A DNA stretch of 64,000 nt from assembly GCA_965227405.1 (NCBI GenBank), contig OZ245758.1, positions 2,804,338-2,868,337 of the forward strand, in the 5' to 3' direction. The position numbers were made by a program, and so were the translations under genes. Under the pieces are notes generated by a model that did no database searches, had not been told where the DNA came from, and was given only the letters and a program-made list of their open reading frames with translations. Of this stretch, positions 1 through 64,000 are shown one piece after another (within the stretch, counting starts at the first letter, position 1; the number at the start of each line of letters is the position of its first letter). The stretch comes from Polyangiales bacterium. GTDB lineage: Bacteria; Myxococcota_A; Polyangia; Polyangiales; Houyiibacteriaceae.

Positions 1-2
1 AC

Positions 3-935
3 TTGAGTCGTGCCGGGCTCGAAGACGCGAAACGACTTTTTGACGCGTTGAAGGGTCACGTTCGACTGACCGGTTTTGACGACTCGGATGTCTGCTCCGA
101 CTTTGATGAACTCTTCATCGGTCAACGCGGTGGCGTGTGGCCTCTGGACGCTCAATCGCGGCTCTTCGCAGATCACGAGCGTGCCCATCCGCTGGTTCGA
201 ATGCTGGACCACATGGGACTCTGGGAACTTGAAGCGGAGTGCGTGGACTTTGATCGGGTCCCCGACGCGCTCTATGCGCTGTGGCGGCTGTACTTCGGCG
301 ACGATGACGCAGCACTCACTCAAGCCCTCGTGCGTTGCGAATCACACGTTGCAGGAATGGTTCGTGACGCAGCAACCTTCATGCATGGTCTGCTCGACGC
401 ACCCGAAGAGTGGGCCGGACAAAACCATCTACGCACGCTGAGAGAACTCGTGCTCGCTGGTGATCCGGTCGCGCTTTCGGAGCCGCCTGATGGGAGTGAA
501 GCGTTAAGTGCGGCGGATCCGACAGACAGCGCCGCGATGACCAAGTTCAAAGCGAAAGTACGCGAGCTGCCAGCCACGGCCGACGCGTGGGACGCGCTTA
601 CGTACGGGTACTTTGCCGAAGAGCGTTGGGAAGAGATGCACGGCTGTGCGGAGGTGTCGATCGCGCTAAGGCCGCAGCACTACTACGCGTGGATGCAACG
701 CGGGATCGCCCGTCACGTGATGGAGCAGTACGACGACGCGCTCGCAGACTTCAACGTCGGTCTTTGTTTCGGCGACCACAACAACCTGCTTCTGAACAAG
801 GCGATCGCATACAAAGATCTCGGTCGACACAAGCAGATGATCGATACGCTTCGCGCGCTTCCACGACACAGTCGTCGCGACACGATTGCAGCTGTCGAGG
901 GTCTCGCCGAGTACGTCGCCGAAGTCGAACGCTAG
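3..935 (+). CDS. Hypothetical protein, 5'-truncated at the window edge; C-terminal region is TPR/helical-repeat-like
   Basis: Open frame running from the window start. No catalytic motif recognised. Convergent with the next gene. Confidence 0.45.
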   Translation: MSRAGLEDAKRLFDALKGHVRLTGFDDSDVCSDFDELFIGQRGGVWPLDAQSRLFADHERAHPLVRMLDHMGLWELEAECVDFDRVPDALYALWRLYFGDDDAALTQALVRCESHVAGMVRDAATFMHGLLDAPEEWAGQNHLRTLRELVLAGDPVALSEPPDGSEALSAADPTDSAAMTKFKAKVRELPATADAWDALTYGYFAEERWEEMHGCAEVSIALRPQHYYAWMQRGIARHVMEQYDDALADFNVGLCFGDHNNLLLNKAIAYKDLGRHKQMIDTLRALPRHSRRDTIAAVEGLAEYVAEVER

Positions 936-1271
936 TTAGGCCAACTGCGCGAGCGCGTTTTCGAACGCTTCGAACCCGTTGCGATGTGTCGCTTCGACAC
1001 GTTCGGTCTTGTCGGCGAGTTCGCGAACCAAGTGGACCGTGGTCGTGTCGTTGTGGGCCTCGACAAAAACCGACCAGGCATGTGCCCCGAGTTGTCGACA
1101 GCCCTCGCGTACGCGTGTGAGCAAGTCTTCGTCGGGAAACATGTGGCGGAAGGTGACAGCGATATTGGCCATTTTCTTTTCTTCGGGCTCTTCGTCGGGG
1201 GCTGGGCTCGAGCGTTTCTTTCGAGACGCCCGAGAACCCGCTTTTCTTCCCGTTGCCCGCGTCGCTGTCAA
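936..1271 (-). CDS. Small hypothetical protein with weak HPF/YfiA-like pattern and a basic/acidic N-terminal extension; real start may be the internal Met (about 1172)
   Basis: Core 'MANIAVTFRHM...NGFEAFENALAQLA' loosely resembles the ribosome hibernation factor fold signature. Similarity is weak. Confidence 0.3.
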   Translation of the reverse strand: MTATRATGRKAGSRASRKKRSSPAPDEEPEEKKMANIAVTFRHMFPDEDLLTRVREGCRQLGAHAWSVFVEAHNDTTTVHLVRELADKTERVEATHRNGFEAFENALAQLA

Positions 1272-1314
1272 AGTTCAGGTGCGCATTTGACTACGCACCT
1301 GAACGATTACCGAA

Positions 1315-1938
1315 TCACTGAACGATGATCTTCGCTTTGAGCGGACCGTTCAGCTTCTTCACGGTCTCTGCAGCCAAGGTCAGGTAGCGGCCCACATCCA
1401 GTTGGAACTCGCCGGCGATCCACGCATCGACGATGAAGTCCATGTTGGGTGCGTCCTTGGGCTCGATGGTGGTCTTGGGGATCGTGTTGATGAGCACGCT
1501 GTTCTCTTTGTGCTCGCCGATCAGAGTTTCGTACACGCCACCCGATCGAATGACCGTGTCCTTGCCTTCGTCCGCGCTGTAACCGGGTTGCGCGAGATCG
1601 GTCAGTTCACCCTTGGACCAGAGCTTGAAAAATCCGCAGCCCATCGCACCGCCAGCATCGCCGTGGCACGAAGGCACGTACCCTGCTGCTCGCACTTCAT
1701 CGACGATCGCGGCGAGACTCTCTTGGTCCAAGGTGCCGCGTGTTGCAGCGATCGCGTACACGCCACCGAGAGTTTTCGGACCGCGCATCTGATCTTTGTG
1801 ATCTGAGAGGCGTCCGTCGACGCATTTGAACAGCCCGTTACTGTTGACGCTCACCACGCCACCAATGTGCGCCGGCTTCACGATCTCGGCTTCCCAACCA
1901 AGACTCTTCAACGCACCAACAATGTCAGTCGCTTGCAT
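1315..1938 (-). CDS. Hypothetical protein (Cys/Gly-rich motifs CVDGR..SCHGDAGGAMGCGF)
   Basis: ORF with good high-GC coding character, same strand as the downstream operon. Start taken at the internal Met 'MQATDIV'. No family recognised. Confidence 0.45.
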   Translation of the reverse strand: MQATDIVGALKSLGWEAEIVKPAHIGGVVSVNSNGLFKCVDGRLSDHKDQMRGPKTLGGVYAIAATRGTLDQESLAAIVDEVRAAGYVPSCHGDAGGAMGCGFFKLWSKGELTDLAQPGYSADEGKDTVIRSGGVYETLIGEHKENSVLINTIPKTTIEPKDAPNMDFIVDAWIAGEFQLDVGRYLTLAAETVKKLNGPLKAKIIVQ

Positions 1939-2019
1939 GTGTTCTCCTCGGGCACGTGCCCGCTCCAAAAGGTGACAGAGGATACCCGATTCGTAGTTCT
2001 ACAATCGAGCCTAAAACCA

Positions 2020-3465
2020 CTAAATCGCGAACGACTTGAGCTGCGGGTCGATTCCGGCAGCTCGTAAGGCTGTGGCGACCTCTGTTTCGATCACGCTGTT
2101 GCGCTCGGTCACACCTTGCGAGGTGATTTGGACCGGCTCTTCGTTCTTTTCCACGATGCAGAACACCCCGCGAACAGCTTTGAGGGAGCGGTGTTTGAGT
2201 GTGGACTGGATGTGACCCGCGACATCGGGAGCCTCGGAGAACATCGGTACCCTCACCGTGAAGATGTCTCGCTCACGGAGCGCACGGCATGCCGGGCGAA
2301 GCTTCCGCATCGCTGGAGAGTCTTTGTAGGCGCGGCGGCGCCAACGGACGGAGCGAAGTTCTAGACCGTCGCTGTTGGGCACTGTTGGGAGACCGTAGTT
2401 TGAGAGCCGGTTGCCGATGAGCTCTGTGACCGTGCGACGGATCGAGTCCAGTTCTTGAGGGTTCCGATTCAACTCCGAGAGCATAATGTGGAGACGAACG
2501 GTTCCATCGAAGTACGTGGGTGTCGTGAGATAACCGCAGTGATACGCGATGGCTTGCACGGTGGGGTCGTCGTGCACTGCGTCCGTCAGGGCCTCGAGTG
2601 CATCATCGTGCATGGCTTCAGGTCCAAACGCGCCTGCATGCAAGAACACAATACCCTCGGAGCGAAGGGACACGAACGCGAGTTCGACGGCACCTGCGTC
2701 GTCACCATCGCCAACACCGATGCCTGAGCTCACGAGGATGCACGACTCGTCGTACCCATCCTCGTGTTCTTCGTCTTCGTCTTCGTCTTCGTCTTCGTCC
2801 TCGTCCTCGTCCTCGTCCTCGTCTTCTTCGAGATCGAGTTCGTCCTCTTCGTCACGATGCAGGTCGTCGTAGTACTCGCCGAAGTACTCAGCGTCATCAT
2901 CGTCGTAGGTGATCTGGTATGGCTCACGCGCAAACCGCAGTCTGATCAGCAGTTGGAGAGGAAACACCTCAAGCATCACGCCATCCACGTGGTCGATCGG
3001 TACTCCGGTGGATTCTGCCCACTGAACGAGTTGGGTCAGCGCAGAAACCAATTCGAGTTTCTCGGGACCGAGTTCGTGATCGACTTCGGGGGCACACTTG
3101 GAAAGCTGTGCGCCGATCTGACGAATGGTCTGCTCCAACGCGTCGACTTGGCGTTGCGCTGCGAGTCTGATGGCTGTGGCGTACGCGACACGAGCCGTGC
3201 TCAGCCAGCTCTCATGAGCGACCTTCTTGACGTACGCATCTGCAGACTTCCCCTGCGCGAGGACGCGTTGCGCTTCGACGTCCAGCCACTCCCATTCACG
3301 AAGTACGGCGGAAGGTTTGACGATCCGAATCCGATCGCCGACAGCCAAACGACGGCCATAGGGTGGTTGAGAGACCACAACACGTTCGCCCGACTCGGTA
3401 AGTCCAACGGCCAAGCCTGTGACGCCGGAGCTTTGGATTGTGACGATGTCACCCGAGTGAGCCAT
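2020..3465 (-). CDS. Hypothetical protein with about 40-residue poly-Asp/Glu tract; last gene of the RavA-like operon
   Basis: Start set at 'MAHSGDIV' (ATG 3463-3465). The upstream part of the ORF overlaps the RavA-like gene. Acidic run 'DEEDELDLEEDEDEDEDEDEDEDEDEDEE' is encoded by a (GTCYTC)n repeat. No VWA MIDAS (DxSxS) motif found. Confidence 0.6.
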   Translation of the reverse strand: MAHSGDIVTIQSSGVTGLAVGLTESGERVVVSQPPYGRRLAVGDRIRIVKPSAVLREWEWLDVEAQRVLAQGKSADAYVKKVAHESWLSTARVAYATAIRLAAQRQVDALEQTIRQIGAQLSKCAPEVDHELGPEKLELVSALTQLVQWAESTGVPIDHVDGVMLEVFPLQLLIRLRFAREPYQITYDDDDAEYFGEYYDDLHRDEEDELDLEEDEDEDEDEDEDEDEDEDEEHEDGYDESCILVSSGIGVGDGDDAGAVELAFVSLRSEGIVFLHAGAFGPEAMHDDALEALTDAVHDDPTVQAIAYHCGYLTTPTYFDGTVRLHIMLSELNRNPQELDSIRRTVTELIGNRLSNYGLPTVPNSDGLELRSVRWRRRAYKDSPAMRKLRPACRALRERDIFTVRVPMFSEAPDVAGHIQSTLKHRSLKAVRGVFCIVEKNEEPVQITSQGVTERNSVIETEVATALRAAGIDPQLKSFAI

Positions 3466-3526
3466 AGCCCCGACATACGCCGGGCGTCGGAGATCGCTCC
3501 CGAGTGCGCAGCAGCTGTAACCGTGC

Positions 3527-4696
3527 CTACTGAGCGAACTTGCCGCTTTGGAACACGTGTCCAAGCAGCTGCTCCACACGGCCGATCGCTTCACGCGCGG
3601 GCTGCGTACCAATCGCCTGAAGCGCAGCTTTGATCTCGTTGAGCGCCTTCAGATGGCTGAAGAGCTGGATGTCGCTCATCGGTCGATCGCTGGTGAGCAG
3701 ATCGCGAATCCGGTTGATCTCTTCGATCAATGCATCGAGGCCGACATCGGCAGCACCAAAGCGACGGGACTCCGGATGCTCTCGGTACCAAGCCTCGAGC
3801 ACAGGTCCCACGACGCCTTCCAAGATCTCGGCTTGGTCGAGGTTGTTCCAGATGTGACGAAGGATGAAGAAGTCGCTCGGGTCCGCAGTGGCACGTCCGT
3901 CCAACATCGCCGATGCCGAGAAAAGCTTGAGCATCTTGATCGCACGGCGGTCGGAAAGACTTACACCTTCGCTTCGGATCTGAAACACCAGACCCTTGTA
4001 CGCCGCCAGGAACTCTTCGCTGAACTTCATGCGCGGCGCGAAGTTCGCGTGCACACCGTGCAGCTCTTGGCTGGTCAACACAGGCTGCATGCGGTCGTAC
4101 TGGCCGGTGATCTTGCTGACCTCGTGGTTGATGCCTTTGAGCAGCAAGTCGTGGAAGTGGTAGCTGTCGAGGTTCTCGCTGCGCACCCGCAGCAGGAAAC
4201 GGTCGAACACCGCCATCAAGTCTTCGTCGTTGGGAACCTCGTTGCTGGCACCAAACGCGCTGATCAGCGGCACTTTGATCACAGCACCACCCACCGTGTA
4301 GAGGCGCTCGTTGAGCACGCTCAGCAGCGAGTTCAGGATGGCCGAGTTCGCCTTGAACACCTCGTCGAGAAACACGATCTCAGACTCTGGCAACATTCCA
4401 GAGGTACGACGCTTATACTCACCACCTCGGAATGCGGTGATGTCGATCGGACCAAAGATCTCGTTCGGTTCGGTGAAGCGCGTGAGCAGGTACTCGAAGT
4501 ACTTCGCTTGAACGAGCTTGGAGAAGAGTCGAACCAACGCGGATTTCGCCGTTCCGGGCGGTCCGATCAAGACCATGTGCTCGCCTGCCAAAGCAGCGAT
4601 GAGCATCAGGCGAATGGTCTCGGTCTTGCCGAGGAACGTGCCCTCGAGCGAACGAGCGACCTGTTGAAGCTTGCGAGCGATGTGTACGTCGGTCAT
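3527..4696 (-). CDS. MoxR-class AAA+ ATPase, RavA-like
   Basis: Walker A 'LIGPPGTAKS' and Walker B 'EIVFLDEVFKA'. 'NSLLSVLNERLY' and 'AFGASNE' closely track the E. coli RavA AAA+ core ('LLGPPGIAKS...[25 protein letters not shown]'). ATG at 4694-4696. Confidence 0.85.
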   Translation of the reverse strand: MTDVHIARKLQQVARSLEGTFLGKTETIRLMLIAALAGEHMVLIGPPGTAKSALVRLFSKLVQAKYFEYLLTRFTEPNEIFGPIDITAFRGGEYKRRTSGMLPESEIVFLDEVFKANSAILNSLLSVLNERLYTVGGAVIKVPLISAFGASNEVPNDEDLMAVFDRFLLRVRSENLDSYHFHDLLLKGINHEVSKITGQYDRMQPVLTSQELHGVHANFAPRMKFSEEFLAAYKGLVFQIRSEGVSLSDRRAIKMLKLFSASAMLDGRATADPSDFFILRHIWNNLDQAEILEGVVGPVLEAWYREHPESRRFGAADVGLDALIEEINRIRDLLTSDRPMSDIQLFSHLKALNEIKAALQAIGTQPAREAIGRVEQLLGHVFQSGKFAQ

Positions 4697-4708
4697 CGGA
4701 AGTTCCGT

Positions 4709-5845
4709 TTACGCGCCGAGCGCGGAGGATACCGGCAGAGGGCGCGCACGATCGAGGATGGATCGCGCAAATTCGACGGCGTCGTCGCCGGCTTGTTGAC
4801 GACGCAGTTCGGCGCGTCGTTGGACACGCTCCAAATCACTGGCAGAGAGCGCGATCACGTCGGAGAGCGGCGTGTCGTGCTGCACCACGGCGGGCAAAAC
4901 CGCAGCAAAGAGTTCTTCGTCGCCAACCGCGGGTTCGGCGATCGGGACGTGGCCTGCGCGCTCATCAAGCACTTCAAGAACCTGCAACTCCGCGAGGAAG
5001 GCTAACGCGACGTGCAGGTATTCGCCTGGTGCACCCACCGCGCTAAGTTCCCGCAACGCGTGTCCCAGTGGCTGCGCGACCTTGTTGGTGCCTGTCTTGA
5101 TCAGCGCTTGAACGACGCCGTTGCGCAATCCCGAATCGGAGAGCACTGCAAGCGCGGCCATGCCGAATACGAATCGTGGGTAGAGCTGCAAGTTGAGCAG
5201 CTGGGTAACCGGCGAGCGCGCGATCAGTTGGGTGAGCAAACCCGTGAGTGATTCTTCGTCGACGCCCTCTTCGAGGATCTCGAGCATCCGTCGCCGCGAC
5301 TTCTGTTCTTTAACGAAGCGCAAGCGCGGCATGGCTGTGACGTTTGCAGGCGGCGGCCGACCGTAGAAGCGGTAGGTGTACGCCCAGTTCTTCACCACCG
5401 TGTCTTCGCGTTGGAAGAGAAGTGCGCGTTCCGCGATCACGTGTCGCGAGAGTGCTTCGCCGCGAGTGCGGGGCGGCGGGATCGCGTCGATGATCGCTTC
5501 GATCCACTCACGCATCGTCTTGAGCGACCCACGCGAAAACGTGCGGTCCAACATCGGGTCGGTAATCGCGCCGAGGTTGTGGAGCGCCATCGCCATACCC
5601 ATGGCGCCGAAGTCGTTGGCAGGGAGCCCTTGAAGTGGAGCGATCTCGCTCGCTGCACGAAGCATGTGCGACTGCAGATCAAACTCGACCTCGGTGTCGC
5701 TGATCGTGCCGTAGGCAAACGTTTCCATTACGCCGGGGGGTAAGGGGCGCACCGCGTGGGCTTCTCCGCCCGCGAACAAGGGCAGGAGAAACTCCTTGAT
5801 GAATTCCTCGTAGAGCTCGCCGATCTTCGTGCTCTCGTCGGCCAC
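4709..5845 (-). CDS. Hypothetical protein (378 aa), second gene of the RavA-like operon
   Basis: GTG start at 5843-5845, immediately after the TAG of the upstream gene (5846-5848). No motif recognised. Confidence 0.55.
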   Translation of the reverse strand: MADESTKIGELYEEFIKEFLLPLFAGGEAHAVRPLPPGVMETFAYGTISDTEVEFDLQSHMLRAASEIAPLQGLPANDFGAMGMAMALHNLGAITDPMLDRTFSRGSLKTMREWIEAIIDAIPPPRTRGEALSRHVIAERALLFQREDTVVKNWAYTYRFYGRPPPANVTAMPRLRFVKEQKSRRRMLEILEEGVDEESLTGLLTQLIARSPVTQLLNLQLYPRFVFGMAALAVLSDSGLRNGVVQALIKTGTNKVAQPLGHALRELSAVGAPGEYLHVALAFLAELQVLEVLDERAGHVPIAEPAVGDEELFAAVLPAVVQHDTPLSDVIALSASDLERVQRRAELRRQQAGDDAVEFARSILDRARPLPVSSALGA

Positions 5846-7366
5846 CTAGGCTTCTTCTTCCGTCGGCTTGGCTTTCTTTCCGGGAATGCCCCAGAGCGGG
5901 AAACGACGCGGTTTGTCGTATCGGAACAAGGGCAGCGGAGCTTCGTCTTCGATCGGGCGTTCGGCACCGATCGGAATCGCCGCGATGTCGCGAAGCACGC
6001 GTCGCGACACAGGACCAAATGCAGTCGAGGCAACGACGCGTGGTTCGGCTTGCTCCGCATCGAAGAACACAAACCCGTCGCCGCGATCGCGAACCAAATC
6101 CTGCAACACTGCCGGACTTACCGCCGGCACGAGCGTGAGCCCCGCGGGAACGTAGATGCGCGACGCCACCTCGGAATAGAACACACCCAGAGGCACACCT
6201 TCGATGCCGCTGGGATCGATCAGGTAAAAGCGATCTTCGCCGATAGCGATACGCAACGCGCTCAATGTCTTGGGAGGCAACGCGTAGAGCAGTCGCGACA
6301 ACCACTCGCGCTGCTGCAGCGGCACCACGGTTGCGGTGATCATGCGCCACGCGTCGGTGCTCATGGCGAGGCGCAGCGGAAGCGACATGCCCAGTTTCTG
6401 TGCGCTTCCACCACCGGCTTGCGTCCGCGCCGAGACATCTTCTTCCAGGTCGACGTTGGTGCGAACGAGCGAACGAACCGGTGCAAAGGGCGGTAGCGGA
6501 TTGACGACGAGAACCTCGCCGTCGCCACGAAACAGGTGCAGCGTGTCGTCGTCGAACAGCGACTGACAACTTTCGAGAGCGATGGGGTGGCGATAGCCGT
6601 GTTCCACCGCGAACGACTTTCCGAGCGGCTCAAACACGTGAACGCCCGGCAGCGACGAGAACAAACGAGCGACGCGTTCGGGCGTCTCGCTGATGTCGAA
6701 CACGTAGAGGCGCACTGGACGATCGTCGAACGCGCTTTGTGCCGGCCACTCGGCAAGTGCAGCGCGTGCGGGGATCTGCCAGCGAAAGAGGTACGAGAGA
6801 ATGGCTCCGCCGACGCCGACTTCGCTGGTCGCCCAGAGTCGTTGAGGCGTGGGTTCGTCGGTCCCGACGGCAGAGGGAATGCGATAGGGAGTGAGCTTGA
6901 AGACGAGATCGCGAAACGAGATCTCGCGGTCGAAGCTGTACGCTTGACGGAAACTGTCGTGGTAGAGCACCAGGTCCGCCGGTTGGTCCAAGAGCTCCTG
7001 GACGTCGTAACCCAGCGGAGAACCGGTATCGCGGTACTTCACGAAGTGGCGCGACGTCCCCGTGAACACCAACCCACCAGCGAGCTTGGCCACCCCGGCG
7101 ATGCGATCCATCCGGTAGGACGACTCGGCCGTCAGCGAGAGCATGATCTCGCGACTCTTCAGCGGCGTGATCAGACGGCGGATGACCAACGAGGGGAGCA
7201 ACTCATCGAGGGAACCCTCGTCGCCATAGGCGCGAAGAAACGCGACAAGACGATCGATGCTCGGGAAGAGCACGACACCCTTTTGCCCAAGAACCACACC
7301 TCGCGCGTCCGGGGTAACACCGGGCGTGCGGAAGCGGGTTTGGTGGAGCGCGGCCCGTTCGAGCAC
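5846..7366 (-). CDS. Hypothetical protein (506 aa), first gene of the RavA-like operon; possible weak VWA-like 'LYVFDISET' strand
   Basis: Long ORF with a coupled stop/start to the next gene. No confident family assignment. Confidence 0.55.
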   Translation of the reverse strand: MLERAALHQTRFRTPGVTPDARGVVLGQKGVVLFPSIDRLVAFLRAYGDEGSLDELLPSLVIRRLITPLKSREIMLSLTAESSYRMDRIAGVAKLAGGLVFTGTSRHFVKYRDTGSPLGYDVQELLDQPADLVLYHDSFRQAYSFDREISFRDLVFKLTPYRIPSAVGTDEPTPQRLWATSEVGVGGAILSYLFRWQIPARAALAEWPAQSAFDDRPVRLYVFDISETPERVARLFSSLPGVHVFEPLGKSFAVEHGYRHPIALESCQSLFDDDTLHLFRGDGEVLVVNPLPPFAPVRSLVRTNVDLEEDVSARTQAGGGSAQKLGMSLPLRLAMSTDAWRMITATVVPLQQREWLSRLLYALPPKTLSALRIAIGEDRFYLIDPSGIEGVPLGVFYSEVASRIYVPAGLTLVPAVSPAVLQDLVRDRGDGFVFFDAEQAEPRVVASTAFGPVSRRVLRDIAAIPIGAERPIEDEAPLPLFRYDKPRRFPLWGIPGKKAKPTEEEA

Positions 7367-7421
7367 GCTCGGAACCTAAACCATTTTGGCGCTAAGGCTC
7401 CAGTTGTGTTTGCATGCGTTT

Positions 7422-7772
7422 ATGCGCTGGTTCTTCGCGCTGCTCATGCTTTGTGGCTCGGTGGTCAGCGCCCAGCCGCCTTCCCTGGAAGCACGCCTAG
7501 CAACGCTGAGGCAGGCGCCTGAGGCGTCCCACGCGCGAGAGCCGATTCAGCAAGCCCGTCGCGCTCTGGAGCGCGAACGAGAGCTCCGCGAGGCCGGCCA
7601 GACCGCGGCGGCTCAACGTGCGCGACGGATTGCCGATGCGGCGGTGATCTTGAGTGAGCGGATTGTCGCGCGTGTTCGAGCGCAGGCTTCGCTCCGCGTT
7701 GCACAAACGGAACGCGATGAGGCGGTTCGACGAAAGGAAGTCGCTGAGGCTGCACTGGAGCGTGCCCAGTGA
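7422..7772 (+). CDS. Secreted coiled-coil protein (signal peptide, cleavage after VSA)
   Basis: 'MRWFFALLMLCGSVVSAQPP' signal peptide followed by Ala/Arg/Glu/Gln-rich coiled-coil. Its stop overlaps the next ATG. Confidence 0.5.
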   Translation: MRWFFALLMLCGSVVSAQPPSLEARLATLRQAPEASHAREPIQQARRALERERELREAGQTAAAQRARRIADAAVILSERIVARVRAQASLRVAQTERDEAVRRKEVAEAALERAQ

Positions 7773-8740
7773 GGTGGCTGGCCTTGGTCGTTGTCGCGGC
7801 GTGCGGCGGTGCGAGTGTTCAGACCGATCCCTCCACGCTTTTCGATCCCGAAGGCTTGGAAGCGGCGCGGCGAGAGGCACCAGACTTAGTGGCTCAAGCT
7901 GAGCGCGCGGCGAACGAGGCACGAGCTGCGGAAGCTGACGGTGACACCGAAGCCGCACAAGACCACGCGACCCGTGCGCGCCTGCTCTACCAAGCCGCAG
8001 TTGTGGAGTCCGAGCGTGCAGCGATCGATCGCGAACGACTTGAAGCTTCGCAGACGGCAGAAGAAGCCACACAGGCTGCAGTACGTGCCGACGAGCAACG
8101 CGCCGCGATCGAGATCCAAGCACAGCGCGCGAATGCTGCGGAGGTTGCGCGTGCACAAATGCAGCGCGCGTTTGCACAAGCCGAAGAAGACGAGGGTCGT
8201 CGACTGAGGCGTCGTAGTGCCGAAGTGGATCGTGCCCGAACCGAAGCCGCTGCTGCACTTCGTGAACGCACGCGGTTGGTTCTTTCGGCAGCCCGTGCAC
8301 TAGGTGCAAACGCTGAAGCGATCGATGCGGTGAACATTCCAACGGGCGGCACACCCATCGAGCAGATTCAGCGCGCCAATACAGCGCACGCTCAAGCTCT
8401 TGAAGTGCTCGGTGCCGCCCGCACGGCGCACCCCGTGGACGAAGCATCCCGGGAGTCCTTGCTGGCGGCGGTTCGAGAGCGCAGCCTGCAAGCACGTCTG
8501 GAACCGCGCGGCATCGTGATCGACGGTGTCACCACAGCGCGAGGTAGCGTATTGGCCCAACTCGTGGCCGCCCATCCGCATGGTCCGGTCGAAGTTCGGG
8601 GCCGCGGAGCCGCACGCTTGGCAGGCACTCTTCGCCGTGGTGGAGCAGGCGATCGCGTGCAGACGCATGCTGCGCAAAGCGACCTCGAAGTCGTGTTCGT
8701 GGGCTACGGGAATACCGATGCGCCCGCGCGCGTACCCTAG
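7769..8740 (+). CDS. Coiled-coil lipoprotein
   Basis: Lipobox 'VVVAAC|GG'. Ala/Glu/Arg-rich coiled-coil body. ATGA overlap with the upstream gene. Confidence 0.55.
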   Translation: MRWLALVVVAACGGASVQTDPSTLFDPEGLEAARREAPDLVAQAERAANEARAAEADGDTEAAQDHATRARLLYQAAVVESERAAIDRERLEASQTAEEATQAAVRADEQRAAIEIQAQRANAAEVARAQMQRAFAQAEEDEGRRLRRRSAEVDRARTEAAAALRERTRLVLSAARALGANAEAIDAVNIPTGGTPIEQIQRANTAHAQALEVLGAARTAHPVDEASRESLLAAVRERSLQARLEPRGIVIDGVTTARGSVLAQLVAAHPHGPVEVRGRGAARLAGTLRRGGAGDRVQTHAAQSDLEVVFVGYGNTDAPARVP

Positions 8741-8742
8741 AT

Positions 8743-9345
8743 GTGTACTTAGCGCTCGTCCTGGTCGCCGCGATCACGATTGGCGTTGTCGTCGCATTCG
8801 TGCACGGCAACTCGCGACTGGGTCGATGGGGTACACGGCGCGGCAAGCCCGTCGACGTGGGCGCGTCTCCTTATCGTGAAGGCACAAGCAGTCCGGTACT
8901 CGCCAATGGTGCACCGACAGGGCTGCGCTTTGTGGCGGGTCTCAACACGTTCTGGGGCGTCATCACCGGACTGATTTTTGTTCCAGCGGGTGCCGTTCTC
9001 GTGTTGTTCGGAGCGCCTCAGCTCAAGATCATCTCGTTTCCCGTCGGCTTCGTCGTGCTTAGTGGACTCGGTCTCGCATTCTCTCTGGGCATTGCTTCGG
9101 CACGTGTGCTTCGCCGCGAACAACTGCCGCAGGTTCGGAAGGTGTTGACCTGGTCGATGTGTCATCACGTGGCCGTTCTTGCTGTGATGGGTCTCGCGTC
9201 GTTGATGATCAACGAAGCGTTTCTGATCGCGGCGTCGGCCATTCCGTGTGTGCTCGGAATGACCTTCGCGCATCTACTGATCCAAGGCGTCAACCAGATC
9301 GAATACGGTCTCTATTCGCCCAGTACGGCTGACGGCTACTCGTAG
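8743..9345 (+). CDS. Hypothetical integral membrane protein
   Basis: Several hydrophobic helices ('LALVLVAAITIGVVVAF', 'FWGVITGLIFVPAGAVLVLF' ...). Confidence 0.5.
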   Translation: MYLALVLVAAITIGVVVAFVHGNSRLGRWGTRRGKPVDVGASPYREGTSSPVLANGAPTGLRFVAGLNTFWGVITGLIFVPAGAVLVLFGAPQLKIISFPVGFVVLSGLGLAFSLGIASARVLRREQLPQVRKVLTWSMCHHVAVLAVMGLASLMINEAFLIAASAIPCVLGMTFAHLLIQGVNQIEYGLYSPSTADGYS

Positions 9346-12191
9346 ACCATGTGCGTCTCCGAACGCTTCGTTCGGAAGTTCGCATCCATGTAGTCCATCA
9401 AGTCGAGCATGAACGTTTCCATCTGCGCGCCGTCGGGCGTGCCTTCTGGAGCGTTCGTGTAGAACGTTCCCTTCACGCACTCGTCGCCGCGGCAACGACC
9501 GTCGGGGAACACGAAGATCATCTTCTGGAAACGCTGCGCTTCCGGGATGGTCCGTGCGGTCATGAAGTTCCAAATCACGATGCCGGTGGCCACCAGGTCG
9601 GTCGGATCCTGACCGTAGCCGTGAAGCAGGTACACGACCGGGTATTCGACGTCCTGATACTCCTCGTCGAAGTAGCCGGGCGGCAGCACGATCGCGGCGG
9701 GACCGGTGCGACCTGTCGTCGGTGAGGTGAAGTCGATCGTGAACTGGTTCATGTTCTCGCAACCGGGGCTGACCTCGGGACAGATCCGGTCCACCACGCG
9801 GCGTCGGTCACCACCGGGCCAACGCTGGCTCATCCACGCCATCACGCTGATGATGCGGTTGAGCACCTGGTTGGGTGTTCCGACGTGCTGTCCGTCACCC
9901 TGTGCGAGCGCACCTTCGCTCGCATCGACATTGCCGTAGCGGATGTGGACGTACTTGCCGGTCTCGCGCCAGTCGACGTTGTTGAAGCGAAGATCTTCGT
10001 CCAGGAAGAGTCCGTCGTAGGTCAACGCTGCGTGCGAGTTGTAGAGCGTGAGCGGAAGACCGCGCGCCGAGAACGCACCCGCGAGGTGGTTCTGGTTCGC
10101 CGCGAAGTTGAATAGGTCGCGGATGCCTCCGTCGCTGAAGAAGTCCAAGTCGCGAAGCGTGTTTTCATCGGCGGTCAGAACAAAGCTGCGCGGGTTGTTC
10201 GCCAGCATATGCGCAACGCCGCGTGCCTGGGTCCAGCAGTCGTCGCCTTCACCGTTGTCGAAACCGCCTTCGTCGAGCTGTGCGGTGCCGGGCACGGCGT
10301 CCATTCCGTCGTCGAAGAAGATCTCGCCTTCACCGGCAATCGGGCTTGCAATCGGGCTGTCGCAGCCCGCGACGGGAGCGCCCACGTAGTCGCGAAGCCA
10401 GTTGTTTTCCGTGCCGTTGGGGTTGAACTGGAAGTCGTAGTCGTCTTCGTTCGGATCGGGGTTGGTGATCGGGTCGTAGCCAGGCTCGTCGACGTTGCAG
10501 AGCTGGTCGATTCCGCAGTCGAGGAAGTTCTCCCGGCCCTGACGCACAATCGGTTCACCTGGGTCGCGGATGCCGTTGTCGTTGTAGTCCACGGCGACGG
10601 CCACCTCGATGGGGTCGGGCTGCGGTTGCACCGTCGGATCCCAGATGCCGTGATCGCGCTCGCCATCGACGACGATCTCAGCGCCGTCGCAGAACGTGAT
10701 GACCGGATGCTGACCGGTCATGTTGTACTCCTCGTCGAAGAAACCGGTTCCGTCTTCGCAGCCACCGCTTCCATCCGGCTCACACGCGGGGATCACCACC
10801 GGGTTGGCGCAGCGGTCTTCGTTGGTCCGTTCGCGATCGCTATCGGGAATGCCGGGCGGCAACACGTTGGCGCCTGTTGGATCCAGTGTCGCCGTGGTGT
10901 TGGGATTGCCGTACATGCGAGCGAGGTCGCGGAAGAGTCGCAGGTACTCGTCACGGTCGAAGGTGCCGCCGTGTCCGTTCCACTCGTCTTCGTAGCGCCA
11001 GTGCTCGAAGTCCTGTGCAACCTCGTAGCGCGGATCGTCGACCGGCGGAGTGCGCGCGGTGTCAGCGGGTCCCGCACAGCCTTCCGGATCGTCGATGCGT
11101 TCTTGCTCGGTGCAGAAGCCGCCGATGTGCCAGGTGCGGATGTAGTTCAACAGGTGAATCCAATCGACCGGACCACCCAGCGGACCGAGGAAGTCGAAAC
11201 GGTCCGGGTTGTTCATGCCGATGAGCGCGGCGCCTCCAGAACCCATCGAAACGCCGGTGATGCCGCGGAAGCTGAACGTGCGCTCGCGCAGTTGAGGCCC
11301 GTTTTCACGGGCGATCGGCTGATAGGTGCCGAGTCGTGAGGTGTAGAACGTGACGTACCCCGGGTTGGACTCAAAGTCCGGGCTCGCAACGGGGATCGCG
11401 CGAGGTTCGGTCACTCCGGGACCGCTGTAGGCGAACTCCACGTTTCCGCGCCGGGCGTTTTCGGGCAGCAGCGCGAGCTTGACCGGAACCGTAAACGGGA
11501 TCTCTCGATTCAGGCGCGTGTGACTCGGCCCAAACGTAATCGCAGGTCCGAGGGCCGTGTACCCCTCGGGGATCTGATCCTCGGCGCAATCGATGGTCAC
11601 GTCGAAGGGATCCACGCGGAACTGGTCATCGCGCGATGCGCCTTCCGGAATCTCGATGCCCGTCAGGTCGTCGTCGAGTCGAAGCTCGCCGCCAGGACCG
11701 ACGTTGCCCGACGCGTCGCCCGTGCACGTGGGAAGCGTCGTGTCTTGAACGCGAACATCAAGCGTCGACGTGAAGGTCATCTCGTCTTCGGTACCCGGCA
11801 GGTCGGTGTACGTGGCCGTGATCGTGGTCTCACCTTCGGCCAGTGCGGTGAAAATGATCTCCGAGCGCGAGGTGCGAGCGGGAATCGTGATCGTGTCGAC
11901 GAAGTCCACGATGCCATCGGTGCTGGCACTCAGCGTGATCGTCAGGTCTTCGCAGAAGTCACGTGCGACCGAGAGACGTGCGTCGCGCATGATGCCGTTG
12001 ACCATGTCGAGTCGCTCGACGCCCCACACCAGCTCGGGCGGGTTGCAGAACGCTTCGCGCTCGGCGTCGATGTCCATGACATCTTCCATCCCGGCATCGG
12101 GCAGCGGTCCGGTGTCCGGCGTATCGCCGTCGTCGTCACCACAAGCAATCAGTAAAGCGAGAGAAAGGGCGCAGAAGCCTGAAATGCGCAT
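9336..12191 (-). CDS. Large secreted lipoprotein with alpha/beta-hydrolase (esterase-family) motifs
   Basis: Lipobox 'LLIAC|GDDDG'. The central region has an 'ITGVSMGSGGAAL' GxSxG nucleophile-elbow motif. The C-terminal region has 'LPPGYFDEE..YPVVYLLHGYGQD', an esterase (PF00756-like) N-terminal signature. Pro/Asp/Gly-rich linkers. Confidence 0.7.
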   Translation of the reverse strand: MRISGFCALSLALLIACGDDDGDTPDTGPLPDAGMEDVMDIDAEREAFCNPPELVWGVERLDMVNGIMRDARLSVARDFCEDLTITLSASTDGIVDFVDTITIPARTSRSEIIFTALAEGETTITATYTDLPGTEDEMTFTSTLDVRVQDTTLPTCTGDASGNVGPGGELRLDDDLTGIEIPEGASRDDQFRVDPFDVTIDCAEDQIPEGYTALGPAITFGPSHTRLNREIPFTVPVKLALLPENARRGNVEFAYSGPGVTEPRAIPVASPDFESNPGYVTFYTSRLGTYQPIARENGPQLRERTFSFRGITGVSMGSGGAALIGMNNPDRFDFLGPLGGPVDWIHLLNYIRTWHIGGFCTEQERIDDPEGCAGPADTARTPPVDDPRYEVAQDFEHWRYEDEWNGHGGTFDRDEYLRLFRDLARMYGNPNTTATLDPTGANVLPPGIPDSDRERTNEDRCANPVVIPACEPDGSGGCEDGTGFFDEEYNMTGQHPVITFCDGAEIVVDGERDHGIWDPTVQPQPDPIEVAVAVDYNDNGIRDPGEPIVRQGRENFLDCGIDQLCNVDEPGYDPITNPDPNEDDYDFQFNPNGTENNWLRDYVGAPVAGCDSPIASPIAGEGEIFFDDGMDAVPGTAQLDEGGFDNGEGDDCWTQARGVAHMLANNPRSFVLTADENTLRDLDFFSDGGIRDLFNFAANQNHLAGAFSARGLPLTLYNSHAALTYDGLFLDEDLRFNNVDWRETGKYVHIRYGNVDASEGALAQGDGQHVGTPNQVLNRIISVMAWMSQRWPGGDRRRVVDRICPEVSPGCENMNQFTIDFTSPTTGRTGPAAIVLPPGYFDEEYQDVEYPVVYLLHGYGQDPTDLVATGIVIWNFMTARTIPEAQRFQKMIFVFPDGRCRGDECVKGTFYTNAPEGTPDGAQMETFMLDLMDYMDANFRTKRSETHMVYE

Positions 12192-12272
12192 AGAAGCGCA
12201 GCCTATCCGAGAACTTGCGTGTGATCCCGTTGTGTCGCCTTACAGACAGTAGTTCCTGACTGAGCCGGTTCG

Positions 12273-12722
12273 TTACTCGGGGCAGCCCTCGTCAATCGAG
12301 TCGTCGCAGTCCTGGTCCATTCCGTCGCAGAGCTCGTCGTTTCCGGGAAAACGGTTGGGATCGTTGTCGTCGCAATCGCCGCCGGCACACTCGAGAGAGA
12401 ACGCACCGTCCATGTCCATGTCGCCCATGAGATCGCAGTCGGTCAGGCAGCGCAGCATCTCTTCGGAGCAGCGGTCGGGCGGACAAGCGGGCTCGTCGGG
12501 TTCCACGCAGCCGTTCTCGTCGGCATCGATGCGTGAGCGATCGCAACGTTCCATGCCGTTGCAAAAGACGCCGTCGGAACATTCGGCGTCACTGATGCAT
12601 TGCACCGGACCGTCGATGAACACGTCGGGCATCGGTGTGTCGAAGAACCCAGAGTCGACCGGAACCTCGTCGTCGTCGCCGCACGAGAACACAAGCAAGA
12701 GCACACAAAGGAGCCGGGTCAT
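12273..12722 (-). CDS. Cys-rich secreted lipoprotein (myxobacterial 'putative metal-binding' CxxC/DxD-type repeats)
   Basis: Start at 'MTRLLCVLLLVFSC|GDDDE'. Contains 'CAGGDCDDNDPNRFPGNDELCDGMDQDCD'. ATGA overlap with the upstream HD gene. Confidence 0.55.
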   Translation of the reverse strand: MTRLLCVLLLVFSCGDDDEVPVDSGFFDTPMPDVFIDGPVQCISDAECSDGVFCNGMERCDRSRIDADENGCVEPDEPACPPDRCSEEMLRCLTDCDLMGDMDMDGAFSLECAGGDCDDNDPNRFPGNDELCDGMDQDCDDSIDEGCPE

Positions 12723-13303
12723 ACACCCGCCTTCTGGTGAATGGCGTCCACGACCGAGCGCAGCTCTACGACCAACGCATGATCCCAATCGTGTGCCAAC
12801 GCTTCGACCACACCACGGTAGTACCAAAGCGTTTGTTCTTTCGTCCCGGTGAAGCGGTCCCACAGCTCTTCGCCGACAACACCAAGGTCGCGAAGGATCG
12901 AGCGCGCGTTGTGCAGCTTGTCTGCCGCGCTGATCAGCTTGACGTCTTCAGGCTCGTCGCGAAGGTGCGCGAGGTACTTCTCTTTGCGTTCTTTCCAGGG
13001 TGGCTTGGGAAGCGTGACCGAGTCACTGAGTGCTTCGACCAAACCACGAACGCGAGGACCGAAGCGTTCTTCGACCTCTTCACCCGTCGAGCCGTCGATG
13101 TCTTCCAAGTAGTCGTGCAACACCGCGGCGATCATCTGATCTTCGTCGCCGTGGTGTTCACCGACCGTGACCATGACCTGAAGCAAGTGCGTCAGGTAGG
13201 GAACGCCGCTGCCTTTGCGGATGTGCGTACGAAACGAAGACGCGGCGAGAGCTAGAGCTTGATCGAGCCGTTGCGTGTACTGGTGTTCATTCGTTTCGGG
13301 CAC
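12719..13303 (-). CDS. HD-domain protein, small alarmone ((p)ppGpp) hydrolase-like
   Basis: 'RKGSGVPYLTHLLQVMVTVGE..HGDEDQMIAAVLHDYLEDI...DKLHN' matches the RelA/SpoT-type HD hydrolase signature. GTG start proposed at 13301-13303; the upstream part of the ORF is probably read-through. Confidence 0.6.
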   Translation of the reverse strand: MPETNEHQYTQRLDQALALAASSFRTHIRKGSGVPYLTHLLQVMVTVGEHHGDEDQMIAAVLHDYLEDIDGSTGEEVEERFGPRVRGLVEALSDSVTLPKPPWKERKEKYLAHLRDEPEDVKLISAADKLHNARSILRDLGVVGEELWDRFTGTKEQTLWYYRGVVEALAHDWDHALVVELRSVVDAIHQKAGV

Positions 13304-13322
13304 GCCCGAGCATAGCGCGAAG

Positions 13323-14687
13323 TCAACGTCCCGTGATGCTTGTGCGGATCTCTTGGTTGCGCTCTGCAATTGCTCGGAGACCTGCCGTAGCAGCTTGGTT
13401 GACGGCTCGAAGCAGGAGTTCTCGACGTGCGCTTGGGTCGTCGACCCCTTCTTGATCGAGGCGGTCGCGCATGGCGCTGAGCGCTTGGTTGAGAATGTCA
13501 GCGGCAAGCGCAACGCCTTCGTTCATGCTTCGTTCTGCGGCGTCGGCCGCAGTCGTGGCGTACCGCAGCTGCTGGTTCCAACGAGTGTCGCCTGACGTTG
13601 ATCCGTGAACAATACGACGTAGCTCGCGCGGTGTGATCTCTCCATCCCGAATGGCGGAGCGCATCGCGTCGGTCGACATTGTTGCAACCTCCAACGCGAC
13701 TTCCGCTCCAAGTGCACGACCAGCTGCCTCGTTGTTCTGAGCGTTGACCCGCCACGCTCTTGCGAGCTGACCAGCGTTGACGATGGCACTCCCGATGGGA
13801 CCAACGATGTCGTTGGTAAGAGCAGCGATCACTCGAAAGGCCGGCGTTGCGGCAGCACCCTCCCATCCTCCAAACACGCTTTCGCGGGGCGGTTGAAGAA
13901 CTTCGAGCGCGTCCCGAGCATCGATCGGAACGCCTGTTGGGATTGGGTTGGGTGTCGGTGTCGGCGTCTCCGCAATGGCTTCTCGAGCTTGTCGTACAAC
14001 CCGCGGGAGAGTCGCAAGTTCAGCGGCCCATTGGTCTCGGTTGCCGAAAGGATGCAGGTCCATCGTCGTACCCGCTAAAGGGGAGCATTCGTCCCACTGG
14101 ATCCCCAGCTCAGGTAAGCCGTCGGCGTTAGGAGGGGCGTTGGTGACGCGTCGGTCAACTTCGTCGTAAAGAGCCATCAAGCTAGTCAGCGTCGCTCGCC
14201 GAAGCGACGTGTTCCGGGGCGTGCGCGGAGTTTCATCCAACGTGTGTTGGAGACGCGCCGCACGCGTCAGAAGCTCACTGGTGCTTCGCCTCGCGAGGTT
14301 TCGACCAAGCGCGCGAGCGGTGCGAGTTTGCGTGACTGCACGCGGTGTAGAGGTCTGCGACGCGAAACGCGCCATGGCCAAACTCTCTGCGCTCGCGATC
14401 GTTGATGCGGAGTCTCCGACCGGACCGCCTTCGCCTGCTGCGGCTGCGTTTCGGAGCATCGCTTGGCGCATGCGTAGTGCATCTTGTGCTTCTAGTCGTG
14501 TGGCGGCGTCCATCACTCCCGTTTCAGGCAGGTGACGCGCTTGCTGGAACACGCGAATCGCTTCCCGCTGTTGTTGTGGAGTCGCGTCGGGCGCCACCAG
14601 TCCGAGCTCGACGAGAACCTCGTCGACTGAAGTAGGAGCTGTCGTGGCTGAAGCGACAGGTGCGGAGGGGTCGAGTTGGGCACGCAT
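13323..14687 (-). CDS. Hypothetical protein with putative peptidoglycan-binding (PG_binding_1-like) N-terminal motif
   Basis: 'LVELGLVAPDATPQQQREAIRVFQQARHLPETGVMDAATRLEAQ'. The rest is low-complexity Ala/Arg/Thr-rich. Confidence 0.5.
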   Translation of the reverse strand: MRAQLDPSAPVASATTAPTSVDEVLVELGLVAPDATPQQQREAIRVFQQARHLPETGVMDAATRLEAQDALRMRQAMLRNAAAAGEGGPVGDSASTIASAESLAMARFASQTSTPRAVTQTRTARALGRNLARRSTSELLTRAARLQHTLDETPRTPRNTSLRRATLTSLMALYDEVDRRVTNAPPNADGLPELGIQWDECSPLAGTTMDLHPFGNRDQWAAELATLPRVVRQAREAIAETPTPTPNPIPTGVPIDARDALEVLQPPRESVFGGWEGAAATPAFRVIAALTNDIVGPIGSAIVNAGQLARAWRVNAQNNEAAGRALGAEVALEVATMSTDAMRSAIRDGEITPRELRRIVHGSTSGDTRWNQQLRYATTAADAAERSMNEGVALAADILNQALSAMRDRLDQEGVDDPSARRELLLRAVNQAATAGLRAIAERNQEIRTSITGR

Positions 14688-14735
14688 GCCGTCTTATCGG
14701 GCTCTCAAGTTACGAGTTGTGGTCGATAAAGGTGC

Positions 14736-15089
14736 ATGTTCCGCGCAATCTGGAAACGTATTCCGAAAACTCCCCTGTACGGGCTCTCCGTCATCGGATT
14801 GGCGATTCTCATTCTCTGGGGCGTGATGTCGGCCCACGAGGGGTGTCTTGCAGCACGCGACGAAGAGGCCGACGCGCGGCGTGTGCTTGCAGACCACTAC
14901 GCGCAGAGCGACATGGACGAGGCTCAACAAACCCGAGCAGATACGCTTCGCGCGATCGCTCAGTACGTCGACTACGGCTACACACCACTGCAGTATTCTC
15001 AGCACAGTGACGCGGCAAAACGCCGGTTACTCGAAAACCTGCGCCGGACCCAATTCGCTCGACACAGAAGGTGCGCGTACGTTCGCTAG
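14736..15089 (+). CDS. Possible small membrane protein
   Basis: One TM segment 'LYGLSVIGLAILILWGVM'. Fills an otherwise empty 400-nt gap. Mixed codon usage. Confidence 0.3.
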   Translation: MFRAIWKRIPKTPLYGLSVIGLAILILWGVMSAHEGCLAARDEEADARRVLADHYAQSDMDEAQQTRADTLRAIAQYVDYGYTPLQYSQHSDAAKRRLLENLRRTQFARHRRCAYVR

Positions 15090-17035
15090 TCTTTGGGGCC
15101 TGACCGGCCGGTGCTGTCTGAGGAACGCAGCCACGCTAGGCCCAACGGAACGGGTCCGAGCAGGATCGCGAACGCCAAAAACAGCTGCGCGTGCTCCGGC
15201 ACAAAGAGCACCAGCATCGCTCCAAGAAAGAGTCCAGGTGCTGCGATGTAGAAGCGTCGGTCGGCCATGACGCCAGCCAACACGGCACCCGCTCCAAAGA
15301 AGAACAGCTCTAGCGCGGTACTTCGTAGATCGCGCAGGCCCATCGCCACGCCCACGACACGCAAGAGCACCGCCAGAAGACCCAATACGATCAACGTCAT
15401 CAGCGTTCGCTTGCTGCGCTTGGACGTGGTCATCCCGCGACCGAGCAAACCGCCAATCCCAAAGAAGAGCGGCACCGACACGTCGAACACCAACGTGTTC
15501 CACCACTGGTACTGGTACACGTCGGCACGTCCGAGCACGTACGCCGCTGTCGTTCCCAGAATGGCAAGCATCGCCCCGCCCAAGAGCATCTTCCCGCGTG
15601 CACGACGACCTGGATCGAGATGCTCTTCTTGGTCTTTGCGCTCCAGTTCCGCGGCTCGCTGACGTTGGTCGCGTGCTTCCTCCCGCAAAGGCTCGGCTTC
15701 GGCTACTCCATCGAGCTCTTCCAGTAGAGTTTCTGCAGAAGCCGCTTCGCCGCGGTGCAGGTGGTAACGCGCCATCGCGAGAAGTGCGCGCGTTTGAGCC
15801 GGTCGGGTCTCAGGGTTGTGTGGCCAGTGTCGAAGAGACTCCGCCAAACCAAAACGACAGCGACCAAACACGCGCTGGATCTTGGCGTTGCGCTCTGAGC
15901 TGCGTTCGCGAATGTGGCTTGGCGAGTCGAGTGCTTCGCCGATCAAACGCTCCAGTTCTTCGAGCTCGGCCAGCGCGTTGGTCGCCAGAGACTGCGCGAA
16001 ACGATGCGAGCGGAAATCGCGGATCGCGCGTCGCATCGCTTCGGCGCTCTCGTAGCGTTCGGCCGGATCGGGGTTCATCGCCTTCTGGCAAATCGCAGCG
16101 AGTTCGGTTGGAACCTCATCCGGAAAAATCGGGATCTGCGCGTCGTACGCGGCGTAGAGCAACTGCTGCAGGTTCTCGCCCTTGTGCGGCGGTCGACCGA
16201 CCAGGATCTCGTGAAGGCAGGCACCCAGCAGGTACACGTCGGTGCGCGGAGTGAGCGCTTGCCGGCCCACATCGACCATCTCCGGTGCCAAGTACGCCGG
16301 TGTGCCGAGCACCTCGCAGATCTCGTCGGCCATCGGAAGCCAGTCGCGGTACTTGTCGTCGGTGCACACCGCCACGCCCCAGTCGAGGAGCACCACTTCG
16401 CGGAACGCTCCGATCATGACGTTGTCGGGCTTCAGATCGAGATGCAGCACGCCGCGGCTATGCGCGTAGTGAACGGCATCGCACACCCGCATCAACACCT
16501 GGAGCTGCCAGGCCAGTCGGTCGTCGGCGTCGCTGGGAAACGCGGGATGCTTGGGATCGCGAATCAACGCACGCCAAGGCACACCTTCGATGCGCTTCAT
16601 GATCAGCATGGGTGCGTTGCGTTCGTCGGTGGAAAACCCGTAGAGCGGAACCACGTTGGGGTGCTCGACCAGGCCGAGAATCCGCCCTTCGCGCAACAGA
16701 CGTGCGGCAAACGCCGACTCGAGGAAGGGATCGCGCAGCGTTTTGACCGCCACTTCACGACGCAAGCCTGCTTGTTCGGCCAGCTTGATCGTGCCCATGC
16801 CGCCTTCGGCCAAAGGACCTTTGACGCGTAGCGCGTTGCTGTCGCGATCGTCTTTTGCAGGAGGTTGAAGCGTCTTGCGCTTAGGTCGCGGTGGAACGCT
16901 GCGCTTGCCCTGCGTTTGGCGAATGCGCGGCGCCAACGTGGGCATGAGCGTCGTGTCGAGCGCGTGGTTCTCCGGCACCGACTCGAGGTCGAACGACTCG
17001 ACCAACTGCTCCAATGTCATTTTGCCGGTAGCCAC
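15086..17035 (-). CDS. Ser/Thr protein kinase with multi-TM C-terminal domain (non-RD catalytic loop HLDLKPDN)
   Basis: Gly-loop 'AEGGMGTI', 'VAVKTL', 'HLDLKPDNVMIG', 'DWGVA', APE-like 'GTPAYLAPE'. At least six hydrophobic helices at the C-terminus. Confidence 0.85.
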   Translation of the reverse strand: MATGKMTLEQLVESFDLESVPENHALDTTLMPTLAPRIRQTQGKRSVPPRPKRKTLQPPAKDDRDSNALRVKGPLAEGGMGTIKLAEQAGLRREVAVKTLRDPFLESAFAARLLREGRILGLVEHPNVVPLYGFSTDERNAPMLIMKRIEGVPWRALIRDPKHPAFPSDADDRLAWQLQVLMRVCDAVHYAHSRGVLHLDLKPDNVMIGAFREVVLLDWGVAVCTDDKYRDWLPMADEICEVLGTPAYLAPEMVDVGRQALTPRTDVYLLGACLHEILVGRPPHKGENLQQLLYAAYDAQIPIFPDEVPTELAAICQKAMNPDPAERYESAEAMRRAIRDFRSHRFAQSLATNALAELEELERLIGEALDSPSHIRERSSERNAKIQRVFGRCRFGLAESLRHWPHNPETRPAQTRALLAMARYHLHRGEAASAETLLEELDGVAEAEPLREEARDQRQRAAELERKDQEEHLDPGRRARGKMLLGGAMLAILGTTAAYVLGRADVYQYQWWNTLVFDVSVPLFFGIGGLLGRGMTTSKRSKRTLMTLIVLGLLAVLLRVVGVAMGLRDLRSTALELFFFGAGAVLAGVMADRRFYIAAPGLFLGAMLVLFVPEHAQLFLAFAILLGPVPLGLAWLRSSDSTGRSGPKD

Positions 17036-17038
17036 GCT

Positions 17039-18079
17039 TCACCGAAGAAAGAAGTATCCGACAACTCCTCCGATGATCGCGGCGATGACGCCACCGATCG
17101 CCCAACCCACCCACGATGCCGTTTTGGGAACGGACACCTGTGAGTTGCGTTGGGTCGAAAATCCGCCGGTATGCGATGGCCGAACGCCCGCAGCCAACGC
17201 AAACGCGTTGGCAAACTCGCGCGCCGACTTGGGGCGCTGCGCGGGATCCTTGGCCATGGCTCGTTTCAAGAGGTCGTCGATTGCCGGGTAGTCCGGCAGG
17301 TGTGCAGAAAGCGGCTGAGTCTTGCCCTGCATGATCGCTCCGAGCAACTGCCCGTGGTCGGATGCGGTAAAGGGGCTCTCCCCGGTGAGCGCTTCATAGG
17401 TAATGACCGCGAGCGCATACACATCCGAAGCCGACGATGCGTTGCGCGCACTCGAAAGCAGTTCCGGGGCCATGTAGCGCGGGGTGCCGATCACAGTACC
17501 GGTCGCGGTGAGCTTCTTGCCCTTGGCAATCGAGGACAACCCAAAGTCGATGATCTTCACGCGCCGATCATCGGTGACCAGAACGTGATCGGGTTTGAGA
17601 TCGCGGTGCACGACACCGGCCAGGTGAGCGACATCCAGAGGCTCGCAGATCGCTTTGAGGATTGGCTGAAAGTCGTTCGGCTGCAGCGCGCCTGCACGAC
17701 GCACCATGCTGCCCAGCGACTCGCCTTCGATCAGCTCCATGGCCAGCCAAGGCACGCGACCGTGGGCATGCCCGAAACCACGAATGCCGACGATGCTGGG
17801 ATGGTTGAGGGAACTGAGGATTTCGACTTCGCGCGCAAAGCGCTCTCGCGCATCTTCGTCGTGTCGTGCTTTGAGCAACACCTTGAGCGCGACGGTATCG
17901 TCGCTCTTCAGATCGGTGGCACGAAACACCGTGCCCATCGCACCGGTTCCGAGGATGTCGTCGATGCGAAACCGATCGCCAAAGAACGAACCTTGCGAGA
18001 ACGGCGCGACGACATCCGTTTCCGGATTGTCGACCTCTGAGTAGAGCGGGAAGCGCTCCTCAAGCCCTTCCTCTTCCAT
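17039..18079 (-). CDS. Ser/Thr protein kinase, C-terminal TM anchor
   Basis: 'GTGAMGTVF', 'VALKVL', 'HRDLKPDHVLV' (catalytic Asn replaced by His), 'DFGLS', 'GTPRYMAPE'. TM 'WVGWAIGGVIAAIIGGVVGYFF'. Confidence 0.85.
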   Translation of the reverse strand: MEEEGLEERFPLYSEVDNPETDVVAPFSQGSFFGDRFRIDDILGTGAMGTVFRATDLKSDDTVALKVLLKARHDEDARERFAREVEILSSLNHPSIVGIRGFGHAHGRVPWLAMELIEGESLGSMVRRAGALQPNDFQPILKAICEPLDVAHLAGVVHRDLKPDHVLVTDDRRVKIIDFGLSSIAKGKKLTATGTVIGTPRYMAPELLSSARNASSASDVYALAVITYEALTGESPFTASDHGQLLGAIMQGKTQPLSAHLPDYPAIDDLLKRAMAKDPAQRPKSAREFANAFALAAGVRPSHTGGFSTQRNSQVSVPKTASWVGWAIGGVIAAIIGGVVGYFFLR

Positions 18080-18086
18080 GATGCGC

Positions 18087-20234
18087 TCAGACTCGCTCCA
18101 CGTCCGTCACGCCTTCGATCTTGGCGATCGTGCGCATGACGCCGCGTAGATGGGTCAGTTCGCCCACCGTAAACTGAAAGAGATTGACCGCCTTGCCGTC
18201 GTCGCCGGTGCGGCAGGTGGCCTCGCTGATGTTCAGCCCGTGCTCGGTAAACGCGGTGGACACCTTCGCCAGAATGCCTGGCAGATTTTGGGTCACAACG
18301 CGAAGTGAAACTGGCAGCTCGACGTTGGTATTCGACGCCCAGCCCACTTCCACACGGCGCTGCGGGTCCAACTCCATCGAACGCGGGCAGCCGCGCCGGT
18401 GAATGGTCACGCCACGACCACGCGTGATCCAGCCGACAACCGGATCGCCGGGCACCGGATTGCAACACTTCGCGAAGCGCACGAGGATGTCGTCCATCCC
18501 GTCGATCCGAATCGCATCGTCGTCGCGACGGGTAACTCGACGCACCGTCTTTTCGATGAAGCTCGGTGCGAGGCTCTTGCGGGTTTCGGCTTTGCTGGGA
18601 TCGACAGCCTCGACCACTTTCTCGACCGAGATCTTTCCGTAGCCGACCTGTGCGAAGAGCTCGTCTTCGTGGTTGAGCCCAAACACGCCGAGTGTGCGTT
18701 TGAGTTCCTTCTTGCTCTTGAGCCAACGCGAGTAGCTGATGTCCTTCTTGTGCAGCGCCTTCTCGACGAGGTCGCGGCCCAAACGAACACTGCGTGCGCG
18801 TTCCTTGACGCGGACATGTGCGCGAATGCGGGACCGCGCCCGACCACTCACCACAAAGTCGAGCCAGTCCTTGTTGGGCTCCTGATTGCGGTTGGTCAGG
18901 ATCTCGACGACGTCGCCGTTACGCAGCTTGTGCCGTAGCGGAACCATCACGCCATTGACCCGCGAACCGCTGCAGTGATGTCCGACCTCGGAGTGAATCG
19001 AGTACGCAAAGTCGACCGGGGTCGCTCCGCGCGGGAACGTTTTGACCTCGCCCTTGGGCGTGAAGACGTAGACCTCGTCGGTGAAGAGGTCGACTTTGAC
19101 CGACTCCAGAAACTCGGCGGGATCGGACACGTCGCGCTGAAACTCCATCAGCTGACGCAGCCACGCGAAACGCTCGGCATCACGACGATCGAGCCCACCC
19201 TGGCCTTGCTTGTATTGCCAGTGCGCAGCAATGCCGAGTTCCGCAGTTCGGTGCATTTCGCGCGTCCGAATCTGTACTTCAATACGTCGGCTTGCCGGTC
19301 CAATCACCGTCGTGTGCAGCGACTGGTACATGTTCGGCTTGGGCAGCGCGATGTAGTCCTTGAAGCGGCCCGGAACCGGGGTCCATTCGCTGTGAATGAC
19401 GCCCAGTGCCGCGTAGCAGTCGGCAACCGTTTCCATCATCACGCGAAACGCGACCAGGTCGTGCACCTGCTCAAACTCGATGCCTTGCCGCTTCATCTTT
19501 CGGTAGATCGAATACGAGTGCTTGCGGCGTCCGCTGACCTGCATCGCGAAGCCTCGGGCGATGAGCATCTTCTTGAGGTGCTTGCAGACATCCTTGATGT
19601 AGCGGTCGGTGTCTTTGGTCGTCGCTTCGATCTGGCGATCGAGATCCGCAGCGGACTCGGGATGTAGATACCGGAAGCTGTGGTTCTCGAGCTCCGCCTT
19701 GAGCCACTGAATGCCGAGGCGACCCGCGAGCGGTGCGTAGATCTCCATCGTCTCGGCCGCGATGCGCTCTTGGCTGTCGATCTTCATGTGCTCGAGCGTG
19801 CGCATGTTGTCGAGACGGTCGGCGAGCTTCACCAACAACACGCGGATGTCGCGCGCCATGGCGACGAGCATCTTGCGAAACGACTCCGCTTGGCGGTCTT
19901 CCTTGGATTGGAAGTTCACCTTTCCGAGTTTGGTCACCCCATCGACGAGGAACGCGACCTCGGGTCCGAACTGTTGCTCGATGTCTTTTTCGGTGACGTC
20001 GGTGTCTTCCACCACGTCGTGAAGAAGCGCCGCACAGACACTCGCCGTGTCCAAGCGCATCTCCGCGATGATTCCCGAAACCGAGGCCGGATGGATGAAG
20101 TAGGGGTCCCCCGATTTGCGGGACTGACCTTCGTGCATGCGCTTGCTGTAGCGGTAGGCCTTCTCGATCAGCTCCAGGTCCGCTTGAGCGTTGTATGTCC
20201 GAACTCGTTCCAGCAGGTCGGTCAGCGCTAGCAC
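18087..20234 (-). CDS. relA: Bifunctional (p)ppGpp synthetase/hydrolase (RelA/SpoT homologue, long RSH)
   Basis: HD ('HEGQSRKSGDPYFIHP...HDVVEDT'), synthetase ('RKHSYSIYRKM...DLVAFRV...YQSLHTTV'), TGS and ACT-like C-terminus. GTG start at 20232-20234 gives an N-terminus aligned with SpoT 'M.LF.SL'. The alternative ATG at 20327 would collide with the divergent gene. Confidence 0.9.
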   Translation of the reverse strand: MLALTDLLERVRTYNAQADLELIEKAYRYSKRMHEGQSRKSGDPYFIHPASVSGIIAEMRLDTASVCAALLHDVVEDTDVTEKDIEQQFGPEVAFLVDGVTKLGKVNFQSKEDRQAESFRKMLVAMARDIRVLLVKLADRLDNMRTLEHMKIDSQERIAAETMEIYAPLAGRLGIQWLKAELENHSFRYLHPESAADLDRQIEATTKDTDRYIKDVCKHLKKMLIARGFAMQVSGRRKHSYSIYRKMKRQGIEFEQVHDLVAFRVMMETVADCYAALGVIHSEWTPVPGRFKDYIALPKPNMYQSLHTTVIGPASRRIEVQIRTREMHRTAELGIAAHWQYKQGQGGLDRRDAERFAWLRQLMEFQRDVSDPAEFLESVKVDLFTDEVYVFTPKGEVKTFPRGATPVDFAYSIHSEVGHHCSGSRVNGVMVPLRHKLRNGDVVEILTNRNQEPNKDWLDFVVSGRARSRIRAHVRVKERARSVRLGRDLVEKALHKKDISYSRWLKSKKELKRTLGVFGLNHEDELFAQVGYGKISVEKVVEAVDPSKAETRKSLAPSFIEKTVRRVTRRDDDAIRIDGMDDILVRFAKCCNPVPGDPVVGWITRGRGVTIHRRGCPRSMELDPQRRVEVGWASNTNVELPVSLRVVTQNLPGILAKVSTAFTEHGLNISEATCRTGDDGKAVNLFQFTVGELTHLRGVMRTIAKIEGVTDVERV

Positions 20235-20325
20235 TACCCAAGAACGTACGGCCGCAAGCCCGGATCCACAACAGATCGTACTTCCCGCTTTGTCAGAATC
20301 CCCTAGCCCCGATAGCTTAGGCGGC

Positions 20326-20712
20326 ATGGGCGCACGCCTCTGGCAGATGATTCGCGAGCACAGGCGGCGAGTCGCTATGCTCGTCGCCGTGGTGGGTGTG
20401 CTGGTCGTCGGCGGACGCATTTTCGAGGCGGTTCCGCGCGAGGTCTCCGTCGAGTACTCGGTGCCCGAAGCCGAGGTCGACGAGGTCGCCGTCGCGTACT
20501 TCTTGGACGGTGACGAGGTCAGCGGGGTTCGCTTTGAGAGCACGCGCGATCTGCGCCACACGCTGGACCTCTCCCCAGGACGATATCGGGTCGAGGCGGT
20601 CGTCCGCGCCAACGATGAACAACGAGTTGTGAGGCGCGCTTTGCGAGTGCCCGCCGACGGGGTTGTGCACATCGACCTTGGAGACGACCGACTGGAGCCG
20701 CACAACCCATGA
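20326..20712 (+). CDS. Small membrane-anchored protein, first gene of the FHA-EBP/STPK operon
   Basis: '[18 protein letters not shown]' TM. ATGA overlap with the downstream activator. The start may be an internal Met (20347). Confidence 0.45.
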
Positions 20713-22076
20713 CCGCCGGTGGGGTTCGGACCGTTGCGGCGGGCGCACAGCACGTCGTCGAGATGCCGCGCTTGGCCCTGGTGGTTCTCACCGGTGATGG
20801 ACGTGGTCGTGAGCACGTCATGGACAGCGACCTCTTTCGCATCGGAAAGAGCCGCGACAACGATTTGGTGCTGAGCGACCAAACCGTCTCGCGTGAACAC
20901 TGCGAGATCGTTCGTGAGGCGCGTGGGTACCTCTTGCGCGATCTGGGGTCGACCAACGGCACGCTGCTCGATGGGGCGGAGATCCGCGAAGTGTTCCTGC
21001 GTCCGGGGTCGATCCTGACGGTGGGAAAGATCGAACTGAAGGTGCGCACGTTTGCCGAGCGCATCGAAGTGCTTCCCAGCGAGAAGGATTTCTTTGGCGA
21101 TGTCGTGGGGCACAGCCAAGCGATGCGACAAATCTTTGGGTTGCTCGAACGTTTGGCGCCGAGCGATGCCACTGTGCTGCTCGGCGGCGAAACCGGAACC
21201 GGCAAGGACGTGCTGGCGCGTTCGATCCACGGTGCAAGCCCGCGCAAGGATCGGCCGATGATCGTGGTCGATTGTGGTGCCGTGGTCGGAACGCTGATCG
21301 AGAGCGAGCTCTTTGGTCACGAGAAGGGTGCGTTCACTGGTGCGTCCGCGCATCGCCAAGGCGCGTTCGAACTCGCCGACGGTGGAACACTCTTCCTCGA
21401 CGAGATCGGCGAACTGCCTTTGGACCTCCAGCCCAAGTTGTTGCGCGTGCTGGAGCAGCGTTCGTTCCGACGAGTCGGTGGCAACAAAGAAATCCGCGTC
21501 GACATCCGTGTGGTCGCGGCGTCGAAACGAAACCTCAAGATGGAGGTCGAGCGCGGCAAGTTTCGCGAGGACCTCTACTTCCGGTTGGCTGTGGTTCCAG
21601 TGGAGCTACCCCCGCTTCGTGAACGGCTCGACGACTTGCCGCTCTTGGTGGAGCGCTTGCTCGAAGACCTGAGCAAAGAGCAGCCCGATGATCCGGCGCT
21701 GACGATCGCGAAGTCCGCGTTGGATGCGTTGGGGGGTCACGACTGGCCCGGCAACATTCGCGAGCTTCGCAACGTGTTGGCGCGTGCGGCCTACTTGGCG
21801 CGCGGAGCCGGTGAGCACGAGATCCGATTGGGTCATGTGCCGGTGGGAATGAGCGGTGCGCCGCCCGACGCCATCATGCCGGCGTTCGACCCGGACATGA
21901 GTTACCGCGACACAAAATCCAAATTTGAAGTCGCGTTTGAGCGTCAGTACGTAGCGTGGTTGCTCGACCGCCACGACGGGAACATCTCGGCAGCCGCGCG
22001 TGCCGCAGATATGGACCGGAAATATCTGCACAAGCTGGCGAAGAAACACGGGGTTCACCCGTCAGATAAGAAGTAG
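20709..22076 (+). CDS. Sigma-54-dependent transcriptional activator with N-terminal FHA domain
   Basis: FHA ('[25 protein letters not shown]...LGSTNGTLL'), AAA+ sigma-54 interaction domain ('[15 protein letters not shown]', '[15 protein letters not shown]', '[11 protein letters not shown]'), C-terminal HTH. Confidence 0.9.
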
Positions 22077-24170
22077 ATGGCACAGCGCAAACCGCTGCAG
22101 GGCATCGTGATTGCCGACAAATACCGGATCACGGAGCGCATTGGTGAAGGTGGTTTCGGTGAGGTGTGGGCGGCCAAGCACATCGCGCGAGATGAACTTG
22201 TGGCCATCAAAATCCTGCACGACCACACGGTGCGTGACGAGACCGCGGTGCGCCGTTTTCTGCGTGAGGCACGTGCGTCGTCCGAAATCGATCATCCTGG
22301 TGTCGTGCAGATCTTCGATAGCGGAGTGCACGAGGGCCGTCCCTTCTTGGTGATGGAACTCCTGGTTGGCGAAACGCTGCGTCGTGTGTTCGACGATCCG
22401 CGCGCGACTCAGGATCAGAAGCTGATGATGCTCGAGCAGATTCTCGAGCCGCTTGCCGCCGCACACGCCAAAGGGTTCGTGCATCGTGATCTCAAACCCG
22501 CGAACGTCTTGGTGACGAAGAACGGGGTGAAGATCCTTGACTTTGGTTTGGCGAGTTGCGCCAACGAGCACGGGCTCACCATGACCGGCACGACGCTCGG
22601 CACGCCCTACTACACCAGCCCCGAAGCTGCGCGTTCGGCCAAGGATGCGAAAGCCTCCGCCGATGTGTGGGCGGTGGGCTGCATGATTTACGAAATCTGG
22701 GTTGGTGAGCGGCCGTTCCCTGGAAAGACCGCAGCCGACGTTCTCATCAAGATCTGCACCGAGGATCTAGCGAAATTGCCGCAGAGCGTGCCAAAGCCCT
22801 GGGCTTCGCTAGTCTCTTGGTGTCTGGACAAGGATCCGGCAGAGCGGCCGGCAGACGCGGGACACCTCGGTGTCGCGTGGCGGAAAGTGCGAAACGGACA
22901 GATGCCTAAAGACTCCGACAACCTTGGATTTGCTTCGACCGAGATGCACGAAGCAGTGGACAGCAACTCGGGACCCACGCCGCTTTCGACAGCGCAGTTG
23001 GGTCAGATGGGCGGACAAGATCCGAGCGCATCGGGCGCGCGGCCTTCCGCTTCAGGTCCAGGTGTTCCGCCGAGTGGTCAGCAGCCTGGTGTGCCTCCGA
23101 GCGGTCAGCATCCGCAGCATCCAGGTGTTCCGCCGAGCGGTCAGCATCCCGGTGTGGGCGCTGTGCCTTCTCAGATGATGTACGCGGGACCGCCCAAGAA
23201 GAGCAAAGCCGGCATCATTGTGATTCTCGGTTTGGCTGCCGCGGCCAGTGCAGCGTTGGTGTTCTTCGTGTTGAGCGGCATGTCGCAGCCCGAGCCTGAC
23301 CCAGTTGCACAGGTCGACACGGCTCCGACCACGGACGAAGCCGCCGTCGAGGAAGAGGATCTCGCGCCCGACGAAGGACAGGTTCGCATTCTCTCGTCGC
23401 TTGCTGACGCCAACCTGTTCATCGACGCACAACCCAAAGGCAGCTTGGAAGCCGACATGGTGTTCGTGCTGACGCCAGGCACGCACCAGATCGAAGCGCG
23501 TCGCGGGGATCGTATTTTGGCGTCGACACCCGTGGAGATCGACCTTGGTGAAGTGACTCAGGTGACGCTGGGTGGTGCTGAGCCGGTTCAGATCGTGCGC
23601 CACTCGATGCGCGCGCGTCGCATTCGCACAACGTCCATGCTTCCTGCGCCCACGCCCACGCCGGAACCGACCATGGATGTGGTGGTCGCGCGCAACGATC
23701 CGCCTCCCTCGCAGCCGGTCCAGAACACCGAGCCGCCTCCGCCGACTCCTGCTCCGTCGCCGACGCCGACACCCACGACCATGACCGGTCCACAACCCGG
23801 CGTGTATCCGACTGCACAACCGAGGCCACAGCCGCAGCAGCCACAGAACGCGTATCCGACTGCACCCGTCATGCAGCCTGTTGCCCCTGCGCCGATGGCA
23901 CCGTCCAACGTGGCGAGCATGCAGCCCACTCGAGCCCAACTTCAGGCTCGTTTGCGCGGGCTTCGCGAAGATGTGCGGCGCTGCACAGGCAGCTGGACCG
24001 GTGAGTTGGATACCGCGGTGACGTTCGCTCCGGACGGCCGAGTCAGCGCGCGTGTGGGTCGTGGCCCCTCGGGAACGCAGCGGCGTTGTGTCCAGCAGCT
24101 CCTCAATCAGCGGGCTGGGCTCAGGTATCCTGGGTCGCGACAAGCGATTCGGTTTACCTTCAGGCTCTGA
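22077..24170 (+). CDS. Ser/Thr protein kinase with Pro/Gln-rich repeat linker, TM and C-terminal domain
   Basis: 'GEGGFGEVW', 'VAIKIL', 'HRDLKPANVLV', 'DFGLA', 'GTPYYTSPE'. Tandem (PSGQxPGV) repeats. ATG immediately follows the activator's TAG. Confidence 0.85.
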   Translation: MAQRKPLQGIVIADKYRITERIGEGGFGEVWAAKHIARDELVAIKILHDHTVRDETAVRRFLREARASSEIDHPGVVQIFDSGVHEGRPFLVMELLVGETLRRVFDDPRATQDQKLMMLEQILEPLAAAHAKGFVHRDLKPANVLVTKNGVKILDFGLASCANEHGLTMTGTTLGTPYYTSPEAARSAKDAKASADVWAVGCMIYEIWVGERPFPGKTAADVLIKICTEDLAKLPQSVPKPWASLVSWCLDKDPAERPADAGHLGVAWRKVRNGQMPKDSDNLGFASTEMHEAVDSNSGPTPLSTAQLGQMGGQDPSASGARPSASGPGVPPSGQQPGVPPSGQHPQHPGVPPSGQHPGVGAVPSQMMYAGPPKKSKAGIIVILGLAAAASAALVFFVLSGMSQPEPDPVAQVDTAPTTDEAAVEEEDLAPDEGQVRILSSLADANLFIDAQPKGSLEADMVFVLTPGTHQIEARRGDRILASTPVEIDLGEVTQVTLGGAEPVQIVRHSMRARRIRTTSMLPAPTPTPEPTMDVVVARNDPPPSQPVQNTEPPPPTPAPSPTPTPTTMTGPQPGVYPTAQPRPQPQQPQNAYPTAPVMQPVAPAPMAPSNVASMQPTRAQLQARLRGLREDVRRCTGSWTGELDTAVTFAPDGRVSARVGRGPSGTQRRCVQQLLNQRAGLRYPGSRQAIRFTFRL

Positions 24171-24547
24171 TGTCCCGTGTCTTGGTTGTCGACGACGATC
24201 CCACCATATTGAGGATGGTCGAGCTCACGCTCGTCGACGCCAAACACGAAGTGGTTGTTTCGGACACGCCCATGGGTGTGAGCGCAATGGTTCGGCGCTT
24301 CAAACCGCACGTGTTGGTGCTGGACGTGATGATGCCGGGCCTGACCGGTGAAAGCCTTGCCAAGCTGATTGCGCGGATCGCCGATCGAACACCCGTGGTG
24401 TTCTTTAGTGCCACACCCGATGACGAACTTCTGGATCTAACGCGAAGAGTCCCCAACAGCACCTTTGTGCGAAAGGGCGACTCGCTGAAAGAACTCGTCG
24501 CGACAGTGGAGAAGATGGCGAAGCTCTACGCGTCTCAAACGCCGTAA
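24170..24547 (+). CDS. Single-domain CheY-like response regulator
   Basis: 'RVLVVDDDPTIL...VLVLDVMMPGLTG...K'. TGATG stop/start overlap with the upstream kinase. Confidence 0.8.
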   Translation: MSRVLVVDDDPTILRMVELTLVDAKHEVVVSDTPMGVSAMVRRFKPHVLVLDVMMPGLTGESLAKLIARIADRTPVVFFSATPDDELLDLTRRVPNSTFVRKGDSLKELVATVEKMAKLYASQTP

Positions 24548-24550
24548 GCG

Positions 24551-26269
24551 TTACCCCTCGCGTTCGAGCTGCGCGAACAAGTCCCGCAACTCACGCTTCA
24601 CACGCAACTGATCCGCCAACGCACTGGCCATGGTCATCAACTGCTTCTCGCACTCTTGGGCTTCCGCGCCGCCTTTGACCAAGAGCTGTTCGCTTGACTG
24701 CTTCTCGAGGAGGTACTTCCCCTCCAGTCGTTCGAGGTTTCCACGCAGCGCTTTGACCTGAAACTCCAGGTCCTGAACTTCGTCTTCTTTGGCCTTGACC
24801 CACTTGCGCGCTTTGTCGGCGGCACCGGTCGAAAGCGACCAGCGATCCATGGCGTCGGCCACTTCGCGCAGCGCTTTAGCGTAGCTCTCGTCCGGACGCT
24901 CCATCTGCTTGTAGCCGCCCAGCTCCATCAACTTCTGGTGTGCCTGCGTGTATGCGTTGCGACCCTGTGCCTCAGCATCGAAGTAGGGCGACACCTCGGC
25001 GGTTGCTGCGCGTGCGGCTTCGCGCGCTTGTGAGAGATCCTCGGCCAAACTCTGTACTGCAAAACCTAAGCGCGCACGGTTGTCGCGCGCCTGCGTTTCC
25101 AGTTCTTCGAGCTTGCGCTGTTCCTTCAGACCTTCGGATCGGATCTCTTGAACGCGTCGCAGCGTTCCTCGAAGCCCTTCGACCAAGCGCATCAAATCCG
25201 GAGGTGCACCCGTAGGGAACGCGCGCGCGACCATCTGATCAAAGATCGCAATCCGTCCCGCCCACTTTTCCAACGTGGTTGGCGGCAGTGTCGGCGCCAC
25301 GATCGGGCGACTGGGCGTAGCGGAAATCGGCGACACGGCTGGGCCGCCTTTGGGAACCAAGGCCTGCAGTTCCTTGATGACTTGGTGCGCGTCCACGGGC
25401 CGCCCGTCGGGCGTCTTGGCCATCATGCGCAGAATCAGTTCTTCAAGACGACGCGGGCACTGCGGCACAATTTCCGACGGCTTGGGCGGCGGCTCCTGCA
25501 TGTGCTTGATGAAGAAACCGGTGATCTCTTCGGCCTGAAAGGGCAGCCGACCGGTCAACATCTCAAACAGAATGATGCCCAGTGCGTAAAGGTCGGCGGC
25601 AGGTCCGGCATCGATACTCGTGATGCGCTCGGGAGCCATGTACTGCGGCGTGCCAAAGATCTCGCCCGCGTTCGTCAGCCGCGAGTCGTGCATCGAACGC
25701 GCGATACCAAAGTCGAGCAGCTTGACGATCTCGCGACCCGGACCGCCGTTGCAGATAAAGATGTTCTCGGGCTTCAGGTCGCGGTGAATGACATCAAAGT
25801 CATGCGCGCGTGCGAGACCTTTCGACATCTGCAGTCCCAGCGAAGCCACGCGTCCCGGGTCCATGGGGCCCATGCCGATCAGATGCGAGAGCGGTGCACC
25901 ATCGAGAAGTTCCATGACCATGAAGGGCGAGCCATCTTCGGTTTCGCCGTAGTCGTAGATCTCGATGATGTTGGGATGCGCCAGTGCTGCGGCGTTCTTC
26001 GCCTCACGTCGAAAGCGTTCGCGCAGCGACTTATCGCGCGCCATCTGCTGCGACATGATCTTTACCGCAACGGGTCGATCGACCAACGTGTGACGTGCGC
26101 GGTACACAACCGCCATGCCGCCCACGCCGATCGGACTCTCGACGAGATAACGACCCGCCAAGGTCTTGCCGATGTTGGGATCGGCCATTGGCTCGAGCGC
26201 AGCATTGTCGACGAAACAGCGGTCCTGATCGTCTTGGTACTGCAGGCCGCAGGTGGGACAGACCTTCAT
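24551..26269 (-). CDS. Ser/Thr protein kinase with N-terminal zinc-ribbon and C-terminal coiled-coil
   Basis: 'CPTCGLQY..C', 'GVGGMAVVY', 'VAVKIM', 'HRDLKPENIFI', 'DFGIA', 'GTPQYMAPE'. Long Glu/Arg/Leu coiled-coil tail. Confidence 0.85.
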   Translation of the reverse strand: MKVCPTCGLQYQDDQDRCFVDNAALEPMADPNIGKTLAGRYLVESPIGVGGMAVVYRARHTLVDRPVAVKIMSQQMARDKSLRERFRREAKNAAALAHPNIIEIYDYGETEDGSPFMVMELLDGAPLSHLIGMGPMDPGRVASLGLQMSKGLARAHDFDVIHRDLKPENIFICNGGPGREIVKLLDFGIARSMHDSRLTNAGEIFGTPQYMAPERITSIDAGPAADLYALGIILFEMLTGRLPFQAEEITGFFIKHMQEPPPKPSEIVPQCPRRLEELILRMMAKTPDGRPVDAHQVIKELQALVPKGGPAVSPISATPSRPIVAPTLPPTTLEKWAGRIAIFDQMVARAFPTGAPPDLMRLVEGLRGTLRRVQEIRSEGLKEQRKLEELETQARDNRARLGFAVQSLAEDLSQAREAARAATAEVSPYFDAEAQGRNAYTQAHQKLMELGGYKQMERPDESYAKALREVADAMDRWSLSTGAADKARKWVKAKEDEVQDLEFQVKALRGNLERLEGKYLLEKQSSEQLLVKGGAEAQECEKQLMTMASALADQLRVKRELRDLFAQLEREG

Positions 26270-26407
26270 GACGCGAGGTCGCCGAACATAGCATGAGCCG
26301 TGGTTAATAGACCTAACATCACCCTCGATCCTTAGCCCGCGCTGGCGCTACCATGCGCGCATGTTCGGACTCCCCCAACCAGCGCGCATTCGTGCACGGG
26401 GTGAGCT

Positions 26408-27688
26408 GTGACCGACCTGCTGGGTCGCTATGAACTCGTGGAGAAGCTCGCCACCGGGGGCATGGCGGACATCTTCCTCGCGCGCCAATGGGGGGACGGC
26501 GGCTTTGTTCGTGCGGCTGTCATCAAGCGGCTCCATTCGCACCTTGCCGAGCGTCCGGCGGTGCTCGATGACTTTCGCAACGAAGCGCAGTTGCTGGCGA
26601 TTCTGGAACACGACGCCATTCCGGTGATCTTCGACTTCCGCCACGAAGACGACACCTGGTTCTTGGCGATGCAGCACGTCAAAGGTCCGACGTGGGGTCA
26701 GGTCATTCGCGCGGAGAGGGACATCGGGCGCGTGATGCCGTGGACGATGGCCGTCACGATCGCGATGCAGCTTTGCGACGTGCTTGGCTACGTTCACGAC
26801 AAACGCGACGACGTCACCGGACAGTCGTTGGGAATTGTGCACGCCGACCTGAGCCCTGAGAACGTGATCGTGCGACACGACGGTGGCGTGAAGCTGCTCG
26901 ATTTTGGAATTGCGGGAAGTGCAGAGCACCGCGAGCGCCAAAGAGATCGAGATAAAGGGATTCGCGGAACGCTGGGGTACATCTCGCCCGAGCAAGTGGA
27001 CCATCGTCATCTTCCGGATGCGCGTTCGGATCTTTTTGTGCTTGGCGTGTTGCTCTTCGAGGCGACCACCGGAACGCGTTTGTATCCCGGCGATGGGCTC
27101 AACTTTATGAACGCGGTGCTCGATCGCGATCCCCCGCGGCCGTCCTCGCGTGTTGACGACTACCCCAAGGAGCTTGAGGAAGTCCTGATGAACGTGCTGC
27201 AGCGCGAGGCCGATGCTCGGCCACGAAACGCCCTGCAGTTCAAGGCGATGCTCCACGAGCTGGTGGGCGATCGAACGCACGGTTTGGCGAGCTACACCGA
27301 GTCGCTCTTTCCGAGCACCCAAGAGAAAACCCTCGCGATCAGCGCGCGACCCGAAGCGATTCAGGCGACTTCGATTCCGCCGGTGGAGCTTGCACCCGAT
27401 TCCGGAAACAACGAGTTGACGGCCGAGGAGCACGAAGAGGTGCTGCAGGATCTGCACGACCTCTTCTCACCCGACAGCGTGGAAATCGATGCACCTCGCG
27501 ACACGGCTCCTCCCGGTGCGTTGTCGGGAGACGGCGCAGAGTTGCTCGACTTGTATCAAGAACTCGACGGTGACTTGATTACCGACCCTTCGATCGACCC
27601 GCCACCGCCGCCGACGACCAAGATTCAGAGCAAGAAACCCAAGAGCGACGACGGCTTCTACATCTACACGGCTGACGACGAAAAGTAG
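26408..27688 (+). CDS. STPK-like protein with degenerate catalytic loop (probable pseudokinase)
   Basis: 'ATGGMADIF', 'AVIKRL', catalytic loop 'HADLSPENVIV' (HRD Arg and catalytic Lys both lost), 'DFGIA', 'GTLGYISPE'. Acidic C-terminal tail. Confidence 0.8.
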   Translation: MTDLLGRYELVEKLATGGMADIFLARQWGDGGFVRAAVIKRLHSHLAERPAVLDDFRNEAQLLAILEHDAIPVIFDFRHEDDTWFLAMQHVKGPTWGQVIRAERDIGRVMPWTMAVTIAMQLCDVLGYVHDKRDDVTGQSLGIVHADLSPENVIVRHDGGVKLLDFGIAGSAEHRERQRDRDKGIRGTLGYISPEQVDHRHLPDARSDLFVLGVLLFEATTGTRLYPGDGLNFMNAVLDRDPPRPSSRVDDYPKELEEVLMNVLQREADARPRNALQFKAMLHELVGDRTHGLASYTESLFPSTQEKTLAISARPEAIQATSIPPVELAPDSGNNELTAEEHEEVLQDLHDLFSPDSVEIDAPRDTAPPGALSGDGAELLDLYQELDGDLITDPSIDPPPPPTTKIQSKKPKSDDGFYIYTADDEK

Positions 27689-28221
27689 TGGGCACTCGAA
27701 CTCGGAAGCCGCGACCCAAACAGAGCAACTACATCACTCCAGAAGGGTTCGAGCGGATGCAGGCGGAGCTTTCGTTTCTCTGGAACGAAGAGCGTCCACG
27801 CGTGACCAAGGGTGTCGCGGAAGCCGCCGCGGAAGGCGACCGTTCGGAGAACGCGGAGTACATCTACGGCAAGAAGCGTCTTCGCGAGATCGACGCACGG
27901 ATTCAGTTTTTGGCCGATCGCGTGGATAAGGTGAAAGTCGTCGTTCCTGGTGAGCGCAGTCGTGACGACACCATCTTTTTCGGAGCGTGGATTCGTGCTG
28001 AAGACGAGGATGGCGAGGAGTACACGTATCGGATTGTGGGTCCCGACGAACACGACATGCATCCGCTGTACGTGTCGATGGACGCGCCGATCGGGAAGAC
28101 CTTGCTCGGGAAGCGTCTGGACGACGAAGTCTTGGTGAAACGCCCGAAGGGCGATCTGCTACTGACGATTCTCGAGATTCAGTACGAGCCGTTCGACGAT
28201 GTTGAAGGTTTCGATGAATGA
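27688..28221 (+). CDS. greB: Transcription elongation factor GreB-like
   Basis: 'YITPEGFERMQAELSFLWNEERPRVTKGV..GDRSENAEYIYGKKRLREIDARI' closely matches GreB. GTG start overlaps the upstream TAG. Confidence 0.8.
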   Translation: MGTRTRKPRPKQSNYITPEGFERMQAELSFLWNEERPRVTKGVAEAAAEGDRSENAEYIYGKKRLREIDARIQFLADRVDKVKVVVPGERSRDDTIFFGAWIRAEDEDGEEYTYRIVGPDEHDMHPLYVSMDAPIGKTLLGKRLDDEVLVKRPKGDLLLTILEIQYEPFDDVEGFDE

Positions 28222-28444
28222 GGACGAAATCGTTGTTCCCTGGAAGGACCTGAGCCCCGATGCGCTCAACGGCGTGATCGACGAATACGTCACGCGAGAG
28301 GGCACCGAATATGGGGCGCAGGACGTCCCGTTGGAAACGAAGCGCGCGCAAGTTCGGCGTCAGCTTGAGGCTGGAGAAGTCGTGGTTCTTTTCGACGCAA
28401 AGACCTCGACCACGAACATCGTGACCTCCGACCAAGTGCGGTAG
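28214..28444 (+). CDS. YheU/UPF0270 family small protein
   Basis: 'VVPWKDLSPDALNGVIDEYVTREGTEYG..ETKRAQVRRQLEAGEVVVLFD' parallels E. coli YheU ('IIPWQEL..TLDNLLESFVLREGTDYG...KVADVKRQLQCGEAVLVW'). Confidence 0.6.
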   Translation: MNEDEIVVPWKDLSPDALNGVIDEYVTREGTEYGAQDVPLETKRAQVRRQLEAGEVVVLFDAKTSTTNIVTSDQVR

Positions 28445-28456
28445 ACTCACCGCCCC

Positions 28457-30001
28457 GTGCGAGACGTCTACGCCAACCTACTCCGCGACACCCGCGGACT
28501 TCGACGTGAGCAATCCAAAGCGCGCGACGGTTGGTACGAGCGACTCGATTGGGAAAACAAAGAAGAGACGCTCTTCGAGCTGGAGATGCTGCTCAAGGGG
28601 TTCGCGTGCTTTGGCAATCCGCGAAACCACCCCGGTCCACAACGCCATGAAGCACCCGTCGCGCACGACTTTCGCGACGAGCTTCAAATCGTTCGCGACG
28701 CGTTGAGCCAGTCGATCGATCGCGTGCGACAGCTGCTGGGTCATCGTGATCGTGCGTACGTGTTTAGTCGGTACCTCGAGACCGTGCTTCCCGAAGACGC
28801 GTTGCGCAGCAAACTGATCAAAGAGCAGCTCAGTCAGGACACGCCCGAGGACTCGCTCTTCGTCTTGCGCAATACCTTCGGTTCGTTTCTCGAGCTTGCC
28901 GAGGGCATGGGTCGGCTTGGTCGCATCTCGCACCGCCAGTACTTCGCGCTCCTTGGCATGGTCACGCGCGAGATCGGCCGCAATACCTACTTCAATCCAT
29001 TGATCGCCCTGGAGTTTCGTCCGGAGTTCGATCGGATTCGAACGGCTGAAGTGCTCGAAGCGCTGCACACTTCGAGCGATCCCGCGCACCAAGTGGTTGC
29101 GGTGACATTCCTGAGTCTGTTTCGACTGCTTCGCTATGCGCGCTTGGTCGATCAGTACGCCTCCAAGCCTGCAACATCGCGGCGCGCGTACTTGATTTTG
29201 AGCGTGTTTCGAAGCGATGTCCGTGCGCTGACCCGCTATCTATCGCGACGTGCGCCCAATGGATTGGCCGACGGTTTTGAACGCAACATCCTCTCGGTTC
29301 CCCGCGGTGAACTGAAGAGTCGTTTTGAAGAACTCGCCGATCGCGGTGGGCGGCTCATCGCGCTTCGCTCGACGCTCGAAAGTCTGTCGAACGTGTTGCG
29401 CGTGGAAGTGCGACGGACATTCGAGCGCGATCTTCCTGCCCCTGGGCATGCACGTTCGAACGAACTCGGACCCTTGTTGGTGATTGCGACCGCTCAGCTG
29501 CGAGCCACCATTCATCACGCGATTCATCGATTGTGCAAAGAACTCAATCCCGCCGCGACGCCGCCCGTGCTCTCGTCGAGCGAAGTGGCGAGTGTCGATG
29601 CCGCCGAGCGTTTGCGACGCGACGTGTGGATGTTCCAACAAGTGTTGCGCGCGTTCTTGGCCAAAGCGAAAGCCAGTAAGGCCGAAGACCGGTGGGCGAA
29701 CTTTGCGAGCTTTCGCTTTGTTCGAGAGTTCCTCTCGCACTTTCGCGCGATCGGGTACCAGCTGGTGCGGGAGTCGGACTACACGCGTCTCGATCCCTTT
29801 CTTCATGCGCTCGACATGTTGCGGGACGTGGACCTGTTGGATCCGGAGAAGCTCGCGTCGATCGTGGAGGAGTGTCAGGCGCTCTATAAGTTTCTCGATC
29901 AGCTATTCGCGCAGATCTCGCAGCGAGCCGAGTTGGAAAAGCGAGTCTTTGATAAGCGTTCAGCCGCGGAGACTTTGAAGATCTACTTGGGTGCGGCGTA
30001 G
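28457..30001 (+). CDS. Hypothetical protein (514 aa)
   Basis: Long ORF, high-GC codon bias. No family recognised. Confidence 0.5.
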   Translation: MRDVYANLLRDTRGLRREQSKARDGWYERLDWENKEETLFELEMLLKGFACFGNPRNHPGPQRHEAPVAHDFRDELQIVRDALSQSIDRVRQLLGHRDRAYVFSRYLETVLPEDALRSKLIKEQLSQDTPEDSLFVLRNTFGSFLELAEGMGRLGRISHRQYFALLGMVTREIGRNTYFNPLIALEFRPEFDRIRTAEVLEALHTSSDPAHQVVAVTFLSLFRLLRYARLVDQYASKPATSRRAYLILSVFRSDVRALTRYLSRRAPNGLADGFERNILSVPRGELKSRFEELADRGGRLIALRSTLESLSNVLRVEVRRTFERDLPAPGHARSNELGPLLVIATAQLRATIHHAIHRLCKELNPAATPPVLSSSEVASVDAAERLRRDVWMFQQVLRAFLAKAKASKAEDRWANFASFRFVREFLSHFRAIGYQLVRESDYTRLDPFLHALDMLRDVDLLDPEKLASIVEECQALYKFLDQLFAQISQRAELEKRVFDKRSAAETLKIYLGAA

Positions 30002-30273
30002 CTACGTCGGTGGGTGCGAACTTTTTTAGTGGGAAATTTTGAAACCCAAAATTTCTATCCTGGTTCCCGCGATTGATGCCGTCCGTCGAGCCGGCTCAGC
30101 ATTCCGCTTCGCGGATCCGGAAGATTGGAAGGTTGGAAGCCAGGAAGGGCTCGGGAGCAAACTTTTTAGTGGGAGGACGCGAGGCTCGGAGACCGGAGAG
30201 ATTGATTTTCTCCTGGCAACGCGAACGAGAAGCCCGGAGTGGCGATCGATCGGATGCGAGACCCGAGGAGGTC

Positions 30274-30375
30274 GGGATTCCTATTAACCGGAAGCAGTAG
30301 AAGGCTGGAAGGCGGGAAGGTTTTGCATCGAAAAACCTTTCCGCCTTCTAGCCTTCCCGCGCTTCCGGCTAAAAT
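30274..30375. repeat. Copy 1 of an about 100-bp palindromic repeat (23-bp GC-rich stem 'gaaggctggaaggcgggaaggtt' nested in outer 'ccggaagc...gcttccgg' arms)
   Basis: About 95 % identical to copy 2 at 30814-30914. The two copies bracket a 122-aa ORF. Coordinates approximate (+/-2). Confidence 0.75.
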
Positions 30376-30426
30376 TGAAAGACTCCGCACGGAACACACG
30401 AGGCGTCTCTGAACTAGCATTGTTGC

Positions 30427-30795
30427 GTGCGCTATCCGATCGATCGCCACCTCGACACCGTTATCTTGTTCACGGAGGTCGAGTTCACTCCCGCAGCGTA
30501 CGAAGCACACGCTCGCTCTTTGCGAATGCGGATCGTTTCCGAGCAGGAGTTCCTTCCGTTCTGGCTGATGAAGAAAACCGGGTTTGCGATGATCTGGGTC
30601 ACACCGGTGTCGACTGTGCGAGTGCATTCCGTGTCGTTGCTCGACCACAAAGCGGATCCAAAGTCAGCGAACAAACTAGGAGTCGCCCTCGTGCAAACGG
30701 TCGACGCGCTGCAGGCTGGTTACGAGCACCTGTTTGAGCGTCCGGGTCGACCGCGTAAGGGTCACGACGTTCTGAGCTGGCCGGTGGAGTACTGA
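30427..30795 (+). CDS. Hypothetical 122-aa protein in the repeat-bracketed islet
   Basis: ORF with noticeably less GC3-biased codons (tat, gtt, ttg, act, gca, tct, cga...) than flanking genes. Flanked by the two palindromic repeat copies. Confidence 0.4.
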   Translation: MRYPIDRHLDTVILFTEVEFTPAAYEAHARSLRMRIVSEQEFLPFWLMKKTGFAMIWVTPVSTVRVHSVSLLDHKADPKSANKLGVALVQTVDALQAGYEHLFERPGRPRKGHDVLSWPVEY

Positions 30796-30813
30796 GCTAC
30801 TTGGCGTAGTCGT

Positions 30814-30914
30814 GGGATTCCTATTAACCGGAAGCGGGAGAAGGCTGGAAGGCGGGAAGGTTTGGTATCGAAAACCTTCCCGCCTTCCAGCCTTCCCGCG
30901 CTTCCGGTAAAAAT
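30814..30914. repeat. Copy 2 of the about 100-bp palindromic repeat (perfect 23-bp stem)
   Basis: 'gggattcctattaaccggaagcgggagaaggctggaaggcgggaaggtttggtatcgaaaaccttcccgccttccagccttcccgcgcttccggtaaaaat'. Confidence 0.75.
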
Positions 30915-31147
30915 GTTCGCCCACCCCACAAGCGGAGCGACGTGGACAAACCGGAGAACCGAAGCGCCCGAAGCATGTGCCGTTCAAAGAATGGCGGCAG
31001 TCCGATGAGTACTTGGCATTCCACGCGGCATGGAAGAAGCGTAAGACGCAAGTGATCGACGTGCGAGAAGAGCAACGCGATGGGAAAACTGTTCGCGTGG
31101 TGACCTACAAAAAGAAGTAGTCGGTCGCAGGGCAGGTACGCCGCGTA

Positions 31148-32536
31148 CTAGCGAGTACGAGGGCCAATAGCTTCGCGCAGAGCCATTGCCGCCCCTACTG
31201 GGCGCTCGTAGCCGATCGGCGCACGCACCAGCCGGATATCGGACTGCGTTTGCGGATCTCGATCGCGCCCAAACGCGTCTCCCACGATCAGCACGACTCG
31301 TGCCGCCGCCAGAAACGCTCCCCACAGCGGTCGCAGCTCCTCATCGGGCGGCAGTGAAAACAGCTCCAGGTTCGTTCCACCGATCGCCACGACTCCGATG
31401 GCTCCAAACGACCCTGCACCGGCCGGGGTCGGTGGCTCGGGCGCGGCAATAAACTCTTCGAGTCCACCCAGCGCTCGCGCAAAACGTGTGATGTCTTCGC
31501 GCGGTCCGCTCACGCCCAGTCGGACTGGACCTTCCACACCGGGTCGTCGCAAGCGAAGCGCTGCCGCACGCATCGCCGTCACCTCTTCGGGATCGCAAAA
31601 ACGAACTCGGTTGACCGCGTCGTACGCTTGCAGCACATCGCGGTCGATCAGCTCTGCAACGATACGCAGCACTTCCAGGTCATGCGCGGGAACCAAGTCG
31701 AGTAGCTCTTCGATCGAACGCGCTTCCTCGAGCGATGCGGTAATGCGCGCGACGAGTTCTGCCGAAAGGCCCTCCACGTTCTTCGGCTCGGCAATGCAGT
31801 GCACTTGCGTGGCCAAGCTGGGCAACTTGGTCTGCAGTTCTTTGAGTTCGTCGGCGTGACGAACGGCTTCCATCAACAGGAAGTCAGTACTGGCATCGAT
31901 GCGCTGTCGACCCGCTGTTCGATCGGGCAAAAACACAAACTGACCTTCGCTTAGCGCCAACACCCGAAACAGCGCTTTTTCGCCGGCGACAAAGCCACAC
32001 ACGGCATCCACGACGCGGCCTTCCTTGAGCCAAATCTGACCGCGGACACCGCCGCTCACAACGCTCAGCAAACCGGTGCGCCGGTTGGCGGCAAACACCT
32101 GCAGCAGGTCGAAGAGCGCAACCTGTTGCAGATCACCCTCGAGCTCTGGACCGGTTTCGGGTTCACGACGCGTCCGAATGACTTCGATGACGCGCGAGGC
32201 GACTTCTTCCGCGTGGAAGGGTTTGACGATCGGTTCGGCGCGCGGATGCAGCGCAGCAAGCTCGGTTGGGTCACCTTCACCCAGCACAAACACATGTGCG
32301 TCTGCGGTGTGCGGGTTGTCCGAAAGCACGTCGAGGAACGTGCGGATATCGAACACGCGCACATCGCGGTCGACCAGCACGACTTCAGCGTGCATCTCGA
32401 CCGCGTGTTTGAGTCCGCTTTGCCCGTCGGTGGCCAGTGACACGCGTGCACCGAGAGCGCGCAGTGTCTTCGCCAGTAGATCGAGGGTGTCGTAGTTCTC
32501 GTCGACGACAAGAACGCGGCCGGGATCGTCGTTCAT
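31148..32536 (-). CDS. Response-regulator receiver protein with DUF4388 domain
   Basis: N-terminal receiver ('RVLVVDENYD...VVLVDRD...K'). DUF4388 signature 'GDLQQVALFDLLQVFAANRRTGLLSV..GQIWLKEGRVVDA..GEKALFRVL'. Confidence 0.7.
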   Translation of the reverse strand: MNDDPGRVLVVDENYDTLDLLAKTLRALGARVSLATDGQSGLKHAVEMHAEVVLVDRDVRVFDIRTFLDVLSDNPHTADAHVFVLGEGDPTELAALHPRAEPIVKPFHAEEVASRVIEVIRTRREPETGPELEGDLQQVALFDLLQVFAANRRTGLLSVVSGGVRGQIWLKEGRVVDAVCGFVAGEKALFRVLALSEGQFVFLPDRTAGRQRIDASTDFLLMEAVRHADELKELQTKLPSLATQVHCIAEPKNVEGLSAELVARITASLEEARSIEELLDLVPAHDLEVLRIVAELIDRDVLQAYDAVNRVRFCDPEEVTAMRAAALRLRRPGVEGPVRLGVSGPREDITRFARALGGLEEFIAAPEPPTPAGAGSFGAIGVVAIGGTNLELFSLPPDEELRPLWGAFLAAARVVLIVGDAFGRDRDPQTQSDIRLVRAPIGYERPVGAAMALREAIGPRTR

Positions 32537-34434
32537 CCGACCTCCGGCTGCAGGTGATAGGTGCGCTGAAGTGCGGTGACGAGCCCGTCGACCAAGTCCA
32601 AATCGCTCGCGTGAAACGCCAGTACGGACTCGTCGCCCAAGTTGCGACCGGTCAACACGTATCCGCCCACCTCGGTCAGGCCCATCAGCAACACGCGATC
32701 GCGCAGACGCGCATCGTCGACGCGAAGTCGTCGTGCACCAGGCGGACTGGGTTGCTTGAGAATCCCCAGTTCGGAGCGCATCGGTTCAAGAACCCACGCA
32801 CGCACGGGACCGGTTTCGCCGATGTCCATCGACTGCACGACTGCGTTGGCAATGTCGTCGTCACCGGCGCAGTAGATCACACCACTGATGCGTTGCTGCA
32901 TGGCGTCGGCCGCAAGCGAAGCACCGATTCGCGGAAGCACCGCACGCGGGATCAGCGAGTGCCGCGAAAGCACGTCCTCAGCATTCGCGGCATCACCACT
33001 GAGCTTGAGACCTTCGGGCGTATCTTCGACGTCGGCTGCGCCGAGCACTTTGTCGAGTACTTCCCAAAAGGGCAGGTTCGACAACGACAAGCGACGCCAC
33101 ACGCCGTTGCGCGATTGATCGGAACGGCGTCGTGACACGCGAAGCAACCGACCGAGATCGGCACCATCCAGCGGGTAGACCGAAATTCCACACACCAGAT
33201 CCAACGCGGCGTCGGTCAGTTCTGCACTGGCCAACATCGCGGGGATCTCTTCGAGCGCATGAAAGCGCGTCAGGATGCGTCGTCGTGCGGCAAGCGCGCC
33301 GAGCAGACCGGTTTCGGGCAAGAGCAGAAACAACTCGTCGTCTTCGACGCGCGCAAGCACGTCGGAGTCGCGCACAGCGCCCAACACCGCGTCGGTCACC
33401 AGTCGGCGCAACGCGAGTCGAACATCGGGACCCGCTCGTTCGCGAACTTGCTCAAGTCCTTCAACACCCAGCGTCATCAAGGCGAAGCGACGACCATGAC
33501 GGGAGGCACGATCGATCTCACGACCCGCCACATCACCGAAGTACGCAAACGTGTAGGCGCTGGTCTCCGGGTCTTTGATGCCCGTGCGCGCAATCGCGTC
33601 GACCTTGCGCGAAGCCGCCAGTGCCGCAGTTCCCAACGATGCGACCACCGTGAGCGCATCACGCTGTTCGTCGTTGAGCGGTTCGATCGGAACCAACACG
33701 CAACATGCCGACACGTCTTGTTCGCCGAGAAACAAGATGCGCGTGAGGTGGTCGTCCTCTTGAACAGGTTGCGTAGGATCCATCGCCGACAGCGCTTCTT
33801 CGTCCAGCACCGGCGGGAGTTCGTCACCACCCACAACAGTGGCAGTGCGCAAGTAGGTCTGTGCGCCTGGAAAAGGCGGTGCGTAGATCGCGCCTGCAGC
33901 CAGTGGCAGCTCTTCAGCGCAGGTTCGTAGGATGCGCTCGGCGACCACTTGTTGGTCCGTCTCCGCGACGAACGCAGCACATCGCGCGTAAGTGGCCGTG
34001 CGCAATCGACCCCATCGCGCTTCTTCACCGAGCTTGTGGCGCTGTTGGAGCAGGATGCGTCGCTCGCGCGCCCGATCGATGGCGACGAGGAGCGAGTCGC
34101 CGGTCAGTGGGCGCATCACGGTCTGCAGCACACCCAACGCCATCGCGTGCGAGGCTTCTTCGAGATCTTGCGGCGTGGTCAGAACGATGACGTCGACGAG
34201 CGGATAGAGCGCGCGAAGGTGGTGCACCAGCGCGAGTCCATCTCCGCGCGGAAGCGAGAGCGACACCAGTGCAACGTCCACGTCACCACGTGCCAGATGC
34301 GCGACTGCATCGGGAACACGCAGAGCGATGTCGACGCGATCCCCACGTTCTTCGAGCACGCGCGCAGCAAACCCAGCGTCGCGTTCATCCGCCGCAACCA
34401 CCAGGATTCGCAACGTGCGAACGATCTCGGTCAC
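32533..34434 (-). CDS. Response regulator with degenerate GGDEF domain
   Basis: Receiver 'LRILVVAADERD..VALVSLSLP'. GGDEF-like 'DPETSAYTFAYFGDVAGREIDRASRHGRRFALMTLGVEGL...RVEDDELFLLLPET', with the GG[DE]EF motif replaced by EDDEL. GTG start at 34432-34434 overlaps the dapF stop (GTGA). Confidence 0.65.
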   Translation of the reverse strand: MTEIVRTLRILVVAADERDAGFAARVLEERGDRVDIALRVPDAVAHLARGDVDVALVSLSLPRGDGLALVHHLRALYPLVDVIVLTTPQDLEEASHAMALGVLQTVMRPLTGDSLLVAIDRARERRILLQQRHKLGEEARWGRLRTATYARCAAFVAETDQQVVAERILRTCAEELPLAAGAIYAPPFPGAQTYLRTATVVGGDELPPVLDEEALSAMDPTQPVQEDDHLTRILFLGEQDVSACCVLVPIEPLNDEQRDALTVVASLGTAALAASRKVDAIARTGIKDPETSAYTFAYFGDVAGREIDRASRHGRRFALMTLGVEGLEQVRERAGPDVRLALRRLVTDAVLGAVRDSDVLARVEDDELFLLLPETGLLGALAARRRILTRFHALEEIPAMLASAELTDAALDLVCGISVYPLDGADLGRLLRVSRRRSDQSRNGVWRRLSLSNLPFWEVLDKVLGAADVEDTPEGLKLSGDAANAEDVLSRHSLIPRAVLPRIGASLAADAMQQRISGVIYCAGDDDIANAVVQSMDIGETGPVRAWVLEPMRSELGILKQPSPPGARRLRVDDARLRDRVLLMGLTEVGGYVLTGRNLGDESVLAFHASDLDLVDGLVTALQRTYHLQPEVG

Positions 34435-35228
34435 GCGGGCAGAATCCCGTTGAAGACGTGCTTTGCGGGGCCCCGCATGTGGATGCCTTCGTCGCGAACC
34501 GTGATGGTGAGTGGACCACCAGGAAGTTTGATCGCAATGGGTTCGCCCACGACCGCGCGCTTGGTTTGAACCGCGGCAAATGCGGCTGCGCACGCACCGG
34601 TTCCGCAGGCACGGGTCCATCCAGAACCGCGTTCGAACACCCAGAGTCGAAAACCGCCCGGTATGTCTTCGGCAAACCCGACGTTCACGCTTTGCGGAAA
34701 CCGCGGGTCGGCTTGAAGGTCGGGTCCGAGCTGGAGACGCGCTTCACCGACGGGATCGAAGGTGACCAAGTGCGGGTTGCCCATGCCGACTGCCGTGAAG
34801 CGGATCGGCTTGCCGTCGACTTCACGCAACGCTTCGTCGACCACAGGTTGACCGCCTGTCACGGGAACGAGCTCCGGTGCGACGGTGCCTGCTTGCATGA
34901 CGACTTCGATGTCGCTCGTTCCGCGAATCCACGCGCGGTGCGGCCCTGCATCGGTTTGAATCGTGACTTCGTCGCCTTTGAGCGCACCGATGCGACGCAG
35001 GTGCCAAACCACACAACGCAGGCCGTTGCCGCACATCTCCGCGATGCTTCCGTCGGCGTTGAGAACCTGCATGGAAGGGTTCTTCGTATCGACCAAGAGC
35101 ACGCCATCGGCGCCAATACCGGTGTGCCGATCGCAGAGCTTCGCGGCGCGCGCGGCATCGATCGATCCCTCGCCTGTTTCGACGATGATGAAATCGTTCC
35201 CCAAGCCCTCGTACTTCGCGAACTTCAT
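34431..35228 (-). CDS. dapF: Diaminopimelate epimerase
   Basis: 'MKFAKYEGLGNDFIIV', 'CGNGLRCV', 'VGMGNPHLV', 'ERGSGWTRACGTGACAAA', the classic DapF signatures with both catalytic Cys. Confidence 0.9.
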   Translation of the reverse strand: MKFAKYEGLGNDFIIVETGEGSIDAARAAKLCDRHTGIGADGVLLVDTKNPSMQVLNADGSIAEMCGNGLRCVVWHLRRIGALKGDEVTIQTDAGPHRAWIRGTSDIEVVMQAGTVAPELVPVTGGQPVVDEALREVDGKPIRFTAVGMGNPHLVTFDPVGEARLQLGPDLQADPRFPQSVNVGFAEDIPGGFRLWVFERGSGWTRACGTGACAAAFAAVQTKRAVVGEPIAIKLPGGPLTITVRDEGIHMRGPAKHVFNGILPA

Positions 35229-35259
35229 CGCCTACGACGAACTACCACATCGAGCGGCG

Positions 35260-36519
35260 TCATCGGACGTGAACGTAAGTCGCGGGTTCTTCCCCGACAG
35301 GCCGCGGGAAAATCGCGGTCCATCCAGAGGGAAGCTGCGGTTCGCTCAGGTCGAAGAGGGTGCGTGCATCGCGCGGAGAGAGGTTCACGCAGCCGTGGCT
35401 CTTCCGGCGGCCGAACTGGTCGTGCCAGAACGCCGCGTGGAGGCCGTTGGAGCCCTCGAAGTACTGAACCCAAGGCACCCGTTCGATGGCGTAGTTGCTC
35501 TCGACATCGTCGCGCTCGAGGTTGTCCATGTCGCTGAACGCGAGCTTGACCCAGATGCGATGAACTCCCGCGGGAGTCTCGTGATGTCGACCCCGTCGAC
35601 CAGTACTGACCAGGGTCGCGAACGTGGGGGTATCGCCGCGATAGGCGACCAAGACTTGGTTGGCGATGTCCACGTCCATCCAGGTGGAGTGTTCCGGTAC
35701 GTCGTCAGGACGTGGTTCGTGACGTGCGACGACTAGATCGCGTTCGCGCATCCAGGTTCCATCGTTGAGTTCGGCCCAGCCGCGTTGAGTGCCGACGAGG
35801 TGAACGATCTCGCGTTGACCGGCTCGACGAGCGACGCGACCGTTGCGGCGTTCGAACACACGTGCGTTGCGGTTCTTCACCCATGCGACATCGAGCGTGC
35901 CGTTTTCGAGTTCGATGCCGTGGAACTGCGAACCGCGGGCATGGCGAACCTGATCGGCTTCAATGTAGATGCGACGGCGGGTGCGAACGAACGGAACTCC
36001 GTCGTAGACCGTGGATCCCGTGACGATGACGCCAAAGCCTTCGCCCAGTGCTTCGATGTACTGGTCGGCGAAGTAGTCGCTGGGGTGCGCGAACGCGCGT
36101 GTTCCGTCGTAGCCCACGAACGCGTAGTCGTGCGGAAGTAGCGCATCGGGTTCCATCAGGGGATGCGCGCGGGTTTGGGGATGTGAACGCGTAAATCGAA
36201 CGTCGCCTTCGCAAACGAACGTACCCGGTGCGAACTCGACCCAGCTGCGTGTACTGCAACCGTCACCGGCCACGCGTCGCAAGACCGGGAAGCGAGCACC
36301 GCGAGCGAGTGTTCCGCGACGCGTTGCACCGCGTTGAGGCGCGAGGAACACCGGTGCGTCGGCGTGGATGATCTCCACGCTTTGGGTTCCGTTTGGAGGT
36401 GGAGTCAGAGGCGTACCGGGCCGGAGCGACTGCGCCATGGCACCCGCTGCACACAACACCCCGATGGCGACGATCCAACGCACGCGACGATTATAGAAAC
36501 GCAGTTCACCGGAGCGCAC
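35260..36519 (-). CDS. L,D-transpeptidase (YkuD-domain) family protein, secreted
   Basis: Signal peptide 'WIVAIGVLCAAGAMAQS'. Catalytic 'SHGCVNLSPRDA'. Confidence 0.75.
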   Translation of the reverse strand: MRSGELRFYNRRVRWIVAIGVLCAAGAMAQSLRPGTPLTPPPNGTQSVEIIHADAPVFLAPQRGATRRGTLARGARFPVLRRVAGDGCSTRSWVEFAPGTFVCEGDVRFTRSHPQTRAHPLMEPDALLPHDYAFVGYDGTRAFAHPSDYFADQYIEALGEGFGVIVTGSTVYDGVPFVRTRRRIYIEADQVRHARGSQFHGIELENGTLDVAWVKNRNARVFERRNGRVARRAGQREIVHLVGTQRGWAELNDGTWMRERDLVVARHEPRPDDVPEHSTWMDVDIANQVLVAYRGDTPTFATLVSTGRRGRHHETPAGVHRIWVKLAFSDMDNLERDDVESNYAIERVPWVQYFEGSNGLHAAFWHDQFGRRKSHGCVNLSPRDARTLFDLSEPQLPSGWTAIFPRPVGEEPATYVHVR

Positions 36520-36589
36520 ATTTCACGCCAAACCGGGTCACGTATGGTCACATAGTTCCGGTCCGCACGGACTACGTCCCCAGGCGGAC

Positions 36590-37420
36590 CTAGCAACCGC
36601 GCCACGCGAGTTCGCGGGCGATGTCCAGGTAGAGCTTGGGCGCGTCGAGCCCAGGTGCCCAGCCGACCTGCGCGTAGTGGTCGCCTTCGAGTTCGAAGAG
36701 CACTTCGCCCCAACGCATCGATTCCGTCGGCACCAGTCCGTCGCTGGGTCCGTGCTTTCGCAGCAACGCATACGTCGCCATCAGCACCGGGCTGAGTTTG
36801 GTCGCCGTGGTGGAGGTGACCACCGACGCGTAGAACACCCGCCCATCATCGATGATCTCGCGGTTGAACGTACGAGCCTGCTCGACCGTCAGGTCGTCTA
36901 GCGCGTCGAGCGTCATGCCAAGGCGTTTGGCGAGTCCGGCCACTCCGGTTCGCTTCACTGTCGACGCGGCGATCCCAGCCACCGGGGTTCCAAAGTGTGG
37001 TGTGCCGACGGTCACCAACGACGCGACGCGATCGCCAATGTGCAGCTCCTTGATCGCATAGCGCGCATCAAGCCCACCCATGCTGTGCGCGATGATGTTG
37101 ACCTTTTCACCCAGCTCGTCGACCGCTTTGGCCAACGCCTTGGCGCGTTCACGCGTACTGGCCGACATGGGAAGTCGAACGCGATGGACGGTCAATCCCG
37201 CTTGCTCTAGGTTTTCGCGAACACCGCGGAAGTACTCAATCCCGCCCACTGCATCGAAGCCGAATAGGCCGTGCACCAATACGATCGGATGCCGTGGCTT
37301 GTTGCGCCCAAGCTTCTTGCGAAGCGCACGTAGAAAACGCGCACGTCGAACTCGGCGCCAAAACCAAACTCCGAGCAGAGCGAGAAGGAGCAAACCGCTC
37401 CAGACGATCCACCGCTCCAA
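36590..37420 (-). CDS. Alpha/beta-hydrolase lipase (class 2 lipase-like), N-terminal TM anchor
   Basis: 'PIVLVHGLFGF' oxyanion region and 'IIAHSMGGLD' nucleophile elbow. N-terminal 'WIVWSGLLLLALLGVWFW'. Confidence 0.7.
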   Translation of the reverse strand: MERWIVWSGLLLLALLGVWFWRRVRRARFLRALRKKLGRNKPRHPIVLVHGLFGFDAVGGIEYFRGVRENLEQAGLTVHRVRLPMSASTRERAKALAKAVDELGEKVNIIAHSMGGLDARYAIKELHIGDRVASLVTVGTPHFGTPVAGIAASTVKRTGVAGLAKRLGMTLDALDDLTVEQARTFNREIIDDGRVFYASVVTSTTATKLSPVLMATYALLRKHGPSDGLVPTESMRWGEVLFELEGDHYAQVGWAPGLDAPKLYLDIARELAWRGC

Positions 37421-37423
37421 AGG

Positions 37424-38413
37424 CTATCCGTCGAACACCCGTTCGCGCAGCGTTTCGAGCGATTTCACCGGGAGATTGCGCATCTTTCCGTCGTCGATGA
37501 AGCGTCGAAGCAGCAGCTGAGTTTGGTCGCCCACCTTCGTGAAGTGGTAGCGGAGGTAGACCTCGAGATCGAGCGGAGCCACCCGCGGCGCAATCCGCGA
37601 TGCCCAACCCACGATGGTCGGTGTGACCCAACGCGTCGCGACAGGCTCCGAAAGTTCGGTCGTGGCTTCGGTGACCGCACGAGCCTCACGTGCGGCGTTC
37701 GCACCCAGAGTGGCCCACTCGCCCGACACCTTCGACAGCTTCCAACCGGCTCCCTGTAGTGCGGTGATGATCGGCATCAAGGTCGCAGTCCCGTGTGCTT
37801 GCAATGCGCGCGTGTCGTCGCTGACGCGTGCAGGACAACCACCGGCGTTGAGTGAACCCACGATGCTCTCCGCGTTGGCACCCGTAAACGGAGAGGTCTG
37901 CATCCAAAACGCAACACCGGGCTCGGGGACTTCGCGATCCACCAAAGGTGCCTGGTAGGCGATCATCGAAATCAATCCGTCGACGATGCGTGAGCGCGGA
38001 ACGTGTGGTGCCAGCAACGAGGGCACATGCGTTCCCGGTTGAAGGACGACCAAGGTGGCGCCCTTCAGGTTGCGCAGGAGCACGGGCAAGTCGTCGCGCA
38101 GTGCTTTCTCAAACGCGGTTGTCGACACGCACAACCACACTTGGTCGTAGCTGTGTTTGGAGGCTTCCTCCGCGCTGGTCAGGACTGCATCGGGCTTGAA
38201 CATCCGTGGTTCGCGACGAAAACGCCCGCGAATGGTGTACATCCGTAGTCCTGCGGCGCACTCTTCGGCGTACTTGGGTCGAACCAAGACTTCGACGTGT
38301 GCGCCACCTCGCTGGAGGTGATGCCCGTAGACCTGTCCAACCGCTCCCGCGCCCACGATCAACACGCGGAGCGGAGGCGCAGACATGCGTCCTCGTTGGT
38401 CGAGAGTGTTCAA
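37424..38413 (-). CDS. Ketopantoate reductase (ApbA/PanE) family oxidoreductase
   Basis: N-terminal Rossmann 'LRVLIVGAGAVGQVYGHHLQRGGAHVEVLVR'. Overall length and organisation match the PanE family. Confidence 0.55.
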   Translation of the reverse strand: MNTLDQRGRMSAPPLRVLIVGAGAVGQVYGHHLQRGGAHVEVLVRPKYAEECAAGLRMYTIRGRFRREPRMFKPDAVLTSAEEASKHSYDQVWLCVSTTAFEKALRDDLPVLLRNLKGATLVVLQPGTHVPSLLAPHVPRSRIVDGLISMIAYQAPLVDREVPEPGVAFWMQTSPFTGANAESIVGSLNAGGCPARVSDDTRALQAHGTATLMPIITALQGAGWKLSKVSGEWATLGANAAREARAVTEATTELSEPVATRWVTPTIVGWASRIAPRVAPLDLEVYLRYHFTKVGDQTQLLLRRFIDDGKMRNLPVKSLETLRERVFDG

Positions 38414-38416
38414 GAG

Positions 38417-39796
38417 TTAGTTACTGCCGCGAATGCCATAGCGCTTGGCCAACTCGCGAAGATGATAACGCGTCAGACCCGCGGCCTGTGCGCTTCGCGT
38501 GATGTTGTGGCCATGCTTATCCAAAAGGCTCTTCAGGTACGAGGCCTCAAACGAGTCCAGCACCTTCTGCTTCGCCTCCTTGAACGGAACATCGTCTTCG
38601 ACGAACTGCTCCGCGGTTCCACCCGGCAAAGGAAGCGCAGGGGTCTTTTGCGACGCCGGAAGCAAGTCACGCACACCAAGCTCGGTGCTATCGGCCAGTG
38701 ATGCCGCGCGTTCGATCGTGTTCTTGAGCTCGCGAATGTTGCCCGGCCACGGATAACTTTTGAGTCGCTTCATCGCGTCGTCGGTGAGCGTGAAGTTCTT
38801 GTCCTGGTCGTCGGGGTAGTTTCGACGCGCGAACTCTTCGAGAAACGCTTCGACCAAGAGCGGGATGTCTTCGGGACGCTCGCGCAAGGGCGGCAGCTCC
38901 ACCTGAACAACGCTCAAACGGTAGTAGAGGTCTTCTCGGAACGTGCCCTCGTTGACCATCTGACGCAGGTCTCGGTTGGTTGCCGCGACCACACGGCAGC
39001 TGACCGGAATCACTTTGTCGCCACCAACTCGCTTCACTTCGCGGTTCTCCAACACGCGCAGAAGCTTCGGCTGAAGCGCGAGATCGAGTTCACCGATCTC
39101 GTCGAGAAAGATCGTGCCGCCTTCGGCTTGTTCGAAGCTGCCCTTGTGGCGATCGGTTGCACCCGTAAACGCACCGCGCTCGTGTCCGAAGAGCGTGCTC
39201 TCGATCAGGTCCTTGGGGATCGCACTGCAGTCCTGAACTACAAGAGGTTGCGCCTGACGCGGCGACGCTTGGTGAATCGCGCGAGCGATCAGTTCCTTGC
39301 CGGTACCCGTTTCGCCGCGGACCAACACGGTCAAATCTGCGGCGGCCACCTTCTCCAACACCGCGAAGATCTCGCGCATCTTCACGCTCTTACCCACCAG
39401 GTCGAAGAAACGGTCTTCACCGGAGAGTTCGATCTCGACTTCGCCTTGTTGCGGTTCGAACTGAATGCGCGTCTGTCCAACCGAGAAAATCTTCCCCGGT
39501 GCGATCCACACCTCGCGGATCTTCAGTTCGCCGACCTTGGTGCCGTTGGTCGAATCCAGATCCTTGAGAAGGAAGCCCTTTTCGGTGGCAATCACTTCGC
39601 AGTGCGTGCCGGAGACTGCGTTGTCGGCAAGAACCAAGTCGCAGATGACTGAGCGTCCGATCGTCACGCGTTCGCGTTCGATCACCAGCTCTCGGCCTTT
39701 GTCCGGACCGTCGGTCACCAAGAGCTTCGCGCGTCGAAGCCGTCGTTTGGTGGCCTTCTTGTCCACGAAGATCGTGGTGAGACCCTTGTTCGTCAC
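38417..39796 (-). CDS. Sigma-54-dependent transcriptional activator with N-terminal FHA domain
   Basis: FHA ('[34 protein letters not shown]'), '[15 protein letters not shown]', '[15 protein letters not shown]', '[11 protein letters not shown]', C-terminal HTH. Confidence 0.9.
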
Positions 39797-40449
39797 GCTG
39801 CTACCTCGTCGTTTCGAAGCTGGGAAATCGCCTGGGCGTAATCATCGGTTCGGAACACTGCGCTTCCCGCAACCAGAACGTCGGCTCCCGCCTGTACCAC
39901 CTGTGCTGCAGTTCCGGGGCGAATACCGCCATCCACTTCCAGATCGATGGTGTGTCCCGACGCATCGATCATGGAACGTATGGACTCGATCTTGGGGAGA
40001 ACGTCCGGCAGAAAACTCTGGCCGCCGAATCCAGGATTCACACTCATGACCAACACGAGGTCCACGTAGGGCAGCACGTACTGCAACACGCTCTCGTGGG
40101 TATGAGGATTGAGACTGACCCCTGCGCGCTTTCCGCACTCGCGAATTTGCGTCAGCGTGCGTTGCAGGTGCGTGCACGCCTCTGCGTGGACAGTGATCAC
40201 ATCTGCACCCGCGTCGGCGTATGCGTCGATGTAGCGCTCCGGTTCCACGATCATCAGGTGCACATCCACCGTTTTGGTGGCCGCCCGTGCAGCCGCCTTC
40301 ACGACAGGTGGGCCGATCGTGAGGTTGGGAACGAAGCGGCCATCCATGACGTCGACGTGGATCCAGTCGGCTCCAGCCGCCTCAACGGCTCGGATCTCGT
40401 CCGCCAGGCGCCCAAAATCTGCAGACAGGATGGACGGCGCAATGCGCAC
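39793..40449 (-). CDS. rpe: Ribulose-phosphate 3-epimerase
   Basis: 'RIAPSILSADFGRLADEI..AGADWIHVDVMDGRFVPNLTIGP...VHLMIVEP...SVNPGFGGQSF'. GTG start at 40447-40449; the upstream ORF extension is probably not translated. Confidence 0.85.
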   Translation of the reverse strand: MRIAPSILSADFGRLADEIRAVEAAGADWIHVDVMDGRFVPNLTIGPPVVKAAARAATKTVDVHLMIVEPERYIDAYADAGADVITVHAEACTHLQRTLTQIRECGKRAGVSLNPHTHESVLQYVLPYVDLVLVMSVNPGFGGQSFLPDVLPKIESIRSMIDASGHTIDLEVDGGIRPGTAAQVVQAGADVLVAGSAVFRTDDYAQAISQLRNDEVAA

Positions 40450-40594
40450 GGGACGGGGAGGCACGGATGGAGGAAAGCCCCCCGGCCGAAAACTGTCAAT
40501 GCCCGCTTCCTTGACGCCTACTAGCACCAGACCGACAATCCTCCGCGGAGAGTCGTACTCTCCCGCCCCACCCATTCGGGATGGGTCCTCTCTC

Positions 40595-42115
40595 ATGGCA
40601 GAGCAGCGATATCGCGTGACCCAGCGCCTCGAAGCCGGAGGCATGGCTGAGGTCTTCATCGGGGAAGCGCTGAGTGTTCAGGGCTTCAAGAAGCGCGTTG
40701 CGATCAAACGCGTGCTGCCGCACCTCGCGCAGAACAAGAACTTCATTGGCATGTTTCTAGATGAGGCCCGATTGGGGGCCCGTCTGAACCACGCCAACAT
40801 CGTGTCGGTCTTCGACATCGGTGCAGCCGACGGCACCTACTTCATCGTCATGGAGTTCGTCGATGGCTGCAATCTGAAGAAGATCATCGAGGTGCTCCGC
40901 CACCAAGGGCAGAGCTTCCCCATGAAGGAAGCGGTGTACCTGTGCACCGAAGCGGCGCGTGGTCTGAGCTACGCGCACGAGCTTCCGGACGAAGAAGGTG
41001 GCGACCTCAACTTGGTTCACCGCGATGTCTCGCCGCCCAACATTTTGATCTCCAAGCGTGGCGAGGTGAAGGTCACCGACTTTGGTCTCGCCAAGGCGAC
41101 CACGCAGCTGGAGAAAACCGACCCGGGTGTGGTGAAGGGTAAGTTCAGTTACCTGGCGCCTGAAGCTGCTCTCGGTGAGCCGGTGGATGCACGCGCCGAC
41201 ATCTTCGCGCTCGGCATTGTGTTGTGGGAGATGCTGGCGGGTCGTCGCTTGTTCTTGGGCGAGACCGACTACCAAACCGTGAAGTTGGTGCAGCAGGCGC
41301 AGGTTCCGAGCCTCACGCAGATCAACCCTGAAGTAGATGAGGAATTCGAGGCGTTGCTACGCAAGTCGCTCGCTCGAAACCCCAACGATCGCTACCAAAC
41401 CGCGGCGGAGTTTGGCGAAGCGTTGATGGGCTACCTCTTCCAACACCAGATGAAGGTGACCAGCTACGACATGGCGCGGCTGGTCAAGCGCACGCTTGCG
41501 GACAAGACCGCCAAGCCCGGCACGCCGCAGCAGTCGATCATTGACAAGCTGATCCAGGAAGAGCTTCTTCGGTTTACGTCCTTGGACGACATGGATGCTG
41601 GCGCCGATGCCGGTGAAGGTGCGACGCCGCTTTCGCCGGATGTGTTGGGTGGAGCAGCACCGCTCTTGGGGTCGGATTTCGAGAACCCTGCCGATTGGTT
41701 TAGCGACGACGAAGAAGTCGGTGCTGCGCTCGATGCCGCAACCGGTGGCGACTCGGGCGCACCCGGTTGGGTCGAGTCAGGGGTTGAAGGACTCGCGTCG
41801 CTCGAGGACAGCAACTCGTTGCCTCCCGGAGAGCTCGCTGGTCTTGAAGACGATCCATTCCCGATTGGTGGTGCGGACCTTCAGGCGCCGCCCGTTCCCG
41901 ACATTCAGTTCGCGCCTGATCCCGAACCGCAAGACGATCCGCTCGATCACTTGGTTCCGGATCCCCAGGCCGAACCTCCGCGTGCGCCCCAACTCGACAA
42001 CGAACCTCAGCCCGTGCCCCAAAAGAAGGGTCGTGGCGGACTGATCTTTTTCTTGTTGTTGTTGCTCGCCGGTGGTGGCGGAGCTGCGTACTACTTCCTG
42101 GTTCTGCAGGGCTAG
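40595..42115 (+). CDS. STPK-like protein with atypical catalytic loop (HRDVSPPN), acidic/Pro-rich tail and C-terminal TM
   Basis: 'LEAGGMAEVF', 'VAIKRV', 'HRDVSPPNILI' (catalytic Lys replaced by Ser), 'DFGLA', 'YLAPE'. Ends 'GLIFFLLLLLAGGGGAAYYFLVL'. Confidence 0.8.
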   Translation: MAEQRYRVTQRLEAGGMAEVFIGEALSVQGFKKRVAIKRVLPHLAQNKNFIGMFLDEARLGARLNHANIVSVFDIGAADGTYFIVMEFVDGCNLKKIIEVLRHQGQSFPMKEAVYLCTEAARGLSYAHELPDEEGGDLNLVHRDVSPPNILISKRGEVKVTDFGLAKATTQLEKTDPGVVKGKFSYLAPEAALGEPVDARADIFALGIVLWEMLAGRRLFLGETDYQTVKLVQQAQVPSLTQINPEVDEEFEALLRKSLARNPNDRYQTAAEFGEALMGYLFQHQMKVTSYDMARLVKRTLADKTAKPGTPQQSIIDKLIQEELLRFTSLDDMDAGADAGEGATPLSPDVLGGAAPLLGSDFENPADWFSDDEEVGAALDAATGGDSGAPGWVESGVEGLASLEDSNSLPPGELAGLEDDPFPIGGADLQAPPVPDIQFAPDPEPQDDPLDHLVPDPQAEPPRAPQLDNEPQPVPQKKGRGGLIFFLLLLLAGGGGAAYYFLVLQG

Positions 42116-42120
42116 ACGGC

Positions 42121-45100
42121 CTAGTTGCAGCGACCGCGGACGGCGCGTGCGTCGGCAGCGTCGATTCCGCTTGGGGCGGCTTCCAAGTAACGACGCGCAA
42201 AATCGCAACGATCGGGATTGCCTCGGTCCAGCAAGGTGAGCTGCCCAAGCACCTCGGGGATCGGGTGCCGACCCTCGAGTGCACGACGTAGCGAGGTCAC
42301 CGGAGAACGACCCTCAGCGTCATCGAGAAGCGCGTTGAGAAGATGACCCAGCGTGCACCGATCGTCCTTGGCGATGGCTTGTTGGGCGAGTTCACGTGCC
42401 TGACGCAAGTTGTTCGCCTCGTACAAGATTCGTCCACGCGTGGCGATCACGCGCGCTTCGTACTGCGGACCCAAGCTTTGACGTTCGACGATCTGTTGAG
42501 CTGCGGCAGCGGCTTCGCCTGCATCGTTGAGGTCGCCCTGACGAGTATGAACCGTGGCAAGAGCAAGCTGCGCTTCGATCTGGTTTGAGTCCACACGGAT
42601 GGCGCGTTGCAACGCGGTCTTGGCGTTCCGATCGGATTCCGCTTGAGCGAGGGCAACACCATACGCCGTCAACACGATCGGATCGTTGGAGTTCAACCGG
42701 AACCGACGACGACGACCGCGGCCCGCAAAGCGCCCCGCGAGTCGACGCAGCTTCACGACGGCTTCGGCTCCGGCGCCCTGAAGGACGAGAAGTCGGCCTT
42801 CGAGCAGACGCAGCGCGTTGCCTTCCACACCGGCTTCGCGTGCGCGAGCAACAGCACCGTTGGCGCCTTCCACGTCGGTTGCTGCAAGGGCGATCTCCGC
42901 GGTGCCCATCAGCGCCATTCGGTTGCGCGCGTCTACGTTGAGCGCTCGCTCGAAGGCCTGACCCGCGCGCGCGGAATCACCGGCGCGGCGTGCTGCCTCA
43001 CCGAGCGTTGCGAGGAACACGGCGTCTTGTCCGAACTGCGCTTCGAGCGATGTCAGCGTGGTGAGTGCGGACTGCGCTTCGCCACGCGCCAAATCGACGC
43101 GCGCACCGACCACCAAGAGGCGCGGCGAATCGAGCCCTCGGGTGCGTGCGTTTTCAAGCAACGCCACTGCCGCGTCCAAATCGGGTTTGGCGACGTACGC
43201 TTCGGCGAGCAACGAAACCACATCGAGATTCGTGGGTGCGCGTTCGACTGCGGCTTCCAGGTGCGTGATCGCGACTGGCGCGTCACCAGCACGAAGCGCC
43301 ATCCCACCCAGTCGGGTTTTCGAAGCCACAAACCGACCCGCATCTTGCGCAGCCGTGGTGTAGAACGCTTCGGCTTCCTCGCGGCGGCCTTGTTCTTCGG
43401 CAAGTCGTCCGCGCAGGTATTGCGTTTGTGGAGACTCGCCCGCGCTGTCGAGGATGCGAGCCACTTCAGCCAGGTCACGAACTGCCAACTGAACCTCGGC
43501 TTGCACCAACACTCGAGCTTCGGCGCGTGCAGGCTTCTCCGGCAGTAGGCGCAGTGCGTTGGCGGCGCGATCGAACGCGCCTAGTTCGCGGTACAGCGTG
43601 GCGAGTCGCAACACAAAACGCTCGTCGCCTCGCGGTCGCGTGGCTTCGGACGATGCGGCGACTTCGATCGCGTCGCGCTGACCATCACGTGCACGAGCCT
43701 CTGCATTGAGCAGCAGCGCCCATGACCGCTGATGGGGCGATGCTCGCGAAAGCAGTTCGGTGTCCATCAGTGCGGTGGTCGTCGACAAGAACACCGAGTC
43801 GCTGCCAAACCGATTGACCTGCGCCAACGCAAGCGCTCGAACAGGCGACGCCTCGGGGAAAGGCTCAAGCAACGCGCCGGCTTGGTCGACTTGCCCCTGT
43901 TCCGCTCGGATGCGGGCAAGCAGACCGGTGTAGCGAGCTGCAGGCTCGAGGTTGTTGAGCAGATCGGCAGCAGGTCCGAGCTCGCCCTGTGCGTAGTAGA
44001 CAAGCGCTTTGGCGTAGGCGAGCTCACCACCGAGAGGTTGCACACGATCGGCGAGAATGTTCGCGCGCTCCACGTCGCCAGCTTCGAGAGCGAGATAGAT
44101 TTGCGCCGCGACTTGATCGGCTTGGTTGGTGTTTTCTTCGCCTTCCAACTGCGTGAGCAAATTCGCCGCGAGCTGGCGCGCAGTCGTCTGCGAGTCGTCG
44201 TTTTCATAGCCGTGCTCGAGCACCGCCATCGCATACAAGCGAGCGCGACGCGCAACGGCTTCGGGATCATCGCTGTTTTCTTCGGCGTCGAGTTCGTTGG
44301 CCGTTTCGACGGAGGCGACAAGTCCGTCGCTGGACGCTTGATCCACCGCGGCTTGAATCGCGGTTTCGGCTTGTGACGACGACCACACTTTCACCATCAC
44401 GATCAAGAGCGCAACGATGAGCACGGGAATGCCGGCGAGAGCGATACGTCCGGCAAGCGGTAGCTCACCGACGCGATCGATCATGGGGACTTTGTCACGA
44501 ACCTCGGCGATGCGGTTCGCGAGTGTCTTCTTACGCGGCTTCTTCTTTGCGGGCGGCGGTTGTGGCGGTTTGGTTGGTGCTGCGCTGGGCGCGAAACCCG
44601 TCGGCACCTTGCCGGTTGTCGGTCGTCCGACCTGTTGTGCCGGGCGCGGAGCACTGACATCACGCGCGACGGTGGCTTCACCCGCAAGTGGCGGCAGTGG
44701 TGGCAGCCCCGTGTCGACCACGTCGTCGGGGAACTCCGCCACGATCGGACGTGCCGTCGTTGTTGCGAGATCTTCGACCGAGTCGCTGTCTTTGATCTTG
44801 CTGGGACGCGCACCATGCGTGTCTTCGAAGTCCATCTCCGCACGGTCGCGAGCCATTGTTGGCATGTCGTCGAACGAGTCGTCTTCGATCGCTGCAGGTC
44901 GCGCGTGGGTGGGTTCGCCTTCGAGTTCGTCCGGATAGGCCTCGAAGGGATTCGGGTTGCCGGGAGGCGCAGGCATCGGAACGGCCGGCGCAGGCATCGG
45001 AACGGCCGGCGCAGGCATCGGCGGACGTGCCTTGGCTTGGCGCGTCGCCTCGTCGGTGAACTCTTCGAGATCCGCCCCGGTCGATGAACGCGCAACCGTC

Positions 45101-46167
45101 GCTTCGCCCTCCAAGGGCGGCAGTCCTTCGGCGAGATCTTCGTAGGGATCAATTTCGCCAAGCGCCAAATCGCTCGCACTGAGTTCCGAGGTGCCGTCGG
45201 TCTCGATCAGCGACAGTTCCTGCGTCGACAGGTTGTCGGTGGCTCCGTCGAGGATTCCGGCCGGCGCTAAGTCCGAGGCCTGAAGCTCGGTCGTGCTGTC
45301 TTTCTTGAGCACGTCTTCAGCCACGAGCTCAAGCGCAGACGAATCGAGCTCGCCGGTCTCGTCCTCTTGCAAGGGTGTCGGCGAAGGCGTGGGAAGTGCG
45401 GCAGGCATCCCCAGCATCGTGCGTTTGGGACCACGCTTTACGCGTGTCGCGGCAGCGGGGATTTCACCCGAAGGTGGCGGCAGTGCTTGCTCGGGTAGCT
45501 TGGCGGGCGGAGGCGCGCTCGGAATGCGTGCCTTGGGTGGCGGTGCAACGGGCGGTGCAGCTGCGGGAGGTGCGATCGCACCCATTCCCATCATGGTCGC
45601 CTTGGGCGTTCGAACCTTCTTCTTGGCGACGTGTTCTTTGGATGCTTCGCGTTCGAACTCGGGATCCAGCTGAATCGTCGGTGAGTGATCCGTCGAAGGT
45701 TGCGTCGCGGGCGGCGACTCTTGGCTGGATGGCGGAGCCATCGGCGTTTCGACCGTGGCAGGTTCGTTGGTGAACCAACGATCGATGGTCTCGGGAGGCG
45801 GCGTTTCTTCCACCTCGTCGAGTTCGTCCATCAGATCGGTCGCGTCTTCATCCGCGGCGTCGAGTTGCAGTGCGCGCTTCAGCGCATTCTCGGCGGCTTC
45901 CTTCTCACCTCCGCGCATGTACGCTTCAGCAAGCAGTCGGTGCGCCGCAGCCACGTCGGGCTGTTTGCGGGTCAGGGCCTGCATCTCGATGCGGACCTCG
46001 TCGTGGCGGTTGAGTGCCAGCAGCGCCTGCGCCAGTAGCAGACGCACCGAGACCTCGTTTGGCTTCGAAAGCAGGACCCGTCGGCAAGCGCGTACTGCCT
46101 CCTGGTACTTGCGTTCGGAGATCAGCTGCTTGGCACGGGCAGCGACATCCTGGACGTTCGTGCCCAC
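42121..46167 (-). CDS. Large TPR-repeat protein with central low-complexity Pro/Ala region and TM segment
   Basis: N-terminal and C-terminal TPR-like helical repeats. '(PMPAPAV)x3' encoded by a 21-bp tandem repeat. Hydrophobic 'IALAGIPVLIVALLIVMV'. Confidence 0.7.
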   Translation of the reverse strand: MGTNVQDVAARAKQLISERKYQEAVRACRRVLLSKPNEVSVRLLLAQALLALNRHDEVRIEMQALTRKQPDVAAAHRLLAEAYMRGGEKEAAENALKRALQLDAADEDATDLMDELDEVEETPPPETIDRWFTNEPATVETPMAPPSSQESPPATQPSTDHSPTIQLDPEFEREASKEHVAKKKVRTPKATMMGMGAIAPPAAAPPVAPPPKARIPSAPPPAKLPEQALPPPSGEIPAAATRVKRGPKRTMLGMPAALPTPSPTPLQEDETGELDSSALELVAEDVLKKDSTTELQASDLAPAGILDGATDNLSTQELSLIETDGTSELSASDLALGEIDPYEDLAEGLPPLEGEATVARSSTGADLEEFTDEATRQAKARPPMPAPAVPMPAPAVPMPAPPGNPNPFEAYPDELEGEPTHARPAAIEDDSFDDMPTMARDRAEMDFEDTHGARPSKIKDSDSVEDLATTTARPIVAEFPDDVVDTGLPPLPPLAGEATVARDVSAPRPAQQVGRPTTGKVPTGFAPSAAPTKPPQPPPAKKKPRKKTLANRIAEVRDKVPMIDRVGELPLAGRIALAGIPVLIVALLIVMVKVWSSSQAETAIQAAVDQASSDGLVASVETANELDAEENSDDPEAVARRARLYAMAVLEHGYENDDSQTTARQLAANLLTQLEGEENTNQADQVAAQIYLALEAGDVERANILADRVQPLGGELAYAKALVYYAQGELGPAADLLNNLEPAARYTGLLARIRAEQGQVDQAGALLEPFPEASPVRALALAQVNRFGSDSVFLSTTTALMDTELLSRASPHQRSWALLLNAEARARDGQRDAIEVAASSEATRPRGDERFVLRLATLYRELGAFDRAANALRLLPEKPARAEARVLVQAEVQLAVRDLAEVARILDSAGESPQTQYLRGRLAEEQGRREEAEAFYTTAAQDAGRFVASKTRLGGMALRAGDAPVAITHLEAAVERAPTNLDVVSLLAEAYVAKPDLDAAVALLENARTRGLDSPRLLVVGARVDLARGEAQSALTTLTSLEAQFGQDAVFLATLGEAARRAGDSARAGQAFERALNVDARNRMALMGTAEIALAATDVEGANGAVARAREAGVEGNALRLLEGRLLVLQGAGAEAVVKLRRLAGRFAGRGRRRRFRLNSNDPIVLTAYGVALAQAESDRNAKTALQRAIRVDSNQIEAQLALATVHTRQGDLNDAGEAAAAAQQIVERQSLGPQYEARVIATRGRILYEANNLRQARELAQQAIAKDDRCTLGHLLNALLDDAEGRSPVTSLRRALEGRHPIPEVLGQLTLLDRGNPDRCDFARRYLEAAPSGIDAADARAVRGRCN

Positions 46168-46206
46168 TGCTAGCGGAAGGGTAATCCCCTCAAATGGAAA
46201 CCTGAA

Positions 46207-47364
46207 GTGCTATTCAGGGCTGTGCTCTCGGACACCAGCGTGTACGTGCACTTTCCCTGGTGTGCGCGGAAGTGCCCGTATTGCGACTTTGCGACGCGAG
46301 GCGTCGATCCGAGCACCATCCCCCACCAGCGGTACACCGAAGCGCTCAAAGCCGAGCTGGAGGGGCACTGGCCTGCTTTGGTGGGTCGTCGTCTGTTCAG
46401 CGTGTTCTTTGGTGGAGGAACGCCCTCGCTTTGGGATCCCAACATGATTGGGGAGGCGCTCGCAGCTATCCGTCAGCGTTTCGATGTCGAGGTGGACGAC
46501 CTCGAGGTGACGGTCGAAGCGAACCCGAACTCGTTGCGCCGAGAGTTTCTCGAGCGCTTGTGTGCGCAAGGTGTGAACCGCGTCAGTATTGGGACTCAGT
46601 CGCTTCGGGATGGGCACTTGAAGTTTCTCGGTCGTTTGCACAATCGCGACGAAGCGTTGCACGCCATCCAGACCGCAGTTGAGATCATGCCGCGGTCGAG
46701 TGCGGACCTCATGTTTGGGATGCCCGGGCAAACCGTCGAGTCCCTCGAGCGAGATGTGCACGAGTTGATCGCGACCGGACTGCGCCACGTTTCTGCCTAC
46801 GCGTTGACGATTGAACCTGGAACGCAGTTCGGCGAACTGCATCGACTGGGAAAGCTTCGGGTGTCGGACGAAGACACCTACGCGGATCTCTACGAAACCG
46901 TCGAGCGGGTCATGCAGAGTCACGACCTCGAGCACTACGAAGTCTCGAACTACGCAGTGCGCGGAGAAGCGAGCCGACACAATCAGCACTACTGGAGAGG
47001 CGGTGCGTACCTCGGACTCGGTGCAGCGGCTGTCGGGTGTCTTTCGATCGCGGAGGGTGCGTCGTACCGGTATCGCAACGTTCCCGACCCAGAAAAGTAC
47101 ATGTCCGGTTGCCCGCCCGAAGAGACCGAAGAGCTGGATGGTGCCGCGCTGGTGCGCGAGGGATTGATGCTTGGGTTGAGAACCGCCGAAGGCGTGGACG
47201 TTGAAGCGTTAAGCAAGCGAGCCGGAGTCGACTGGCGTCAGGGCCGAGAGCGCGAACTCGATGAAGCGCTTCAGAGCGGAGATGTTGTCTTGGAGGGCGC
47301 GACGCTGCGTGTACCGCACGCGAAGTGGCTCTTGTTAGACGGAATCGTCGCAGCGCTGTTCTGA
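46207..47364 (+). CDS. hemW: Radical-SAM heme chaperone HemW (HemN-like, oxygen-independent coproporphyrinogen-III oxidase family)
   Basis: 'YVHFPWCARKCPYCDF' CxxxCxxC radical-SAM motif, 'FFGGGTPS', HemN C-terminal domain. Confidence 0.85.
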   Translation: MLFRAVLSDTSVYVHFPWCARKCPYCDFATRGVDPSTIPHQRYTEALKAELEGHWPALVGRRLFSVFFGGGTPSLWDPNMIGEALAAIRQRFDVEVDDLEVTVEANPNSLRREFLERLCAQGVNRVSIGTQSLRDGHLKFLGRLHNRDEALHAIQTAVEIMPRSSADLMFGMPGQTVESLERDVHELIATGLRHVSAYALTIEPGTQFGELHRLGKLRVSDEDTYADLYETVERVMQSHDLEHYEVSNYAVRGEASRHNQHYWRGGAYLGLGAAAVGCLSIAEGASYRYRNVPDPEKYMSGCPPEETEELDGAALVREGLMLGLRTAEGVDVEALSKRAGVDWRQGRERELDEALQSGDVVLEGATLRVPHAKWLLLDGIVAALF

Positions 47365-47377
47365 GGAACGTCCGCGG

Positions 47378-48571
47378 CTATAGAGCAGGCGGAAAGAGAT
47401 CATCATCGATCGCCGGGGTACTCGGTTGATCGCCGACCAACATGAACCCGCCGTCATCGATGTTCAGTTCCACGCGCACGGGCTTCCCGCCAAAAGGCAT
47501 CGCACAACGAACCGCCATGATCTCGATCGGGATCGAACCCGCGGTCGGAACCGGAAGCACTTCGACCGGATTGTCCGTCGCATCGAAGTTCGCCCAGTTG
47601 TGCACTTCCAGCGTCAGGTCCGCCACAAGGGCTGACCCGACTTTGTCTTCCAAGAACACCCACACGACGTCTTCCACGCGGTCGTCGTCCTCGCGAACCA
47701 CGAAGCTGCCACCGGGATGTTCGATCGTGCCGGTGTAGCGAACGACGAAGTTGAACTGGTCGCTCAGATGCGTGCCACCAAACTGGTCGAACCCATGCAC
47801 GTCGGTGATCGCGAAGTCGTTTGCACCGTCGCTGCTGTCGTCCCACGCCATCATCTGCGCACCCGCAACCACGTCGTATCCCAACACGGCAGCGGTGCTT
47901 TCGCCGCGCGCGTAGGCCCAGAGGATTCGTCGTTCGTTGTCGTCCAACGAGGGTCCAGCACCGCAAAACGCATCCCACGCGGATCCTGAGGGACCAAACA
48001 CACGTACTTCCGCAGTCAGTCCGCTGGTGGGTGCAGCCCAAGGCTCTTCCACAAAAGTTTCCACCGCACCGGTGCTGCCGTTGGTCAGCGTCAGCATGCG
48101 CGGATCGCCGTCGGTGATGTCGATGGTCCAGCTTTCGCGTGCACCGTTGCGCGGATGCGGAGGCCAACCTGCGGGACTCAGGATGATCGAGTCGATCGTG
48201 CGTCCATCGCCTTGCACTGAAAACGAACGCAACGTCCGAAGTCGGTTCGGACCAAACGGGTTTCGAATCTCCGCCCACTCGAGCGAGCCGGCTTCGAAAC
48301 GCAGTTCGTAGGCGCGCTCCACCAAGTCGACGTCTTCGGTTCGCGTTTGCAAACCACTCCACACCGACGAGCCCAACGCGTCGAGCAACTGGCGTCGAAC
48401 ATCCGGTGCATCGACGTTGGAGTCCGGTCCGGCGTCGGGCATGACATCGACTGGCGCGTCCTGCCCAACGTCCGTTGTCGCATCGGGCATGGTCGCGTCG
48501 GTTCCCGCGTCCGTCCCACCATCATCGTCACCGCACGCGATGAGCAGCCCCACAATCACAAGCCAACGCAT
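47378..48571 (-). CDS. Hypothetical lipoprotein
   Basis: 'MRWLVIVGLLIAC|GDDDGG', then Asp/Thr/Pro-rich linker. Start at the internal Met. Confidence 0.5.
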   Translation of the reverse strand: MRWLVIVGLLIACGDDDGGTDAGTDATMPDATTDVGQDAPVDVMPDAGPDSNVDAPDVRRQLLDALGSSVWSGLQTRTEDVDLVERAYELRFEAGSLEWAEIRNPFGPNRLRTLRSFSVQGDGRTIDSIILSPAGWPPHPRNGARESWTIDITDGDPRMLTLTNGSTGAVETFVEEPWAAPTSGLTAEVRVFGPSGSAWDAFCGAGPSLDDNERRILWAYARGESTAAVLGYDVVAGAQMMAWDDSSDGANDFAITDVHGFDQFGGTHLSDQFNFVVRYTGTIEHPGGSFVVREDDDRVEDVVWVFLEDKVGSALVADLTLEVHNWANFDATDNPVEVLPVPTAGSIPIEIMAVRCAMPFGGKPVRVELNIDDGGFMLVGDQPSTPAIDDDLFPPAL

Positions 48572-48684
48572 GCGATCAGAGTACTCCCTCTTTGTGGACA
48601 CTTGTAATTCACTGTCGGGCTGCCCAAGGAAGATTGATCTGCACCGGTCAGAGGCGCGTCGGGTATGTTCCCGGCCGGAGGGGT

Positions 48685-50250
48685 AAGATGCGTCAAGCGA
48701 TCGTGGGCCTGATGGCCCTGGGGCTAGTGGTTTCGACTGTTCCGAGCGCGCAAGCGTTCTGCGGGTTCTACGTGTCTGGAGCAGACGCGAACCTGGTGAA
48801 CAAGGCCACCATGGTGGTGATGATGCGCGAGGGCAGCCGCACGGTTCTCTCGATGCAGAACAACTACGAAGGTCCGCCCGAGAACTTCGCGATGGTGGTC
48901 CCGGTGCCGATCGTGTTGCAGGAAGACAACGTCAAGGTGCTCGACAACGAGGTCTTCCAACGCGTCGATCATCTCGCCGCACCACGATTGGTCGAGTACT
49001 GGGAACAAGATCCTTGCTACCAGCCAATCGAAGCACCCGAAGAAGAGATGATGGACATGGTGGCCGCATCCGCGGAACCCATGGCCGAAGCCGCTGCGCC
49101 CGCGGACCTGGGCGTCACCATCGAAGCGCAGTTCGCGGTGGGCGAGTACGAGATCGTCATTCTCAGTGCCGAAGACAGCAACGGTCTCGATACCTGGCTG
49201 CGCCTTAACGAGTACTCGATTCCGGAACGCGCCGAGCCGGTGCTTCGTCCCTACGTCGAAGCCGGCATGAAGTTCTTTGTCGCGAAGGTCGATGTCGAAA
49301 AGGTTCGTTTCGAAGACGGCCGTGCCGATCTTTCGCCGCTGCGTTTCCACTACGACTCGGAGCAGTTCAGCCTTCCGGTGCGCTTGGGCTTGCTCAACTC
49401 GTCGGGCACGCAGGACTTGATCGTGCACATTTTGGCGCCCGAGCAGCGCTACGAGTTGGCGAACTACAACAACGTCACGATTCCGACCAACATCACGGTA
49501 TCTGACGACGTGCGAACGCGTTTTGGCGAGTTCTACGCCGCACTCTTCGACGAGACCATGTCGCGGAACCGGCGGGCGATCGTGACCGAATACGCGTGGC
49601 AGGCGACCAACTGCGATCCCTGTCCGGGTCCGGTGCTCAGTGCGAGCGACATCACGACCTTGGGCGCCGATGTGCTGCCGAGTTTCGAGAACGCGGACAT
49701 GAACGACTGGAGTGTGCAGAGCCGGATGAATGGCTTCGTGCTGACGCGTCTGCACACGCGCTACGACCGCGATGCACTCGACGAAGACCTCGTGTTCCGT
49801 CAGGCACCCGCGATTGTGGGTGGTCGTGAGTTCTACACTGGTGCGGATGGTGCGCTCGAGCACGGTGCCAGCGAGTCGCACGCGAACAACTTCCAGGGTC
49901 GCTACGCGATTCGTCACGAATGGACCGGTCCGATCGAGTGCGACAATCCGGTTCGTGGTCGTTGGGGTGGTCCGCCTTCCAACACGCGTGCTCAGGAAAC
50001 CCAGCCGGCGACTGACCTCGCGTATGCTCCGCGCGGCAACCTGCAGTTGCCTGAGGTCGTGCGTTCGGACGTTCCCGAGTTGGAGCTTGCAGCTGCAGTG
50101 ACACCCACCGCAGCAGCGGAGACTCCTGCGGCATCGACCAGCAGCGAAGAAAGCAGCGGCGGTTGCGCTGGATGTAGCGTCGGTTCGCCCGTCGGTGCCG
50201 GCTTTGCGGTGCTTCTGGTTCTCGGACTGGCGATTCGGCGTCGTCGGTGA
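48685..50250 (+). CDS. Secreted protein with C-terminal MYXO-CTERM sorting domain
   Basis: Signal peptide 'MRQAIVGLMALGLVVSTVPSAQA'. C-terminus 'SSGGCAGCSVGSPVGAGFAVLLVLGLAIRRRR' (Gly/Cys motif + TM + RRR). Confidence 0.65.
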   Translation, partial: KMRQAIVGLMALGLVVSTVPSAQAFCGFYVSGADANLVNKATMVVMMREGSRTVLSMQNNYEGPPENFAMVVPVPIVLQEDNVKVLDNEVFQRVDHLAAPRLVEYWEQDPCYQPIEAPEEEMMDMVAASAEPMAEAAAPADLGVTIEAQFAVGEYEIVILSAEDSNGLDTWLRLNEYSIPERAEPVLRPYVEAGMKFFVAKVDVEKVRFEDGRADLSPLRFHYDSEQFSLPVRLGLLNSSGTQDLIVHILAPEQRYELANYNNVTIPTNITVSDDVRTRFGEFYAALFDETMSRNRRAIVTEYAWQATNCDPCPGPVLSASDITTLGADVLPSFENADMNDWSVQSRMNGFVLTRLHTRYDRDALDEDLVFRQAPAIVGGREFYTGADGALEHGASESHANNFQGRYAIRHEWTGPIECDNPVRGRWGGPPSNTRAQETQPATDLAYAPRGNLQLPEVVRSDVPELELAAAVTPTAAAETPAASTSSEESSGGCAGCSVGSPVGAGFAVLLVLGLAIRRRR

Positions 50251-51872
50251 GCGACAACGAGGACCAAGCAGATACAGCCTTGGAGTCTTCGGAGTCTGAG
50301 GCACAAGCACACCAAGCACACCATGCTCGCGTCGTTCGTTCGCTGCGTCGTGGCGCGGGCTTTGTCGGTATCCCGCTCACACTCGCACTCGTGGTGCCTT
50401 GGCGTCTCGGGTACCGCGGAACGCAGTTTAGTTGGGACATTGCAGAGCGATTCGACCACATCGGATTCGTGCTGCTTCCGGCTTGCGGCTTGCTGTTCCT
50501 GGCTGCCGCATTTGGGCCCAAGCTTCGATACGAAACACGCGCGCGAATTGTTGGGTTCGCCGGTGTCGCAACGGTCGGCATTGCGCTCGCGCTAATGCAC
50601 CTGCCCACGGTTCGCCCGATTGGGCGGCTTTGGCTCTACGCGCCCTACATGCTGCTTTTGATGCCCATCTTTGCCGTTGCCGCAGAGATGTCGATGCACA
50701 TGCGACCGCGGAGTCGAGGGCTGACGTTGCTGGCGCTTGTTGGATGGATCGGTGCGTTCGTGCTGACGTGCACACCGATGGAGCCCGACCTGGATTTCGA
50801 CTCGTCCATGTTGGGTCAATCCGTGCGCGCCATGGGTCGTTACTACGGAAACAAGATGCTGCCGGCGTTGATGGCTCCGGGATACCTGCTGGTGTTTCTG
50901 GGCGTTAGCCAAGCACTGCGCCGAATCGGTAAGGACCGCGACGAAGCTGCGGAGAAACGTTTTCGTACAAGTTGGCTGGCGTACCTGCTTTATCCCGTAC
51001 CGATGGTCGTTGTGGCGACGGTCGCGATGATCGCTCAGCTCGACGACCCCGACGACTTGGTCGAGATCTTCGTTCCCTTTGCGTGCGCGTTTGGCGTGAT
51101 GTTCGGCGGCGCGCTGGGACTTTGCCACTTGATGGTGCTCGCGAACGATCACGAGCCTATTCGCAGCAACCTCAAGCGTGGAGCGTTCGCTGTTGTTCTT
51201 GCCACGGTCGTCATCATGGCCATTCGCTGGGTGATGCCGGATCGACGAGATGCGCACGTCGCCGAGTTGCAGTGGTCGATGGCCGAGGCGTTGTGCGATG
51301 CACTTGAAGGCGAACCGGTCGAAGGACGCTTTCTCGGCGGATACTCCGAGTTCGATCTTCGAAGTGCGCCGTCTGTGGTTGATGCACCCGAAGGCACAAC
51401 GTTCGAGCCGGTACTCTTTGCGCTACGCGTGACTGGCGCCGGACGATACGCACGTGCCGTTGCACTGGGACCGGACACGTTGCGTTGGGCGGCGGGTGGC
51501 TCGCAAACGTATGGGAACGCGGGCCAGTATGAGCGAGCCTCTCCCGCATTGGCCGAAGCGATCACGCGTTTGAGCGACGCGAGTTCGGCGACAGGTTGCT
51601 TGCCGGAACTGAGCGAAAGCGACGTGGAGGGGATGCCACAACCGGCGCAGCGACTCTTGGCGCGCGATCCGTCAGAGATTTGCGACGACGACACGAACGG
51701 CTCCGGACGGGGTCGACGATTTCGCGACGCTCACGGAAGCGGCGTCAGTGGTGGAATCGGCGACTACCTTGCGTTGGTTCGCGGGTCCAACGGCGAACAC
51801 TACATGTTTCGCGGAGTGACGCGTTTCGACAGCGGTCGTTTGTGGGTCGGCAATCCAGTGCCGCTACCTTGA
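50247..51872 (+). CDS. Hypothetical polytopic membrane protein
   Basis: GTG start overlapping the upstream stop. At least seven hydrophobic helices in the N-terminal half. Confidence 0.5.
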   Translation: MSDNEDQADTALESSESEAQAHQAHHARVVRSLRRGAGFVGIPLTLALVVPWRLGYRGTQFSWDIAERFDHIGFVLLPACGLLFLAAAFGPKLRYETRARIVGFAGVATVGIALALMHLPTVRPIGRLWLYAPYMLLLMPIFAVAAEMSMHMRPRSRGLTLLALVGWIGAFVLTCTPMEPDLDFDSSMLGQSVRAMGRYYGNKMLPALMAPGYLLVFLGVSQALRRIGKDRDEAAEKRFRTSWLAYLLYPVPMVVVATVAMIAQLDDPDDLVEIFVPFACAFGVMFGGALGLCHLMVLANDHEPIRSNLKRGAFAVVLATVVIMAIRWVMPDRRDAHVAELQWSMAEALCDALEGEPVEGRFLGGYSEFDLRSAPSVVDAPEGTTFEPVLFALRVTGAGRYARAVALGPDTLRWAAGGSQTYGNAGQYERASPALAEAITRLSDASSATGCLPELSESDVEGMPQPAQRLLARDPSEICDDDTNGSGRGRRFRDAHGSGVSGGIGDYLALVRGSNGEHYMFRGVTRFDSGRLWVGNPVPLP

Positions 51873-51878
51873 CCACGG

Positions 51879-52349
51879 TTAGAGACTACGTGGATAGATG
51901 ACGTCTTCGAGCGTCCACGCGTGTGGCTCGGTGAGCGCGCTCCACGGCCCCTTGCCACGAAGCAGTGCAGCACAACCGGTCTTCATCACCACACTCTGAC
52001 CGGCGAAGTGCTCCACCACCTCCTCCCACCCTGGGTTGTGCCCGAGCAACAACGCGCCGCGTACTTTGTTGGATAGTGAAAGCACCGCATCGACCGCTTC
52101 GTCGACACCACCGTGGTAGAGGCTCGAGAGAAACTCGGCCTCGCCCTCAAAGCGCAACGCGCCTTTCATCCGCGCGAACGTTTCCCGGGTTCGTGTGGAG
52201 TCGCTGCTAAGCACAACCTCGGGCACCCACCCACGCGCCGCGAGTTCCGCTCCAACTTTGGGTGCGGCTTTGCGACCTCGTTTGTTGAGTGGGCGGCCGT
52301 GATCCGTTGGCGCGTCGCTCTTCCACGAGCTTTTCGCGTGTCGCATCAC
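51879..52349 (-). CDS. sixA: Phosphohistidine phosphatase SixA
   Basis: 'MMRHAKSSW..D..RPL...G' histidine-phosphatase RHG-family N-terminus. About 155 aa, typical of SixA. Confidence 0.7.
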   Translation of the reverse strand: MMRHAKSSWKSDAPTDHGRPLNKRGRKAAPKVGAELAARGWVPEVVLSSDSTRTRETFARMKGALRFEGEAEFLSSLYHGGVDEAVDAVLSLSNKVRGALLLGHNPGWEEVVEHFAGQSVVMKTGCAALLRGKGPWSALTEPHAWTLEDVIYPRSL

Positions 52350-52363
52350 GATGAGTTTTCGCT

Positions 52364-53170
52364 TCAGAACGCAGTGCTCCCGATCGCGAGACCTTCGAGC
52401 TCAACGACGCCGCCCACCATCACGTACGCGGTGTTCTCTGGCTGGATGCCGTCAGGGCCGTACGTGATCGTTCCCGACCAGTCGACTTCGTCTTCACTCC
52501 CCAACGCGTAGCTGTCGTACTCACCGGTGCGCAGATCCCACGCGTAGACGTACCCGCCGTCGGCTTCGACATCGACCGTCGCGGTGAACTCGATGCGGTC
52601 GTCGTAGAAGTCACGGACGCCTGTCACGACACCCCCTCGAAACTCATCAGGTGCCGCGGGGTAGCTGGCATAGAGCTCGTCGCGCAACGCCAAGAAGATG
52701 AAGCTGTACTCGTAGTCCCGGTCGCAGGCGAAACCGACTTCGGCGCTGGTGACCGTGGCTTCCCAACCCGTCACAACTTCGTCGAGCGTGATGATGTCGG
52801 TCGTTTCGCGCGTGCGCAGGTTCCAGCCCGCGGCTACAACGCGATCGGGGAACCCGTCGATTGCGGCATTGTCGACGATCAAACGAAAGCCTGCGCCGTC
52901 ACAGCGAAACTGCGGGTACGTGATGTCGAGATCCGGATCGTGCGTCAACGTGGCCGCAAGGGTGCGGATGTCTTCGGGCATCGGACCCGCATCGAACGCG
53001 TCGACCTCAGGTGCGTCGGGCATGTCGGCGTCAGGCATGTCCGCGTCGTCATCGTCGCCTGCATCCATGGGTGGGCCTGCGTCGAACACGTCAGGCATGT
53101 CTGCGTCCATGGGCGCGTCGTCGTCACCACACGCCACGGCGACGACAAGAAGGCAGGCGAAGTACTTCAT
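52364..53170 (-). CDS. Hypothetical lipoprotein
   Basis: 'MKYFACLLVVAVAC|GDDDAP', Asp/Met/Pro-rich linker. Confidence 0.5.
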   Translation of the reverse strand: MKYFACLLVVAVACGDDDAPMDADMPDVFDAGPPMDAGDDDDADMPDADMPDAPEVDAFDAGPMPEDIRTLAATLTHDPDLDITYPQFRCDGAGFRLIVDNAAIDGFPDRVVAAGWNLRTRETTDIITLDEVVTGWEATVTSAEVGFACDRDYEYSFIFLALRDELYASYPAAPDEFRGGVVTGVRDFYDDRIEFTATVDVEADGGYVYAWDLRTGEYDSYALGSEDEVDWSGTITYGPDGIQPENTAYVMVGGVVELEGLAIGSTAF

Positions 53171-54084
53171 GCGTTTAGTTTACGCCGTGTTCGTCGTGCG
53201 CCCAACACGATCGCCAACATGAACACACTCGCACTGCTCAGATCCGTTGCGGTCGAACGTGCTCCGATCACGTGACAACCGCATCCGTTGCTCAGTCGGT
53301 CCACGCGTACGGAACCATCGACCCCAGCATCGAGCATGCCGCCATCGGGGAACACGCTCGCGTCGATCGCACCGGCGTCCATCGACCCCCCATCGATGAC
53401 CCCAGCGTCTGGGTCTGGCATATCGCAGCCACTAATTTCGAACCCGTTTGCCGGGCTCATCTCCAATCGCATGCGAGTTTGCGGACCGTACACGCCATCT
53501 TCGGCAATCGTGTCGTCTGGGTTGTTGACGTTCCACAACGTTTGAAACGCGAGCACTGCATCTTCACCGCGATTTTCGCCTGGGCAATCAAAGTGAAACG
53601 GGTCTTCCGGAATCACTGCGCCCAGCCACGAGCAACCCGCCGCTTCGAGGTGCGGTCGCAACTCTTCCCAATTGCTGAAGTCGATCGCGCGACCGGATTG
53701 ATGACGACTTGAACCGGGTTCTGCAGCCGCTGTGCATCCACCCATGAACCCCACACTTGCCCACAACACGTATTGGTCGGCCACCGTGCGAAACACGGAC
53801 GACACCATCATGCGCGGGCTGACATCTGCCGCTTCGTGCAACGCGTCGCGTGCGGTTGCTTGCATGTACGGATGGGTGCGGTCGGGATTGTTCAGCGTGA
53901 TGTTGGGGTGATCGATCCGAACGAACTCACCCGGTCGCAGACAGATTCGGTGAAACTCAGAGAGCTGCGCGGAGAGTCCAACCACATCACCGGTGAAGCA
54001 CGCGCGACGTGCGTCGCTGACTTCAAGAACCGTTTGCGCGTGGGCTGTGGTGCTGAGCAGAAGAGTAAGAACGAGAACACGCAT
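53167..54084 (-). CDS. Peptidase M15 (VanY/LAS D,D-carboxypeptidase-like) with MYXO-CTERM tail
   Basis: Signal peptide 'MRVLVLTLLLSTTAHAQ'. 'SRHQSGRAIDF' and 'EDPFHFD' zinc-ligand motifs. C-terminus 'NGCGCHVIGARS...VFMLAIVLGARRTRR'. Confidence 0.7.
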   Translation of the reverse strand: MRVLVLTLLLSTTAHAQTVLEVSDARRACFTGDVVGLSAQLSEFHRICLRPGEFVRIDHPNITLNNPDRTHPYMQATARDALHEAADVSPRMMVSSVFRTVADQYVLWASVGFMGGCTAAAEPGSSRHQSGRAIDFSNWEELRPHLEAAGCSWLGAVIPEDPFHFDCPGENRGEDAVLAFQTLWNVNNPDDTIAEDGVYGPQTRMRLEMSPANGFEISGCDMPDPDAGVIDGGSMDAGAIDASVFPDGGMLDAGVDGSVRVDRLSNGCGCHVIGARSTATDLSSASVFMLAIVLGARRTRRKLNA

Positions 54085-55420
54085 CAATCCAGCAACCGCG
54101 CTTGGCGAAGTAGCTCGCGGATTCCGGGACGCGTTCCAGTTAGCAACAGGCCCACGCGGAAAAGTCTCGCGCCAAATCGGATCGAAAGCCACGTCGACGC
54201 CAAGAGCACGCCGAAGGCGCCGAGGATCTCCCACAACGCGATCCCCGCGGGCTCGATGCTGAGCCGAACGACAACGGTCAAAGGAGCACTGAAGGGAATC
54301 CAGGTGAGCAATCGGCCGATCGGACCATGCGGCTCCTCGAGCAACACGATCATCGTCATCAGTGGCAACACGGCGAGCAATGCCCAACCCAGGGTGAGCT
54401 TTTGACTCTCTGGAACACTGCTTCCGAGCGAGCCGGTCGCCAACATCAGACTGCCGATGAAGAGGTAGCCCATCACAAAGAAGATGGGCGAGATCGCCAG
54501 CGCTTCCCACGGCACAGGGATATCGAGCGACGCGACCAGTGTGGCGAGCGCAAGTCCGCCACCAACGACCATCAGTGCCCAGACCAAGAATTGTAGTAGC
54601 CCGGCCGCGCCTAACCCGAGCAGCTTGCCGGTGAGTAACTCATCTGGATCGGCGGAACTCAGCAAGACCTCGACGACCTTGCTTTCCTTGTCCAACGCAA
54701 CCGTCTGCACGAGATACCCCGAGCTGCTGAGCAACGCCGTTAGTAGCAACACGCCCAACAGGAAAGGCACACCCGCTCGAACGATGATCTCGATTGCGCG
54801 ATCGCTCGAAGGGATGAGTTCGCCTTGTTCCGTGGCTACGTTGCGTTCGAGTTCCATCGGATGACGAACGCGTTCTCTCAATGGTTCGTCGACGGCTTCG
54901 CGGAGCAACTGATCGCGAAGCAAATCACGCAAGACGGGTTCAACGGTTGCGCCACGAACGCTGATCATCGGCCCACTCGCGGACTCGTAGACCATGATCT
55001 TCCCGGTATCCATGTAGTCCGCTGTGATCGCATAGACCGCGCCGACACGACCTGAGCGGATTTCAGTGACCGCCATCTCGTCGTCTTCGAAGCGAGCAAA
55101 CACGAACGACTCAAGCGTGAGAAAGAGTCGATTCGTGGTGGGGAGACCGACGGTAACGATCGAGTCTTGGGCGTCTTCGTCCAACTCAGTGAATCGCTGC
55201 CAGATGTCGCGGTCGCGGATCACGCCGTGGTGATCGACGATTCCGTACACCACCTTTTCTTCGATCTTGGCTTCGAGAAACGCCCCCTGAACACCCAAGA
55301 TGGCTGCAGACAAGCCGCTGAAGAACAGAGGCAAACCGAAAGTCACCAAGAGGTAGGTCCACCGCTTCGCCACGTTGACGAATTCAAAGCGCGCAACCGC
55401 GGCGACTTTGGCAGGGCGGA

Positions 55421-55424
<4 letters not shown>
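54084..55424 (-). CDS. ABC-2 family transporter permease
   Basis: N-terminal TM, large extracytoplasmic loop, then five to six C-terminal TM helices. Immediately downstream of the ABC ATPase. Confidence 0.7.
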
Positions 55425-56322
<898 letters not shown>

Positions 56323-56326
<4 letters not shown>

Positions 56327-56757
56327 GGTGTAGTAAAGGCGCGTCGGGCGAGGTCGAGCACGAACAAACTCGCGATGCCCTGGGTCACGAGCCGAGCGTA
56401 GACGAAGAGCGAGGCGGAAGGTTGAGGATCGTGCAGTTGGATGCCCATCAAATTGGCTGCTGCACACGCGGTGAGTGCCAAGAGCATCGCGGTCACAGCC
56501 ACACAAACGCCGATCCGCCACCATCGTGGAAGCTCTTCGCCCACGTGTGGCAGGGCAGAAGCGGACACCAACGCGATGAGACCGGTGGTCATGGCGGTGT
56601 TGCGCAGCTGAGCAACCGGAGCCGCAAGCGAGCCGATCGAAGCCGGGGTGTAGGGCGCTTGCAGTGCGAGAAGCTCCCAGACAAGCGTCACGACACCCAC
56701 CGAGAGCGTGACGAAGCCAAGGCGTACAAGCACGCGAACGTCACGCCGTTGCGTCAC
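56323..56757 (-). CDS. Small hypothetical membrane protein
   Basis: Four hydrophobic segments. Overlaps the ABC start. Confidence 0.4.
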
Positions 56758-57788
56758 ACGAGCTCCAGGATCTTACGCGTGAGTTTGGAGACACCGAGCG
56801 AGGGACTGAGCGCCTGCCGATCCACGCGCTTGAGTTCGGACGACTTGGGCGCACGACATTTCTGAGCACGCCATACCCGAACCTTCAACACGCGATGACT
56901 CAACACGTGCTCGACATCACCGCGCGCTTTGGAGTCGAGCGTTCCGCGCAAACCGTGTTCGTTCAGGACGCGCAGCGCGCTGACTTTGCCGCGACGCTTG
57001 GTTTCGTCCATTGGGACGTTCCAAAGCCCACCAAAGAGTTTCTTGTCGGAGCGCTGCAAGAACACGTCGTCGCCCACACATGCGACCACCGCAAGCACGT
57101 CGACGGGTTTGGGCGCAGTCCGCTTCTTGGGCACGGGCAGCTCGTGTGCACGTAGCCGTCCGGTACACATGCGACGCACAGGGCAGCCCCCGCACTTGGG
57201 CGAACGTGGCGTGCACACCAACGCGCCCAACTCCATGATCGATTGGTTCAAGTCGCCGGGTCGTTTCGCGCCCTGCACAAACAACTCGGCTTCTTCCCAC
57301 AAGCGCTTTTGGGTGGCGCTGGAATCAAGTGGTGTGTCGATGGTGTGCAACCGCGACAACACGCGTGCGACGTTCCCATCGACGATCGGTTCGTCTTCGT
57401 GAAACGCGATACTGCCCAACGCACCCGCGGTGTATCGGCCAACACCGGGAAGCTTGAGTCGCGACTCGCGATCGGCCGGAACCTTGCCTCCGTAGGTGGC
57501 GACGACTTCGCGCACACCCTTGTGCAGCAAGCGCGCGCGACGGTAGTAGCCCAAGCCACTCCACGCGCCCATCACCTCGTCTTCGTCGGCCTTGGCCAAC
57601 GCTTGAAGTGTCGGAAAGCGCTTCATGAACTTCAGGTAGTAGGGGATCACCGTGTCGACGCGAGTTTGCTGACACATGATCTCGCTGACCCACACCGCGT
57701 ACGGGTCACGCGTTTTGCGCCATGGCAGCTCTCGACCATGGGTGTCGTACCAACGCAACAAAGCACGTCGCAGGGCAATGCGGTTCAC
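56754..57788 (-). CDS. mutY: A/G-specific adenine DNA glycosylase
   Basis: 'LLRWYDTHGRELPWR', HhH-GPD 'LPGVGRYTAGAL', 4Fe-4S 'CTPRSPKCGGCPVRRMC', C-terminal NUDIX-like domain. GTG start at 57786-57788 (GTGA overlap with the upstream gene). Confidence 0.85.
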   Translation of the reverse strand: MNRIALRRALLRWYDTHGRELPWRKTRDPYAVWVSEIMCQQTRVDTVIPYYLKFMKRFPTLQALAKADEDEVMGAWSGLGYYRRARLLHKGVREVVATYGGKVPADRESRLKLPGVGRYTAGALGSIAFHEDEPIVDGNVARVLSRLHTIDTPLDSSATQKRLWEEAELFVQGAKRPGDLNQSIMELGALVCTPRSPKCGGCPVRRMCTGRLRAHELPVPKKRTAPKPVDVLAVVACVGDDVFLQRSDKKLFGGLWNVPMDETKRRGKVSALRVLNEHGLRGTLDSKARGDVEHVLSHRVLKVRVWRAQKCRAPKSSELKRVDRQALSPSLGVSKLTRKILELV

Positions 57789-58414
57789 GGAAGCGGGAGC
57801 GTATCGTGTAGATCGATGCTGTCCACGCCCACGTTGTAGAAGCGCACTTCGCCTGCTTCGAAGTCGGCAATCACGCAACCTTGATCAAACTCGCGGTGCA
57901 GCGTTCCGGCGTTGATGACGGTGAGCCCGACAAAGCCGCGCACCATCCGTTGGTGGGTGTGACCGCCGATCATGAACGTGATCTCGTCGTCGAGCATCAG
58001 CGCGCGAAGCCCATCGAGTGCCTGAAGACCGTAGCCCTTCGTGTCGGGCCGCAGGATCGCCATGTCGTTGTCGTCGACGCCGTGACAGAGCACGCCTTTG
58101 CCACGCACGGTTTCGAAGCGATGCGTTTTGGGCAGACCGTCCAGCCAATCGCGGTGGGCTAGAGGCAGTTCTTCGGTGGCGTTGGAGAGCTGTCGCATCG
58201 TGCCTTCAAGAAACCAGCGCTCATGGTTTCCAGCGACCGCGATCACCTTGTGCTTCATCAGCAACTCGACGCAGCGTGCAACATCGCCGTGTCCATCGAC
58301 GATGTCTCCCACGCAGAGGATCGCATCGACGTCGTCAAAGTGGTCGAGACATCGCTCGAGCGCGACGTCTTCTCCGTGCACGTCACCGAGGATCCCGATC
58401 CGTCGCCACGCCAC
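57785..58414 (-). CDS. Metallophosphoesterase (calcineurin-like, YfcE-type)
   Basis: 'RIGILGDVHG', 'VGDIVD', 'GNHE', 'GHTH' metal-ligand motifs. Confidence 0.7.
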   Translation of the reverse strand: MAWRRIGILGDVHGEDVALERCLDHFDDVDAILCVGDIVDGHGDVARCVELLMKHKVIAVAGNHERWFLEGTMRQLSNATEELPLAHRDWLDGLPKTHRFETVRGKGVLCHGVDDNDMAILRPDTKGYGLQALDGLRALMLDDEITFMIGGHTHQRMVRGFVGLTVINAGTLHREFDQGCVIADFEAGEVRFYNVGVDSIDLHDTLPLP

Positions 58415-58446
58415 GGGTTGAGACTAACAGATGCTACGCTGCGCGC

Positions 58447-59223
58447 GTGCCGCTCTTCGAGGTCCGCGAACTGGTGAAGTCCTTTGGCGACAACCACGTG
58501 CTGCGTGGTGTGGACCTGGACATTCACAAAGGCGAGGTGCTGACGATCATGGGTCAGTCCGGCTCTGGAAAGTCGGTGCTGATCAAGATGCTGATCGGTC
58601 TGATTCGCGCGGACTCGGGCACGATCTCCTTTGACGGTGAGAACGTGACCGACCTCGCCGAGCACGATTGGACGCCGGTGCGTCGTCGCGTCGGGATGCT
58701 CTTCCAGGAGTACGCGCTCTTTGATTCGATGAACGTGTTCGACAACGTCGCCTACGGGTTGCGTGAACAACGTTTGTTGCCCGAACCCGAAATCGTGGAA
58801 CGTGTCGCGGAGTCGCTAACGTCGGTGAGCTTGCCCGGGATCGAGCACATGTCGCCCAAGGATCTTAGTGGCGGGATGAAGAAGCGTGTTGCATTGGCGC
58901 GGGCGATTGCCGTGCGACCCGAAGTGGTTCTTTACGACGAACCCACCGAGGGCTTGGATCCGATCAATGTGACGCGGGTGGACCGACTGCTACTGGGGTT
59001 GCGCGATCGGCTTGGCATCACCTCGGTGATCGTGACGCACAACATGCGGAGTGCGTTCAAAGTCTCGGATCGTTTGGTGATGCTCCATGACGGCGAAGTG
59101 CAGCTTGAGGGGAAGCCCGACGAGTTCCGCGCGTACGCGAGCGATCCGGTCCTGAGCCCCTTTGTGGGTGCATCGCGGGTGACATTGAAGCCTCCGAGCC
59201 TCATTCCACCACCGCCTACGTGA
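58447..59223 (+). CDS. ABC transporter ATP-binding protein, MlaF-like
   Basis: 'GQSGSGKSVL', 'LSGGMKKRVALARA', 'VVLYDEPTEGLDP', 'VIVTHNM'. GTG start at 58447. Confidence 0.8.
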   Translation: MPLFEVRELVKSFGDNHVLRGVDLDIHKGEVLTIMGQSGSGKSVLIKMLIGLIRADSGTISFDGENVTDLAEHDWTPVRRRVGMLFQEYALFDSMNVFDNVAYGLREQRLLPEPEIVERVAESLTSVSLPGIEHMSPKDLSGGMKKRVALARAIAVRPEVVLYDEPTEGLDPINVTRVDRLLLGLRDRLGITSVIVTHNMRSAFKVSDRLVMLHDGEVQLEGKPDEFRAYASDPVLSPFVGASRVTLKPPSLIPPPPT

Positions 59224-60089
59224 AGGGCCTCCGGGAACTATTCGACGCGCGCGACGACGCGGCGTTTCGGCAAGGCGTCGAACTGGCTGTGGCTCTCGAT
59301 GACCCGGCTGCAGCACTTGCTGCGCTGGAGTGGTTTGACGGTCGTACGAACGCACGGGCGCAGTGGGCGCGGCTCACGTTGATGGCGCATTACGCGACGC
59401 ATGATTCGGCGATCGAAGAACGTGCATCGGAGGTGAAGCTGATCAACGGATGGTTTGCCGATTTTGATGTGTCCTTGCTGCGTGCGTTTCCGAACCTGCG
59501 TTACGTCCGAGTCGATCGACCCTTGGCGAATCTGGTTGAGATCGCAGCGCTCTCCCAGTTGCAATCCTTGGAGTTCAAAGGTGTGCACGTCGAGGATGCT
59601 TGCCTCGCCGCCATTCGTGATGCGGGAACGCTTGGGGAGCTGAATCTGATCGATGTGAAGGGTGGCTCGGTCGAGGCGTTGCGTGGTGCGAGTTTCGAGA
59701 CACTCCGGCTTGCGTGTTACCGAACACAAATCGATCCGAGTCCAATCGCTGACGTACAGGTGCGTTCGGATCTTCTGGTACGAGCCGTCGCGTCCGTCGG
59801 GTGTCTGGGGCAGAAGACCGACGCACGTACGGTTGTCTTGCAATTGATGGACTGGGGCAAGGGGTTGGCGATGCCAAACGCGGAAGACGTGATCTTCGGC
59901 CAGATGAAAGGCGCCATGGACGACCTGGCAACGTACCTCCCGCGTGTGGAGCGTTTGGTTGTCGAAGCTTGTCGTGACCTACGTCGGCTCGACTTTACGA
60001 AGCACGAACACCTTCGCGAGCTCGAGCTACGTCGAACGTACGGAGTGAAGACCATCGTCGAACCTCACGTGGAAGAAACGAAGGTCTAG
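59220..60089 (+). CDS. Hypothetical protein, leucine-rich-repeat-like
   Basis: GTG start overlapping the upstream stop. Repeated L-x-x-L-x-L patterns. Confidence 0.45.
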   Translation: MKGLRELFDARDDAAFRQGVELAVALDDPAAALAALEWFDGRTNARAQWARLTLMAHYATHDSAIEERASEVKLINGWFADFDVSLLRAFPNLRYVRVDRPLANLVEIAALSQLQSLEFKGVHVEDACLAAIRDAGTLGELNLIDVKGGSVEALRGASFETLRLACYRTQIDPSPIADVQVRSDLLVRAVASVGCLGQKTDARTVVLQLMDWGKGLAMPNAEDVIFGQMKGAMDDLATYLPRVERLVVEACRDLRRLDFTKHEHLRELELRRTYGVKTIVEPHVEETKV

Positions 60090-60237
60090 TTCGCGCTTCG
60101 CAGACGGAGCGGAATAAAGAATAGAGGAGAACTCTGCTACTCCTCTACTTCACTCCTCCCGGTACAATCATTCGCCCAAATCGCGGAACAGCTTCGCGGA
60201 CTGTGGTCACGCGACAGCGGGTCGAAATTTTATCACC

Positions 60238-60286
60238 TGAAGACGGGAAGACGAGAAGAGCACAACTTCCCGTCTTCCCGTCTTCA
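60238..60286. repeat. Perfect 16-bp-stem hairpin 'tgaagacgggaagacg...cgtcttcccgtcttca'
   Basis: Inverted repeat in the convergent 3' intergenic region. Not followed by a T-tract. Confidence 0.6.
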
Positions 60287-60433
60287 GGTAAAAACACTGA
60301 ACCAACACCTTCACGAACATCCAACATTGCGCATTGCTCATCTCACGTTGCGCATTGAGATTGAGATTGGGTCTGCTGCGCGCGCGGGCTCGTCATTCTC
60401 GATCTCATTGCGCGATGAGCACTGTGCAACCGA

Positions 60434-60547
60434 CATTTCCATTCCCTTTACCTTTCCCATTCCCACCAAGCAGTACGTGCGACCTCGGCGCGCTTGCGTC
60501 TCCCCAGCGGCTGGGCGGGAAAGGGAATGGGAACGGGAATGGAAATG
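60434..60547. repeat. Long imperfect inverted repeat ('catttccattccc...' / '...gggaatggaaatg')
   Basis: About 34-nt arms separated by about 45 nt. Generates spurious GNGNGKG ORFs on both strands. Confidence 0.55.
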
Positions 60548-60781
60548 AAGGCGCTCCGCGTCGTGACAAGACGGCTTCGCGGACAAGTCGAACGCAACTA
60601 GCAACTGAGAGCACGGACCAGAGAATAGACAACACGGACCGCCGGAGCGTCGTGCGCTTCGCGCGATCCGTGTTCTGAATCCTCTGTTCCCGTGTTCGCA
60701 GCTCCTAGTTGCGTTCAACGCGCAAACAGCTTCGCGGACATGCAGAGCTTCCGGATCCGCGAAGCGGAATGCCCACACCGC

Positions 60782-62098
60782 TCACTGAATGCGTTCGCGA
60801 CCGCCAACGTACGGACGCAAGGCTTCCGGGATCACGACGCTTCCATCCTCTTGCTGGCACTGCTCCAGGATCGCCACAAGCGTACGCCCAATCGCGAGAC
60901 CCGAACCGTTGATGGTGTGCACCGGTTGCGGCTTGGTCTTGGGCGCCGGTCGGTAGCGCGCCTTCATGCGACGCGCCTGAAAATCACCGAACCAACTGCA
61001 GCTGCTGATCTCGCGATACGCGTCCTGACCGGGCAACCACACCTCGATGTCGAAACACTTCTTGGCACCAAAGCCCATGTCTCCAGCACACAGCTCCATG
61101 ACGCGATAGTGCAGACCGAGCTTCTGCAAAATCGTTTCGGCGTGCTTGGTCAACAGCTGATGCTGCTCCAACGCTTGGTCCGGCGTGCAAAAGCGCACCA
61201 ACTCCACTTTGTCGAACTGGTGTTGGCGAATCATGCCGCGCGTGTCCTTGCCGTAGCTGCCCGCCTCGCTGCGAAAACAAGGTGTGTAGGCGGTGTACGC
61301 GATGGGTAGATCTGCGCCGTCCAAGATCTCGTCGGCATGAAAGTTCGTCACCGGAACTTCGGCCGTCGGAATCAGGTAAAGATCGATCGCCTGCGCGTCG
61401 TTGGCCTCTGCCCACTGCTCGTCTTTGGCAATCCGAAACAACGCGTCGGCGAACTTGGGAAGCTGGCTCGTTCCGCGCAGCGAGTTGTTGTTGACCAACG
61501 CAGGCGGCCAAAGCTCTTCGTAACCGTGTTCGTCGACGTGCACGTCCAACATGAACTGCAGCAAGCCACGTTCGAGTCGCGAACCCATTCCGCGCAACAC
61601 GTTGAACCGCGCGCCGGTCATCTTCACCGCGCGTTCGAAATCGATGATGCCCAACCCTTCGCCGATCTCGACGTGGTCCTTGGGCTTGAAGCTCATCGCG
61701 GGCTTGTCGCCCCAGATGCGCACCTGCACGTTCTTGCTCTCGTCGAGGCCGTCCGGCGTGGACTCGTGCGGAAGGTTGGGGAGCGCCAGCATCGCGTCTT
61801 CGAGTTCGACTTTGACTGCACGTTCACGTTCCTCGAGTTGCTTGAGCTGATCGCCTAGCTCGCGAAGCGCGGCACGCTTCTGTTGAAACTCGTCGGACTT
61901 CTTGTCCTTGATTTTGCCCATCTCCGAACTCGCGGAGTTGCGTTGCTGTCGAAGCGACTCGGCTTCCGTGATCACCTTGCGCCGTTCCTCGGTCAGCTTG
62001 CCGAGGCGGTCGAGCGCTTCGGAATCCGTAAAGCCCCGTCGCGCGAGCTGCTCGCGCACGAGGTCGAGATTCTCGCTCACCAATCGGAGATCCAGCAT
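60782..62098 (-). CDS. serS: Seryl-tRNA synthetase
   Basis: N-terminal coiled-coil 'MLDLRLVSENLDLVREQLARRG'. Class II motifs 'FRSEAGSYGKDTRGMIRQHQFDKVE' and 'GSGLAIGRTLVAILE'. Confidence 0.9.
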   Translation of the reverse strand: MLDLRLVSENLDLVREQLARRGFTDSEALDRLGKLTEERRKVITEAESLRQQRNSASSEMGKIKDKKSDEFQQKRAALRELGDQLKQLEERERAVKVELEDAMLALPNLPHESTPDGLDESKNVQVRIWGDKPAMSFKPKDHVEIGEGLGIIDFERAVKMTGARFNVLRGMGSRLERGLLQFMLDVHVDEHGYEELWPPALVNNNSLRGTSQLPKFADALFRIAKDEQWAEANDAQAIDLYLIPTAEVPVTNFHADEILDGADLPIAYTAYTPCFRSEAGSYGKDTRGMIRQHQFDKVELVRFCTPDQALEQHQLLTKHAETILQKLGLHYRVMELCAGDMGFGAKKCFDIEVWLPGQDAYREISSCSWFGDFQARRMKARYRPAPKTKPQPVHTINGSGLAIGRTLVAILEQCQQEDGSVVIPEALRPYVGGRERIQ

Positions 62099-62139
62099 GG
62101 CGCGTGCATAGCACTCGCCGCCGCGGTAGGACACCAGCG

Positions 62140-63201
62140 ATGCAGGTTCGTCGCGATGTGGCTCTGGCGCCGATGACGACGCTCCAGCTCGGCGGTGCGG
62201 CCGAGTACTTTCTCGACGCCCAAAGCACTAACGAGCTCGTGGCAGGCCTCCAGTGGGCGCAAGAGCACGGGCACGACGTTTCGATCGTGGGTGGTGGCTC
62301 GAACCTCGTGGTGCCGGACGAAGGCGTCCGTGGCCTGGTCATCCGCCTGAGCTCCAAAGGCGTTGAGATCCAAAACGCTCGCATTAAGGTCCAGGCCGGC
62401 GAGGACTGGGACGCGTTTGTGCAGCGCACCGTCGCCGAGAACTGGGCGGGCCTTGAGTGTCTTAGCGGCATTCCCGGTTTCGTCGGTGCGTCGCCCGTGC
62501 AGAACGTGGGCGCGTACGGACAAGACGTATCCGAAACCATCGTCGAGGTGGGCGTGCTCAATCCGCGTACGCTCGAGCGTCACACCTTGGACAACGAAGC
62601 GTGCGCATTCGCGTATCGCGACAGCGACTTCAAACGAAACCCACACCAGTGGATCGTTGTCGACGTCACCTTCGCGCTTCGTGCGGGCGGTGCACCCGCT
62701 ATCCGCTACGCGGAACTGAAAAAGAACATCGGTGCGGATGCATCACTTGCGCATACACGCGAGACGATCATTGCGTTGCGTCGTCGCAAGTCGATGGTGA
62801 TCGATCCCGCCGATCCCAATAGCCGTTGTGCGGGGAGCTTTTTCACCAACCCCTTTGTGAGCCCCGAACATGCAGAGCGCCTTGTTGCGGACGCTCTTGC
62901 CGAAGGGGTGGTTGACGATCCGTCGCAGGTTCCGCGTTGGCCGGAGGGTGAGCGCGTCAAGTTGGCAGCGGGTTGGCTGATCGAACGCGCCGGCTTTGCC
63001 AAAGGAACGAAGCGTGGAAACGTCGGTCTCAGTACCAAACACGCTCTCGCCTTAGTGCATCACGGTGGCGGAACCACGCGTGAGCTACTGGCGTTTGCAG
63101 CCGAGGTTCAGTCTGGAGTGCGCGAGCGTTTCGGCGTCGATCTGGAGCGTGAACCGCGGTTGTTAGAACCGCTTATCCGTAACGAGAAAGCTGGCGCGTA
63201 G
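62140..63201 (+). CDS. murB: UDP-N-acetylenolpyruvoylglucosamine reductase
   Basis: 'APMTTLQLGGAAEYF', FAD-binding 'IVGGGSNLVV', C-terminal MurB domain. Confidence 0.85.
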   Translation: MQVRRDVALAPMTTLQLGGAAEYFLDAQSTNELVAGLQWAQEHGHDVSIVGGGSNLVVPDEGVRGLVIRLSSKGVEIQNARIKVQAGEDWDAFVQRTVAENWAGLECLSGIPGFVGASPVQNVGAYGQDVSETIVEVGVLNPRTLERHTLDNEACAFAYRDSDFKRNPHQWIVVDVTFALRAGGAPAIRYAELKKNIGADASLAHTRETIIALRRRKSMVIDPADPNSRCAGSFFTNPFVSPEHAERLVADALAEGVVDDPSQVPRWPEGERVKLAAGWLIERAGFAKGTKRGNVGLSTKHALALVHHGGGTTRELLAFAAEVQSGVRERFGVDLEREPRLLEPLIRNEKAGA

Positions 63202-63237
63202 CGTCACGCGTAACACACGAGTGTTACGCGTGACGCT
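63202..63237 (+). terminator. Perfect palindrome 'gcgtcacgcgtaacac-acgag-tgttacgcgtgacgc' immediately after the murB stop
   Basis: 16-bp stem, 4-5-nt loop. No downstream U-tract, so only a weak intrinsic-terminator candidate. Confidence 0.35.
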
Positions 63238-63425
63238 GCGCGCCAGCCTGCTTACGTCGGACATGCTGCGCAATCGCAGCAACCAAAAACGCAACGATCA
63301 CGCTGCGTTCCCGAAGAGAACCATGCGTGCGCGGGAACGGGAACGAAGCTGAAAGAATCGGATGAACTGAGTCATTGGGGTCTCCTTGTTTGAGTTGCCC
63401 CAAGTCAATGCATCCTGCGTGCCAG

Positions 63426-63950
63426 CTATCTGAACGCGCCCTGGGTGCGACCCTTCACAAATCCGCTGAGCCATCGCGCAGCACGCGTGAGGTCCTCGGC
63501 GTTGAGGTTGCCGGGCAGTTCGAGCATCGCCATCCCGCGTCGAGTTCGGAGCGTCAAGTTTCCAAGAGACACGATCGTGTTGAAGGTCTGCGGATCAAAC
63601 AGACCGTCCGGCGGTGTTGGTTCTGGGACGCCGTTGACGAAACGCAGTGCGAGATCTGGAACGTCGCGATGCAGCTCCGCACGAAGCGCGAAGTAGACAC
63701 CGTGCGCGTAACTAACAGCCAACGCGCGCACGCGTGACGCTCCCATTTCAAGGTCGGTGAACGGGGCAATGCGTGAGCCCCACGATCCTTGTGGCGGGAT
63801 GAACCGGCCTGGCAATTGGTTAAGCGTCTGCACGTGCTGCATGCCGTACGCTGCGACTTGGGCGGTCGCATCCATGGCCAGGCTCAAACGCGCCGTTTCG
63901 ATGAGCACACCACTGAAGGTGAGTTGCACCTCAGCCGCCGAGCAGTCCAC
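63426..63950 (-). CDS. Hypothetical protein (174 aa)
   Basis: ORF with high-GC codon bias. No family recognised. Confidence 0.4.
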   Translation of the reverse strand: MDCSAAEVQLTFSGVLIETARLSLAMDATAQVAAYGMQHVQTLNQLPGRFIPPQGSWGSRIAPFTDLEMGASRVRALAVSYAHGVYFALRAELHRDVPDLALRFVNGVPEPTPPDGLFDPQTFNTIVSLGNLTLRTRRGMAMLELPGNLNAEDLTRAARWLSGFVKGRTQGAFR

Positions 63951-64000
63951 GCGTGGATTCCCGAGCGCGCGTAAGCTGCGACGTGGGCGCGACGAAAGCA

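Follow-up and report, generated by a model that had tools for sequence, protein, structure and literature searches.

A MoxR ATPase module conserved in Polyangiales, with a probably displaced VWA gene and an inserted strain-specific acidic gene

Which genes belong with the MoxR-class ATPase encoded near the left edge of this 64,000-nucleotide stretch of Polyangiales DNA (the window), and where is its VWA partner? The first-pass annotation described a four-gene operon consisting of a RavA-like ATPase and three partners that resembled nothing known, with no ViaA-type VWA protein, and suggested that the last partner served as a polyanionic adaptor. The reading that we consider likely is a conserved module whose VWA gene has been displaced by ~7 kb and into which the acidic gene, g4, was inserted as a strain-specific orphan. 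We hold the anatomical and evolutionary part of this reading with high confidence, and the mechanism proposed for it only tentatively.

The four ORFs are co-directional on the minus strand, with the coordinates and lengths read earlier. The TAG of g1 (5846-5848) abuts the GTG of g2 (5843-5845), and the spacing of 12 nt between g2 and g3 and of 61 nt between g3 and g4 was likewise confirmed. The first three genes are as follows:

5846-7366, minus strand: g1, alpha+beta protein of 506 aa, GTG start; first gene of the conserved module
4709-5845, minus strand: g2, 378 aa, GTG start; second module gene
3527-4696, minus strand: g3, MoxR-class AAA+ ATPase of the bpMoxR family, 389 aa, ATG start, GPPGTAKS P-loop

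Recovered at 59 species-level loci, the g1-g2-MoxR unit occurs in no fewer than 59 Sandaracinaceae/Polyangiales species, and its gene order is kept well beyond the source strain. Among the 55 loci with all three genes, g1 and g2 are contiguous in 52 and g2 and MoxR in 53. MoxR identity is 61 to 93% across 52 loci; the fastest-evolving component is g2, at 27 to 60% identity among relatives. Relative to a 97%-identical strain, g1-g3 carry 0 nonsynonymous and 50 synonymous differences; relative to a 92%-identical strain (L001), the counts are 5 and 129, and the proteins are 99 to 100% identical to those of the window. Positions 3527-7366 (minus strand) are the first three genes of a Sandaracinaceae/Polyangiales module with the order g1, g2, MoxR, VWA, HEAT. 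The four-gene operon was therefore correct in part: g1, g2 and g3 are conserved jointly, whereas g4 is strain-restricted and does not complete a four-gene functional unit.

The motifs noted earlier in g3 (GPPGTAKS, IVFLDEVFKA, and NSLLSVLNERLY) were found again, and its RavA-like AAA+ core was substantiated by an alignment of residues 6 to 300 to the AAA+ module of Escherichia coli RavA, the closest solved relative (E = 4e-47). The Walker A/B motifs, sensor motifs, and Arg finger region are conserved relative to RavA, and all catalytic motifs are intact. Both P-loops are of the AKS type (GPPGIAKS in RavA), and both ATPases are paired with a VWA protein. However, nothing past residue 300 aligns, which leaves the C-terminal region of RavA, including the LARA domain, unmatched; g3 has 389 aa and RavA 498 aa, and g3 scores far below the RavA equivalog cutoff (189 versus 681 bits). 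Moreover, the VWA of the module is not ViaA-like, and two extra conserved partners (g1 and g2) precede the ATPase. g3 is a clear member of bpMoxR (PF20030; 9e-75, 250.7 bits, cutoff 27), the Pfam family built from MoxR-vWA-beta-propeller ternary systems, and it also matches AAA_5 and AAA_lid_8. According to Kaur et al. (2020, PMC7159879), MoxR proteins from FtsH and beta-propeller systems typically have a GxxxTAKS P-loop; by this P-loop and the bpMoxR match, the module belongs to the FtsH/beta-propeller branch of MoxR-vWA ternary systems. No classical AAA+ P-loop was detected within ±10 kb in any of 66 sources (65 loci and the window), and the module is a variant of that branch without an FtsH-type ATPase or a beta-propeller.

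No conserved MIDAS motif is present in g1, g2, or g4, in agreement with the original reading of the three partners. The sole D-x-[ST]-x-[ST] strings in these proteins are DISET in g1 (224) and DRTFS in g2 (100), and their Ser/Thr positions vary within the families. A cryptic VWA fold suspected in g1 near LYVFDISET was ruled out, the protein being a chain of ferredoxin-like domains instead. g1 weakly matches two domains of unknown function, bpX2 and fvmX7 (20.9 bits for fvmX7, cutoff 24). Three segments of it are near-invariant (the N-terminus, residues 106-121, and the C-terminus); they coincide with low-pLDDT, predicted-disordered regions, and two of them contain an invariant Asp. g2 is predicted with confidence to be mostly alpha-helical with a three-strand sheet; it has no relatives in Pfam, NCBIfam, PADLOC, or PDB, and the predicted fold matches no solved structure. 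The partners thus match no well-characterised family, and the earlier suggestion of an uncharacterised MoxR-dependent module holds.

Of the 52 loci at which MoxR was matched, 31 have a gene for a divergent VWA of ~500 aa directly after it (within 600 nt), and in 29 of those 31 a ~600-aa HEAT protein (HEAT/TPR-like) comes next. Another 5 of the 52 have a VWA gene displaced by 2.4 to 5.5 kb, on the same strand. No VWA is seen at eight loci whose downstream sequence extends for at least 5 kb, and the module may therefore sometimes function without an adjacent one. In relatives, a long N-terminal region is followed by a C-terminal "ivWA"-type VWA domain with a D-A-S-A-S MIDAS motif, in which D281 never varies and S285 is conserved to at least 90%. 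All 19 orthologs tested matched PF19997 (ivWA), at sub-threshold scores in the two copies with scores listed (18.8 and 25.4 bits, cutoff 35), and the family profile has no PDB relative. Judged from the sub-threshold Pfam matches and the MIDAS-like motif, the ~500-aa protein is probably a VWA.

The absence of a VWA protein reported for this locus is accurate within the window, but the source genome encodes an ortholog (P0213; 501 aa, DASAS MIDAS motif), probably just past the left edge and displaced by an insertion. The inserted block begins directly downstream of MoxR:

3466-3528: synteny breakpoint, directly after the MoxR stop codon, at which the inserted block begins
2020-3465, minus strand: g4, 481 aa from an ATG inside a 530-aa TTG ORF; first gene of the block
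2768-2826, minus strand: hexamer tandem repeat of 9.8 copies (Tandem Repeats Finder), encoding the 21-residue Asp/Glu run of g4
1315-1938, minus strand: 207-aa zeta-class carbonic anhydrase homolog (CDCA repeat; PF18484, 8e-61); exact protein on the 9.07-Mb contig
936-1172, minus strand: 78-aa protein of unknown function; exact protein on the 9.07-Mb contig, also in L064 and L065
3-935, plus strand: 3' part (residues 170-479 of 479 aa) of a convergent TPR gene that runs off the left edge

The alignment to the 92%-identical strain ends at window position 3528, with unrelated genes beyond (Pro_CA and others). At the other end, the product of 3-935 is identical to residues 170-479 of P0224 at 309 of 310 residues. 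A contig from a closer strain (L064) is 99.2% identical to window positions 1-2821 and continues past the TPR gene through a 798-aa gene and a 117-aa gene to a 501-aa VWA gene (E = 1e-279 against the VWA family HMM). The 9.07-Mb NCBI source contig encodes the exact g1, g2, MoxR, CDCA, and 78-aa (orf78) proteins as well as P0213, together with the 798-aa, 117-aa, and TPR proteins lying between. Taken from L064 and this co-occurrence of proteins, the VWA gene would lie ~6.9 kb downstream of MoxR and ~3.4 kb past the window edge, with six inserted genes in between (g4, the carbonic anhydrase homolog, the 78-aa gene, and three opposite-strand genes). Its distance is explained by this cargo, which has split the MoxR-VWA junction in the lineage of the window; the same junction holds other inserted genes in L004, L009, and L011. 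The VWA gene is under purifying selection, with 43 synonymous differences and 1 nonsynonymous difference between strains.

Among known systems, FtsH ternary systems of the simple type (Kaur, Burroughs, Iyer and Aravind, eLife 2020; PMC7159879) share with the module the GxxxTAKS P-loop of MoxR, a divergent ivWA-matching VWA domain placed C-terminally, after a long N-terminal region, in a protein of ~500 aa, an accompanying alpha+beta protein related to fvmX7, accompanying helical proteins found nowhere else, and an occurrence in social deltaproteobacteria/Myxococcota. In contrast to them, the module has no FtsH-type double AAA+ protein within ±10 kb (65 loci and the window), no NEFF1, radical-SAM, or peptide effector, and no Ubl-conjugation genes; its fifth component is the HEAT/TPR-like protein, and its ivWA and fvmX7 scores fall below the cutoffs. 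The beta-propeller ternary systems (PMC7159879) likewise have no conventional effector, additional genes linked to them encode unique alpha-helical and alpha+beta domains, and their bpX2 domain is matched by g1 orthologs; however, the VWA of the module has no C-terminal beta-propeller, and their third component (variable N-terminus, membrane-spanning segment, TPR, beta-propeller) is missing. NorQ-NorD and CbbQ-CbbO presumably share a principle with the module, in which a MoxR hexamer supplies ATP-driven force and the VWA MIDAS grips an acidic client residue, but homology is limited to the AAA+ and VWA folds, no metalloenzyme or Rubisco client is linked, and the proposed clients, g1 and g2, are themselves of unknown function.

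By analogy to RavA-ViaA, NorQ-NorD, and CbbQ-CbbO, the MoxR hexamer and the MIDAS-bearing VWA may form a chaperone/co-chaperone pair. The cytoplasmic pair of g1 and g2 would be its client or co-complex, joined by the HEAT protein where there is one. The three near-invariant disordered peptides of g1 would be the likeliest handles for the VWA MIDAS site, the AAA+ ring, or both, and ATP-driven remodelling could toggle the g1-g2 complex between assembly states. Three observations suggest that the module may be a constitutive machine of this lineage, for assembly or regulation, and not a diversifying defence system: its architecture is uniform, purifying selection on it is very strong, and no toxin or enzyme effector is recognisable. 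The origin of the homologous Pfam families in predicted conflict systems counts against a housekeeping role.

It is conceivable, if doubtful, that the module is instead an anti-invader conflict system of the type described by Kaur et al., in which a MoxR-VWA thresholding switch would, on infection, release or activate an effector (g1, g2, or the HEAT protein's N-terminal part) and so curb spread within a social myxobacterium. Families defined from predicted conflict systems are matched by the ATPase (bpMoxR), by the VWA of relatives (ivWA), and by g1 (fvmX7 and bpX2), and such systems are enriched in multicellular bacteria, deltaproteobacteria included. The fast evolution of g2 and the gathering of variable cargo at the MoxR-VWA junction, as in defence islands, would also fit. 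However, no component contains a peptidase, nuclease, TIR, effector-associated domain, or other effector module; PADLOC gave no match; and the same architecture recurs at 31 loci without the effector shuffling typical of such systems. The lack of any nonsynonymous difference in g1-g3 relative to the 97%-identical strain and the missing FtsH or beta-propeller components, which define such systems, also argue against this reading.

A further alternative retains the self-contained four-gene operon, with polyacidic g4 either replacing the VWA as a non-orthologous MoxR adaptor or acting as a polyanionic MIDAS decoy. g4 is co-directional with MoxR and begins 61 nt past it, where relatives have the VWA, so co-transcription is possible, and the gap contains no terminator-like site. 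MIDAS sites of integrin and CbbO-type VWA domains bind acidic side chains, and an acidic tract could therefore in principle engage one. The tract itself is shorter than first described: rather than ~40 uninterrupted Asp/Glu residues, the longest run is 21 aa (residues 213-233; coordinates 2767-2829), and the best 40-residue window holds 32 D/E. It lies in a linker (~187-240) between an N-terminal domain (~1-175) and a C-terminal domain (241-481) that has no homolog; GC1/2/3 values of 0.69/0.41/0.67 are typical of coding sequence. At or close to the hexamer repeat, two short-read contigs of the same sample are interrupted (L002 ends at 2795 and L064 begins at 2821).

Against this alternative, the cognate VWA is still in the genome under strong purifying selection, and g4 was seen only in a 97 to 99% identical strain (L002 and L064), being absent from all 59 related-species loci and from the 92%-identical strain despite its nearly unchanged g1-g3 proteins. 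Among 1.84 billion representative proteins, g4 has five matches, all to residues 5-173; three relatives of ~325 aa have a different C-terminal part, and the one whose neighbourhood was checked sits in an unrelated setting, not beside MoxR. No match was found in plasmids, phages, or PDB, and a relation to VWA proteins was rejected (hhalign probability below 1%). Between strains, g4 has 10 nonsynonymous and 5 synonymous differences, versus 0 and 50 in g1-g3 (Fisher p = 1.7e-8), with a pN/pS of ~0.5-0.7 in the two halves compared. Rather than a conserved partner, g4 is cargo that is specific to the strain and evolves fast, and its proposed role as a polyanionic adaptor, now very improbable, is already largely refuted.

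That g1-g2-MoxR is a decaying remnant of a five-gene module, nonfunctional as a system after displacement of the VWA and loss of HEAT, is the least credible reading: the HEAT gene was not found in the available sequence near the locus in the clade of the window (L004, L009, L011, L012, L061, and L064), L008 carries MoxR as two separate ORFs, and in L010 g2 and MoxR flank a 4-kb insert, but g1, g2, and MoxR are intact here, with all MoxR catalytic motifs, and the substitution counts given above for these genes and for the VWA gene are those of genes under constraint.

One gene upstream of the module is given for context only:

7769-8740, plus strand: divergent Ala/Glu/Arg-rich lipoprotein-like gene, of a family often upstream of g1 in relatives

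This family was found at 20 loci, and the gene in the window is 38% identical (tblastn, E = 4e-27) to a 377-aa neighbor in Sandaracinus amylolyticus.

The four minus-strand ORFs of the first-pass annotation were recovered in the window, and in transcription order they read as follows:

g1: 5846-7366, minus strand, 506 aa, GTG start
g2: 4709-5845, minus strand, 378 aa, GTG start
g3 (MoxR): 3527-4696, minus strand, 389 aa, ATG start
g4: 2020-3465, minus strand, 481 aa, its ATG being codon 50 of a 530-aa ORF with a TTG start

The stop codon of g1 abuts the start codon of g2 (read as gcc TAG GTG gcc), 12 bases separate the TAA of g2 from the ATG of g3, and 61 bases lie between the g3 stop and the g4 ATG. 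A scan of positions 900-7800 for promoters and terminators gave counts not above those of shuffled sequence, and tRNA and Rfam scans of the whole window returned no matches.

The strings GPPGTAKS, IVFLDEVFKA, and NSLLSVLNERLY were each found in g3, and the recognition of a RavA-like AAA+ core was borne out: residues 6-300 align with E. coli RavA (E = 4e-47) with the catalytic motifs conserved, the P-loop GPPGTAKS (a GxxxTAKS variant) and the Walker B stretch VFLDEVF being aligned with the equivalent RavA motifs. This PDB alignment reaches residue 300 and does not extend into the C-terminal region of RavA. A RavA ortholog is ruled out, since g3 reaches 189 bits where the equivalog (NCBIfam NF010054) has a cutoff of 681, in a match that spans only model positions 6-298 of 498. 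Judged by sequence match, Pfam places g3 firmly in the bpMoxR family (PF20030; 250.7 bits, cutoff 27), and g3 also matches AAA_5 (1.3e-26) and AAA_lid_8 (1.7e-10). The bpMoxR family is the MoxR family of "MoxR-vWA-beta-propeller ternary systems." Four kinds of MoxR-vWA "ternary" systems have been described (Kaur et al. 2020, PMC7159879); in the kinds that contain FtsH or a beta-propeller, the unusual P-loop GxxxTAKS is frequent in MoxR and the VWA domains are highly divergent (PMC7159879). The P-loop of g3 has exactly this GxxxTAKS form.

Next, the distribution of the module was examined. Homologs numbered at least 429 for g1 and 73 for g2, and all of those with a source name came from Myxococcota or "Deltaproteobacteria" MAGs (Sandaracinaceae/Polyangiales) and from Sandaracinus amylolyticus. 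A tblastn survey found g1, g2, and MoxR together in 55 loci, with g1 and g2 contiguous in 52 and g2 and MoxR in 53. Gene calls based on GC3 were crude and served family counting only; the statistics come from the tblastn tables. Conservation of the four-gene order, proposed as a check, held in part: the order g1-g2-MoxR is kept well beyond the strain, and g4 is absent from all 59 related species (59 loci, from a scan that took one genome for each species having a g1 alignment). The S. amylolyticus operon goes on with a 492-aa protein that matches ivWA, described in Pfam as "vWA domain found in the FtsH ternary systems," followed by a 600-aa HEAT-repeat protein. A VWA gene lies no more than 600 nt from the MoxR stop in 31 of the 52 loci with a MoxR match, accompanied by the HEAT gene in 29 of the 31. 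Five of the 52 carry the VWA gene 2.4-5.5 kb farther downstream on the same strand, eight have none although 5 kb or more of sequence is available downstream, and in another eight the downstream sequence is too short to judge. From this downstream gene pattern, we infer that the ancestral unit comprised g1, g2, MoxR, VWA, and HEAT. Signs of module erosion were seen in two close relatives: in one, MoxR is split into two short ORFs (L008:12909-13523), and in the other, g2 and MoxR are held apart by ∼4 kb that contains 162-aa and 1127-aa genes on the opposite strand (L010:12649-16595).

The first-pass annotation had described an operon with no VWA partner. The 64-kb window indeed lacks VWA and HEAT homologs in all frames (tblastn, and family HMMs with hmmsearch --max in six frames), and it holds just 3.5 kb downstream of MoxR. 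The genome itself does encode a VWA protein, displaced downstream past the window. Contig L064, from a 97-99% identical strain, was found via its homolog of zeta-class carbonic anhydrase (CDCA); it is 99.2% identical to window positions 1-2821 and extends past the left edge in this order:

end of g4, then the CDCA homolog, then a 78-aa gene
next, on the opposite strand, a TPR protein (479 aa), a 798-aa protein, and a 117-aa protein
last, on the operon strand, a 501-aa VWA-family protein (E = 1e-279 against the VWA family HMM) that carries HYIMVDASASMRGQR

The 9.07-Mb NCBI contig that is the source of the window encodes g1, g2, MoxR, CDCA, and 78-aa proteins that match those of the window exactly. 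Also encoded there is P0213, a 501-aa VWA protein in the same 90% cluster as that of L064, together with the 798-aa, identical 117-aa, and 479-aa TPR proteins. The leftmost ORF of the window corresponds to residues 170-479 of the TPR protein, the first codon (TTG, rendered Met) being the sole difference. Because the order on L064 is joined by the same proteins on the 9.07-Mb contig, the VWA gene is placed ∼3.4 kb beyond the window, at a distance of ∼6.9 kb downstream from the MoxR stop. With 43 synonymous differences versus 1 nonsynonymous difference between two strains, it is under strong purifying selection. No HEAT ortholog was found after the L064 VWA gene, and the sequence available for the nearest relatives (L004, L009, L011, L012, and L061) likewise yielded none. 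Within the clade of the window, lineages differ in the genes that interrupt the MoxR-VWA junction; other relatives have a glycoside hydrolase (L004) or a hybrid histidine kinase (L009 and L011) there. The "missing" VWA is thus the result of the window edge combined with an insertion, and in genome scanning such edges and lineage-specific insertions can mimic a missing partner. The 798-aa protein of the inserted block (L064:3326-5722, outside the left edge) has no Pfam match on record; by eye, GHSRGG-type motifs suggest an alpha/beta-hydrolase-like domain after seeming Ig-like repeats.

All 19 of the 19 VWA orthologs tested match PF19997 (ivWA; best E = 1.5e-6), with the two listed copies scoring 18.8 and 25.4 bits, under the curated cutoff of 35. 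The match begins at about residue 224-275 of ∼500 aa. The VWA domain forms the C-terminal end of the orthologs, in which Pfam matches ivWA and VWA_2 only. The orthologs have the MIDAS-like motif HYICVDASASMRGQR in common, with the first Asp invariant and the last Ser at least 90% conserved, and DASAS is present.

The suggestion of an uncharacterised MoxR-dependent module was upheld, in the shape of a widely conserved MoxR-VWA variant with g1 and g2 as dedicated partners. The AlphaFold model of g1 (pLDDT 73, from a 34-sequence alignment) predicts a string of beta-alpha-beta-beta, ferredoxin-like units. A cryptic VWA fold had been suspected near LYVFDISET; this did not survive, as the Ser/Thr residues are not conserved in the family and hhalign against VWA gave a probability of 0.09%. 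Among g1 orthologs, 12 of 34 match bpX2 and 8 of 34 match fvmX7 (best, 2.8e-9), both domains of unknown function in the Kaur systems; g1 of the window reaches 20.9 bits against fvmX7 (cutoff, 24). The two matches with listed positions fall in the C-terminal half of g1. Residues 2-23, 106-121, and 478-495 are near-invariant yet predicted to be disordered, and two of these three segments contain an invariant Asp. The g2 model (pLDDT 91, pTM 0.89) is mostly helical with a three-strand sheet. No relative of g2 was found by sequence in PDB or Pfam, and 1 of 36 orthologs matches fvmX1 (8e-4); as modeled, the g2 fold appears to have no solved relative. A VWA identity for g2 is excluded by the mostly alpha-helical fold predicted.

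The acidic gene, g4, had been proposed to encode a polyanionic adaptor. Its distribution and sequence indicate strain-specific cargo that is not part of the conserved module. It is probably a real gene, because its base composition by codon position is of the coding type and a few relatives exist for its N-terminal 175 residues (best E = 3e-17). A full HMMER scan of 1.84 billion representative proteins gave five matches, all to the N-terminal domain only. In three relatives of ∼325 aa the C-terminal part differs from that of g4, and the single one with an inspected neighbourhood has Tat and protease genes around it, not a MoxR beside it. The C-terminal 241 residues have no detectable relative among protein representatives, PDB sequences, plasmids, and phages. 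Nothing significant was found for g4 in Pfam, NCBIfam, PADLOC, PDB sequences, plasmids, or phages; a word-index search, probably swamped by the acidic tract, found no homologs. The exact sequence is not in the protein collection under ten tested starts, and the GC3-based calls missed g4 owing to an overlap of the long TTG-start ORF with MoxR.

In the 92%-identical strain (L001), g4 is absent and synteny with the window ends at the MoxR stop codon. From its counterpart in the 97-99% identical strain, g4 differs by 10 nonsynonymous and 5 synonymous changes, versus 0 and 50, respectively, for g1, g2, and MoxR together (Fisher p = 1.7e-8). A gene that is strain-specific, without orthologs in the 59 species, and rich in nonsynonymous changes argues against the adaptor role. 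The Asp/Glu tract, described as ∼40 uninterrupted residues, proved to be shorter, with a longest unbroken run of 21 and 32 D/E in the best 40-residue window; it is encoded by a hexamer repeat at 2768-2826. A striking low-complexity gene beside a conserved operon can be unrelated cargo. A degenerate VWA in g4, or VWA/HEAT remnants in the window, was excluded by tblastn, hmmsearch --max (six frames), and hhalign, in which g4 had a probability of <1% against the VWA family profile. Two short-read contigs of a single sample have an end at or near the hexamer repeat, with L002 reaching no farther than 2795 and L064 beginning at 2821.

The sequence comparisons indicate that the module is best described as a variant within the FtsH/beta-propeller branch. 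It differs from RavA-ViaA in having no adjacent ViaA-type VWA gene, the VWA of the genome being of the ivWA type and ∼6.9 kb off. The FtsH ternary systems have a third component with two FtsH-type AAA+ domains, their defining feature, whereas here, among ORFs of 150 aa or longer within 10 kb, none has a G[PAS]PGxGK[ST] P-loop in any of the 65 loci or in the window, and of the neighbour families that are widely shared, MoxR alone is an ATPase. That the HEAT protein might be an FtsH-type ATPase in decay was rejected, its profile matching HEAT repeats only, at residues 430-585. The divergent VWA of the FtsH systems, which sits behind a large N-terminal domain, has a candidate counterpart here that lies outside the window and gives sub-cutoff ivWA matches. 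For the accessory protein with an fvmX-type domain in those systems, g1 is a tentative candidate, given its sub-cutoff fvmX7 score. In the beta-propeller systems the VWA protein strictly carries a C-terminal beta-propeller; because the VWA protein here has no propeller, the module falls outside that class. The third component of those systems (variable N terminus, membrane segment, TPR, and beta-propeller) has no such family in the neighbourhoods here. PADLOC-DB v2 gave no match for g1, g2, or MoxR at E ≤ 0.1 and a marginal HTH_IX match for g4 (0.0058). Sandaracinus, fvmX7, and ivWA are not mentioned in the accessible portion of the Kaur et al. supplement text (PMC7159879). The literature search found no experimental work on this MoxR-VWA branch.

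To our knowledge, MoxR-VWA pairs are widespread and their clients are known for a handful only. By analogy to RavA-ViaA, NorQ-NorD, and CbbQ-CbbO, the MoxR hexamer would form a chaperone/co-chaperone pair with the VWA protein, whose MIDAS site would grip an acidic residue on an extended client peptide. The client would be g1-g2, plus HEAT where present, which is the most economical choice because these are the sole other conserved genes. Natural candidate handles would be the invariant g1 segments predicted to be disordered, two of them with an invariant Asp.

Whether such a machine serves in conflict or in the ordinary life of the cell was weighed on the same evidence. Every recognisable family of the module comes from predicted conflict systems, and for this reason a conflict system keeps substantial weight as an explanation. 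We lean towards a constitutive lineage-specific machine because the loci share a uniform architecture, effector domains are absent, PADLOC gave no matches, and purifying selection is extreme. A fuller proposal, possible but doubtful, is that the module is not a conflict system but a cytoplasmic machine for assembly or regulation, lineage-wide and not described before, in which MoxR-VWA would act on a g1-g2 client, with g1 providing three invariant disordered handles and g2 a fold without a solved relative; frequent neighbours hint that it could be tied to a myxobacterial envelope or type IV pilus (PilY1) function. The variant spans a whole myxobacterial family with two dedicated partners, one of unmatched fold, and does so without the effectors that defined related predicted conflict systems. 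Its presence in the named species S. amylolyticus would, if that species is genetically tractable, offer a four- or five-protein set with which to probe bpMoxR-type remodelling.

Several neighbouring genes were recorded. In no fewer than 10 loci of Sandaracinaceae (L014, L021, L023, L026, L029, L030, L051, L055, L057, and L058; e.g., L026:17237-21507), the next gene downstream of HEAT is convergent with it and encodes a ∼1110-aa PilY1-like protein with an N-terminal VWA domain (VMLLVDTSGSM). One or two small genes, for a ∼185-aa lipoprotein-like protein and a ∼120-aa protein, usually flank this gene, which may be a functional neighbour or merely conserved gene order. Directly after g4 (1315-1938, minus strand) lies the 207-aa zeta-class "cadmium carbonic anhydrase" repeat homolog (PF18484, E = 8e-61); unlike in the window, the gene right after MoxR in L001 encodes a beta-class carbonic anhydrase (PF00484). 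Three genes diverge from g1, with no significant Pfam match for any of them:

7386-7772, plus strand, 128-aa protein with a signal-peptide-like N terminus
7769-8740, plus strand, 323-aa protein, Ala/Glu/Arg-rich and lipoprotein-like
8743-9345, plus strand, 200-aa protein with segments that are hydrophobic and membrane-like

In about 20 loci a member of the 323-aa protein's family lies upstream of g1, frequently together with a TerB-like gene. Beyond these genes, positions 9336-12191 (minus strand) encode a lipoprotein-like protein of 951 aa that has an esterase domain (PF00756, 3.9e-9) at its C terminus, and compared with the 97% strain this gene has a noticeably higher divergence at synonymous sites (pS 0.21) than the MoxR module (pS 0.04-0.09).

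What the first reader, a model, noticed from the sequence alone, without database searches (positions are those of the whole stretch)
30001..31147. Low-GC islet: small ORF with atypical codon usage bracketed by two about 100-bp palindromic direct repeats
Seen in sequence: two about 95 % identical copies (30274-30375; 30814-30914) of a repeat bracket a 122-aa ORF (30427-30795). The repeat contains a 23-bp GC-rich perfect stem nested inside outer 'ccggaagc/gcttccgg' arms. The ORF's third-codon positions are far less GC-biased than in neighbouring genes. The region also has two 'ttttagtggga' direct repeats about 130 nt apart, an 'ggaaattttgaaacccaaaatttc' palindrome, and a possible 47-aa Lys-rich ORF (GTG 30977..31120). 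All of this sits between convergent chromosomal genes. Inference: a horizontally acquired cassette, a MITE or composite element, or a toxin/immunity-like insertion.
Basis: partly seen in the sequence, partly recalled or inferred. Interest (0 to 1): 0.55.

Follow-up and report, generated by a model that had tools for sequence, protein, structure and literature searches.

The report
Palindromic repeats around a decaying accessory gene
Between two conserved, convergent genes of a Sandaracinaceae (myxobacterial) chromosome lies a strain-variable 1.15-kb filler: a broken copy of a small orphan gene, bracketed by two copies of a 101-base hairpin repeat that resembles the ordinary extragenic palindromes of other bacteria, so it is interesting locally but not a new kind of system.

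Summary
The repeats are real. Two discrete units of about 101 nt (30274-30375, 30814-30914; about 93% identical, unrelated flanks) each fold into a 37-40-bp hairpin and bracket a 122-aa ORF.

The "atypical codon usage" claim is wrong: ORF GC1/2/3 is 0.63/0.41/0.71, like its neighbours.

The ORF is a real gene (pN/pS 0.17 against a 95%-identical relative). However, it is an in-frame, 69-codon-deleted copy of an undescribed family of about 190 aa, and it has lost all but one of the family's invariant residues.

The whole 30002-31147 stretch fills a hypervariable slot. Relatives with the same flanking genes carry one of three things:
- nothing (the two stop codons abut);
- a pectate-lyase-like gene;
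- a 1051-aa gene plus this cassette without hairpin 1, where a tRNA-Cys-like remnant sits instead.

The hairpin stem is three GGAAGGCN octamers plus their complement, a simple-sequence hairpin type also seen in Sorangium and in soil metagenomes. All five longest hairpins of the window lie in its three long convergent-gene spacers.

Hairpin 2 and its leader are 56/57 identical to the relative, against 83-86% for other non-coding DNA.

Best reading: a decaying accessory cassette with REP/MITE-like extragenic palindromes that probably act as U-tract-less terminators or RNA 3'-end protectors. It is not an integron cassette. A composite transposon is unlikely. Genome-wide copy number could not be tested.

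The parts
30002..31147 (.). Lineage-specific filler of a hypervariable slot between two conserved convergent genes
   Evidence: L099 is collinear with window 21510-29997 and 31160-36402 but carries unrelated DNA in between. An empty-slot allele is seen in the P0005 contigs. L002 has a different content.
30274..30375 (+). Palindromic repeat copy 1 (102 nt). It is the more degenerate copy, with two G.T pairs on the + strand and a 4-nt internal loop.
   Evidence: It is absent from L002/L003, where a tRNA-like remnant lies instead.
30814..30914 (+). Palindromic repeat copy 2 (101 nt). It starts 18 nt after the ORF stop and has a near-perfect stem of about 40 bp.
   Evidence: Its 5' arm is present at the same place in L002/L003, with 56/57 identity from the ORF stop onward.
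30427..30795 (+). 122-aa ORF: an in-frame internally deleted copy of a protein family of about 190 aa
   Evidence: pN/pS is 0.17 in this frame against 2.6-2.8 in the other frames. The full-length 191-aa homologue is in L002. The family was found with HMMER and aligned.
30737..30738 (+). Junction of the 207-nt (69-codon) deletion that removed the family's conserved core (W..LLVLLLNDEGDAHIGE.ATVDLRIAP)
   Evidence: BLAST blocks L002 4035-4380 = 30392-30737 and L002 4588-4702 = 30738-30852; alignments.
30024..30034 (+). TTTTAGTGGGA direct repeat, copy 1, inside a 27-nt block (30018-30044) that differs at one position from L002
30164..30174 (+). TTTTAGTGGGA direct repeat, copy 2, followed by the conserved block GACGCGAGGCTCGGAGACC
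30032..30055 (.). AT-rich palindrome GGAAATTTTGAAACCCAAAATTTC. In L002 the loop and one stem base differ.
30119..30150 (+). Run of four GGAAGNNN octamers, the same unit that builds the hairpin stems. It is largely missing in L002.
30099..30123 (.). 25-nt motif GCATTCCGCTTCGCGGATCCGGAAG, repeated exactly in inverted orientation at 60748-60772 in the other hairpin-rich convergent spacer
   Evidence: The GCTTCGCGGA core occurs 6 times in the window against 0.68 expected.
30239..30255 (.). Left arm of a 17-nt perfect inverted repeat. Its partner lies at 30434-30450, inside the ORF's 5' end, so the pair brackets hairpin 1. Ten of the 17 nt are the self-complementary CGATCGATCG.
30977..31120 (+). 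47-aa Lys-rich ORF, coding status unresolved
   Evidence: GC1/2/3 is 0.56/0.33/0.69, which is coding-like. There is no Pfam or NCBIfam hit and only two weak PHROG hits (E 0.014 and 0.035).
28457..30001 (+). Conserved left flank: a 514-aa hypothetical protein found across Sandaracinaceae
   Evidence: 1102 homologues, named Sandaracinus, Sandaracinaceae or Myxococcota by their sources.
31148..32536 (-). Conserved right flank: response-regulator receiver plus DUF4388/PatA_N protein
60226..60296 (.). Shorter hairpin built from GAAGACGG octamers, with similar flanks (TTATCACCTGAAG...CTTCAGGTAAAAA). It is possibly a diverged relative of the repeat.
   Evidence: Caveat: a sequence-unrelated hairpin scores the same with the model.

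Best explanation
Window 30002-31147 is the current content of a hypervariable accessory-gene slot. The slot lies between two conserved, convergent core genes of a Sandaracinaceae chromosome.

The slot holds a decaying cassette:
- an orphan gene of a family of about 190 aa that has suffered an in-frame 69-codon deletion of its conserved core (shown);
- conserved leader blocks upstream of it (shown);
- two copies of a discrete 101-nt extragenic palindromic repeat whose stem is three GGAAGGCN octamers plus their complement (shown).

Hairpin 2 belongs to the gene's 3' end and is held nearly unchanged between strains (shown). Hairpin 1 is a later or independent arrival that replaced a tRNA-like remnant (shown as a difference; the direction of change is inferred).

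The inferred mechanism is as follows. When transcribed, the long hairpins act as U-tract-less, possibly bidirectional, transcription stops or RNA 3'-end protectors and insulators in convergent spacers, as REP/BIME elements do in enterobacteria. They propagate as small non-autonomous REP/MITE-like units or by gene conversion or template switching among octamer-built hairpins.
For: Discrete repeat:
- The two copies are 92.6% identical over 95 nt, and the flanks on both sides are no more alike than shuffled sequence.
- The hairpins are very strong, z = -7 to -11.

Variable slot:
- Synteny breaks exactly at the two stop codons.
- There is an empty allele and two other contents.

Real but broken gene:
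- pN/pS is 0.17 in the ORF frame, against 2.6-2.8 in the other frames.
- HMMER found 17 family representatives.
- The deletion removes W151, L158, L160, L161, D167, H169, E172, D177 and R179 (P0124 numbering).
- It also removes four predicted beta-strands of a confident model (pLDDT 88).

Vertical history since the split from L002:
- pS is 0.145 for the ORF and 0.165 for the flanking gene.

Constraint on hairpin 2:
- Identity is 56/57 from the ORF stop through the 5' arm, against 82.5% and 85.7% for other non-coding blocks.
- The binomial probability is about 6e-4 at 16% divergence (my calculation).

Position:
- The five longest hairpins of the window all lie in its three long convergent spacers: this one, 60090-60781 next to serS, and the murB 3' end.
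- The other convergent pairs abut within 3-13 nt, apart from two pairs whose rough calls overlap by a few bases.

Hairpin type elsewhere:
- Octamer-built hairpins of the same type occur in Sorangium.
- They also occur in 25 of 95 soil-metagenome loci. By my reading of the extract, the L071 hairpin lies 11-13 nt from stop codons on both sides.

Strand hint:
- Both stem substitutions in copy 1 give G.T on the + strand only.
Against: - No T/U tract follows the hairpins on either strand, and the consensus terminator scan does not call them.
- There are no expression data.
- Hairpin 1 lies upstream of the ORF, so it is not at that gene's 3' end.
- Genome-wide copy number is unknown. The source genome is not in the searchable genome set. 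A search for spurious ORFs translated from other copies found nothing. No copy was found in about 85 kb of related Polyangia loci.
- The high identity of hairpin 2 could reflect concerted evolution rather than selection on function.
- The G.T argument rests on only two sites, and the 60230 hairpin shows the opposite strand bias.
- The covariance model scores a sequence-unrelated hairpin as high as the putative relative. Family membership beyond the two copies is therefore not shown.
Confidence: 0.5

Rival explanations
1. MITE or composite transposon. The two direct copies are the ends of, or independent insertions of, a mobile non-autonomous element that mobilised the ORF into this site.
For: - The repeat has sharp boundaries and unrelated flanks.
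- Copy 1 is present in the window and absent in L002/L003.
- Copy 1 differs from copy 2 by about 7%. That is more than copy 2 differs from its L002 orthologue (1 of 39). It hints at a third source copy elsewhere.
- TAA flanks both sides of the CCGG...CCGG palindrome in copy 2.
- The slot has an empty allele.
Against: - L002 has the ORF and hairpin 2 at the same position without hairpin 1, so the ORF did not arrive as a hairpin-bracketed unit.
- The copy 1 site is a 197-nt against 131-nt replacement, not a clean insertion.
- The 'TSD' lies inside the shared repeat unit, so it is not independent evidence.
- No transposase or integrase appears in any gene scanned: the syntenic 15 kb by the gene calls on L099, and the eighteen window ORFs run against Pfam.
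- The ORF's pS equals that of the core flank.
- No other copies could be found.
Confidence: 0.17
2. The hairpins are functionless by-products. Simple GGAAGGCN octamer tracts expand by slippage and become palindromic by template switching. The two copies are a local duplication drifting to decay together with the gene.
For: - The stems are low-complexity octamer arrays.
- A separate octamer run at 30119-30150 is largely missing in the 95%-identical relative, so these tracts change quickly.
- Arrays and hairpins of all lengths occur in unrelated metagenome contigs.
- Copy 1 is visibly degenerating.
- The neighbouring gene is already broken.
Against: - Identity is 56/57 for hairpin 2 plus its leader, against about 84% for other non-coding DNA.
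- The duplicated unit includes 14 nt of non-palindromic, non-octamer 5' sequence (GGGATTCCTATTAA) and has sharp ends.
- Long hairpins are confined to convergent spacers.
Confidence: 0.2
3. Toxin/immunity-type cassette. The protein of about 190 aa is an immunity or chaperone protein for a neighbouring large effector (the 1051-aa gene present in L002), and the window keeps only a remnant.
For: - In L002 the gene follows a 1051-aa protein of unknown function.
- The slot is accessory and variable.
Against: - There are no Pfam, PADLOC or PDB sequence hits.
- Two other family members have unrelated neighbourhoods without a large partner.
- In L002, 340 nt of spacer and a tRNA-like remnant separate the two genes.
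- No toxin domain was detected in the 1051-aa protein.
Confidence: 0.08
4. Integron-type gene cassette. The palindromes are attC sites of a cluster of attC sites lacking an integrase (CALIN).
For: - The pattern is small ORF followed by an imperfect palindrome of about 100 nt, repeated in direct orientation.
- The length lies within the attC range.
- An AAC triplet lies at the 5' end (TTAAC).
Against: - The 3' end reads GGCTAAAA or GGTAAAAA, so the near-invariant GTT of R' is absent. On the opposite strand GTT is present but AAC is missing.
- The stems are 37-40 bp and almost perfect, with symmetric internal loops only. There are no extrahelical bases and no R-box/spacer/L-box layout.
- No integrase lies in the syntenic neighbourhood.
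- Copy 1 is absent from the relative while the 'cassette' stays in place.
Confidence: 0.03

Closest known systems
REP / BIME extragenic palindromes of enterobacteria and pseudomonads (including REPIN doublets)
   Same: - Extragenic, strongly hairpin-forming and repeated.
- Concentrated at gene 3' ends and between convergent genes.
- Mixed with other short repeated motifs in the same spacers (here the 25-nt motif shared with 60748-60772 and the GCTTCGCGGA core).
- The known roles of REPs, which are mRNA 3'-end protection and termination or insulation, fit the position of hairpin 2.
   Different: - Each arm is a tandem array of octamers, not a REP unit that is itself a palindrome.
- No GTAG-type head and no RAYT transposase were identified.
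- High copy number, the hallmark of REPs, could not be tested. Only two clear copies were seen in 64 kb.
Bacterial MITEs and palindromic elements such as Correia/nemis, ERIC and RPE
   Same: - Size of about 100 nt.
- Whole-length imperfect palindrome (terminal inverted repeats).
- Sharp ends.
- Presence/absence polymorphism of one copy between close strains.
- Intergenic location.
   Different: - No independent target-site duplication.
- No cognate transposase.
- The polymorphic site is a replacement rather than a clean insertion.
- The stem is simple-sequence (octamer) DNA.
U-tract-less ('I-shaped') intrinsic terminators described for high-GC bacteria such as mycobacteria
   Same: - A long GC-rich hairpin shortly after a stop codon, without a T run.
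- A palindrome, so it is usable from both strands of a convergent pair.
   Different: - The stems here (37-40 bp) are far longer than usual terminators.
- Termination was not measured.
- One copy lies upstream of the gene.
Integron attC sites / CALIN arrays
   Same: - An ORF followed by an imperfect palindrome of about 100 nt.
- The units are in direct orientation.
   Different: - The conserved GTT/AAC pair, the extrahelical bases and the R/L box layout are all absent.
- No integrase is present.

Membership tests
REP/BIME-like extragenic palindromic repeats | Extragenic and hairpin-forming | tested here: met
   Both units lie outside the ORFs. z = -7 to -11 against shuffles.
REP/BIME-like extragenic palindromic repeats | Preferential location at gene 3' ends and in convergent spacers | tested here: met
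   The five longest hairpins of the window are all in its three long convergent spacers.
REP/BIME-like extragenic palindromic repeats | Tens to hundreds of dispersed copies per genome | not testable with these tools
   The source genome is absent from genome contigs. Only two copies occur in 64 kb. The indirect peptide search was negative.
REP/BIME-like extragenic palindromic repeats | Associated RAYT (IS200/IS605-like) transposase and a GTAG-type head | not tested
   None appears in the syntenic 15 kb or in the ORFs scanned. The rest of the genome was not available.
MITE | Terminal inverted repeats on a short non-coding unit | tested here: met
   40-nt arms, 83-93% complementary.
MITE | Target-site duplication that differs between copies | tested here: inconclusive
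   TAA flanks the palindrome of copy 2. However, the left flank is part of the shared unit, and copy 1 reads CTAA on the right.
MITE | Clean empty and occupied sites in relatives | tested here: not met
   Copy 1 is absent in L002/L003, but 197 nt are replaced by 131 unrelated nt.
Integron attC site | R'' RYYYAAC and R' GTTRRRY at the two ends on one strand | tested here: not met
   On the + strand the ends read TATTAAC ... GCTAAAA or GTAAAAA. On the - strand GTTAATA is present, but the other end reads TTTTAGC or TTTTTAC.
Integron attC site | Extrahelical bases and an unpaired central spacer between the R and L boxes | tested here: not met
   The predicted folds have symmetric 1x1 or 2x2 internal loops only.
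Integron attC site | Match to the IntegronFinder attC covariance model | not testable with these tools
   The model is not available here. Rfam has no attC family, and Rfam gave only hairpin-shaped miRNA chance hits below threshold.
Family of about 190 aa (P0124-P0138, undescribed) | Conserved core W..LLVLLLNDEGDAHIGE.ATVDLRIAP | tested here: not met
   The window ORF lacks alignment columns 132-206, which hold all but one of the invariant residues. It is therefore a remnant of the family, not an intact member.
Intrinsic (rho-independent) terminator, canonical | GC-rich stem followed by a T tract | tested here: not met
   The tails read CTAAAAT or TAAAAAT on the + strand and TTAATAGG on the - strand. 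The consensus scan does not call the units.

The most novel reading that the evidence does not exclude
Hairpins built from GGAAGGCN-type octamer arrays plus their complement are an undescribed structured element, widespread in Polyangia and soil bacteria. Examples are this window, Sorangium So ce1014 and about 25 soil-metagenome loci. Some share closing stems of the form AC-NN-GAAG...CTTC-N'N'-GT in which the NN positions covary. They could be a U-tract-less bidirectional terminator class, or a palindromic mobile element with an unknown mobilising enzyme. The two copies here would then be a recent propagation event.
Probability: 0.2. Interest if true: 0.5.

Novelty: new member of a known kind. 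Interest (0 to 1): 0.25.

Why it matters
- The result gives a worked example of an accessory-gene hotspot in a poorly studied myxobacterial family. Four states of one slot are seen: empty, two different unrelated genes, and a decaying cassette.
- It adds a small protein family of about 190 aa with no Pfam, NCBIfam or PADLOC match and a confident predicted fold.
- It points to a simple-sequence type of long hairpin, built from octamer arrays, that recurs in Polyangia and soil metagenomes.
- If these hairpins prove to be the terminators or RNA-end protectors of high-GC bacteria that lack U-tract terminators, they would help genome annotation and operon prediction in those groups.
- In itself the locus is ordinary genome decay plus extragenic palindromes.

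Tried and rejected
- **Rfam.** There were no hits at gathering thresholds in the whole window. The permissive scan gave only sub-threshold miRNA-precursor matches, which reflect hairpin shape.
- **tRNA.** ARAGORN found none in the window or in L001-L003. Only L002 has a tRNA-like remnant, by the Rfam tRNA model.
- **attC/integron.** Rejected on end motifs and stem architecture.
- **IS200/IS605-like architecture** (left-end and right-end hairpins around a gene). Rejected because the ORF family is not a Y1/HUH transposase, the hairpins are far longer, and the relative lacks hairpin 1.
- **Larger segmental duplication.** Rejected because the flanks are unrelated. The resemblance between the ends of the 514-aa gene and of the ORF is not significant (12% of shuffles reach it).
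- **Copy-number estimates.**
  - The genome-contig scan found only a Sorangium hairpin.
  - The metagenome scan found octamer arrays and hairpins but no unit with the GGGATTCCTATTAACC flank.
  - Viral contigs, plasmids and phages gave nothing.
  - The search for spurious ORFs translated from other copies gave nothing.
- **Exact look-up of window proteins in the contig index.** It failed.
- **AlphaFold on the 3-sequence alignment.** The model was useless, pLDDT 39.
- **afdb50 fold library.** It was not available.
- **Covariance model R1 as a family detector.** With filters off it also hits the sequence-unrelated murB hairpin at the same score. Hits near 34 bits therefore show hairpin shape, not homology.
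- **Literature searches** for the stem sequence and for REP or MITE elements in myxobacteria. They found nothing relevant.
Full report
**1. The observation**

Reading 29700-31500 and the repeat finder confirm two direct copies of a unit of about 101 nt, at 30274-30375 and 30814-30914.
- BLAST gives 92.6% identity over 95 nt.
- The stem core GGCTGGAAGGCGGGAAGGTTT occurs only in these four arms in the 64-kb window, against 0.00 expected.
- Each unit folds on its own into one long hairpin. The outer arms are CCGGAAGC/GCTTCCGG, followed by a small symmetric internal loop, an inner stem of 24-25 bp and a loop of 7-8 nt.
- The DNA folding energies are -35.2 and -46.4 kcal/mol, z = -7.0 and -11.4.
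- Local alignment of the sequences just outside the units scores no better than shuffles. The repeat is therefore a discrete unit with sharp ends, GGGATTCCTATTAACCGG...CCGG(C)TAAAAT, and not part of a larger duplication.

One claim fails. The ORF's GC1/GC2/GC3 is 0.63/0.41/0.71, indistinguishable from its neighbours (0.66/0.42/0.69 for the 514-aa gene; GC3 0.66-0.74 overall). The GC dip of the region is small: 0.55-0.59 against a window mean of 0.61.

**2. Organism and flanks**

Homologues of the left-flank 514-aa protein are labelled Sandaracinus, Sandaracinaceae or Myxococcota by their sources. The right flank is a receiver plus DUF4388/PatA_N protein. The source contig is 9,074,070 bp. It is not in the searchable genome collection.

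**3. The slot is hypervariable**

- *L099.* This metagenome contig (514-aa protein 88% identical; about 77% nt) is collinear with window 21510-29997 and 31160-36402. Synteny therefore breaks exactly at the two stop codons. In between it carries an unrelated 550-aa pectate-lyase-like gene.
- *Two Logan contigs of another relative* (514-aa protein 89% identical). Gene calls put the 514-aa gene at 295-1839 and the convergent PatA_N gene at 1840-3249. The second contig repeats this pattern (1619/1620). This is an empty slot (gene coordinates only, no DNA was returned).
- *L002 and L003* (94-96% nt identity). L002 has the end of the 514-aa gene, then an extra 1051-aa gene absent from the window, then the same cassette.

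**4. The ORF is real but broken**

Against L002, the ORF frame shows 13 synonymous and 7 non-synonymous differences. pN/pS is 0.17, whereas the other two frames give 2.6 and 2.8. The frame has therefore been under purifying selection.

Its pS (0.145) matches that of the flanking core gene (0.165). The gene has been co-inherited with the flank since the two strains split. It is not a recent arrival.

In L002 the protein is 191 aa. The window copy lacks 207 nt (69 codons) in frame after ...YEHLFE.

An exhaustive HMMER search found 15 more representatives, most of them about 180-200 aa, with E values down to 1e-20. Aligned, they share an invariant core W..LLVLLLNDEGDAHIGE.ATVDLRIAP. That core lies entirely inside the segment deleted in the window.

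The family has no significant Pfam, NCBIfam, PADLOC or PDB sequence match.

The genomic contexts of two family members are unrelated to each other and to this locus.

The window's ORF is best called an in-frame remnant that has lost four predicted strands and nine of the ten invariant residues.

**5. History of the two hairpins**

Hairpin 2 starts 18 nt after the ORF stop. Its 5' arm is present at the same place in L002 and L003, where both contigs end.

From the stop codon through that arm, 56 of 57 positions are identical. The upstream spacer is 82.5% identical with many indels, and the 35-nt ORF leader is 85.7% identical. At about 16% neutral divergence, one or fewer differences in 57 has a probability of about 6e-4 (my calculation). 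Either the element is constrained or it is homogenised by conversion.

Hairpin 1 is missing from L002/L003. Window 30195-30391 (197 nt) is replaced there by 131 unrelated nt. Those 131 nt include a tRNA-like remnant on the minus strand:
- Rfam tRNA model, 29.6 bits;
- model positions 8-63;
- anticodon loop CUGCAAG, which reads as GCA (Cys);
- no acceptor stem;
- ARAGORN is negative.

Copy 1 is the more degenerate copy, with a larger internal loop and two C-to-T changes. It differs from copy 2 by about 7%, which is more than copy 2 differs from its L002 orthologue. Copy 1 is therefore either older than the strain split and lost in L002, or it came from a third copy elsewhere. Which of these is true cannot be settled here.

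Both stem changes in copy 1 keep G.T pairing on the + strand only. That is a weak hint (two sites) of an RNA-level role on that strand.

A 17-nt perfect inverted repeat (30239-30255 and 30434-30450) brackets hairpin 1 and reaches into the ORF's 5' end. Ten of its 17 nt are the self-complementary CGATCGATCG.

**6. What the stem is made of**

The arms are three tandem octamers, GAAGGCTG GAAGGCGG GAAGGTTT, and their complement. A separate run of four such octamers lies at 30119-30150 and is largely missing in L002.

- The 21-mer hit one genome outside this lineage, Sorangium sp. So ce1014, and there it is again one arm of a hairpin.
- A 20-mer hit 95 metagenome stretches, mostly soil or rhizosphere samples.
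- None of these hits has the unit's GGGATTCCTATTAACC head. They are tandem GGAAGGCN arrays.
- In 25 loci the array is followed by its complement and forms hairpins of varied length.

The stem therefore belongs to a recurrent simple-sequence hairpin type. It is not evidence of a conserved homologous element.

A covariance model built from the two copies also hits 60226-60296 in the window. That is a GAAGACGG-octamer hairpin with similar ends: ACCTGAAG...CTTCAGGTAAAAA against ACCGGAAG...CTTCCGGTAAAAA. With filters off, however, the model scores the sequence-unrelated hairpin at the 3' end of murB (63169-63265) equally well. I therefore treat 60226-60296 as only a possible relative.

**7. Where long hairpins sit in this genome**

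The five longest short-loop inverted repeats of the whole window lie in just three places:
- this slot;
- the 692-nt spacer between an ABC-transporter-linked gene and serS (60090-60781);
- the murB 3' end.

All three are convergent spacers next to housekeeping genes. The other convergent pairs in the window abut within 3-13 nt, apart from two pairs whose rough calls overlap by a few bases.

The two largest spacers also share an exact 25-nt motif in inverted orientation (30099-30123 and 60748-60772). They are also enriched for GCTTCGCGGA: 6 copies against 0.68 expected.

This mosaic of palindromes and short motifs at convergent 3' ends is the pattern known for REP/BIME elements. That comparison rests on my knowledge of those families.

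**8. Mechanism**

*Shown:*
- a discrete, duplicated, strongly folding unit;
- placement just after a stop codon and within a convergent spacer;
- unusual conservation of hairpin 2.

*Inferred:* when transcribed from either strand, the unit forms a hairpin of 37-40 bp. That hairpin stops or pauses transcription without a U tract and/or blocks 3' exonucleases. It would insulate the convergent genes and the cassette gene from each other.

*Against:* there is no T tract, there are no expression data, and hairpin 1 lies upstream of the ORF.

*Propagation:* spread as a small non-autonomous element is suggested by the sharp ends and by the copy 1 polymorphism. It is not shown. There is no independent target duplication, no clean empty site and no transposase, and the copy number is unknown.

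**9. Comparison and verdict**

The attC reading fails on its defining ends and on stem architecture. The composite-transposon reading conflicts with L002, which keeps the ORF and hairpin 2 without hairpin 1.

The locus is best filed as extragenic palindromic (REP/MITE-like) repeats inside a decaying accessory cassette in a chromosomal hotspot. That is a new member of a known kind. Interest is modest. The more novel possibility, that octamer-built hairpins are a widespread undescribed functional class, is not excluded, but it rests on shape and composition only.

Noticed in passing
Metagenome loci L004-L098 (e.g. L007 1278, L008 1650, L022, L024, L063, L091): Tandem arrays of the octamer GGAAGGCN are common in soil and rhizosphere metagenome contigs: 95 stretches share one exact 20-mer. 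Several arrays start about 10 nt after a TATAAT-like box and end just before an ATG. One example is L007/L016/L029/L035, upstream of a Tat-signal-like MMFDTDRRRFMG protein. That placement suggests purine-rich 5' leaders. In 25 loci the array is followed by its complement and forms long hairpins.
   Followed up: partly
window 60090-60781: This is a second long convergent spacer, between an ABC-transporter-linked gene and serS, and it is packed with palindromes. It contains a GAAGACGG-octamer hairpin (60230-60294). It also contains inverted hexamer arrays (CATTCC)n / (GGGAAT)n at 60434-60547, 30-nt arms at 60587-60719, and four of the window's six copies of GCTTCGCGGA.
   Followed up: partly
window 63169-63265: A hairpin of about 32-40 bp, sequence-unrelated to the repeat and lacking a T tract, overlaps the stop codon of murB (62104-63201) in a convergent spacer.
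   Followed up: partly
L002 3957-4013 (- strand): A tRNA-Cys(GCA)-like remnant with D, anticodon and T arms but no acceptor stem (Rfam tRNA 29.6 bits; ARAGORN negative). It sits where the window has hairpin 1. It may be a relic of a tRNA-targeted integration.
   Followed up: partly
L002 574-3729; L099 8606-10258: The same slot holds other accessory genes in relatives. One is a 1051-aa protein with no family match apart from a weak TPR hit. The other is a 550-aa pectate-lyase-like protein.
   Followed up: partly
Proteins P0124-P0138 (relatives of window 30427-30795): A small protein family of about 190 aa with no Pfam, NCBIfam or PADLOC match. It has the invariant motif W..LLVLLLNDEGDAHIGE.ATVDLRIAP and ends in WPVEY. 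The predicted alpha/beta sandwich is confident (pLDDT 88) and weakly resembles the Mog1/PsbP, DcrB and Eag-chaperone folds.
   Followed up: partly
window 28457-30001: The 514-aa left-flank protein has more than 1000 homologues, those that carry names being Sandaracinaceae or other Myxococcota (60% identity to Sandaracinus amylolyticus), but no Pfam or NCBIfam family.
   Followed up: no
window 30018-30044 and 30164-30194: Two blocks that contain TTTTAGTGGGA are almost unchanged between the window and L002. The surrounding spacer is only about 82% identical and has many indels. They may be regulatory sites or promoter elements of the cassette. No sigma-70-like promoter was called.
   Followed up: partly
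window 2768-2826 and 44966-45021: There is a 6-nt tandem repeat (TCTTCG x 9.8) and a perfect 21-nt tandem repeat (x 2.7). The second lies inside a long ORF (42121-46167, - strand); the first lies just downstream of a small called ORF and inside two long uncalled ORFs.
   Followed up: no
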